A program made the translations under genes and the position numbers. Below the pieces are notes generated by a model, which was not told where the DNA came from, did not search any database, and saw nothing but the letters and a program-made list of their open reading frames with translations. DNA of 37,325 bases from Macrostomum lignano (taxonomy: Eukaryota). Below are positions 1-37,325 of this stretch, in pieces (positions within the stretch are counted from its first letter, which is position 1; each line of letters opens with the position of its first letter). Where the stretch lies: the NCBI GenBank assembly GCA_002269645.1, contig NIVC01004709.1:1-37325 (forward strand). The letters are read 5' to 3'.

Positions 1-146
<146 letters not shown>

Positions 147-276
147 CCCTGTAAGTATGGATATATCAATGAGCAAACATTGTAAAGAAACCCAAAAACA
201 GCTGAATATCAACAGCCTTTATCTGCTGGAATCGCTGGCAATGGCCAGTCAGTCATGGAGGTGACATCAATTTGGT

Positions 277-286
277 TTTATTTATT
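277..286 (-). promoter_or_regulatory. Candidate polyadenylation signals (AATAAA x2) of the neuropeptide gene
   Basis: TTTATT at 277-282 and 281-286 on plus, ~130 bp downstream of the stop at 416. Another occurs at 348-353. Confidence 0.4.
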
Positions 287-415
287 AGGCCTGACAGATC
301 GAGTTGATGATTGGCAAATTATTATTTGTTCGAATTAAGCCATTGGTTTTATTAAGGATAGTAAAAAACAATCCTCCAGCAGCTTTAAAGTTCGAACGGC
401 AGCCTTCATCATCGC

Positions 416-483
416 TCAAGCGGAACCGTCTGTAGACCTGCCCCAGCGGAATTCGTTGCACTCCTTGGCTGCGCGACACGAGT
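416..483 (-). CDS. Vasopressin/oxytocin-type precursor, exon 3 (neurophysin C-terminus)
   Basis: Acceptor ttgcag|AC (phase 1). Reads D-SCRAAKECNEFRWGRSTDGSA*, matching the neurophysin end ESCxxxxxC. Confidence 0.85.
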
Positions 484-641
484 CTGCAATTGTTTAACCA
501 ACGTAGACTATTCAGAGGACTTCGGGCTGTGTATAAACTACTGAGCGAATGTGCAATGACAGTTTGCGAAATGGACTAAGACTAATCACGAACAAAACCA
601 AAGCCAGTGCACACGGCACTCAGCCCCGGTTATCAACGCAC

Positions 642-878
642 CAAGGTCGCAGCAGACGCCAGGAGCGCGGCAGCGGCGCCGCGCTCCAAAGTGCACCGCG
701 GCAGACTGCGCCGACAAGTCAGCCGGCCGAGAAAGGCCGCGCATCTCGTCGGCTCCCGCGCAGTCCTTCCTGGCCGCATTTCCCACGATGCAGCCGAAGT
801 TGCCGCAGCAGAGGCTGCGACCGAGGCAGACGCCTTTGCCGGATCCGCAGGATGGTTTGCAGGCGCTCAACTGCTTGC
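642..878 (-). CDS. Vasopressin/oxytocin-type precursor, exon 2 (neurophysin core)
   Basis: Acceptor acgacag|GC, donor CTTG|gtgcgt, phase 1-1, 237 bp. GKQLSACKPSCGSGKGVCLGRSLCCGNFGCIVGNAARKDC...RCRAPGVCCDL aligns with neurophysin [20 protein letters not shown]..GCFVG....RC...RCAA.GICC. Confidence 0.92.
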
Positions 879-1198
879 CTGTCGTGCGAGTGAAATTCGT
901 GCGTGTACAGTTGTTTGTCTACCAATGTGTGAACTCCACAGCATTAAAAAGTCGCCACCTTAGAGAGTGCGCAGTAGATTCTAGCTCAGTATTGACTTTT
1001 GAGTGACGAGGGATTGGGAAGAGCGGAGGACGAAGATTGGATGGATTGAAGCTTCCACCCGGTTTTCATTGTTTTTTCAAGCATTAATATCAGAATGGTT
1101 GGCCAGGTGATAGACGCAAAGGGGCAAAGGGTGGCGCGACTTTTTTTAATGTTGTTGAGTTTATTTGGGGGCCATGGTTCACCGTCCCATCCTCCCAC

Positions 1199-1287
1199 AT
1201 TCTGCCCATTCCGCTGACTCCTGAACGCGTCAATACTGTACGCAGGCACGCACTCATACACACGCTCACACAGAGTGTACAGCGGCC
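1199..1287 (-). repeat. Dispersed short repeat, copy 1 (SINE/MITE-like fragment)
   Basis: Reverse complement gctgtacactctgtgtgagcgtgtgtatgagtgcgtgcctgcgtacagtattg...caggagtcagcggaatgggcagaat matches 32144-32242 and 6051-6104. Confidence 0.75.
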
Positions 1288-1704
1288 GCGTCGGACCAGG
1301 TGTCATGGCGCAAAATCGGACGCGTCTAGCACTGAACTTCTCTGCCCGCGAAATTGTAAGCATTCGTCAGCGCCTATCTTTTGTCATCAAGTTTGATCAT
1401 TGCTCTGTAGTTACACGAGCTATCGGAAAAATTTTCACCTGCCACACGAGGTCACGACACTTTCAACTCTTGCGGAGAGAAAGAAACCCGATCAAATTAA
1501 TAGCTGCTAAGGCTTGAATGAGGCAACCGTGATTTCCACCTGATGTGGATTCAAGCAGACTGGGATTGAGGGCGAGAATGTCTAGGATATTCACTGGCTA
1601 ATTAATTTCATTTTCAATCTTCTGTATCACGGAGGGCGAGAAAGGCAAAGCACCAGAACTTCAACGCTTTTGTTTAGCTTGACAGTTTGTACAAATTAGC
1701 TCTT

Positions 1705-1998
1705 ACTAGTTCACTCACTAGTTTCACTCACTCACTAGTTTCACTCACTAGTTTCACTCACTAGTTTCATTTACTAGATTCACTCACTAGATTCACTCAC
1801 TAGATTCACTAGTTTCACTCACTAGTTTCACTCACTCACTAGTTTCACTCACTAGATTCACTCACTAGTTTCACTCACTCACTAGTTTCACTCACTCACT
1901 AGTTTCACTCACTAGTTTCACTCACTAGTTTCACTCACTCACTAGTTTCACTCACTCACTAGTTTCATTCACTAGTTTCACTCCCTAGTTTCACTCAC
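1705..1998. repeat. 13/17-bp minisatellite (actagtttcactc[actc]) at the 5' end of neuropeptide intron 1
   Basis: Direct tandem repeats abutting the splice donor. Confidence 0.95.
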
Positions 1999-2125
1999 CG
2001 GGAAAGCTTCGCTTCTTGCCACCAGGTGGGCAGTTGGCAACAAAGCAGAGCTCGCACAGGTGGCAAGCGGCCAGCAGCAGGGCGAGCAGCCTCACCCAGG
2101 ACTTGGCATTCAGCAGTGCAGCCAT
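1999..2125 (-). CDS. Vasopressin/oxytocin-type precursor, exon 1 (signal peptide + nonapeptide CFVANCPPG + GKKR)
   Basis: ATG at 2125. Translates MAALLNAKSWVRLLALLLAACHLCEL-CFVANCPPG-GKKR-SFP, then donor CCG|gtgagt in phase 1, compatible with exon 2. Nonapeptide at 2047-2021. Confidence 0.93.
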
Positions 2126-2301
2126 CAAGAGAACAAAGGTGGATCGAGTGACAAACAGTGACAATCGGATGGTTTCTGAAGAGGAGCTTCCCTAAAATTT
2201 GATAGATGAGCAGCAACTGACTCAATTTTCTGCCTCAGCAACAGGTTTGCAGTAGAAGGAACAGTGGGGTCTGCGCTCTCAGCCCGCGCCCGTTGCCGTC
2301 G

Positions 2302-2327
2302 TATTTATTCACGGCCGGTGGGCCAAT
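2302..2327 (-). promoter_or_regulatory. Possible core promoter of the neuropeptide gene (CCAAT box + TATA-like TAAATA)
   Basis: GGCCAATGA at 2321-2329 and minus-strand ATAAATA at 2308-2302, ~180 bp upstream of the ATG. Confidence 0.3.
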
Positions 2328-2415
2328 GAGATTCGTCTGAAATAGAAATTTTAATAACCCTCTTCTAAGCATTTAGTCTTAAAAATGACGATATTATGGC
2401 CTTCCGAAATCGTGA

Positions 2416-3226
2416 ATCAGTGACACTGCATTCTTATCAGTGACACTGAATCCTTATCAGTGACACCGCATTCTTATCAGTGACACTGAATCCTTATCAG
2501 TGACACCGCATCCTTATCAGTGACACCGCATCCTTATCAGTGACACCGCATCCTTATCAGTGACACTGCATCCTTATCAGTGACACCGCATCCTTATCAG
2601 TGACACCGCATCCTTATCAGTGACACTGCATCCTTATCAGTGACACCGCATCCTTATCAGTGACACCGCATCCTTATCAGTGACACTGCATCCTTATCAG
2701 TGACACTGCATCCTTATCAGTGACACTGCATCCTTATCAGTGACACTGAATCCTTATCAGTGACACCGCATCCTTATCAGTGACACTGCATCCTTATCAG
2801 TGACACTGAATCCTTATCAGTGACACCGCATCCTTATCAGTGACACCGCATCCTTATCAGTGACACTGCATCCTTATCAGTGACACTGAATCCTTATCAG
2901 TGACACCGCATCCTTATCAGTGACACTGCATCCTTATCAGTGACACTGCATCCTTATCAGTGACACCGCATCCTTATCAGTGACACTGCATCCTTATCAG
3001 TGACACTGAATCCTTATCAGTGACACCGCATCCTTATCAGTGACACTGCATCCTTATCAGTGACACTGCATCCTTATCAGGGGCATTTAATGATTATCAG
3101 TGACACTTCATCCTTATCAGTGACACTGCATCCTTATCAGTGACACTTCATCCTTATCAGTGACGCTGCATCCTTATCAGTGACACCGCATCCTTATCAG
3201 GGGCATTTAATCATTATCAGTGACAC
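2416..3226. repeat. 20-bp minisatellite (atcagtgacac[t/c]g[c/a]atcctt), ~40 units
   Basis: Direct tandem repeat with period 20. Confidence 0.97.
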
Positions 3227-3327
3227 CACACCCTATCTGTACCAAGCCCCCACATGAAATGGCAACTCTTGAAATGAATTTTTGCCCCTCAAATGAAATG
3301 CGCCACTGGCAGTAATCATGCAGCAGC

Positions 3328-3418
3328 GAGCTACGAAACTTGCCCGCCGGAACTTTGCCCGCCGAAGTTTGCCCGCCGACGTTTGCCCGCCGAAGTTTGC
3401 CCGCCTAAGTTTGCCCTG
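3328..3418. repeat. Short 16-bp tandem (tttgcccgccgaa[g/c]..), ~5 units
   Basis: Five to six recurrences of ttgcccgcc at ~16-bp spacing. Confidence 0.8.
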
Positions 3419-6050
3419 CTGCAGCAATTCAACAGTAACGTTGTTGAATTATTTGATAAACATTCGTCGAGTGCAGTTTTCAATTTCGAAGGAATTTGTC
3501 AGCAAGTTCACACATGCGCGGCCAACATTTTTGGAAATTCGGATTCGCCTAATTAGAGACCTGTCTTACGAGTACATTTGTACATTTGAAAGTATGGCGA
3601 GAAAGCTTATTTATATCATCAATTATCAATACTTTATCAATATGGTACGTTAGGCTGACCTATAAAACGACGGTTTGTTAATTATGGAGATCAATAGTGT
3701 CATATGTACATGTAATCAGTGCATCGATGCATGCAAGGATGGCCTCAGGACTTCCTTCTGACGTCTCAAAAGCTTGGGTGCGAACACGCCTGCATGACAA
3801 CTGAATCCAAGACGCCAGGCGTCCCGTACAGCAAACCAACGTTGGCGACGTCGGACGAATTTCACGACGTCTAATCGAAATCGCGGAAAAATATGTATTT
3901 TACATTACACCTACATCCAGCTGACGACGTCGGATTATTGTACGGGCGGTACAGGGAACTAGACGAAACACGCCCCTGTGTCGGTTGACTCGGCGCTGAT
4001 GATTTGGCCTGCCGGTTGAAGCCGCCGACGGCGCAAGAAGATTGCTTGGTCGGACGAAACCGACGATCTCGAAGGCGGCTTGCTGAGCTCACAGCAAAAT
4101 CACTTTAGAATTGTTAAAAGTGGGTTTTTACGACTCAAAGCCACATGTAACGACAACTTAAAGTAATGTGATAAGATAGTTGGCATGAGAGGCTTTCAGG
4201 ACAATTTTACTGCCTCCATAATCACATATTAATTCTATCTGTATTAACCCGCCATGAAATCAGCAAAGGGAAAATTATCCTGTTAAAAGATTTTTGAAAT
4301 AAGACGTCGACCCACTTTTTACCGAAAAATCGACCCCAAAGTAACCTCCGATACTTAAAGTGCCGGAAGTTTGCATAACACTGTTTATAATAAAAGCGGT
4401 AATACCGAATTTAGTGTAATCATTACTATATAATAAGAGTATTAAAAATACAGCAAAAAATTGAAGTAAAATAATAGGTAAAACTTAGAGTAGCATCTTT
4501 TTAAGTGATGTTTATTTAATTTCTAATTCGAAAAGTAAAAAAAGCGTGCTTTAGGCCAATCAGCTCACTCACTCGACCAAGACCTGATCAATTTAAGTAA
4601 ATGCCATCAGTGTCAATGTTACCTGGTAAAGGTGCAGGACTCAGGAGCTTGTGGTGTTCGTTTCTGTACGTCGTATTTACAAGATTTTTTACTTGTTTAT
4701 GCATTATTACTAGATATTTTCTTTTTGTTTGTATGCTTTTTGTGTAATATTTTCTGCACACACAAGTTTGCTTGCTAGTTTCGCATTCATACTTTGGTCT
4801 CAAAACATTAATATTATTAGTTTTCATTGATTCAATTACTTCAAACAATTTATGACTGAATGTCTCTTAGCATTTAATTTATTGTATTGACCATTTTTGT
4901 AACAAGTTAGAAACTAATGCTCTAAAGAGGGCAATATAATATTCTACATTCAATATATGCATAAATTAAATGCAAAAACCTCAATAGATTTTTTTCACAT
5001 TCTATAAATATAAGATTTAGTTTTCCTAGTATAAGCTTAATTTTAAAATAAGACATTGCTAATATCTGGGATAGATATTAGATAACTTATAAATTTTATT
5101 TTATGCTTTCAAATTTTAAATATCTGGAATTGTTTTATTTAAGACAGAACTTATAGCCTAATATTTAACTTTCATATTGCCTAGTATAAACAATACAGAA
5201 TTTTTTCTTTAAAATCATTAAAAAAATAGGTATAGCTATAGTTTGCTAACTTCTATTTACAAAGACAGATCACTTAATGTATCTATATCTAAGCTCCTTA
5301 TTAGCTTTTGCATTTAAAACTCTACCTTGGCATATATAAAATAGTTCTAAATTGACAAGAATTTGTAAAGGCATATTAATCTAAACCAGTTTAAAAAAAC
5401 AAAATAAAATGTTTTATTTAGCAAGATAGATTAGTTTTAAGATGGAGTAAGAAAGCAATTTTTAATAAATAAACTAAGTATTTTCGTAATTATTATACTT
5501 TGGAATCTTTTATCCATAGTGCCTATAAGCTTTATATCAAATTAGTTTCCTTTCTATTATGCTGCTTAACATTCTTATCCTGTATAATATTTTATCCCCT
5601 TAGGCAATGCCACACCATGTCATATCACCATCCTGCGTAAGTTCATTTTCATTTTCTAGAGATGTTATTATTCAGAAATTCCAGGGTTCAAGAAGGACAA
5701 ATTGAGCAAACAAACATAGCAGTAGAGGGGATAAGAAATTTACTTGCTCCCCTGGATTTCTGCTTGCTCAGTCTGGAGTTTCAACAATTGGCTTTATTTT
5801 GGCAAGATTTTTGTGTTTTTATCTTTCTGTTTTTTTTTATTTTGTCTCACTGGCCCGCTCAATATCTGTAAAGAGAGGCTTAGTGAAGCACAGTAACTCA
5901 ATGCAACTGACTCTTGCGCCACAACCCCTACTTTGATTGCGTGTGTGGCCACATTCATCTGGGGCTTGTGCACCAAAAATTGACCATGACAAATGTGCTG
6001 CTATTCACATCCATGAGAGCCGATTCCTGTACATTTGCCTGAAGATTCAT

Positions 6051-6104
6051 GTCAGGGCGGCTGTACACCCTGTGTGAGCGTGTGTATGAGTGCGTGCCTG
6101 CATA
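6051..6104 (+). repeat. Dispersed short repeat, copy 2
   Basis: gtcagggcggctgtacaccctgtgtgagcgtgtgtatgagtgcgtgcctgc, near-identical to copies at 1231-1287 (-) and 32141-32190 (+). Confidence 0.75.
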
Positions 6105-8951
6105 GAACAGGCAGAATTTCCGTTGGCGCTGGTTGTAAGACGATGTTGCCTAAGGCATGTCGCCAGGGTGCCCACAGCCCTGCCAATATTTATTTGTCTA
6201 TAAAGTCTAAATTTGTCTGATGCTCTAAAATTTGTGACGAATTTTACACACGCATTATTAAAGTACGCGGCTCGACTATTATAAGTGTATTTTAGGGGAC
6301 TTTTGTAAAAAGCGAGAGAATTAACGCTCCCTCAAATCGCAGCGTCCAACTTTGCTTCCCCTTCTTTCTCGCTCTCTGGGGGATTCCCATCGAATTTTCT
6401 TCTGCACTCGCTCTCTCCCTCCTGTCTAGTTTTTTGGTTTCTCCCACCAGACTGTGTAGGTTGCATTTATAAGGGAGGCCAGAGCTAGGAATTGCTGGCA
6501 CACTTTTATAGTAAGATTTATTGCTGACCGCACGCTGGTGTTAGCTGGATGGCAGGAGGGAGGGAGGAGAGAGAGAGAGCGAAGGCGGAGCGGATTATTT
6601 GGAATGGGCTACTGCTGTCTTGCCTGCTTATTCCTGGCTAGATTCCTGGCTAGATAGCTAGGCCTGGCTAGATAACTAGGGGCTGTTTTAATTGCCTGTT
6701 TTTTGTTCGGTTTCAGTTACGAGCGTTGACGCAGGAAGCGTGCCGTCGCCGTTATTTTCTGGTACGAGTATCGTTCGAATCTTAGTCTCCCGGGATCTCC
6801 CTAGCGTGATCAATCCATTCCGTGGATATTCGTTTTTTTCTAGATAGCTACTCAACCTGTCGAACGCCTCTCTTTCTGGCCTCTCTGCCCTTAGACCCTC
6901 CACGGGTTGTATGTAAATATTTTAAACGCCTGCAGCTTTAATCTATGTCGGTTTGAGTGGTGGCTGCAGTTGCAGTTTAAAGCTGATCATGGAAGGGAAG
7001 CGCCTTGCATTTTCGTTTACTGTAAACTGCGTACTGCGTACGCTCGTACTGTCATGTCCATGCACAATTTCTCGTCCAAGCACACACACTGCAAGAGTTG
7101 GCGTTAGTGCTGCATCAGATGGCTGCATTGGATGTCCTTAGTGCTGCATCAGCTAATCCCATTGCAGAATCAATCGAGCCCAGAGCTCTGCACCAAACAT
7201 GCACTCAGTTACCTGTCTAAAAACAGTGTAAAAATAAAGCTCCTAAGAGAGACATTTAACAGGTTTACTGAATTATTTATTGTTACGAAATTTTTGCAAA
7301 TTGTATCGAGTACGACGTTCTTTAACTTTTTTACTTTGTTTTAATTTAGCGGATGGTTAAATATAATCGGAGGATTTTGTCTGAACTGCATACGATTGAT
7401 CTGCGCAATAAAAATTTGCCGAGTCTATTTACTCGTATAATGCACAGAATTTGCGCTTCTTATCTTATGCCAAATACCACTTATGCGTCGGCTAAAGGCA
7501 GCTGAGCCCTTTTGAGCTACGGGCATCGTGCTTCATAAAAAACTGTTGCCGAAAGCTCAGATGTAGCAGCACTGGTTGCCAACCCAGACGGGGGGCGGGG
7601 CGATTTGGGAGGATTTTTTGTACAGTAATCCCGTCACCCTGTTGGCCGGCAGAGCTGCCTATACTCTTTTTCTCGGTCTCCGGTTCTGCCTCCGAACCGC
7701 CCCCGCAGTATCTATGCTCTTTTTTGAGCGATTTTCTTACTGTTCACCCTCCAATTGGTTTCTCTTCTCCCTGCTTTCCTATGTGCACTTATTTCTTATC
7801 TATCTCTCCTCGCCGCCTCAGCACTCCGGACGCGTCAATAGCTGGTCTTGCCTTCGACAGTCTCTCTCTCTCTCCCTACCCTCAACTGGAATAGAAGCGC
7901 TCGGCTTTTTCCTACTTTCTGGGCAAAAAAAATCCTATCAGATTCGTAGATGTAGCTCGCTGTCTGCAATGTATATCTACGAGTATATATCTATCTAATG
8001 AGGGGAGGTATTAGCAGCGAGAAAGAATGGAGTCTGAGTTAGGGAATTAGGTAGCCTGTTTAGTTGAGTTCATTCAAATCTATGCAAAGTTTACAGTCAA
8101 AAAATGAGCCAACCCGATGGACCGATTCAGACGGTAGATACTTCCCGCGCCGCCTCTCCCCGTGTCTTCCCACGCATCTATTCCAAATTTTCCATTCGCA
8201 CCTTTATAGACGCATTGCCTGTCAGATGCAGACTCGGAGCCGAGCTATTGCGTGACGTATGACGCTGACGGATTTCTATTCTATGAGGAGTGGGCACTCG
8301 ATGGCATGGAAGTCTCCGATAAGCTATATGCTGATACTCTCTCTCTCTGCCCATTCAGCTCAGCTCACCTCAGTTTTCTCGCCTTGCCATCAGTATGTGC
8401 CAGATAGCATTGCCCGGGTATTGAATAGACGGGCGTACGGAGGGATCTAGGAAAGGAAGCTGGAAGCCAGTATAGAATTATAAGTGGTGCTCTGAATTGA
8501 CGTTAGGAAATGAAATGCTCTCCACATCTCCCCTTGTCTTTCTCTCAGACTCAGTCCATTCGTGAGCGACTCGATTGCGCGACTGCTGCGCAGTTTCATA
8601 TCTGCGCGTCACCCTATTAGTTAATAGAAAACACCATTGCTTTCCTATTTTTCTGTCCCTAGAACTGGCCCGCATCACGCTTGCTTCTAATACGAGCTAT
8701 TGGAATCGGGGGCCAGCCAGTCCGTTAGTCTGAGGGCTTCCGTCCCTAATAGCGCATTTAATCCATGCTATTTTCTCCCATTGCTGAGTCTGCAACCCGT
8801 TCAACATTCCAGGCGCCGTGATAGAAAAGTGGCCGCCTAAAGCGGGGCGCCGTCTTTTTGGACAGCACACAGCGCGAATCAATTGTGACATATAGACAGC
8901 AGTAGCAAACTCAACTCTCTTCAATCTCAGTCAGTCACGCCAGCCCGTTTC

Positions 8952-10060
8952 ATGGCTGCTCAGCAGCATGCGGCTTCCGCGGAGCCAATGCAGCCGCAGC
9001 CGCCAGCTGAGATGGTCGACCTAGCAACCAGCTTGAGCGACCGTGAGTTGGTTAGGCGGATGTCAATCAAATGGCGCGACGCCGGCCGGCTAAAGGTGCG
9101 TGAGAAGCGGACTGGGCCAACCGCGCCCAACTCGGCAGTTTGCAGCCCAACGCCGGGGCAGAGGTTGCCTAGGCAACAACAGGCACTGGCGCAGCACCAA
9201 GAACATCAGTCCACATCGCACAGACGGCGTTCGTTGATGCGCCAGCTGTCTGACATCGCTGACGGTGGCAATGGCAGCAGCGGCGGTGGCACTGGTGAAA
9301 GTGGAGTCGTCTTCGAACTCGGGCGGCGTGGGCCTCCGGCGCGGCACAGGCGCCAAATGTCGGTACCATCGACTGCTCAGGCGGCTGCTGCGGCTGCCGC
9401 AATGCAGCTTCTGCCGCCGCAACAGCCGACGATGCCGAGGCCAGTGGAAGATTGACATCCGTCGGTGACGACTCCGTTGAAGGCATTAAGGACAGCGCGG
9501 CGCCGGGACCGGAGTCACAGACACAGACGGAGGTGGCTGAGCCATCAACAGCGTCGGCTACCAAGGACGACAACGCCAACGACAACAAGGACATCTTTGA
9601 AAACGACGACTCTTCTTCGGTTGTGTCATCATCCAGGTCGCAGGCACCGGTGACGACCGGCGCCGATGGGTCCCAGGGCTCGCCATCGGCTCGGCACTTG
9701 CACACGCCGTCCTGTCTGAACCGGCCTGGCTCGTTCAGCTCACCATTGACCCCGTAGACATTGATCGGCTTAGCCAGTACTCGCTATACATGGTGCACGA
9801 TGCTAGGTTCTACTTTCAGCATCCCTACCTGCGCATGATCTGCACTTTACTAGTCGTTTTTCTTAACTTCCTAATCTACGCCGAGGATCCCATAGCCGAC
9901 TCGTCGCAGGTGTGCAGCATCCCCGTGTTAGGCAACGTGTTCGCATTCGTTTTCAGCCGGTATCCGCCCAACGCATGGAGCCTGCTCAAAGTGATCATGT
10001 GGCTGCTGGGAATCCTGGTTGGCATCATCGCTGGAAAACTGTGTCACGTATTTGTGTTCA
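8952..10060 (+). CDS. TMEM117: TMEM117 homolog, first coding exon (long low-complexity N-terminus with two apparent -1 frameshifts at ~9452 and ~9751; conserved part from ~9751)
   Basis: DARFYFQHPYLRMICTLLVVFLNFLIYAEDP...LLKVIMWLLGILVGIIAGK matches TMEM117 FRYYFQHPWSRMIVAYLVIFFNFLIFAEDP. Donor TTCA|gtgaga, phase 1. The start at 8952 is inferred by bridging the frameshifts; alternative start ATG 9790. Confidence 0.8.
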
Positions 10061-10201
10061 GTGAGACTGTCTTAAGTCAAACTCTTTGCTTATTTGTTTA
10101 AATTGTTTAGGTGAAGTGGCAGAATCATCGGCAAATTCGCTGGGTGGCTAAAAATATCCAAGATGTATTAAACAAGAATTGTACAAACCTACAACTTTCA
10201 G

Positions 10202-10908
10202 ACCGTTGGTTTCGGCTGAAAATGTTTGCTAACGACGAAGGCTCCTGGATGACAATGTGGTTCTCAACCATCATATCCGTGTACATTTTCTCCAACATTT
10301 ACAACGCTTTCCTGCTGACCCTCGGCGGCACGTCCAACATCCCCTATCTCATCAGTATGCAGATGGGCATCAAGAACTCCACGTTCATGAAGATGGCAGC
10401 CACAGGCACCTGGCTTGGCGACTTCATGACCGCCTGGATGGTGAGCGACATGATGCTACAGGAGCGTCTTTATCCAAGCTGGAACCGCTTCATCCGGCAG
10501 TGGTGGCGCTCTGGCTACACTCGGATCGTCATGTTCTGGCTGCTGCTAATCAGCTTGTGCACCACCGTTATCACAGTGATCTGCACCGACATCATCCGCT
10601 GGGACTACCTCAACAGGGGCTTTGCTCCGTCAAACGAACTGTCGCGGGCTTTCTTAGCTGCATCAATTCTGAGCCTTGACCTGCTGATTGTCATGCAGGA
10701 TTGGGACTTTCCTAACTTCACTAACAGCCTTGACGTTCGGCTGCCCGGCGTAGCCAAAGCTATCTACGCGTTCGATATCCGCATACCGGACTGGTTTAAA
10801 CGGATTGTCGACGACGACGTTTGGACGGTGCACATCACCGGGAAATGGTTCAACTATGGAGTACTGTTCGTAGTTATGTGTCTGGATTTGAACATGTGGA
10901 AGAATCAG
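10202..10908 (+). CDS. TMEM117: TMEM117 homolog, exon 2
   Basis: Acceptor tttcag|AC, donor CAG|gttagt. Contains RLKMF..D.GSWMTM, MKMAATGTWLGDFMTAWMVSDMMLQ, LNRGF.PS.ELSRAFLAS, DLLIVMQDWDFP and HITGKWFNYG..DLNMWKNQ, all TMEM117 signatures. Confidence 0.95.
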
Positions 10909-10992
10909 GTTAGTCAGGTTTTGGGGTTTAGAAGAAGAATTAGATTAAGGGGTTGGAAATGCGTAGCCGAAATCTCCACTTTCTACATGCAC

Positions 10993-13900
10993 AAGCTTGA
11001 CAAGCCCTATACTTCACAAACACCAAGCTTGACAAGCCCTAAACTTCACAAACACCAAGCTTGACAAGCCCTATACTTCACAAACACCAAGCTTGACAAG
11101 CCCTAAACTTCACAAACACCAAGCTTGACAAGCCCTATACTTCACAAACACCAAGCTTGACAAGCCCTATACTTCACAAACACCAAGCTTGACAAGCCCT
11201 AAACTTCACAAACACCAAGCTTGACAAGCCCTAAACTTCACAAACACCAAGCTTGACAAGCCCTAAACTTCACAAACACCAAGCTTGACAAGCCCTATAC
11301 TTCACAAACACCAAGCTTGACAAGCCCTAAACTTCACAAACACCAAGCTTGACAAGCCCTAAACTTCACAAACACCAAGCTTGACAAGCCCTATACTTCA
11401 CAAACACCAAGCTTGACAAGCCCTATACTTCACAAACACCAAGCTTGACAAGCCCTAAACTTCACAAACACCAAGCTTGACAAGCCCTATACTTCACAAA
11501 CACCAAGCTTGACAAGCCCTAAACTTCACAAACACCAAGCTTGACAAGCCCTAAACTTCACAAACACCAAGCTTGACAAGCCCTATACTTCACAAACACC
11601 AAGCTTGACAAGCCCTAAACTTCACAAACACCAAGCTTGACAAGCCCTATACTTCACAAACACCAAGCTTGACAAGCCCTAAACTTCACAAACACCAAGC
11701 TTGACAAGCCCTAAACTTCACAAACACCAAGCTTGACAAGCCCTAAACTTCACAAACACCAAGCTTGACAAGCCCTAAACTTCACAAACACCAAGCTTGA
11801 CAAGCCCTAAACTTCACAAACACCAAGCTTGACAAGCCCTAAACTTCACAAACACCAAGCTTGACAAGCCCTAAACTTCACAAACACCAAGCTTGACAAG
11901 CCCTAAACTTCACAAACACCAAGCTTGACAAGCCCTAAACTTCACAAACACCAAGCTTGACAAGCCCTAAACTTCACAAACACCAAGCTTGACAAGCCCT
12001 ATACTTCACAAACACCAAGCTTGACAAGCCCTAAACTTCACAAACACCAAGCTTGACAAGCCCTAAACTTCACAAACACCAAGCTTGACAAGCCCTATAC
12101 TTCACAAACACCAAGCTTGACAAGCCCTATACTTCACAAACACCAAGCTTGACAAGCCCTAAACTTCACAAACACCAAGCTTGACAAGCCCTATACTTCA
12201 CAAACACCAAGCTTGACAAGCCCTATACTTCACAAACACCAAGCTTGACAAGCCCTAAACTTCACAAAAACCAAGCTTGACAAGCCCTATACTTCACAAA
12301 CACCAAGCTTGACAAGCCCTAAACTTCACAAACACCAAGCTTGACAAGCCCTAAACTTCACAAACACCAAGCTTGACAAGCCCTATACTTCACAAACACC
12401 AAGCTTGACAAGCCCTAAACTTCACAAACACCAAGCTTGACAAGCCCTAAACTTCACAAACACCAAGCTTGACAAGCCCTAAACTTCACAAACACCAAGC
12501 TTGACAAGCCCTAAACTTCACAAACACCAAGCTTGACAAGCCCTAAACTTCACAAACACCAAGCTTGACAAGCCCTAAACTTCACAAACACCAAGCTTGA
12601 CAAGCCCTAAACTTCACAAACACCAAGCTTGACAAGCCCTAAACTTCACAAACACCAAGCTTGACAAGCCCTATACTTCACAAACACCAAGCTTGACAAG
12701 CCCTAAACTTCACAAACACCAAGCTTGACAAGCCCTAAACTTCACAAACACCAAGCTTGACAAGCCCTATACTTCACAAACACCAAGCTTGACAAGCCCT
12801 AAACTTCACAAACACCAAGCTTGACAAGCCCTAAACTTCACAAACACCAAGCTTGACAAGCCCTATACTTCACAAACACCAAGCTTGACAAGCCCTATAC
12901 TTCACAAACACCAAGCTTGACAAGCCCTAAACTTCACAAACACCAAGCTTGACAAGCCCTATACTTCACAAACACCAAGCTTGACAAGCCCTATACTTCA
13001 CAAACACCAAGCTTGACAAGCCCTAAACTTCACAAAACCAAGCTTGACAAGCCCTATACTTCACAAACACCAAGCTTGACAAGCCCTAAACTTCACAAAC
13101 ACCAAGCTTGACAAGCCCTAAACTTCACAAACACCAAGCTTGACAAGCCCTATACTTCACAAACACCAAGCTTGACAAGCCCTAAACTTCACAAACACCA
13201 AGCTTGACAAGCCCTAAACTTCACAAACACCAAGCTTGACAAGCCCTAAACTTCACAAACACCAAGCTTGACAAGCCCTAAACTTCACAAACACCAAGCT
13301 TGACAAGCCCTAAACTTCACAAACACCAAGCTTGACAAGCCCTAAACTTCACAAACACCAAGCTTGACAAGCCCTAAACTTCACAAACACCAAGCTTGAC
13401 AAGCCCTAAACTTCACAAACACCAAGCTTGACAAGCCCTAAACTTCACAAACACCAAGCTTGACAAGCCCTAAACTTCACAAACACCAAGCTTGACAAGC
13501 CCTATACTTCACAAACACCAAGCTTGACAAGCCCTAAACTTCACAAACACCAAGCTTGACAAGCCCTAAACTTCACAAACACCAAGCTTGACAAGCCCTA
13601 TACTTCACAAACACCAAGCTTGACAAGCCCTATACTTCACAAACACCAAGCTTGACAAGCCCTAAACTTCACAAACACCAAGCTTGACAAGCCCTATACT
13701 TCACAAACACCAAGCTTGACAAGCCCTATACTTCACAAACACCAAGCTTGACAAGCCCTAAACTTCACAAAACCAAGCTTGACAAGCCCTATACTTCACA
13801 AACACCAAGCTTGACAAGCCCTAAACTTCACAAACACCAAGCTTGACAAGCCCTAAACTTCACAAACACCAAGCTTGACAAGCCCTATACTTCACAAACA

Positions 13901-14236
13901 CCAAGCTTGACAAGCCCTATACTTCACAAACACCAAGCTTGACAAGCCCTAAACTTCACAAAACCAAGCTTGACAAGCCCTAAACTTCACAAACACCAAG
14001 CTTGACAAGCCCTAAACTTCACAAACACCAAGCTTGACAAGCCCTAAACTTCACAAACACCAAGCTTGACAAGCCCTATACTTCACAAACACCAAGCTTG
14101 ACAAGCCCTATACTTCACAAACACCAAGCTTGACAAGCCCTAAACTTCACAAAACCAAGCTTGACAAGCCCTATACTTCACAAACACCAAGCTTGACAAG
14201 CCCTAAACTTCACAAACACCAAGCTTGACAAGCCCC
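10993..14236. repeat. 32-bp satellite (caagcttgacaagcccta[a/t]acttcacaaacac), ~100 units, filling the TMEM117 last intron
   Basis: Period 32, one HindIII site per unit, two A/T variants. Confidence 0.99.
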
Positions 14237-14325
14237 AAAGCTTTTGCCAGCAAGCTATTTTTAATTTTTGCAAGCATGCTCTTCTTTACTCTGCTAATCA
14301 TACCAATACTCAACCCGTTTATCAG

Positions 14326-15027
14326 ATGATCTACTCGCCCTGCGAATACGGCCAATACGTCGGACCTTACGGCTCCATCTACACCGTGCACAACGAGACC
14401 GAACTCGCACTAGTAGATTGCAGCAGCGACAATCACACGCTTAACTATGAGTACAGAAATCAAACTTTTGCGCCAGACGGCGAGACCCTTCTGTCTAAGG
14501 ACATCTGGACCCATTCGCGCTACACCGGCTACCCGCTGTACGTGAAGCTCAGCTCGTTCCTGCTCAGCCTTACCGCTTTCGCCGTATTCGGAGCTTTAGT
14601 TGTGATATTCGGCCGCTATAGTGAAGAGCACAGAGACGTCTACCAGGGCCGGATGAAGAAAAATCGCACACTGAACAATCTGCTGGTTAGACACAGCGTG
14701 CACAGTCTCGACAACATTGTCGAAGTTGAGGGCGAAGCCAACGCAGCAGCAGCAGCAGATGCGGTCGCAGCTTTTAAGCCGTCAACGCCGCTGAAGTCAA
14801 CTGTGTCAGACCCCGGCGTGCAGCGATTGAAGCGGCTCAAGAAGATGAAACTGTCAGATCGGCAACATCAGCGTCAGGAGCATCGCCAGAAGCTGATGAA
14901 ACGGGCAGCTCAATACTGCTCTTGCTGCGTCTGCTCGTCTCGTTGCTGCTGCTGCGAGTCGAGGCCCACCGATGGGGCGGCATCGGGCCAAGGCCCAGCT
15001 GCTGGCGGCCAGACAATGGACGTGTGA
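14326..15027 (+). CDS. TMEM117: TMEM117 homolog, last exon
   Basis: Acceptor tttatcag|ATG in phase 0. KNQ|MIYSPCEYGQYVGP..IYTV matches TMEM117 KNQIFYKPHEYGQYIGP..IYTV. Followed by the last TM helix, a Cys-rich tail and stop TGA. Confidence 0.92.
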   Translation: MIYSPCEYGQYVGPYGSIYTVHNETELALVDCSSDNHTLNYEYRNQTFAPDGETLLSKDIWTHSRYTGYPLYVKLSSFLLSLTAFAVFGALVVIFGRYSEEHRDVYQGRMKKNRTLNNLLVRHSVHSLDNIVEVEGEANAAAAADAVAAFKPSTPLKSTVSDPGVQRLKRLKKMKLSDRQHQRQEHRQKLMKRAAQYCSCCVCSSRCCCCESRPTDGAASGQGPAAGGQTMDV

Positions 15028-17469
15028 TCCATCAATTCTGCTAGATATTTTTCTTCAAAATGTTCAAACTACTCAATCACTGGCCTATACAGGAAGTTGT
15101 CAATGTCTCCATTGAACGATCCGGGTGAGGGATAGCCGCGCTTCCAGAGCAGGGGGTTTTGGGTGGTATGACCGTTGCTATCGTTATTGTTGTTATGATT
15201 GTTTGAATTTTTGTGTCAGTTGCCTTCTAATAAATTCAACTAAGATCTCAAAGAGACTATACTTCTTAATTCTGTCGTCATAATCGCCTCGTCTTTTTCT
15301 CGCCATTTATCATTTTCTCTCTTTCACAGTGCAGCTTAAGATAAATACTCATTTAATCTGTCTTGCCTTAGTTCGATCGGTGTATCAAGTTTTTTAGTAT
15401 TGATACTCCGTATTAGTACGTATTAGTTTACGGACAAAGCACTAGGCTATATTCTATTCTAGACAGAATATCTTGTTGTCTACGTCTTCCTATATTATAA
15501 AGTTTTGGTAAAAAATTGTTCTTATAAAATTACATAGCTTTCACTATTTTCACCCTGTATGTATTTGCTACTTTCAGTAGGCAAGTCAAGTGTGTAGTAT
15601 TTTGGCGCAATTCAATATTACCTCGTCATTTACTGTATTATTTTGTTTTATTATGCAAGCAGACTGGTCCATTGTATGAGAAGTTTCTGTTTTCAGTTTT
15701 AATCAAAAGCTGAACTAGTATTGACTTCTAAAAACGATTTTGTGCGATCTCGCACTGTTGTAATTACAATTTTATTATCTTACTTTTACCTGCTTCGTCG
15801 CGAATTAACTCAAGAAAACTCTTCGCTGTCAAGTAGTGCATTGTGCTTTTGTCTTTGATAAATTCAAATCAATTATGCTTATTGCTTGCTCATTAAAGTA
15901 AAATATGCCATGTCCTCGTATCATTTACTTCACTGTTTTTGGGGCACTCAATACTTTAAGTTTTTTCAGGATTGTCTTGCTCGTTATTTGCTTTTTTACA
16001 AAGTATTTAATTGCTACCGTGGCTTGAACAGTCAAAAGACCATGCTTATACTACTGCTTGCTAAGTAGTCGTGACTTTGGATAGCTTATTGCACCTTAGG
16101 AAAATCAGTGACTCAAATTTTACTCATGGTTAACACAGTTGTTTTAATTACCATTGTGGTCTTTCGACTGTATTACTTCTTAGTTTTACATGTACTTTTT
16201 CCTTTATTTAAGATTTAAATTTTGTTAAAGAAACCCGCCGATCAGCAACTCATTCCGTTGTTGTGACGCCATAGTGTCTTAACTATATAAATGTATCATT
16301 CTTAAACAGTAAATGGAGAACTTAGCAAAGACCTACTGCAGGTCTTAAATGGATGAACAACACTGCTGGTTGCATGCTTGTCAGTTGGTTGGCGAGTTCG
16401 TTAACTATATAAACATTAGTACCATACTTCATGTACAAGAAGTGCATGTACTATTGACGCTGATTGTTTTAATACTCGTATTTACTCGTATTTCGCGCTA
16501 ATTGCAGCAACTTTTTTGTTGTTTTTCTCTGGTAAATCCAGACTCAAAAATACGCACCGTAATCGCTATGTATGACGTCCGCTATCTTATCAGTGCAAAA
16601 CAGCTCGCTGTTTACAACGCTAACAATCAGTACAGCTCGGTTTAAAAAGCTGAAAAATTGTCTCAATAAAAATATAAAGTGCATTGTTGTCGAACGTTTT
16701 TTATAACCAGTCTGTGTCAAGCAAAATAAACTCGAAAAAATCTTTAGTCTGAATTGTTTTTTGTTTCCTTAGTGAATAATCCCCTTTTTACTTTCTGGCT
16801 TGCATTGGAACAATTGGAACAATTGGAACAATAATTGGAACAATTTTATAACGCTGTCATTCGATCCGTTAAATATTACATGGTACGATGCGTATGTGTT
16901 GAAGGTATTACAAATTCATTTACTCATTGCCGCGCGTCTCGTAAAGTCGTAATCTAGCCTTATACGAGCGTACGCTTGTAAAACTGTGTGAAGGGAAAAA
17001 GAGATCCGTGCGTTCGTTCAGTGTGTACGAGTCGCGACGAGTGTACATTTGATCCAATGTACACTAGAAATTTAAATTAGAACCAATGTACATTGATTTG
17101 CGGAGAGAAAGGGGCGGCCGGTTTGCTTATCTGAAAACGGGTCGCAGGTCCTAGTAGAAGTGGCGGGGCTGGCACTGGAGCGGGAGGAGGGCTTGTGTTC
17201 GAGGCCTTGAAGCCTGACGCTAAAATTTGTGTGCAGAAATACAGACACACCAACCAGAGCTGGTGCAGGGAGTTGGGGACGAGAAGACCAAGCTCTGTGC
17301 GCACCGCGCACAAGCTTAATAATTAGAATACAGAGCGGACCTCCTCACGCCACCACCTCAAATCTCGGCCCCCCTTGTATGTTTTTATCTTTTCGCTTTC
17401 TCTAATTATTTTTTACCCGGCTAAAAAGCACAGTTATTTGCTAATTTGATTGAAAAAACTGTTGCAGTA

Positions 17470-17826
17470 ATGTCCAACAGAGAATTTAAAATTGTCCTCT
17501 TGGGCGAGGGCTGTGTCGGCAAAACTTCTTTGGCGCTGCGCTACGTCGAGGATAAGTTCAATGACAAACACTTAACCACAGTGCAGGCCTCGTTCCTTTC
17601 TAAGAAACTTAACGTCTCCGGCCGACGGGTGACGCTGAACATCTGGGACACGGCCGGGCAGGAGCGCTTTCACGCCCTCGGTCCAATCTACTATCGGGAT
17701 AGTGACGGCGCTATTCTAGTTTACGACATCACTGACGAGGATTCGTTCGAGAAGGCGCGCAACTGGGTCAAGGAGCTGCGCAAGATTCGCGGCAACGATG
17801 TCACACTGTACCTAGTTGGCAATAAG
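17470..17826 (+). CDS. RAB21: Rab21 small GTPase, exon 1
   Basis: FKIVLLGEGCVGKTSL.LRY.E.KFNDKH.TT.QASFL.KKLN, IWDTAGQERFHALGPIYYRDS.GAILVYDITDEDSF are Rab21-diagnostic. Donor AATAAG|gtgcga. Confidence 0.95.
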
Positions 17827-17940
17827 GTGCGAACACTGCGGGGAGGGCATATTATCCCCACGATAGATAATTTGTACCGGTCTTTGTTTGGTAGCAGTTT
17901 GCAGTTCGTATTGCTATTTGGTAAAACTGTCTCCCTACAG

Positions 17941-18261
17941 ATTGACCTCGAACGCGATCGTCATGTACCGCTAGCGAATGCCGAGGAATTCGCCAGCTCG
18001 GTCGGCGCCAAGCACTGCGGCACATCCGCTAAGCTGAACCGCGGCGTAGAAGAGGCGTTCGCTCGCCTGACAGCCGACATGCTGGCTCGTCGCGACGCCG
18101 AGGAGGCGTCCAACCCAGGCTCCTCGTCTAGGTCGTCCACGTCAAGGTCTGAGGGCGCAACGTCAGCTGGTCGACGTTCCTCTGGCCGAAACGCCGGCAT
18201 CATTGTTGGCGAGGATGACGTAGACGGAGCTTCAGGCGCCGGCGGTGGCAAATGCTGCTAG
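17941..18261 (+). CDS. RAB21: Rab21 small GTPase, exon 2
   Basis: Acceptor ccctacag|ATT restores GNK|IDLE (G4). TSAK (G5) and C-terminal CC prenylation motif present. Confidence 0.93.
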   Translation: MDLERDRHVPLANAEEFASSVGAKHCGTSAKLNRGVEEAFARLTADMLARRDAEEASNPGSSSRSSTSRSEGATSAGRRSSGRNAGIIVGEDDVDGASGAGGGKCC

Positions 18262-19205
18262 CATGCAAAGCGGCCAACAAGGGCAAGATTCCACCCTAAG
18301 ATCTAGTTGCATGGCTGTCGGCACTTTTCTATAACCTTTCCAACTTTTTTCCATTTTTTCTTTACCGTGATTGATTGTAGGATTTTCCAAGCTTGCTATT
18401 TATAGATATGCTACGAGCGTATCTATTCAGAATTTTAGAAGCCATATATAATGCATGATCATGATGGAACTAGTCTTTCGTGTATTTTGTCTGATCATCA
18501 TTACGGCTCTGCTTAATGGAGACGCATGGAAGCATGGAAGCAGTAGAGCTTGCCCAGCTCTTGTGGTTCCTCTTTGATGTGCTTGTGCAATGCTGTTTGA
18601 AATCCATTTTGTCTAATATTCGTACAGCGAAAGTTCAGCAGCATGATATGTGTAGACTGGATGTTGTGTTGCACTTCATTTGCTTTTGCCCCTGTCTAGC
18701 GTACCTGTAACCCTGCAAGTGTACTAAAAGCATAGTGTACTAAGAGCTAACTTCGCTGCCATCTGTCTAATGCGACTTTAAACTTCGACGGTCCTTGTTT
18801 GTGGCTGATTCTACGAGGTTTTACAACTTATCTCTTGCTTTTACCCTTATATGCCCATAGTTGCATTAGTGTATCATTGTTCGTTTACTGCCTCCTCATT
18901 GACCCAACCAATGAGCAGATATTAACGGATCTGTATGCTAATCTTATTGAGTAAACTTATAGTTATACACTAATGTAAAAATAGAAAGTGTTTGAAAGCT
19001 ATAGCAAAATCAACGGAGTAGATTATTCCGTTCAGCCGATTATTTTAAACCGTCTATTTTAAAGTTCGATTTTGCTACTGTTCTAGTTCTCAATCAAGAT
19101 AAAGCATTTACCACCACCAAGTTATGTCCTGTCAATAGCAAAATTTCTCAACCTCATTGATTGAGTGAGTGCATCAGCTGTCAATTCTTGATTTCAGCTT
19201 TAACC

Positions 19206-21092
19206 TCACCGGCCTCCCCTGCCGCTACGCTTTCTCCAGCTGCCTCTAAGCTTTCTCCAGCCGCCTCTACGCTTTTGCCAGCCACCTCTACGCTTTCTCC
19301 AGCCGCCTCTACGCTTTTGCCAGCCGCCTCTACGCTTTCTCCAGCCGCCTCTACGCTTTTGCCAGCCGCCTCTACGCTTTTGCCAGCCGCCTCTACGCTT
19401 TTGCCAGCCGCCTCTACGCTTTCTCCAGCCGCCTCTACGCTTTCTCCAGCCGCCTCTACGCTTTTGCCAGTCGCCTCTGTCACTGTCATCATCAACCCAA
19501 CTTCTGTCGTATCCTCTTCTTTTACCCCTGTTCTTATCATCTCTGTCCTTGCCTGCTTTGCCCTTACTTCCCTTGCCTTTGTCTCCTTTACCCTTGCCTC
19601 CTTTGTCCTTGTCATCTTCGTCATTATCATCGCCATGACTGTGACCGTGTCCATGACCATGACCATGTCCATGACCATGACCGTGTCCATGACCGTGACC
19701 GTTTCCATGACCGTGACCATGACCGTGTCCATGGCAATGTCCATGACCATGTCCACGACAATGTCCTGGACGCTTTGTTGTCGTCGCTTCAGTAGTAGTT
19801 GTGGGAGCTTCGGTTGTAGTTGTCGTAGCTTTGGTTGTAGTTGTTGGAGCTTTGGTTGTAGTTGTTGGAGCTTTGGTTGTAGTTGTCGGAGCTTCGGTTT
19901 TAGTTGTCGGAGCTTCGGTTGTAGTTGTTGGAGCTTTGGTTGTAGTTGTTGGAGCTTCGATTGTAGTTGTTGGAGCTTCGGTTGTAGTTGTCGGAGCTTC
20001 GGTTGTAGTTGTCGGAGCTTCGGTTGTAGTTGTCAGGGCTTTTGTTGTAGTTGTTGGAGCTTCGGTTGTAGTTTTTGGAGCTTTGGTTGTAGTTGTCGGA
20101 GCTTTGGTTGTAGTTGTCGAAGCTTCGGTTGTAGTTGTTGGAGCTTCGGTTGTAGTTGTTGGAGCTTTGGTTGTAGTTGTCGGAGCTTCGGTTGTAGTTG
20201 TTGGAGCTTCGGTTGTAGTTGTCGGAGCTTCGGTTGTAGTTGTCAGGGCTTTGGTTGTAGTTGTTGGAGCTTTGGTTGTAGTTGTCGGAGCTTCGGTTGT
20301 AGTTGTTGGAGCTTTGGTTGTAGTTGTCGGAGCTTCGGTTGTAGTTGTTGGAGCTTTGGTTGTAGTTGTCGGAGCTTCGGTTGTAGTTGTCAGGGCTTTG
20401 GTTGTAGTTGTTGGAGCTTTGGTTGTAGTTGTCGGAGCTTCGGTTGTAGTTGTTGGAGCTTTGGTTGTAGTTGTCGGAGCTTCGGTTGTAGTTGTTGGAG
20501 CTTCGGTTGTAGTTGTTGGAGCTTTGGTTGTAGTTGTCGGAGCTTTGGTTGTAGTTGTTGGAGCTTGGGTTGTAGTTGTTGGAGCTTCGGTTGTAGTTGT
20601 CGGAGCTTTGGTTGTAGTTGTTGGAGCTTCGGTTGTAGTTGTTGGAGCTTTGGTTGTAGTTGTTGGAGCTTCGGTCGTAGTTATCGCAGCTTGGGTCGTA
20701 GTTATCGCAGCTTGGGTCGTAGTTGTCGCAGCTTGGGTCGTAGTTGTCAGAGCTTGGGTCGTAGTTGTTGGAGATTCGGTAGTTGTCGGAGCTTCGGTTG
20801 TAGTTTCTGCTGCTTGTGCTGCCTTCTCTATCGCTGCTGCAGCTGGGCAGCCGTTACTTGCGGATCTCTGAATGTTGCTGACGTAGTTGGTTTTTCCAGC
20901 ATCGTTGCCGCACATGCTGCTGGTTGGCGAGGCCTTGCAGAATTCGTCGTACCTCTCGTTGCTAAACTGCACTACGCAGTTGATGCAGGCGTCCCGGTCC
21001 TTGGCAAAGCACTCGGCTAAGTTGATTGCAGCGCCAACCGCAAGCGACAGTGTCGCCAGAACAGCGGCGCTCAGAGCTAGGCTGTAGCGCAT
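19206..21092 (-). CDS. Secreted modular mucin-like protein (signal peptide, 6-Cys domain, TTTT[E/K]AP repeats, (HG)n, acidic/GK linker, (W[Q/R]KRRGG)n tail), 628 aa
   Basis: Single ORF from ATG with a hydrophobic signal peptide. Third-position synonymous variation in the HG and Thr repeats supports this frame. TATA box upstream. Confidence 0.85.
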   Translation of the reverse strand: MRYSLALSAAVLATLSLAVGAAINLAECFAKDRDACINCVVQFSNERYDEFCKASPTSSMCGNDAGKTNYVSNIQRSASNGCPAAAAIEKAAQAAETTTEAPTTTESPTTTTQALTTTTQAATTTTQAAITTTQAAITTTEAPTTTTKAPTTTTEAPTTTTKAPTTTTEAPTTTTQAPTTTTKAPTTTTKAPTTTTEAPTTTTEAPTTTTKAPTTTTEAPTTTTKAPTTTTKALTTTTEAPTTTTKAPTTTTEAPTTTTKAPTTTTEAPTTTTKAPTTTTKALTTTTEAPTTTTEAPTTTTEAPTTTTKAPTTTTEAPTTTTEASTTTTKAPTTTTKAPKTTTEAPTTTTKALTTTTEAPTTTTEAPTTTTEAPTTTIEAPTTTTKAPTTTTEAPTTKTEAPTTTTKAPTTTTKAPTTTTKATTTTTEAPTTTTEATTTKRPGHCRGHGHGHCHGHGHGHGHGNGHGHGHGHGHGHGHGHGHGHSHGDDNDEDDKDKGGKGKGDKGKGSKGKAGKDRDDKNRGKRRGYDRSWVDDDSDRGDWQKRRGGWRKRRGGWRKRRGGWQKRRGGWQKRRGGWQKRRGGWRKRRGGWQKRRGGWRKRRGGWQKRRGGWRKLRGSWRKRSGRGGR

Positions 21093-21172
21093 GCTTTAGT
21101 TGTCTGAATATGGTAACCAGTTTGTTGCTACAACAGTCAGCTAGGGAGATATTCGACTAAAATATCGATTAA

Positions 21173-21178
21173 TTTATA
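21173..21178 (-). promoter_or_regulatory. TATA box of the mucin-like gene
   Basis: Minus strand CCTATAAATT ~80 bp upstream of ATG 21092. Confidence 0.55.
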
Positions 21179-22014
21179 GGTTTTCTGACGGTCCAGCTAC
21201 TTTGACGCAAATACTTTGCTGCCCAAGCACTGCGCTTTCAAAGGATTATTTCCACTAATCGCATCCGCATTAACACTTCTTAAGTGCCAGTTGTCGACGG
21301 GCATTTACACAAAGCTGGGCAGCCTTTCCCAGGCAACTTCAGGGACAGGCGCGAATGCGCCAGGTGTGCGGATGATCCGATTTCAAATGAAATTATTCTC
21401 AAAATTTGAGTTTTCTGTCAAAATGATCGAATTTTTGGGAACTCTGGAATAAACTTGAGTTTCGGTGAAATTTCATGCCCAAAGTAGTCCTAGACTGCGG
21501 CAAGACTTTCCGTATTTGTTCTGGTATAAAGGTATTATTCATATTTCATATTCTTTCCGTTCATTGGATTAGCGAATAGAAGAATTAGTCTTACAGCTGT
21601 GTTGGATTTACTTAAATATTTGCAGTTGGCTAACCAAAATTGTGGTTGCATCCATCAACTAAACGGATATACAGGCTTAGGAAAGTTACCCACTCGTACG
21701 CATGTACTCGTATTAGCTAGTCTCTTCTGCTTGTAAACACCACCGGGACGAAAAAGCAAACGCAGAAAAAATGCAAAGCTGATGCGCTGTTTTTACGGTT
21801 AAATTTGTTCAATCAAGTAGCAGGTTTTTGATAAATTATTCATTATTCATCTCGAGTGTCTATGGTACTTGCGTCTTCTGGGAAAGGCAGATAGGGAAAT
21901 TTATATGCGCGAACTAAGGCATGAACAAATTTTTGGTTAACTATAAGGCATTTGGTCAACTCGCTCTCGCTACTTGAGAGACGGCAGGAAGATTTGGTAA
22001 CGCCAGCAGCAGAG

Positions 22015-22992
22015 ATGCCGAGCAAGCGGCCGCTCAGGCGGATGCTGTTCCGCCAGCGAAGTCGCGGCGCTTCGCTCGCCACCGTCAGTCCAGACGATTG
22101 GTCACCGCTGCATCCGCCGGAGCCGCCGATGCAGCAGCAGACACGGCCCCTGTCGATGTCGCCTGATGCTGGCCTGCATCAGCAGAAGTACCAACAGCAG
22201 CAGAAGCAGCAGGAGAAGAAGCTTCAGTACCATGATTTAAGCTGGAACAATACGGAGATCGACCATGACAGTTCCGAAGGACCAGCTGGTTTTTCAGGCG
22301 GCGAGGGTAGCCAGTGCAGCGAGGATCAAGTTGAACGATTGGCAAAGTGCCAGAAGTCGCTTGATAAGCTGGAGTTCTCCCTGAACAACATGATGCTGGG
22401 GCTCAGCTTGGCTCCGAGGAACCAGCGGCGATTAGCCGAAGCCGACAGGTTCCTGACCGATCTGGTGGACAGCATCCGGGCCAACCGGACCAGCCGGCGC
22501 CCGCGGAGGCGGCCAGATCAAGCAAAGACATCAGCTCAGCAGGCGAATGCGCTGCAGACGCCGATGCGGCGCAAGCTGGAAAACGAGAGTCGCGCCCTGT
22601 GGCGGGCGCAGCACATCGGTGCACGCTGTGAAGACACAGTGGACCGTTACATGCTGGATGTGGTCATGGACCGGCTCGGCGAGATGGCCGCGGTGGACAA
22701 TGGCAGAGACAGAGGGCGGCAGGGAAAGCAGAAAAAACAGCCGGGCGGTCGAGGTCGACAACCTAATCGACGGCAGCAGTCGGGCACCTGCGGCAGGTGC
22801 GGCGGTATCGTTACGTCCATTAAGAAGAGTAGCGAGGGCGAGGGCGAGCTCTCCGGCGAAGGCTACGACGAAAACGCCGATAATGATTACAGTGGCAACC
22901 GACACAACAGCTGCAGCATGCTGAGCTTCGGCGCCAGCGGAGCTAGCGGTGGCATCAGCTTCCCAAAACGACTGCCAAACAGCCTGGGGTGA
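22015..22992 (+). CDS. Hypothetical protein (~325 aa, Q-rich and helical segments), no family recognised
   Basis: Long GC-rich open frame flanked by AT-rich DNA; first ATG at 22015. A GTGAGT at 22989 may mean the 3' end is spliced. Confidence 0.6.
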   Translation: MPSKRPLRRMLFRQRSRGASLATVSPDDWSPLHPPEPPMQQQTRPLSMSPDAGLHQQKYQQQQKQQEKKLQYHDLSWNNTEIDHDSSEGPAGFSGGEGSQCSEDQVERLAKCQKSLDKLEFSLNNMMLGLSLAPRNQRRLAEADRFLTDLVDSIRANRTSRRPRRRPDQAKTSAQQANALQTPMRRKLENESRALWRAQHIGARCEDTVDRYMLDVVMDRLGEMAAVDNGRDRGRQGKQKKQPGGRGRQPNRRQQSGTCGRCGGIVTSIKKSSEGEGELSGEGYDENADNDYSGNRHNSCSMLSFGASGASGGISFPKRLPNSLG

Positions 22993-23288
22993 GTCATAAC
23001 TTGCGTACTTGCACTTTAGTCTTTATCTCGTAAAGACGTGTTAAGTAGTACTTTAAGAATATTAATCGTATTTGCGTATGTCCTGAACAATTCTCGAGTG
23101 CTTATTTTTATCTAGGGAGGATTTATACGTAAACCAGATTAAATCAAATCAACTCAAACCTAACGTAGCGCAACGAACTGATCAAATAACGCAGGCTCGA
23201 TGATGCAAACAACGCTGACTCGCAGGAGCAGCCAAAGCACAATTCGCAGCTGCACCAGCATCGCAACGTTCGGGATAACATCACCGAC

Positions 23289-24269
23289 ATGGAAGCTTCG
23301 CAGGACCAGTGGACGCTGCGCACCTGGCAGCCGACAGCCGCCCAGTCTAGCGGCACTAACAACAACAACTGCTGCCAGCGAACTGTACCGGCGGCTGTCC
23401 CAGCCGCAGACCCGGACGCAACGCTGCAAACTCCAGCGCCCAACAATACCAGCAGCGACAGTCGTCGGGTTACCACCCTGGCGGCTAGCGTTGCGGCCTA
23501 CCGTCGCGGCTCTCTCCGATACGCCAAAGCGTTGCGTGTGGCAGCTTACTTGCGCGATCTCTGCCGCGAGTTTTATCGGACTGGCTGCGGAGGCCGCGCG
23601 CCGCCGGTTGCCCACGACCTCGAGTGGGTGCTGAGCAGCCTGACGGAGCTGGTTACTATGCGCGACCGGGCTGTGGCGCTGGCTGTGCGCTGCACTGGCT
23701 GTCCCGCGCTGTGTCCAGCCGAGCGCCTGTCCAGCCCGCAGCTTTGCCGGCTGCGCCGTCTCTTGAAACTTGCCTGCACAAAAGGCGACTGCAAAAGCGG
23801 CAGCGGAGGCCTCCTCGACCTCGTTGATGCTCTGGCCGACTCTGACAATAGACCTGACCGATGCCGGCTGCTGCGTCAGCTCCGAGAAGTTGCCGCCTAC
23901 TCGGACGGACCAGACGCCAACTATCGGCGCCTCATCAATGCCATGGCCGGTCAGACTGAGCTGGCCAACTGCGCGTCAAATTACGCGGCACATCAGCGTC
24001 GGATGTGCGGCACAGCGCCGCCTGTGGTGCCGGGGCCGCGCGGTCTCACTCGAGCAGACATGCGCGCCCTGGCTATCGATCTGGCGCCGATAGAAGCGGC
24101 TGCATCGGCGCCTTGCCAGCAACGGCGACGTCGGCGACGACCCCTTCGGCGCAGTGCTGCTGCAGCGTCACCGCTAACGAAGGCGCTGCACAACCCGGCG
24201 GAGATGCGACGCCGCCTCCGGATGCACCAGTTTGCCACTGGCGCTTCGCTGGCTGTCAAGGCCGAGTGA
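23289..24269 (+). CDS. Hypothetical protein (326 aa, Cys-containing helical), no family recognised
   Basis: Long GC-rich open frame with AT-rich flanks. Start uncertain: ATG 23200 in another frame could be joined by a -1 shift. Confidence 0.6.
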   Translation: MEASQDQWTLRTWQPTAAQSSGTNNNNCCQRTVPAAVPAADPDATLQTPAPNNTSSDSRRVTTLAASVAAYRRGSLRYAKALRVAAYLRDLCREFYRTGCGGRAPPVAHDLEWVLSSLTELVTMRDRAVALAVRCTGCPALCPAERLSSPQLCRLRRLLKLACTKGDCKSGSGGLLDLVDALADSDNRPDRCRLLRQLREVAAYSDGPDANYRRLINAMAGQTELANCASNYAAHQRRMCGTAPPVVPGPRGLTRADMRALAIDLAPIEAAASAPCQQRRRRRRPLRRSAAAASPLTKALHNPAEMRRRLRMHQFATGASLAVKAE

Positions 24270-24572
24270 GTTACAATGCGACCCAGTTTGGCAAGAGGAG
24301 GCAAGAAGCCTGAAGTTTTCCTTAGAACAATCTCCAATTAGTATGATTTTCAAAAAATTAGTGAGGCAAAATGCGGAGCATTAGAGAGACATCATGCCAG
24401 CAAAGTAGAGGGGATCAATCAATTAAATCATCAGAAATTGAGACTGAGGGGTCCATTGCAGGGGCGTAGCCAGGTTTTATAATTGAGGGCCGGGTCTTGC
24501 GCCAGTACCAAGAGCCGCCACCTCTCAAAAGTATCATGGCAGGCGCGCCATCTAGGGGGCGCCATCTTGGGA

Positions 24573-25138
24573 GCACCAAGGGGCTTTAGCACCAAGGGGC
24601 TTTAGCACCAAGGGGCGCCAGCACCAAGGGGCTTTAGCACCAAGGGGCTTTAGCACCAAGGGGCTTTAGCACCAAGGGGCTTTAGCACCAAGGGGCTTTA
24701 GCACCAAGGGGCTTTAGCACCAAGGGGCTTTAGCACCAAGGGGCTTTAGCACCAAGGGGCTTTAGCACCAAGGGGCTTTAGCACCAAGGGGCTTTAGCAC
24801 CAAGGGGCTTTAGCACCAAGGGGCTTTAGCACCAAGGGGCTTTAGCACCAAGGGGCTTTAGCACCAAGGGGCTTTAGCACCAAGGGGCTTTAGCACCAAG
24901 GGGCTTTAGCACCAAGGGGCGCCAGCACCAAGGGGCGCCAGCACCAAGGGGCGCCAGCACCAAGGGGCGCCAGCACCAAGGGGCGCCAGCACCAAGGGGC
25001 GCCAGCACCAAGGGGCGCCAGCACCAAGGGGCGCCAGCACCAAGGGGCGCCAGCACCAAGGGGCGCCAGCACCAAGGGGCGCCAGCACCAAGGGGCGCCA
25101 GCACCAAGGGGCGCCAGCACCAAGGGGCGCCAGCACCA
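24573..25138. repeat. 16-bp minisatellite in two variant blocks (gcaccaaggggcttta then gcaccaaggggcgcca)
   Basis: Period 16, ~35 units, abrupt switch near 24920. Confidence 0.97.
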
Positions 25139-26023
25139 AATTAGTTGCTGGGGATAGGTGAAATGATTAACAGGGGGCGCCTAATCAGCGAGCAAGGCTC
25201 CCCCTGCCCTCCTCCCTGGTCTATTGGGGTTTGGTGCCTGTTTTCTCGCGTGAGCAGACTACCGATGTGTGCAATATAAATAATTATCGAAGTGGATATT
25301 TAAAAAAACAGTTAATCCCGACGCATTTCAGAGAAGGCTTCCCAAACTCGTGAACTGACTTCTCGTCTCGCTGACTTCATCAATTTTCTAAGCAACGACA
25401 GCCTACCAGACTCCGGCGGATGGGAGACACCCAGCCGAAGCTTCACTCCCTAAAGCAGCATATTTTTGTGAAATCAGCTCAAAAACATTTCCAGACAGTC
25501 TTTAGTCCTCAACCAGTTTAGTCTCTGTGCCTCGACTGATTAATTTTTACATACCCGCAACTTAACCCTGCCCATGCACCTGCCAATGACAAGGCAGGGT
25601 CATTGTTGACAAAAGCAGCTAAGACAAGGATGCAGCAAAACTACTGTGCGAAAATCAATAAACCCTAAAAAATAAAGGACTACTTATTAAAATTCTGTTT
25701 CACCAACACTGCTCGGACGTGTTTTGGTTTCCAGTTCATTCGTAACAGCTCTGCTACTTCCAAGAGTTTAGAGTCCACAGTGAATTCAGCTATAGAATTG
25801 ATAGTAGTTGTTTAAAAGCATAAGCACGTTTATTTTTATGCATTTCATATATGTAGGCGTACTGTATGATAGAAAATAAACACAGTGCATAGAGCAAGCA
25901 ATTTGTTCCCCAAATTCAGATTTCTTTATCCAAAATACTCAACAGCGGTCGGATCAGTACTGGAACGGCATATAATTTCGAATTTCTGTTGACTAAAATT
26001 ATTATCGATTTAAAATAAAATCA

Positions 26024-27654
26024 TCATCGATTTCCCGAGGGCGCCGCGGTCTCGGCCGCCGCCTCCGCCTCCTCCTGCAGCTCCTGCAGCCGGCGCTTCT
26101 CCTCCTTCTCCCTGATCTTGCGGTTTCTCTCCTCGGCCTCGGGTGTGATCAGATTGTGCCAGCGGGCCACCGCCCGGTTCGGCGTCTGCAGCAGCTCGCG
26201 CCAGTGCAGCAGCGGCAGACTGTCAGGGTCGGCGCCTGCGTGCAGCTCCAGAGAGCCGACGGGCCGCTTGAGCCGCAGGGTCTCGGTCTTGTGCACCAGA
26301 GTGATGCGCAGGATGCACGTCTCCAGCATGTCGCGAGCGCCAACTTCGAACACGAACTGCTGGTTGAAGTAGGGATTCCTGGTGCCCGAGACCTGCTTGG
26401 ATCGTTTCACCTGTTCGCGTTTCAGCTGCGGATGCCGCAGGCTCAGGCGCACAAAGGTGTTTGGTAGGGTCTCGAGGTCCGGCTCCTCGGAGCGACCCTT
26501 GGCGACGAAGACGCCCTTGCATTCGATGATGCTCACGGTGAGCGACATGTTCTTGGCGGCGTAGTACAGCGACAGGCAGATGTCGCCTGGCCCGCGTTCG
26601 TCGCGTGGCAAGCCGCGGCGCAGCGCCTTCGAGAAGTCGGCTGTCCGCCCGAGAATCTCGTCCAGACCTTCGCCCAGGCGACGTAGGTGGACAACTTTGC
26701 GTGCCACCATGTCGTGCTTGATTCCGTAGTCCCAATCGAATACCTCGAACACGACAATCTTCTCCTTGAGCTCTGACTTCTTCTTTACTGGGAAGACGCA
26801 GGAGAAGTTGAATACCGGGTTCCCGCTGTTGCGCACAGTTTTCGACGTTTTTGGCTTTGTGCCGCGCGTCTTGCCAGCAGCCTCGTCCTTCTCGCTCATC
26901 ATGCTCACCACCACGTACGGGTCTAAGCTGTCCAGGCCTTTTGGCAGATCCTGACAGTTGGACACGGTCACTATGAGGTTGTCCTTCTTTAGATCGTACT
27001 CCAGCGAGTAGTTGATCATGCCGAACTGGGGCCGGTTTGCGCCGGTCAGGTCCAGGTCTTGTACAGCACTGACTGGGCGGGCGGCTGCATCCGGCTTCGG
27101 CTGGACTTGCTGCGGCAACAGCAGCAGTAGATGAGCAGCGCTAGCAGCAGCAGAAAAATGAGACCGATACCGGAAAATATTAAAATAATGGCCCACAGAG
27201 GCAATATTTTGCGCAGCTTCTGCCACAGAGTAGCGAAAAAGTTTTTCTGCTTCTTTTTCTTCTTTTTCTTCTTGTGCTTCTTGTCCTCTTTAGAGACAGC
27301 TTTGCCCAGCTTTGAGGCTCCGCTGACAACGTCAGAAAGATGCGCACCCTTCTTCTCGATCTGGCTGACCGCTTTACGACGCTGTAGCTCCTTGTGCAGC
27401 ACGGTTTTTAGCTGCCGTAGCAGCTCCTTGTGGTCGCCACCCTCGGGAGGCGGTGCCAACTCTTCTTTTGATCGTCTCTCTAGGCCAATCTCGCTGTCTT
27501 CGTCGTCCAGGTCTGGAACCTCTTCCAGCTGAATGGAGTCGGCACCGGCGGCGGGGATGGCGGTGGCCACAGCGGCTACTGGCGGCGGCGACGGCAGCAG
27601 CAGCGGCAGCAGAAGCAACAGCAGCGGAAGCAGCGGCCCTGCCCGCCGCCGCAT
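26024..27654 (-). CDS. Intronless synaptotagmin-like protein (signal-like N-terminus, luminal domain, TM, CCCC, C2A, C2B) with an apparent -1 frameshift at ~27076
   Basis: C2A: FGMINYSLEYD..L.VTV..C.DLP....DPYV...NPVFN..FEVFDWD...HD. C2B: GDICLSLYY....LTVSIIEC...NPYFNQQFVF...ARWH.L. The TM plus Cys cluster lies in the upstream frame; one extra C in gcccagtc joins the two frames. Confidence 0.85.
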
Positions 27655-30353
27655 CCTTTGTCCGCGTCGGGCCGCCTTTCCCGAGGCTTCGCCGACTGCA
27701 GCGATGGCTAAAAATGGATGTCCGATGGCGTACGCTGATAACTCCCGAGCCAATGCAGTTTTTTAGAAGTGATCTCAGCTGGAAAATTTACTGAGCCTCA
27801 GCGCTGCTGGCTCTGCTTATCCACTGCTTTGAGTTCCAGTCCGCTCTTGTCTTGCGTGTTCAAAAGCCCCAGCCTAGCCAGCGTCTCCCCCCTCTGCGCT
27901 CGCTCGGCATTGTAAAATTTTTGTTTGCGCGCGCATTCTGCAGCGGCTGCAGCCTAGCACAGCACGTGTTCTGCAGTCTCACGTGTGGCAGCTGGGCCCC
28001 TACCCCTAGCCCGCTTGCCTGTCATCCAAGCACGTTTTCTATTCAACAAGCTGCCTGTCCTCTGTTGCTATTCGAAGCGGTTGGTGAAGAAGACGCCTAA
28101 GAATTGAAATCGCATTGTAGGCTCATGCGCCCCCTGCACAGCCAACCGAGATTCGTATTGTTCTGCCCCTGATCTGGCGAGCCTCTCATTTCTCTTCTCC
28201 TGTGTGCAGCCATCGGTTTTGGCTAAACTGTCTTATCTTCTTTCTATTTCTCATCTCTCTGTTACATGCATTTGCACCAACCAACTTGGGTCATGCTATG
28301 CTAAGCATTCTCAATATTACACTGCTGCGCATGCTATTATAATTTACTAACATCTCTACTTTCAGTAGTTATATACTAATAAAGAACTAGCTTAGATCCT
28401 TATGATGGCGTGATAGGTAACATGCAAGATTAAAGAAACAAGTTTTTCTTTCTTAAGTCCCTGGTGAGTCAGCTGCTTCACGCCGACGTTCAATCGTTTG
28501 CTCACAGCAAGATGACTGCTCTTTTGAAATTGGCTCTGCCCGTGCGAGAGCTTCTCCTGGGACCAACTCCCCAATGCTAGGAAGGAAAATCAATTGCTTG
28601 TGAAAGATAAAAGCTCCGCTCTAAACTCTAAGTAATTTTTTGGCGTATAAGAGACAGAATCACTGCTGTAAATGAGTTTCACACCCTGCTGAGACGCATA
28701 AATATATTTATCGTATTGCTGATTGAGATGATGAAACTTTTCCACGTACGTCTGGGTATGTTTTTGTTCTGCAGAAAATAGAAGCCACCTGCTAATCAAA
28801 GGGAAATCGGTGCAAAAAACAATTAAAGTCGCCTACAGCTCAACGTTGCATCAAATAGATAGGGGAATCCGTTCCCCAGGGCCCGGAAGGCATAAAGTCT
28901 ACAGCTGTAAGCAAAAACACGCTGTTATCGAGATGCTCAGTCGTCCGAATCAGCCAGCGGAACGACTAGACAGCCGGCCTCCTCAATGGATTCGTTTGTG
29001 TAGCTGAGGTCTGCAGCTTCATCTGTCTGCAGCTGCTTCTGACGCTTCTGTTCGATGAAGAAGAGCTGCGGGTTTCAGTTTTGTGCAAAAATTTTGGTTT
29101 ATTAGCAGACCTTGAGCACGCACTCACACAGACTCACACGGCCTGTGAGGCCGTACATCCGCACCGCATCCAATGCATTTGAATGCTGACAATTTAGGCT
29201 AGGGCTGGTAGGGTTAGTGCTTCGGTTACGGTCCGCAGTCGGGGTCAGAGGAGCTCTGCGGTAAAGGCGTCTGACTCTCAGGCCGCGACCACATTAAAGT
29301 TGTCATGCAGGCTGCCAGACCGTGTTAGCAGACCGTGTTGTCTGCCAAGGTTGATTGGCCCGTCAAAGCGAGACGCCTTGATGCTGCATCGACGACTTCA
29401 TCGGTGCCCAGTCGGCTCAACAGTCTTTACCGGAGGTGCTGCTGCTGACGCTGCAGGCACTCAACTGCCTACTGGTTTAAAAGTACAGGCGCGCCCAGAA
29501 CTTTAGGCGCTCCTTTGTTTTGATTTTTATGCCGGCTTCAAGTTAGACTCATCAAAGATTGAGATGACGGAGAAGCTGGCCCCATAAGAGCGCAGAAACT
29601 CCTAAACAGGGTCATTTAGTATTGCCATTTCAGAACAGATTGCTGGAGATGTCTAAATATATGACCATGCGATTCGTAGACCTCACCCAGCTACGAGCCA
29701 TCTCGAATTTCCTGAAAAAATCTTTTATCAATTTTTTAAACGATATTTTGATTGCGACTGCTCACCCCACCCCCTGCTGGAGGCTGAGGATCAGGTTTTT
29801 AACAAAGCATACTTCAAGATCAGATTTCGACTCGATAATATTATAATAAAAAATGGCAAGGAAGCCTCACAGATGTTGACGAATAATTTAACTCAACCTT
29901 CTCAAACCTAACAGACCTGAGTATTTATTAATAGGACTCCAATCAGGATACTCTGGCTTCGAATCAGTGTTCGTGTTTAGCGTTCAGTTGCCTGATTAAA
30001 AGACATCCTGCGCCCGCTGTTTGCCTTTCTCCGCCTTCTCTTTAAGCTCGTGTCTCTAAATTCCCAGGCAATATCCTTTATCCCGTGCCACAGGTAGCTA
30101 CGCGGTTATCATCACATTCCGTGTCCAGATATTTATTCCAGCCAGGACGACTTGAGTAGGAGAAATGGGAAACTTCGTTTCTTGGAAAACGAATTGCATC
30201 AATTGCAATGCCATTCAGTTTGCGGCAGGCAAGTGTCGTAGACCATTGACACAGCATCAGCATGATTATGTAATCAAGCCCTGCATCATTTATTAAAATA
30301 GTTTCTAAGGGAAAATATTAAATATTAAAAGGATTTCTACAAGTGCAGATCAA

Positions 30354-30590
30354 TTAAAAACCGCTGCTCACATCCTCGTGTCCGGGCAGCTGCAGCTGAT
30401 CCTGCATCAGGCGCATCCGTTTCGTTCTTCGGCATTCGGCGCTGCAACGTCGAGCCTCCGGCGCCTTCGCAGCGCCGATAGCGCCGCGCCGGCAAAGCCA
30501 GGCGCCCAGACGGGTAGCCAGAAGAGTCTCGCGCAGCTCCCGGTGCACCTCAGCATTCACGAAGCAGTAGAGCAGGGCTACCAGGAAGCC
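30354..30590 (-). CDS. Class B (secretin-family, PTH-receptor-like) GPCR, TM7/helix 8 exon
   Basis: Acceptor aacccag|GGC; GFLVALLYCFVNAEVHREL. Either ends at stop 30354 or uses the donor GAT|gtgagc at 30372 to an unidentified last exon. Confidence 0.85.
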   Translation of the reverse strand, partial: GFLVALLYCFVNAEVHRELRETLLATRLGAWLCRRGAIGAAKAPEARRCSAECRRTKRMRLMQDQLQLPGHEDVSSGF

Positions 30591-30687
30591 CTGGGTTGTT
30601 AAGAATGGATTATCAAGATTTCTAAGAATTATTTGCTTTCCTTAATGCTATTCAGCTTCACTGAATAGGTTTCGATTCAGTAGCTAC

Positions 30688-30838
30688 CTGAAATGAGCTG
30701 AAAAAGTGCTCGTAGTAGAGTCGGACAAACTCCAGTTTCGCTCCGAGACGGTCTTTCGGGATCATAGCCACGGGTAGGAAGATCAGGTAGTAGATCCCGA
30801 ATACCAGCACAAGCACTGATGTGGACTTCCACAACTTT
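30688..30838 (-). CDS. Class B GPCR, TM6-ECL3-TM7 exon
   Basis: ttgcag|A ... CAG|gtagct; (R)KLWKSTSVLVLVFGIYYLIFL...YYEHFFSSFQ. Confidence 0.9.
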
Positions 30839-30879
30839 CTGCAATCGATGGAATGGTATTGTCTTCTGTATGCTCCCAA

Positions 30880-31625
30880 GCCATCCACTCCCTGCCCCGC
30901 TATCCAACACCCTCCGTTTTACGGCCACTCCCTGCCCCGCTATCCAACACCCTCCGTTTTACGGCCACTCCCTGCCCCGCTCCAACACCCTCCGTTTTAC
31001 GGCCACTCCCTGCCCCGCTATCCAACACCCTCCGTTTTACGGCCACTCCCTGCCCCCTCTTTTCAAGACCCCTCAGTTTTGTAGCCACTCCCTACCCCCT
31101 CTTTCCAACAGCCCTCAGTTTTACAGCCACTTCCTACCTCCTCTTTTCAAGACCCCTCAGTTTTGTAGCCACTCCCTACCCCCTCTTTTCAAGACCCCTC
31201 AGTTTTGTAGCCACTCCCTACCCCCTATTTCCAACACCCCTCAGTTTTACGGCCACTCCCTACCCCCTCTTTCCAACACCCCTCAGTTTTACAGCCACTC
31301 CCTACCTCCTCTTTTCAAGACCCCTCAGTTTTGTAGCGACTCCCTACCCCCTCTTTTCAAGACCCCTCAGTTTTGTAGCCACTCCCTACCCCCTCATTTC
31401 TCCACCCCTAGTTGTAGCTTCCATACTCTTTCAGTCAGTTTTAAGCCACTCCCTACCTCCTCTTTTCAAGACCCCTCAGTTTTGTAGCCACTCCCTACCC
31501 CCTCTTTCCAACACCCCTCAGTTTTGTAGCCACTCCCTACCCCCTCTTTCCAACACCCCTCAGTTTTGTAGTCACTCCCGCCCCTCCATCCAACACCCTC
31601 AGTTTTACAGCCACCTCACTCCCTG
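30880..31625. repeat. 40-42-bp minisatellite in GPCR intron
   Basis: gccactccctgccccgctatccaacaccctccgttttacg units grading into gccactccctaccccctcttttcaagacccctcagttttgta units. Confidence 0.9.
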
Positions 31626-31703
31626 CTTCAACACTTTACTCAGAGTTTCTTTTAATCCTTAATTAAAAGTGCATTAGTAGAAGCTCGAGAGCGAGGCACG
31701 AAC

Positions 31704-31795
31704 CTATAAGTCTGCGTAGCTTCCATAGCTGCTGTTTGCAGTCTTAATTTTTTGAAAATTTCTCGAACAATTCGAACAAATAACACTGCGTTCAC
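31704..31795 (-). CDS. Class B GPCR, TM5-ICL3 exon (not in ORF track)
   Basis: ttcag|GTG ... TATAG|gttcgt; VNAVLFVRIVREIFKKLRLQTAAMEATQTY(R). Phases 0/2 fit the neighbouring exons. Confidence 0.88.
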
Positions 31796-31949
31796 CTGAA
31801 AAAGACAACAGAAAAATGAAAATGAAAATGAATGTCCGGTATAGTGTTCTTGATAACAATACGAGTATTTGCAGCAGGATAATCCAAATTTGTTTTGCTC
31901 CTGTAAGAGTCCTGTTCTTATTTCTGCTTATCTAAGTTTCTGAACTTTC

Positions 31950-32015
31950 TACAACGTAACGGTGAAGACGTCTGATATCTCGCCACGACCTTGGTTCGAT
32001 TCCGAGTGCCAACAC
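31950..32015 (+). repeat. tRNA-like (B-box GGTTCGATTCC) decayed SINE head or tRNA pseudogene
   Basis: cgtaacggtgaaga...gccacgaccttggttcgattccgag resembles tRNA D- and T-arms, but there is no intact cloverleaf. A second B-box lies on minus at ~34755-34770. Confidence 0.3.
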
Positions 32016-32143
32016 CTTCATTTGGAGCTCGTGCATGAATAATTGGCCAGGAGGGTTTGTACGAGTAGTCGTAGTGCGATTCAAACCCATGAGGGCGAGC
32101 CCCCAAGACAGTGAAGTGTACATGCCTGATGATTAGAAAGTCA

Positions 32144-32242
32144 GGGCTGCTGTACACCCTGTGTGAGCGTGTGCATGAGTGCGCGCCCGCGTACAGTATT
32201 GGTGCGCCTGTATGTTCTCAGGAGTCAGCGGAATGGGCAGAA
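32144..32242 (+). repeat. Dispersed short repeat, copy 3
   Basis: Shares ~90 bp with 1199-1287 (-). Confidence 0.75.
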
Positions 32243-32347
32243 TTGCTTCAGCACTGGCTGGCCTGCAGCCCTCCTGGCAACATTTATGAATTTTAATCAA
32301 CTCCCCGAACAAACTAACAAGGTATTTAACTGACTGGCTCTGCTCAC

Positions 32348-32481
32348 CAGAACCAGCACGCAAAGGTAGGAGTTGATCAGCCAGATGTCCGCTCCGAGAG
32401 GCCTGAACTGTCTCCAACAGTCGCGGTTGTCAAAAAGAATTCGCAGCAGTATCCAGACTGCCGTGATGCACGCTGACGCAC
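32348..32481 (-). CDS. Class B GPCR, TM4-ECL2-TM5 exon (not in ORF track)
   Basis: taatag|GT ... CTG|gtgagc; (G)ASACITAVWILLRILFDNRDCWRQFRPLGADIWLINSYLCVLVL with the ECL2 CW motif. Phases 1/0. Confidence 0.88.
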
Positions 32482-32799
32482 CTATTAGTGAGGCCGTTTT
32501 AGGGAGGAGGCATGAAATAGTGCTTGGCCTGGATTCTGCCAGGGCAGCACTGCCAAGGCTCTATAAAAATCCAGTCAGTAGAACTCCTAAAAAGGGATCT
32601 TAATACCCTGTTAGCCTCAATAGCTATTAATTCGGTTTCTTTATCCGTTTATCTAATCCTCGGATTTTCTTCGAAAGGAGACTTTCGAATCGATGCCTCA
32701 AAGAGGAAATTACGTGTGCTTATTGAGAAGGAGAAAATTCTGGAGTAAATTAGGAAATTGAGCCAACCCGGCTTAAACTGACACGTTAAATGTGAATAG

Positions 32800-32940
32800 A
32801 AGCCGAGGATCTGTGAAGCTGAGGATCTGTGAAGCCGAGGATCTGTGAAGCTGAGGATCTGTGAAGCTGAGGATCTGTGAAGCTGAGGATCTGTGAAGCT
32901 GAGGATCTGTGAATCTGAGGATCTTTGAAACTGAGGATAT
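32800..32940. repeat. 16-bp minisatellite (gaagctgaggatctgt)
   Basis: About 8 tandem units. Confidence 0.9.
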
Positions 32941-33007
32941 GTAAAATGAACTCTAATCAAATTCAAGGCATTGTGAAATATTGTTATCGTGGAAGTTGGC
33001 AGCTCAC

Positions 33008-33167
33008 CCCAGCCCAGAACAGCGTAGGTCTTTGTTGACCTTGTCTTGTGCGACAGCGCACTGACAAAGATTAGCGAGTGCAGGTGCAAAGCCTCAACAA
33101 AGACCCAGGTGAAGCTGCTAACTACAGCAAAGGTCATCGCTGATTGGTCCGCCCGGCAGGCCAGCAT
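33008..33167 (-). CDS. Class B GPCR, TM3-ICL2-TM4 exon
   Basis: ttttcag|ATG ... TGGG|gtgagc; MLACRA...SSFTWVFVEALHLHSLIF...YAVLGW. Confidence 0.9.
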
Positions 33168-33296
33168 CTGAAAACAGCAGTTCGTTTTAGGTTTTATTCA
33201 AATATGAAATTAGTCAAGTCCACTGAGCTAAACTAGAGACTGGCTGAAAATGACAGCTTTTTATAGCTCGTATGTACGAGCGTATTCCCGATCTAC

Positions 33297-34285
33297 ATAT
33301 TCTCCGCCCGCTGCCATAGACAGCACTCTCCACATTCTCCGCCCGCTGCCATAGACAGCACTCTCCACATTCTCCGCCCGCTGCCATAGACAGCACTCTC
33401 CACATTCTCCGCCCGCTGCCATAGACAGCACTCTCCACATTCTCCGCCCGCTGCCATAGACAGCACTCTCCACATTCTCCGCCCGCTGCCATAGACAGCA
33501 CTCTCCATATTCTCCGCCCGCTGCCATAGACAGCACTCTCCACATTCTCCGCCCGCTGCCATAGACAGCACTCTCCACATTCTCCGCCCGCTGCCATAGA
33601 CAGCACTCTCCACATTCTCCGCCCGCTGCCATAGACAGCACTCTCCACATTCTCCGCCCGCTGCCATAGACAGCACTCTTCATATTCTCCGCCCGCTGCC
33701 ATAGACAGCACTCTCTATATTCTCCGCCCGCTGCCATAGACAGCACTCTCCATATTCTCCGCCCGCTGCCATAGACAGCACTCTCCATATTCTCCGCCCG
33801 CTGCCATAGACAGCACTCTCCATATTCTCCGCCCGCTGCCATAGACAGCACTCTCCTCATTCTCCGCCCGCTGCCATAGACAGCACTCTCCACATTCTCC
33901 GCCCGCTGCCATAGACAGCACTCTTCATATTCTCCGCCCGCTGCCATAGACAGCACTCTCCACATTCTCCGCCCGCTGCCATAGACAGCACTCTCCACAT
34001 TCTCCGCCAGCTGCCATAGACAGCACTCTCCACATTCTCCGCCAGCTGCCATAGACAGCACTCTCCTCATTCTCCGCCCGCTGCCATAGACAGCACTCTC
34101 CACATTCTCCGCCAGCTGCCATAGACAGCACTCTCCACATTCTCCGCCCGCTGCCATAGACAGCACTCTCCACATTCTCCGCCCGCTGCCATAGACAGCA
34201 CTCTCCACATTCTCCGCCCGCTGCCATAGACAGCACTCTCCACATTCTCCGCCCGCTGCCATAGACAGCACTCTCCATATTCTCC
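33297..34285. repeat. 35-bp minisatellite (ttctccgcccgctgccatagacagcactctccaca), ~28 units
   Basis: Period 35 tandem. Confidence 0.97.
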
Positions 34286-34829
34286 GATGGTGGTGTGAAT
34301 AAAAAAATCGATTAAAGTTAAATTTTTTCAGATCAACACAGTGTGAAAGGCATTCCAGCTTGCTTCATTTGCTATTCGGTTATCTGGGTATCGGTAGAGA
34401 AATTTTCATTTTGCCAGTAATAAACCTAAGAATTGCTATCTCGGTAATTGCATTCGGGGCAGAATATTCATGTTATTATCACCAATTGCACAGTGCAATG
34501 TCCTGTCTGCATATTCGTAGAAAAATTAGCAATCCAATGCGAGCGAGCTATCTGAGAGCTTTTGAGACAAGGCGACCCGCAGCTAGCGACGAGGCGGGCA
34601 GGCATATGCCCACCCGCAGACCACTGAGCACTTACACTGCACGGGCACGCGCAGGCGCACGCTGGGTGTACAGGGGACCTGACTTGCCTCTGCACCTTAA
34701 GAGATTGGCCCTAGCCTGACGATTAGCTTCACGCAAAGGTCTGTACACCTGTGCAGAATCGAACCCCGGACTTTGGCGCTCCGCTGCCTTATAATACTAC
34801 ATGCGTTTTAAGTGGCTATAAGTAGCTGT

Positions 34830-35220
34830 AATGTGCTGTAAGTGGCAAGTGCTGTAACTGAATTTAAGGTGCTGTAAGTGGCTGTAACGTGCTGTAAGTG
34901 GTTGTAAGTGGCTGTAAGTGGCTGTAAGTGGCTGTAAGTGGCTGTAAGCGGCTGTAAGTGGCTGTAAGTGGCTGTAAGTGGCTGTAAGCGGCTGTAAGTG
35001 GCTGTAAGCGGCTGTAAGTGGCTGTAAGTGGCTGTAAGTGGCTGTAAGCGGCTGTAAGTGGCTGTAAGTGGCTATAAGTGGCTGTAAGCGGCTGTAAGTG
35101 GCTGTAAGTGGCTGAAAGTGGCTGTAAGCGGCTATAAGTGGCTGTAAGTGGCTATAAGTGGCTGTAAGTGGCTGTAAGTGGCTGTAAGTGGCTGTAAGTG
35201 GCTGTAAGCAGCTGTAAGTG
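34830..35220. repeat. 10-bp minisatellite (gctgtaagtg)
   Basis: Period 10 tandem. Confidence 0.96.
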
Positions 35221-35284
35221 GCTTAGTGCATCTCCGCTAGTATTTCTTGCTCAGCAAACAGTCAATGGGAAGTTATTTATTCAC

Positions 35285-35390
35285 CTGGCCATCCAGCGGA
35301 GCGAGCTTGTTCACGAAGTACCTGCCAGCTCGAAGGCTGAACGCGGCGAACAGGTTCACGTGAATAGCATTTCGCTGGCAGTGCAGCCGT
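35285..35390 (-). CDS. Class B GPCR, ICL1-TM2 exon
   Basis: ccttgcag|A ... CAG|gtgaat; (R)RLHCQRNAIHVNLFAAFSLRA (cf. PTH1R RRLHCTRNYIHMHLF). Confidence 0.92.
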
Positions 35391-35572
35391 CTGCAAGGCA
35401 AAAGTATTGCTGCGATGAAGATTAGCAGTTGATTATCTATCGTAACTGCACACACGCTGCCACCTGAACAAATAAATCGGAAAGCAGAACTCGAAAGCAA
35501 TTTCTTCTACTGCCTTCTCTGCTCCCGGGAGAGCTTAAGAAGACACAACAACAGCTTGCAGTCTGATCGCAC

Positions 35573-35667
35573 CTGAAAGCGGCCAAAATGCAGATGGCCG
35601 TCAGCAGCGAAGCCAACGACAGGCCGAAGCCGGCGAACCCGATGCCGTCCAGAATGGTGATGTGCAT
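35573..35667 (-). CDS. Class B GPCR, TM1 exon
   Basis: ccgcag|ATG ... TTCAG|gtgcga; MHITILDGIGFAGFGLSLASLLTAICILAAF(R). Confidence 0.9.
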
Positions 35668-35717
35668 CTGCGGCGTTTCATGGGAGCATTAAACTGTTTT
35701 ACACGAGTGACACTGTT

Positions 35718-36150
35718 TACATGTGTCACTCACATCTGCCCTATGTGCCACTCACATCTGTCCTATGTGTCACTCACATCTGCCCTATGTGTCACTCACA
35801 TCTGCCCTATGTGTCACTCACATCTGCTTTATGTGTCACTCACATCTACTTTATGTGTCACCCACATTCTGTCCTATGTCACTCACATCTGCCCTATGTG
35901 TCACTCATATCTGCCCTATGTGTCACTCACATCTGCCCTATGTGTCACTCATATCTGCCCTATGTGTCACTCACATCTGCCCTATGTGTCACTCACATCT
36001 GCTTTATGTGTCACTCACATCTACTTTATGTGTCACCCACATTCTGTCCTATGTGTCACTCATATTCTGTCCTATGTGTCACTCACATTCTGTCCATGTG
36101 TCACTCAAATCTGTTATATGTGTCACTCGCATCTATTATATGTGTCACTC
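35718..36150. repeat. 22-bp minisatellite (tgtgtcactcacatctgcccta)
   Basis: Period 22 tandem with degenerate units. Confidence 0.95.
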
Positions 36151-36220
36151 TCACCTGCATCATGTGACTAACGAGCACCTCTTCAGCCTCATCTGCTCTC
36201 AGCGCTCCGCCGCAGCTCAC

Positions 36221-36640
36221 CTTAATCCACTCAGAGCCGGCCGGCATCTTCACCGGTGCCGGCTCGATGAGGCATTCGCTAAAGTTGGTCCAGCCGCCGC
36301 GCCGCCGGCACCGCCGCTGTCGTCAACGTCATCGCCGTCAAACTCGGTTGGCCTTCGCTGCCAGACGCCTCGGTCGGTGCACAGCCGGCTGGCGCGCCGA
36401 TGGCGCAGGACGTCGTTCAAATAGTCGGGGCAAGGCGCCGAGACCCTGGCGCCGGCCTCCGCGCTCGGCCAGCAGACGGCGACATCGAACTCGGGCGGGC
36501 AGCGCGGCCAGGCGGCCGAGACGGATTCGTTCCGCTCGGATCGGCCTCCAATCGAGAACTCGGCCACTCGGCGACGGCAGATCAGCCTCTCAGCAGCAAT
36601 CGCTGGCGCGCGTGCTGTTGGAGATGCTGGTCCGGCGCAT
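36221..36640 (-). CDS. Class B GPCR, extracellular hormone-receptor domain exon (apparent -1 frameshift at ~36300)
   Basis: ERLIC...CPPEFDVAVCWP...CPDYLND...RLCTDRGVW, then WTNFSEC in the -1 frame, to donor AAG|gtgagc. Acceptor ctgcag|A at 36640. The signal-peptide exon lies beyond the window. Confidence 0.85.
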
Positions 36641-36654
36641 CTGCAGTTGTTGGG

Positions 36655-37325
36655 TTTGGAGTTTTGGAGGGCGGATTTGGAGTTTTGAGGGTGATTTGGA
36701 GTTTTGAGGGCGAATTTGGAGTTTTAGAAGGCGTATTTGGAGTTTGAAGGGCGGATTTGGAGTTTTAGAGAGCGGATTTGAAGTTTTAAGAGGGCGGATT
36801 TGGAGTTTTAGAGGGCGGATTTGGAGTTTTAGAGGGCGGATTTGGAGTTTTAGAGGGCGGATTTGGAGTTTTAGAGGGCGGATTTGGAGTTTTAGAGGGC
36901 GGATTTGGAGTTTAAGAGGGCGGATTTGGAGTTTTAGAAGGGCGGATTTGGAGTTTTAGAGAGCGGTTTGGAGTTTTAGAGAGCGGGATTTGGATTTTGG
37001 AGCGGATTTGGAGTTGTGGAGAGCGGATTTGGAGTTGTGGAGAGCGGATTTGGGTTTAAGAGGGCGGATTTGGAGTTTAAGAGGGCGGATTTGGAGTTTT
37101 AGAAAGTGGATTTGGAGTTTAAGAGGGCGGATTTGGAGTTTAAGAGGGCGGATTTGGAGTTTTAGAAAGTGGATTTGGAGTTTTAAGAGGCGGATTTGGA
37201 GTTTTGCGAGAGCGGGTTTGGAGTTTTAGAGGGCGGATTTGGAGTTTTAGAGAGCGGGTTTGGAGTTTTTAGAGAGCGGGTTTTGGAGTTTTAAAGGGCG
37301 GATTTGGGTTTTAGACAGTGGGTTT
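36655..37325. repeat. 21-bp minisatellite (gagggcggatttggagtttta), truncated by the window edge
   Basis: Period ~21 tandem. Confidence 0.95.

Follow-up and report, generated by a model that had tools for sequence, protein, structure and literature searches.

A platytocin-type vasopressin/oxytocin precursor gene of Macrostomum lignano, with a 12-cysteine neurophysin of probable assembly origin in copy g4

The vertebrate genes of the vasopressin/oxytocin (VP/OT) family, AVP and OXT, consist of three exons. Their intron 1 is in phase 0, and their intron 2 is in phase 1 and lies between the CC-x-x and x-C of the neurophysin, as in human AVP, where the exon boundary falls in the codon between these two motifs. 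A search of the literature for a citable source on the AVP/OXT exon boundaries of vertebrates gave no result. Among protostomes, precursors of the conopressin, inotocin and annetocin types combine the same overall architecture with a neurophysin of 14 cysteines. In the flatworms, the platytocin precursor of the polyclad Stylochoplana pusilla (BCO16375.1; PMC8896804) is built of a signal peptide, a nonapeptide, a GKKR processing site and a 14-cysteine neurophysin, and Kobayashi et al. 2022 (PMC8896804) demonstrated a receptor for platytocin, together with antidiuretic and egg-laying effects. Here we compare with these systems a gene of Macrostomum lignano, a transgenesis-capable model flatworm.

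The window analysed is the whole of contig NIVC01004709.1 (37,325 bp) of the M. lignano assembly Mlig_3_7. The gene model put forward in a preliminary description of this DNA, three minus-strand exons spliced in phase 1 into a 143-aa precursor of flatworm origin, proved exact. Exons of 127, 237 and 68 nt (Table 1) join to 432 nt with a single, terminal stop codon, both introns have GT/AG borders and phase-1 junctions, and the GenBank CDS is identical; such agreement lies far outside what chance would give. The precursor reads MAALLNAKSWVRLLALLLAACHLCEL-CFVANCPPG-GKKR-SFPGKQLSAC...STDGSA, and its assignment to the VP/OT family is upheld by hormone, processing site and neurophysin domain. The predicted nonapeptide CFVANCPPG, unchanged from the preliminary description, lies near the N-terminus, has the C-x4-C-P-x-G pattern and lines up with the hormones of the 60 relatives; the amide-donor Gly and basic cleavage site take the form GKKR here, and GKR, GKKR, GRR or GRKR among the relatives. 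The Pfam neurophysin profile Hormone_5 (PF00184) matches residues 48–130 over profile positions 2–79 of 79 (E=1.7e-13), with a score of 51.7 bits where the gathering cut-off is 27.2, and bovine neurophysin II (PDB 1npo) aligns over residues 45–132 (E=5.6e-7). An hmmscan search at E<=10 gave no match to Hormone_4 (PF00220) in the window protein; because this model spans the nonapeptide only, and HMMER filters discard weak short matches, its absence is uninformative.

Table 1 Features of the M. lignano VP/OT-type precursor gene in the window
Feature	Position	Strand	Description	Comparison
Exon 1	1999..2125	-	Start codon, signal peptide, nonapeptide, G-KKR and first 3 1/3 neurophysin codons; phase-1 end, GTGAGT donor	Borders are those of the GenBank gene
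Presumed signal peptide	2048..2125	-	Codons 1-26, MAALLNAKSWVRLLALLLAACHLCEL; hydrophobic core L13-A20; -1 residue Leu, atypical; putative cleavage site	
Predicted hormone	2021..2047	-	CFVANCPPG, residues 27-35; Cys1-Cys6 disulfide and C-terminal amide expected once processed	Same in 4/4 Mlig003431 copies
Amide donor and cleavage site	2009..2020	-	Gly amide donor and tribasic KKR, G36-K37-K38-R39	GKKR also in S. pusilla platytocin precursor
Intron 1	879..1998	-	1120 nt, GTGAGT...CGACAG	
Tandem array	1705-1998	-	13-nt units, (GTGAGTGAAACTA)n; 5' 294 nt of intron 1	
Exon 2	642..878	-	Most of neurophysin; G+C 68%; phase-1 junction on either side	
Out-of-frame stretch of exon 2	676..738	-	Residues 90-110 (21 codons)	Relative to three other genomic copies
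Intron 2	484..641	-	158 nt, GTGCGT...TTGCAG; phase 1, within Asp122 codon of CC-D-L-D-S-C	
Exon 3	416..483	-	Final two neurophysin cysteines, short tail, TGA stop (416-418)	
Candidate polyadenylation hexamer	348..353	-	AATAAA, 62 nt past the stop codon; from sequence alone	

This gene is a VP/OT-type hormone precursor of M. lignano that is already deposited and cited, and it is not new. The window protein is 100% identical to GenBank PAA46766.1 (BOX15_Mlig003431g4), whose gene on this contig spans exactly 416–2125. The preliminary description had taken a different view, regarding the gene as a hidden one that automated annotation could miss, and as an unrecognised, lineage-specific VP/OT-type hormone gene. 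Several observations fit that view: the GenBank product name is 'hypothetical protein', full-text literature searches for 'CFVANCPPG' and 'Mlig003431' gave no occurrence, our search found no functional study of an M. lignano VP/OT-type peptide, and Ala at position 4 occurs in none of the other relatives retrieved, being peculiar to the Mlig003431 gene among the 60. However, the exact CDS has been deposited, and the pipeline behind the deposited M. lignano models is RNA-seq-guided (PMC5730564); sister copies are named 'Oxytocin' in UniProt; and PAA46766.1 is one of four accessions listed as M. lignano VP/vasotocin precursors by Kobayashi et al. 2022 (PMC8896804). Because of this listing and the UniProt and GenBank records, an overlooked gene is refuted as to novelty and is, in our judgement, extremely improbable; with PAA46766.1 already named as a precursor, the claim of novelty falls on the preliminary description's own terms. 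The discovery value is small: the model was in GenBank before, and the literature had listed its accession among flatworm VP/OT precursors. We rejected Thiel et al. 2018 as prior art for the peptide, because its preprint version uses M. lignano only as an achatin reference (PAA66935.1). In Thiel et al. 2018 the species is named in the legend of a figure that contains a vasotocin panel.

A word-indexed protein search, with the window protein and an intact copy as queries, returned M. lignano clusters only; platytocin and the other relatives came to light with an exhaustive phmmer search. The resulting comparison covers 60 relatives. A 1035-aa repeat protein (P0005) with a low-complexity match to 'CRRSLP' was set aside. 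The platytocin precursor is among the best non-Macrostomum matches, aligning with the intact M. lignano copy at 40% identity (phmmer E=4e-11). Cys1, Phe2, Asn5, Cys6, Pro7, Pro8 and Gly9 are common to both hormones, as is the unusual tribasic GKKR. The mature peptides are nevertheless not identical, with seven of nine residues the same: Val3 and Ala4 replace the Ile3 and basic Arg4 of platytocin, CFIRNCPPG-NH2, and the residue at -1 is Leu in M. lignano and Ser in the polyclad. Judged by sequence, the window gene qualifies as an orthologous flatworm precursor of platytocin type (Pro8, GKKR, neurophysin), and the comparison settles CFVANCPPG-NH2 as the peptide predicted for M. lignano, set apart from the platytocin of the polyclad by positions 3 and 4. 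Of the two residues singled out as peculiar in the preliminary description, Ala4 has kept that standing and Pro8 has lost it. The platytocin precursor reads CFIRNCPPG-GKKR, so that Pro8 and GKKR are shared with it, and Pro is the commonest residue at position 8 (20 of 61 rows, four of them Mlig003431 copies).

In the protostome conopressin/inotocin/annetocin-type precursors, too, Pro8 is common and Val3 occurs, as in Gigantopelta CFIRNCPPG, Hypsibius CFVTNCPPG and annetocin-type CFVRNCPTG. Position 4, however, is Arg, Thr, Gln, Ser, Asn, Ile or Phe and never Ala, and these precursors have a dibasic GKR and a small residue at -1 where the M. lignano gene has GKKR and Leu. The resemblance to vertebrate AVP/OXT lies in the neurophysin, over the stretch aligned with the bovine protein; the window gene is without copeptin, and its peptide differs at positions 2–4 and 8. 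Its intron 1, in phase 1, lies about 5–6 codons further 5' than the phase-0 intron 1 of vertebrates. The place of intron 2, which the preliminary description had equated with that of the vertebrate genes, stands: the intron is in phase 1 between CC-x-x and x-C in the window gene, and it is in phase 1 too in the homologous Glu codon of a second M. lignano VP/OT-type gene, Mlig001406g1. This second gene (PAA87831.1) occupies another locus, on the 784-kb contig NIVC01000215.1, and is likewise divided into three exons by two phase-1 introns, which lie at positions homologous to those of the window gene. Pro8, the 'EL' ahead of Cys1 and a 14-cysteine neurophysin are common to it and Mlig003431, but the two are only 48% identical, and the peptide of the second gene is CFINNCPPG (amidated, [M+H]+ 961.40) with GKR. 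PMC8896804 cites PAA87831.1 in the same sentence as PAA46766.1.

The neurophysin recognised in the preliminary description is present as a domain, but a defect in it had been missed: the window copy has 12 cysteines against 14 in the family, and the missing pair aligns with bovine Cys54 and Cys61. Relative to three other genomic copies in the same assembly (L001, L002 and L003), the window has one extra base at 738 and lacks one base at 676. This +1/-1 pair of single-base indels throws 21 codons out of frame and thereby accounts for the 12 cysteines; two adjacent substitutions at 668–669 alter residue 113. Within the out-of-frame stretch the adjacent frame still spells the authentic segment AFLGRLTCRRSLPRCTLERG, and the 14-cysteine protein returns once both exon-2 indels are undone. 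At both indels and both substitutions L001, L002 and L003 are unanimous against the window, and all three encode 14 cysteines, aligned with those of the platytocin, conopressin, annetocin and vasopressin precursors. The deposited copies g1, g2 and g3 of Mlig003431 (PAA50340.1, PAA85176.1 and PAA63765.1) agree with the window copy in hormone, processing site and intron positions, and the DNA of exons 1 and 3 is 99–100% identical, but they keep the frame over residues 90–110 and with it all 14 neurophysin cysteines; TMEM117 adjoins the gene in L001 and L002. As the other three copies are intact and undoing the indels restores 14, the missing cysteines most likely reflect a sequence error and not a property of the gene. 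The Mlig001406 paralogue was rejected as a source of the private exon-2 variants, whether by gene conversion or by mis-polishing, its sequence there being too different. Restoration of the frame by an indel pair is an outcome that a real compensated mutation would give as well.

The most likely cause of the 12-cysteine neurophysin, as far as the alignments can tell, is an assembly artefact. The window would be a short redundant contig, 99.8% identical to contig NIVC01003664.1, which holds one of the intact copies. Most of its differences are private single-base indels such as a long-read consensus leaves, two of them in exon 2. The alignment of the window with L002 extends over 12,127 bp with 6 mismatches and 15 gaps. 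We polarised the differences by local alignments, exact-context matching having proved too strict. Eleven of the 12 one-base indels relative to L002 are private to the window, and five window deletions coincide exactly with SNPs between L001 and L002, a pattern that we read as the signature of a consensus from mixed reads. Two further private deletions break up a 405-codon exon of TMEM117, which is thereby spread over three frames, and the annotated TMEM117 product shrinks from 839/840 aa to 559 aa. The end of the contig lies within a (GTCT)n microsatellite, which L002 spans. A published analysis of DV1, the sequenced line, recognises three subgenomes and explains most 4-copy blocks of Mlig_3_7 by erroneous representation of paralogs (PMC10733133).

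Alternatively, the 12-cysteine neurophysin could be real and the window a true fourth haplotype or paralogue of the neopolyploid genome. A -1 frameshift would then have made good a +1 frameshift at a distance of 62 bp; CFVANCPPG would still be delivered, with a carrier domain that is defective or degenerating. It fits this possibility that the indel pair restores the frame and clusters with the two private substitutions. With errors spread uniformly, the 237-bp exon should contain about 0.2 indels, so four private changes within 71 bp lie closer together than expected, and, unlike the intergenic deletions, the indels at 676 and 738 are not at known differences between the other copies. At some of its differences from L002 (8139, 8780, 8968, 9257 and 9747) the window agrees with L001, so it is not simply L002 plus errors and has a haplotype character partly its own. 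Given the redundant subgenomes of DV1 (PMC10733133), one copy could plausibly be under relaxed selection. The cost to the domain is also slight by profile score, which falls merely from 54.8 to 51.7 bits. By the disulfide map of bovine neurophysin, however, a protein without the cysteines aligned with Cys54 and Cys61 would contain two cysteines whose partners are missing. In 12 kb of the same contig, moreover, the 11 private one-base indels outnumber the substitutions (about 6), the adjoining TMEM117 exon is frame-shifted by two private indels as well, the five deletions at inter-copy SNP sites follow the pattern of a consensus artefact, and published read-depth analysis finds most 4-copy blocks to be mis-represented 3-copy loci (PMC10733133). 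On balance we consider a real allele unlikely, and we are fairly confident that the gene is copy g4 of Mlig003431, a platytocin-type precursor whose 12-cysteine neurophysin is most likely not biological. PAA46766.1 (g4), which probably carries a neurophysin frame-shifted by assembly errors, is unsuited as a reference; the intact sequence is PAA50340.1.

The proposed mechanism for the window precursor is modelled on the VP/OT family. The signal peptide would direct the 143-aa precursor into the ER, where a Cys27-Cys32 bond would close the six-residue ring and neurophysin would bind the N-terminus of the hormone and carry it into dense-core vesicles. Cleavage after KKR by a prohormone convertase, trimming of the basic residues by a carboxypeptidase and conversion of Gly36 into the C-terminal amide would then yield CFVANCPPG-NH2 (903.37 Da; [M+H]+ 904.38), a neutral 'oxytocin-like' peptide expected to act through a G-protein-coupled receptor. 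What the sequence analysis itself establishes is the gene structure, the motifs, the homology of the neurophysin and the identity to PAA46766.1; all these processing steps, and expression of copy g4 itself, are inferred. For a transcript and for the cyclised, amidated product, the RNA-seq-guided origin of the GenBank model is indirect evidence.

One step of this scheme deserves closer scrutiny. A basic n-region and a hydrophobic core are present upstream of the hormone, but all five M. lignano sequences have Leu at -1, where every other relative has A, S, G, T or C. This feature, which the preliminary description had passed over, makes the N-terminus of the mature peptide less certain. Signal peptidase might cut upstream, for example before Glu25-Leu26, to give an extended ELCFVANCPPG-NH2 (1145.50 Da; [M+H]+ 1146.51) or a product that is trimmed further. 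Such a cut is favoured by paralogue P0006, whose site SLA/EL satisfies the -3/-1 small-residue rule far better than AEL/CF does, by conservation of 'EL-CF' between two genes just 48% identical, and by additional cysteines at positions 21 and 24, just upstream. However, the alternative site in the window gene has His at -3, neurophysin binds its hormone at the free amino group of Cys1, and to our knowledge the hormone directly follows the signal peptide in all characterised members of the VP/OT family. We therefore regard the extended peptide as unlikely, and retain CFVANCPPG-NH2 as the predicted product.

More broadly, the M. lignano VP/OT-type peptides might be atypical in both maturation and signalling. 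A Glu-Leu extension or non-canonical cleavage is suggested by the conservation of Leu at -1 in both paralogous genes; a non-orthologous receptor, or loss of the receptor, is suggested by the change of Arg4 to Ala, by the same Leu and by the lack of a reported canonical receptor in the genome; Kobayashi et al. found no clear orthologue of VP/OT receptors in M. lignano (PMC8896804). We think this combined departure from the family quite improbable, and flag the true N-terminus of the peptide and the missing receptor as the points of interest. A minor feature of the gene concerns the 5' part of intron 1: because the 13-nt tandem array fills it from the exon border onwards (Table 1), the first unit of the array is the donor that the intron uses.

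Splicing of the three minus-strand exons of Mlig003431g4, with the minus strand of window 300-2400 read, gave a 432-nt open reading frame whose sole stop codon is terminal, and the exon lengths place both junctions in phase 1, so that the coordinates and arithmetic of the preliminary description were exact. The 143-aa product reads MAALLNAKSWVRLLALLLAACHLCEL / CFVANCPPG / GKKR / SFPGKQLSAC...CNEFRWGRSTDGSA, and an AATAAA hexamer lies 62 nt past the stop codon. The position of intron 2 appears to be as in vertebrates, consistent with the exon boundaries of human AVP. Pfam Hormone_5 (neurophysin) matched residues 48-130 over a near-complete profile (E=1.7e-13, 51.7 bits, gathering cut-off 27.2 bits), and bovine neurophysin II (PDB 1npo) matched the protein with E=5.6e-7. 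When the intact sister copy was used as query, an exhaustive phmmer search returned 61 proteins at E<=1e-3; excepting one low-complexity repeat protein, all are vasopressin/oxytocin (VP/OT)-type precursors with the hormone immediately N-terminal to a GKR-type site. The three-exon gene is therefore more than chance. It encodes a flatworm VP/OT-type precursor, as had been proposed, and the guessed flatworm source is Macrostomum lignano.

Coordinates of the Mlig003431g4 exons and introns, the second VP/OT-type gene and other features of the window
Feature	Position	Strand	Details
Exon 1	2125-1999	-	127 nt
Exon 2	878-642	-	237 nt
Exon 3	483-416	-	68 nt
Intron 1	between exons 1 and 2	-	1120 nt, GTGAGT...CGACAG
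Intron 2	between exons 2 and 3	-	158 nt, GTGCGT...TTGCAG
TMEM117	8952-15027	+	Pfam PF15113, 329.6 and 63.5 bits
Small GTPase ORF	17446-18261	+	Ras/Rab-type domain, Pfam Ras 175 bits
Thr-rich repeat ORF, 628 aa	19206-21092	-	signal-peptide-like start
C2-domain ORF, 400 aa, with overlapping upstream ORF	26024-27753	-	two C2 domains in the 400-aa ORF, Pfam C2 97.5 bits
Mlig001406g1 (PAA87831.1)	L005 (NIVC01000215.1) 3001-5406		second M. lignano VP/OT-type gene

Intron 1 opens at its 5' end with a 13-nt tandem array, (GTGAGTGAAACTA) x ~21 (window 1705-1998, minus strand); the first unit supplies the splice donor, so that every unit carries a GTGAGT donor-like site. Copies differ in the length of intron 1, which measures 1120 nt in the window, 1121 nt in L002 (NIVC01003664.1), 1174 nt in L003 (NIVC01000342.1) and about 1476 nt in L001 (NIVC01001815.1). 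Another array, of about 40 copies of a 20-nt unit (window 2416-3226), lies some 290 bp upstream of the start codon of the hormone gene and is found, at differing lengths, at all sister loci. In an older ML2-based model of a sister copy (UniRef A0A1I8HIC0, 150 aa), 'PGGKKRSF' is absent, and with it the end of the hormone and the signals for amidation and cleavage; this omission fits the use of an upstream GT within exon 1 as donor and is probably a mis-model.

The gene had been described as hidden and liable to be missed by annotation, but the deposited gene on NIVC01004709.1, the contig of assembly GCA_002269645.1 (Mlig_3_7) that makes up the entire window, spans exactly 416-2125 and its product, PAA46766.1 ('hypothetical protein BOX15_Mlig003431g4 [Macrostomum lignano]'), is 100% identical to the window protein. 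Two sister entries are already named 'Oxytocin' in UniProt. The deposited annotation derives from RNA-seq-guided transcript assemblies (StringTie, TACO, TBONE; PMC5730564), an indirect indication that at least one of the near-identical copies yields spliced transcripts with both junctions. Using bidirectional BLAST of public databases, Kobayashi et al. (Sci Adv 2022, PMC8896804) found other flatworm VP/vasotocin precursor genes only in M. lignano, namely PAA85176.1, PAA50340.1, PAA46766.1 and PAA87831.1. Since PAA46766.1 is among them, the suggested novelty falls while the identity stands. Neither the string CFVANCPPG nor functional work on that peptide was found in searchable literature text.

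The precursor of the polyclad Stylochoplana pusilla (BCO16375.1, 'oxytocin/vasopressin-like peptide') reads ...NVVIS/CFIRNCPPG/GKKR/..., and this peptide, platytocin, is identical to CFVANCPPG at 7 of 9 residues, with Pro8 and the tribasic GKKR common to both. Residues were counted over 61 parsed precursor rows, the four Mlig003431 copies included. Pro8, listed among the features that made the peptide unrecognised, proved ordinary: it is the commonest residue 8 (20/61 rows) and occurs in Gigantopelta CFIRNCPPG, Hypsibius CFVTNCPPG and many CFITNCPPG sequences. Ala4 is unusual, as had been suspected, being confined to the Mlig003431 copies; elsewhere residue 4 is T, Q, R, S, N, I or F. Mlig003431g4 was already known, and Ala4 is its sole peptide-level peculiarity. 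The second M. lignano gene, Mlig001406g1, is 48% identical and encodes CFINNCPPG-GKR and a 14-Cys neurophysin. Like Mlig003431, it has three exons, 'EL' preceding Cys1 and phase-1 introns at homologous positions, one of them in the codon that separates CC-V-G from I-C.

The preliminary description overlooked a frameshift in the neurophysin. After the hormone the window protein has 12 cysteines; 14 are present in 45/61 rows, including all other M. lignano copies. Alignment of exon 2 showed that L001, L002 and L003 unanimously have one base fewer at window 738, one more at window 676, and differ from the window by two adjacent substitutions at 668-669. The indels put residues 90-110 out of frame, giving GLSRPADLSAQSAAVHFGARR in place of AFLGRLTCRRSLPRCTLERGG, with loss of the cysteines aligned with bovine Cys54 and Cys61; the authentic AFLGRLTCRRSLPRCTLERGG is still legible in the neighbouring frame. 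Removing the base at 738 and adding one at 676 restored a 14-Cys protein equal to PAA50340.1 except for S113R.

We compared the window with L002 (12,127 bp aligned, 99.79% identity, 6 mismatches, 15 gaps), and used L001 and L003 as outgroups to polarise the one-base indels. Eleven of 12 such indels were private to the window. Nine of the 11 are deletions, mostly within short homopolymers, and five private deletions (7918, 8184, 8249, 9403, 9742) lie exactly at L001/L002 SNP sites, the pattern expected from a consensus of mixed reads. Those at 9403 and 9742 split into three frames a 405-codon open exon of neighbouring TMEM117, whose first coding exon is a single 405-codon frame in L002; the annotated product has 559 aa in the window versus 839/840 aa on sister contigs. 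The contig starts inside a perfect (GTCT)36 microsatellite (window 1-145), a typical assembly break-point, and L002 (11985-12300+) continues through a longer (GTCT)n array. Mlig_3_7 is a Pilon-polished Canu assembly of PacBio reads, of which 180 Mb falls in duplicated blocks sharing at least 95% identity (PMC5730564). A later study found three subgenomes in the sequenced line, DV1, and regarded most four-copy blocks of Mlig_3_7 as erroneously represented paralogues (PMC10733133); the assembly contains four copies of the Mlig003431 locus. Taken together, these observations make it likely that the 12-Cys neurophysin is an assembly artefact. Because all four private exon 2 changes fall in a 71-bp stretch, the second indel compensates for the first and neither is at a known inter-copy difference, we retain a small probability that it is real, arising from a compensated frameshift in one redundant copy. 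Of the new results the most useful is a warning about deposited copy g4, PAA46766.1, which probably contains a pair of frameshifts of sequencing origin.

From the gene and its motifs we infer each processing step by homology with the rest of the VP/OT family. The precursor would enter the ER, the Cys1-Cys6 ring would close, and neurophysin would bind and package the hormone; cleavage at KKR, trimming of the basic residues and conversion of Gly36 to a C-terminal amide would yield CFVANCPPG-NH2 (903.37 Da). Two observations point to an N-terminally extended mature product, which nonetheless appears unlikely. All five M. lignano sequences have Leu immediately before Cys1, a place taken by A/S/G/T/C in the other relatives without exception, and in paralogue Mlig001406g1 the -3/-1 rule favours SLA|EL over AEL|CF. 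A clear orthologue of the VP/OT receptor was not found in M. lignano by Kobayashi et al. (PMC8896804).

Elsewhere in the window, about 101 copies of a 32-nt unit (98% matches, 10992-14239) occupy most of a TMEM117 intron, beyond which the profile match resumes at 14326. The Ras domain match is broken by about 38 extra residues, probably a short unspliced intron read through in frame. The Thr-rich ORF has no Pfam match; in it a 21-nt repeat, present about 49 times and encoding TTTEAPTTTTKAP units, is followed by a His-Gly run and by RGGWQKR repeats, and the product looks like a secreted mucin-like protein. The C2-domain ORF is overlapped by an upstream ORF (27046-27753) containing stretches that are hydrophobic, Cys-rich or Lys-rich, and the two together look like a synaptotagmin-like gene.

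What the first reader, a model, noticed from the sequence alone, without database searches (positions are those of the whole stretch)
19206..21092. Secreted block-copolymer protein: mucin stalk + His-Gly metal-binding block + acidic block + cationic Trp tail
Seen, in order: signal peptide; ~55-aa 6-Cys domain; ~48 TTTT[E/K]AP heptads; ~45-aa (HG)n with two Cys; DDNDEDDKD and GK-rich linker; ten W[Q/R]KRRGG heptads plus two degenerate ones at the C-terminus. Known: Thr-rich repeats are O-glycosylated. His/Gly-rich blocks bind Zn/Cu in polychaete jaw and mussel byssus proteins. Arg/Lys/Trp-rich sequences drive cation-pi coacervation and membrane lysis. K/R-rich repeats occur in flatworm adhesive protein ap1. 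Each heptad has a KRR convertase-type site. Inference: an undescribed mucus, adhesive, cocoon or antimicrobial structural protein, possibly releasing or tethering cationic peptides.
Basis: partly seen in the sequence, partly recalled or inferred. Interest (0 to 1): 0.7.

Follow-up and report, generated by a model that had tools for sequence, protein, structure and literature searches.

The report
Orphan secreted mucin with cationic tail
An animal genome window holds a single-exon gene for a secreted, threonine-rich mucin-like protein followed by a histidine-glycine block and a highly positive tryptophan-arginine tail; it has no detectable relatives, so its role as a mucus, adhesive or coat protein is only inferred from its sequence.

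Summary
ORF 19206-21092 (minus strand, 628 aa) encodes, in one frame:
- a signal peptide
- a 74-aa six-Cys head
- about 49 TTTT[E/K/Q]AP heptads
- a 48-aa (HG)n block with 20 His and 2 Cys
- acidic and Gly-Lys linkers
- ten W[Q/R]KRRGG heptads plus two degenerate ones (net charge about +41)

It looks like a real gene. Only this frame is stop-free and codon-usage positive across the unique 5' part. An in-frame stop sits just upstream of the ATG, and a TATAAA lies 86 nt upstream. All four internal arrays have periods divisible by 3, unlike most minisatellites in this window.

It is an orphan. No Pfam family matched. No homologue of the head or the tail was found in 5.8 billion and 1.84 billion proteins, in metagenomes or in PDB sequences. 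The head's predicted helical fold has no PDB match.

The window is from a bilaterian animal, with neurophysin, TMEM117, Rab21-like, synaptotagmin-like and class-B GPCR genes. The species cannot be named.

Function is inferred only. My best reading is a mucin brush docked to polyanions by its tail, with His/Gly as a metal or pH switch. Five furin-type sites could instead remove the tail.

Interest is moderate to low until expression is shown.

The parts
21173..21178 (-). TATAAA box, 86 nt upstream of the ATG (candidate core promoter)
   Evidence: a sequence motif only, no transcript data
19206..21092 (-). Complete single-exon coding sequence, 628 codons plus TGA stop. An in-frame TAA lies two codons upstream of the ATG.
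21030..21092 (-). Signal-peptide-like N-terminus, aa 1-21 (MRYSLALSAAVLATLSLAVGA)
   Evidence: only 2 of 57 ATG-ORFs of at least 60 aa in the window have such an N-terminus
20808..21029 (-). Unique six-Cys head, aa 22-95, predicted as a small helical bundle
   Evidence: AF2 single-sequence model, pLDDT 83, pTM 0.65, four helices; no fold match in PDB; no sequence relatives; GC3 0.65, close to the 0.70-0.82 of neighbouring exons
19776..20807 (-). Mucin-type stalk, aa 96-439: 49 heptads TTTT[E/K/Q]AP (21-bp array, 89% matches)
19632..19775 (-). His-Gly block, aa 440-487, with 20 His and 2 Cys
19470..19631 (-). Mixed-charge linker, aa 488-541: DDNDEDDKD, a GK-rich stretch (net +10) ending in the furin-type site RGKRR, then YDRSWVDDDSDRGD with an RGD
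19209..19469 (-). Polycationic Trp tail, aa 542-628: ten W[Q/R]KRRGG heptads, WRKLRGS, WRKRSGR and GGR. Net charge about +41. Four RKRR furin-type sites.
19022..19044 (-). Two AATAAT variants, 161 and 178 nt after the stop. These are the only poly(A)-signal-like motifs; there is no canonical AATAAA.

Best explanation
This is a real, single-exon, lineage-restricted gene of a bilaterian animal. It encodes a secreted modular protein that is mostly disordered.

After signal-peptide removal, a small disulfide-bonded helical head sits on a 344-residue Thr/Pro stalk. If the stalk is O-glycosylated like other PTS domains, it forms an extended hydrated bottle-brush.

The C-terminal 190 residues form a charge-patterned module:
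- An (HG)n block, whose 20 imidazoles titrate near pH 6-6.5 and can chelate Zn or Cu.
- Two short acidic patches around a Gly-Lys linker.
- An 87-residue tail with about 41 net positive charges and a Trp every seventh residue.

The mechanism I think most likely is as follows. The tail docks the mucin non-covalently onto polyanions, such as sulfated or acidic glycans of mucus or glycocalyx, and possibly microbial surfaces. Binding would be electrostatic plus cation-pi/Trp contacts. The His-Gly block would add pH- or metal-dependent cross-links. Together these give a cohesive, hydrated secreted layer such as mucus, glue or coat. Furin-type sites may let the cell tune or cut this anchorage.

Shown here: the sequence anatomy, the coding signals and the lack of relatives. 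Inferred: secretion, glycosylation, metal binding, polyanion binding and processing.

Rough sub-confidences:
- Real protein-coding gene: 0.8.
- Secreted mucin-type glycoprotein, given that: 0.7.
- The specific anchoring and cross-linking mechanism: 0.3.
For: - One frame is open from an ATG, preceded by an in-frame stop, through four different arrays and two unique segments.
- The unique 5' part is stop-free and codon-usage positive only in that frame. Shuffles keep it open 2.6% of the time.
- The N-terminus looks like a signal peptide, a feature seen in only 2 of 57 ATG-ORFs in the window.
- The head gives a confident helical model even without an alignment (pLDDT 83).
- All arrays inside the ORF have periods divisible by 3, whereas most arrays outside do not.
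- Variation among heptads is lowest at codon position 2 (9, versus 30 and 35 at positions 1 and 3).
- A TATAAA lies 86 nt upstream.
- The gene sits between ordinary animal genes in a convergent/divergent arrangement with room for UTRs.
- Block charges are: tail +41, GK linker +10, acidic patch -6, and 20 His in the HG block.

Analogies from papers:
- Mlig-ap1, the KR-rich cohesive protein of a flatworm glue, is inhibited by heparin. Its authors propose that a small anion is the natural releasing factor (PMC6410801).
- The Gly/His-rich jaw protein Nvjp-1 binds Zn in a pH-dependent way (PMC9465683).
- The C-terminal heparin-binding domain of SOD3 decides matrix retention and is removable by furin (PMC12774472, abstract).
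Against: - There is no transcript, protein or orthologue evidence of any kind.
- No homologue was found, so conservation cannot support coding.
- GC3 in the Thr and HG arrays is 0.21-0.24, against 0.70-0.82 in neighbouring exons. The whole-ORF codon score is negative.
- The window is full of non-coding minisatellites that also give long ORFs. The opposite strand carries a 619-aa open frame over the same span.
- There is no canonical AATAAA downstream.
- Five R-x-[K/R]-R sites and ten KRR sites could remove or shred the tail in the secretory pathway, which would undo the anchoring model.
- All functional claims rest on composition, not homology.
Confidence: 0.45

Rival explanations
1. Proprotein reading. 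The protein is cut by furin/PC-type convertases at RGKRR (aa 522-526) and at the (R/Q)KRR sites of each heptad. The mature mucin then lacks the tail. The tail would act as a removable packaging or condensing pro-region in the granule, or as a source of about ten very short cationic Trp peptides: GGW[Q/R]KRR, or GGW[Q/R] after carboxypeptidase trimming. Such peptides could have antimicrobial or signalling activity.
For: Five full R-x-[K/R]-R sites and eleven KRR triplets, regularly spaced. Furin removal of a basic C-terminal matrix-binding tail is documented for SOD3 (PMC12774472). Multi-copy peptide precursors are usually built this way (general knowledge).
Against: The released units would be only 4-7 residues with one Trp each. 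That is shorter than typical Trp/Arg antimicrobial peptides (my knowledge). No Gly follows the Trp, so there would be no amidation signal as in Wamide or APGWamide-type precursors (sequence). A 344-residue mucin stalk is not a feature of neuropeptide precursors. No family match.
Confidence: 0.2
2. Not a functional gene. The ORF would be a cluster of adjacent minisatellites that happens to stay open next to a short unique stretch, or a decaying or very young gene that makes no stable product.
For: The window is unusually rich in minisatellites (33 TRF rows). Several give long spurious ORFs, for example 33261-34271 and 30853-31662. Repeat units are 89-91% identical, meaning young, homogenised arrays. 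GC3 of the arrays is unlike that of neighbouring genes. No relatives anywhere. The antisense strand is open too.
Against: Four different arrays plus two unique segments all keep one frame. That frame starts with an ATG and a signal peptide directly after an in-frame stop. Only that frame of the unique part is open and codon-usage positive. The head folds confidently in silico. The array periods are all multiples of 3, unlike most others in the window. A TATA box is suitably placed. The + strand ORF has no ATG before its middle and no recognisable start features.
Confidence: 0.15
3. Hard-material reading. The His-Gly block is the business end, and the protein is a matrix component of a metal-hardened or cross-linked structure such as a jaw, stylet, hook, eggshell or cocoon. 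The Cys residues and metal-His bonds would cure the material, while the mucin and the tail serve delivery or interface functions.
For: The 48-aa block has 20 His alternating with Gly, plus 2 Cys. Gly/His-rich proteins harden Nereis jaws through Zn (PMC9465683). Another Gly/His-rich protein, spinalin, is located in the spines of Hydra nematocysts (PMC2687796).
Against: The HG block is under 8% of the protein. Known hard-tissue proteins are Gly/His-rich over most of their length and also rich in Tyr or Asp. Here 55% of the protein is a hydrophilic mucin stalk, which suits a hydrated rather than a sclerotised material. There is no sequence relationship.
Confidence: 0.1

Closest known systems
Secreted mucin-type (PTS-domain) glycoproteins
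   Same: Signal peptide followed by a long tandem array rich in Thr and Pro (56% Thr, one Pro per 7 residues), flanked by a Cys-containing unique domain.
   Different: No VWD, C8, TIL, CysD, CK, SEA or transmembrane domains (no Pfam hit at all). The head is an unrelated small helical six-Cys domain. A His-Gly block and a polycationic Trp tail are not, to my knowledge, parts of described mucins.
Mlig-ap1, the cohesive protein of the Macrostomum lignano temporary adhesive (PMC6410801)
   Same: Secreted and lineage-restricted, with extremely basic Lys/Arg repeat regions. Heparin impairs its cohesive function and a small anion is proposed as the natural releasing factor. That is the same physical principle I propose for the tail.
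   Different: Mlig-ap1 is very large. Its KR regions total more than 3,600 aa and are combined with conventional domains, such as 17 calcium-binding EGF-like modules. Here the basic tail is 87 aa with Trp every 7 residues, and no known domain is present. No sequence comparison with Mlig-ap1 could be run, and the source species is unknown.
Gly/His-rich structural proteins (Nereis jaw protein Nvjp-1; Hydra spinalin)
   Same: Alternating or dense Gly and His, neighbouring acidic residues, and expected pH-dependent Zn/Cu coordination.
   Different: In those proteins the Gly/His composition dominates the chain. Here it is one 48-aa block in a 628-aa mucin. No homology. No Tyr-rich context.
Basic C-terminal matrix-retention tails removed by furin (e.g. 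extracellular superoxide dismutase SOD3)
   Same: A C-terminal cluster of Arg/Lys that binds heparan sulfate and contains a furin site, so that cleavage decides between matrix-bound and free forms (PMC12774472).
   Different: Those tails are single short clusters on a folded enzyme or growth factor. Here the motif is repeated 12 times with Trp and hangs on a mucin.
Trp/Arg-rich antimicrobial peptides and multi-copy peptide precursors
   Same: Trp plus Arg/Lys composition, and repeated units bounded by di- or tribasic sites.
   Different: The units are only 7 residues with one Trp. There are no amidation Gly, spacer or pro-regions, and the precursor carries a mucin stalk.

Membership tests
Mucin-type secreted glycoprotein (PTS-domain protein) | N-terminal signal peptide | tested here: met
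   Charged n-region, a 16-residue hydrophobic core and small residues at -3/-1 (VGA|A). Heuristic only, no dedicated predictor was available.
Mucin-type secreted glycoprotein (PTS-domain protein) | Long tandem-repeat domain dominated by Thr/Ser/Pro | tested here: met
   aa 96-439, 49 heptads, 193 Thr in 344 residues, Pro in most units.
Mucin-type secreted glycoprotein (PTS-domain protein) | Dense O-glycosylation of the repeat domain | not testable with these tools
   Needs glycoproteomics, lectin or PAS staining.
Gel-forming or membrane mucins (MUC2/MUC5 or MUC1 type) | VWD/C8/TIL/CK domains, or SEA plus a transmembrane domain | tested here: not met
   No Pfam family at E<=0.01 for the whole protein. 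Nothing above cut-off at E<=10 for the head or the C-terminal part. The C-terminus is polybasic, not hydrophobic.
Gly/His-rich metal-binding structural proteins (Nvjp-1, spinalin type) | Gly and His dominate most of the mature chain | tested here: not met
   Gly/His richness is confined to 48 of 628 residues.
Gly/His-rich metal-binding structural proteins (Nvjp-1, spinalin type) | Zn/Cu binding that changes material properties | not testable with these tools
   Needs ITC or other metal assays on the HG block.
Flatworm adhesive protein Mlig-ap1 | Thousands of residues of KR repeats combined with EGF-like and other conventional domains | tested here: not met
   The tail is 87 aa and no Pfam domains are present. 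The architecture of Mlig-ap1 is taken from PMC6410801.
Flatworm adhesive protein Mlig-ap1 | Sequence homology and expression in adhesive gland cells | not tested
No hit of any kind was found with the tail. Expression is not testable here.
Multi-copy bioactive peptide precursor | Repeated peptide units bounded by di- or tribasic convertase sites | tested here: met
   Eleven KRR triplets at 7-residue spacing, five with R at P4.
Multi-copy bioactive peptide precursor | Units long enough to be active, often with a C-terminal Gly for amidation | tested here: not met
   Units would be GGW[Q/R](KRR), 4-7 residues, with no Gly before the basic site.
Heparin-binding basic retention tail | Cluster of basic residues at the C-terminus of a secreted protein | tested here: met
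   41 K+R and no D/E in the last 84 residues; computed tail pI about 12.
Heparin-binding basic retention tail | Measured binding to sulfated glycans | not testable with these tools
   Needs heparin chromatography or SPR.

The most novel reading that the evidence does not exclude
A previously unknown class of self-contained 'block-polyampholyte' mucin. One chain would combine a glycan brush, a His/Gly pH- or metal-operated switch, and a Trp-studded polycation. Together with the acidic patches or a co-secreted polyanion, the polycation would drive coacervation in the granule and switchable adhesion or cohesion after release. That would be a one-protein version of what flatworm, mussel and sandcastle-worm glues achieve with several proteins.
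Probability: 0.15. Interest if true: 0.65.

Novelty: new variant of a known kind. Interest (0 to 1): 0.35.

Why it matters
If the gene is expressed and the tail is kept, it would be a compact natural design. A brush, a metal/pH switch and a polycation would sit in one 64-kDa polypeptide (computed without glycans). That is of interest for reversible wet adhesion, mucus mechanics and biomimetic coacervates. Each block is short enough to test as a synthetic peptide. It would also be a clear example of a secreted gene assembled largely by minisatellite expansion in a genome that is very rich in such arrays. If the tail is cleaved, or the ORF is not expressed, it is one more lineage-specific low-complexity ORF of the kind common in invertebrate genomes.

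Tried and rejected
1. Homologues of the Cys head:
- The word-indexed search of 5.8 billion proteins found nothing at E<=10.
- Full phmmer over 1.84 billion representatives gave one hit at E=7.8e-4. It is an internally repetitive 189-aa protein matched over 32 residues, which I judged spurious.
- The metagenome scan gave no confirmed relative.
- PDB sequences gave only eS25 at E=0.66.
- Pfam gave only DUF6971 at E=0.018, 15.6 bits against a cut-off of 27.

2. Homologues of the acidic/GK/Trp tail: 5,089 word candidates, none at E<=1.

3. A degenerate DNA pattern for two WxKRRGG units in metagenomes gave four loci. In L001, L003 and L004 (L002 was not opened) the matches lie in short, array-confined ORFs of 43-141 aa within tandem repeats, and in L003 the array frame is interrupted by TAG stops. 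They are not relatives.

4. The exact protein is not on record in public assemblies.

5. A fold search of the head model against PDB gave a best E of 5.3 and TM of at most 0.39, so no match. I considered saposin-like, CHH-like, pheromone-like and odorant-binding-like six-Cys helical folds from memory. None was returned by the search.

6. Rfam on the whole window found nothing. The bacterial promoter/terminator scan is irrelevant for an animal gene; its 'terminators' are the repeat units themselves.

7. Naming the organism failed. The TMEM117 exon is only about 46-60% identical to the listed hits (vertebrates, molluscs, annelids, priapulids, cnidarians), with no near-identical entry.

8. Synonymous versus non-synonymous counts among heptads do not discriminate frames well (35:39 in frame, 28:44 and 29:39 in two other frames). 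Two dimorphic sites dominate the variation, so I gave this little weight.

9. No paralogue of either unique part exists in the window.

10. The + strand 619-aa ORF was rejected as the gene. It starts at TTG in the bacterial sense, has no ATG until its middle, has no signal peptide, and scores negative across the unique 5' segment.
Full report
**The observation**

Parsing the translation gives these blocks:

| Residues | Content |
|---|---|
| 1-21 | Signal-peptide-like start (MRY, hydrophobic core SLALSAAVLATLSLAV, then GA/A) |
| 22-95 | Unique head with Cys at 28, 36, 39, 52, 61, 82 |
| 96-439 | 49 heptads; 47 in strict register (17 TTTTEAP, 15 TTTTKAP, the rest single-residue variants); 193 Thr in 344 residues; roughly balanced E and K |
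| 440-487 | KRPGHCRGHGHGHCHG(HG)n...HSHG, with 20 His and 2 Cys |
| 488-496 | DDNDEDDKD |
| 497-527 | Gly-Lys linker, net +10, ending in RGKRRG |
| 528-541 | YDRSWVDDDSDRGD |
| 542-628 | Ten perfect W[Q/R]KRRGG heptads, then WRKLRGS, WRKRSGR and GGR |

The last 84 residues hold 41 K+R and no acidic residue.
- KRR occurs in the ten perfect heptads only.
- Four heptads plus the linker site carry the full furin consensus R-x-[K/R]-R.
- There is no N-glycosylation sequon in the protein.

**Is it a gene or an accident of minisatellites?**

This question matters because the window is packed with tandem arrays (33 TRF rows). Several of them generate long meaningless ORFs.

Evidence for a gene:
- The ATG at 21092 is preceded two codons upstream by an in-frame TAA, so the ORF starts at the first possible Met, and that Met opens a signal-peptide-like sequence. 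Only 2 of 57 ATG-ORFs of at least 60 aa in the window have such an N-terminus.
- Across the 285 unique bases that encode the signal peptide and head, the proposed frame is the only one of six without stops. It is also the only one with a positive log-odds codon score against neighbouring Pfam-supported exons (+11.1, versus -21 to -75). Its GC3 is 0.65, against 0.70-0.82 in those exons. Only 2.6% of shuffles of this segment stay open.
- The four arrays inside the ORF have periods of 21, 6/12/18, 15 and 21. All are divisible by 3 and all are joined in one frame. Only 8 of 20 array periods elsewhere in the window are divisible by 3.
- Among the Thr heptads, codon position 2 varies least (9 differences, versus 30 and 35).
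- A TATAAA lies 86 nt upstream of the ATG.
- The gene is convergent with the Rab21-like gene, leaving about 950 nt for two 3' UTRs.
- The head alone gives a confident AlphaFold model without any alignment (pLDDT 83, pTM 0.65, four helices). That is unusual for random sequence.

Evidence against:
- GC3 of the Thr and HG arrays is only 0.21-0.24, and the whole-ORF codon score is negative.
- There is no canonical AATAAA downstream, only two AATAAT motifs.
- The opposite strand is open over almost the same span.
- There is no expression or conservation evidence.

I put the probability that this is a real protein-coding gene at about 0.8.

**Relatives**

None were found.
- Pfam gave nothing for the whole protein and nothing above cut-off for the head or the C-terminal 189 residues, even at E<=10.
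- The head found no relative in the 5.8-billion-protein index. An exhaustive phmmer run over 1.84 billion cluster representatives gave one spurious hit to an internally repeated protein. There was nothing in metagenome contigs or PDB sequences.
- The predicted fold of the head matches nothing in PDB (best E 5.3).
- The acidic/GK/Trp tail had 5,089 word candidates but no scoring hit.
- A degenerate DNA pattern for two consecutive tail units hit four metagenome contigs. In the three I opened, the matches are short array-confined ORFs in tandem repeats, and one array is interrupted by stop codons.
- The exact protein is not on record, and the window holds no paralogue.

The gene is an orphan as far as these collections can see.

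**Context**

The window is animal DNA, and most probably bilaterian. It contains:
- a neurophysin-domain exon (PF00184, E=1.6e-11) at 589-918 (-)
- TMEM117 exons at 9601-10098, 10111-11064 and 14326-15027 (+)
- a Rab-family (Rab21-like) gene at 17446-18261 (+)
- a gene with a transmembrane segment and two C2 domains at 27753-26024 (-)
- class-B GPCR exons between 33197 and 30357 (-)

The TMEM117 exon is only about 46-60% identical to the listed hits, which span vertebrates, molluscs, annelids, priapulids and cnidarians. The species and its close relatives are therefore absent from the searched collections.

**How it most likely works**

What follows is inference from sequence and from named analogies.

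A signal peptide without any later hydrophobic segment implies secretion. A 344-residue array with 56% Thr and regular Pro is the defining make-up of mucin PTS domains, which are densely O-glycosylated and extended (established knowledge).

The C-terminal module is a charge-patterned polymer. Twenty His alternating with Gly would switch from cationic to neutral and metal-binding between granule pH and external pH. This is the behaviour described for the Gly/His-rich jaw protein Nvjp-1, where acidic residues pair with protonated His at low pH and Zn coordination rises at pH 8 (PMC9465683).

The tail is a dense polycation with one Trp per heptad. In the flatworm glue, the KR-rich cohesive protein Mlig-ap1 works by charge, is blocked by heparin, and is proposed to be released by a small anion (PMC6410801). 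In SOD3, a basic C-terminal heparin-binding domain decides matrix retention and can be removed by furin (PMC12774472).

I therefore favour a secreted mucin whose tail docks it to anionic glycans or surfaces. The His/Gly block, and perhaps its two Cys, would provide switchable cross-links, giving a cohesive hydrated layer.

The main rival is that the five furin-type and ten KRR sites cause the tail to be removed or shredded in the secretory pathway. The tail would then be a packaging pro-region or a source of very short cationic peptides. The units (4-7 residues, one Trp, no amidation Gly) look too small for typical antimicrobial or neuropeptide products, so I rate this lower, but it cannot be excluded.

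A hard-material role centred on the HG block is less likely, because that block is under 8% of a mostly hydrophilic chain.

**Comparison with known systems**

The protein works like a mucin and meets the sequence-level criteria for a PTS-domain protein. It lacks every domain that defines the gel-forming or membrane mucin families.

It resembles Mlig-ap1, Nvjp-1/spinalin and basic retention tails only in the composition of single blocks. It fails their architectural criteria, and homology is absent or untested.

The combination of helical six-Cys head, mucin stalk, HG block and Trp-polycation tail is, to my knowledge and in all searches here, undescribed. I file it as a new variant of a known kind: a lineage-specific, secreted, low-complexity structural glycoprotein.

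**Verdict**

- Interest is 0.35. The architecture is attractive for bioadhesion and materials science, but orphan repeat proteins are common in invertebrate genomes and nothing here shows expression or function.
- Transcript mapping and C-terminal proteomics are the decisive next steps.

Noticed in passing
window 589-918 (-): An open frame encodes a neurophysin domain (PF00184, E=1.6e-11; CxxxCGxGxGxC...CCG pattern). This is probably an exon of a vasopressin/oxytocin-type neuropeptide precursor, which argues that the source is a bilaterian animal.
   Followed up: partly
window 10992-14239: A 32-bp unit is repeated 101.6 times at 98% identity (3.2 kb, strong GC skew of -0.57). It lies between TMEM117 exons 10111-11064 and 14326-15027, so it is a very large, very young intronic minisatellite.
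   Followed up: partly
window 17446-18261 (+): A Rab-family GTPase gene (Ras PF00071, E=1e-51; Rab21-like by eye). It has a short intron of about 114 nt (GTAAGA...CAG) that stays open in frame, so the bacterial-style ORF reads straight through it.
   Followed up: partly
window 26024-27753 (-): A gene with an N-terminal transmembrane segment, a poly-Lys stretch and two C2 domains (PF00168, E=6e-28). It looks synaptotagmin-like.
   Followed up: no
window 30357-33197 (-): Exons of a class-B (secretin-type) GPCR: PF00002 at E=7e-12 for 32652-33197 and 8e-4 for 31655-31927, plus a TM7-like exon at 30357-30641. Introns are filled by 42-bp and 16-bp minisatellites.
   Followed up: partly
window 21952-22992 and 23289-24269 (+): Two GC-rich (0.58-0.61) open frames of 346 and 326 aa with no Pfam match lie divergent from the mucin gene. 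They are Gln/Arg-rich and of unknown function. They may share the 21093-21950 intergenic region as a bidirectional promoter.
   Followed up: no
window 33292-34286, 2416-3226, 24572-25139, 34809-35223, 35721-36158, 36655-37315, 1-145: Many further minisatellites, with units of 35, 20, 16, 10, 22, 21 and 4 bp and 20-42 copies each. Some create long spurious ORFs, for example a 336-aa ORF at 33261-34271. The genome seems exceptionally prone to tandem-array expansion.
   Followed up: no
window 19161-21020 (+): The strand opposite the mucin gene is open for 619 codons over the same span (SPAASTL, MTVTVS and CSCWSFG repeats). It has no ATG start before its middle. I judged it a by-product of the repeat composition.
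   Followed up: yes
window 19470-19478 (-), aa 539-541: An RGD tripeptide sits in the acidic patch just before the tail (DSDRGDW). About 0.13 occurrences are expected by chance from the composition, so it is not significant on its own, but it is a possible integrin-type motif.
   Followed up: partly
window 19776-20807 (-): The fifth codon of the heptad is G/A/C-AA (23 Glu, 19 Lys, 5 Gln among the 47 units in register), which keeps the stalk nearly charge-neutral. The five Gln units all lie in the first ten positions of that register. Thr codons are spread over ACA, ACT and ACC, unlike the ACC preference of neighbouring genes.
   Followed up: partly
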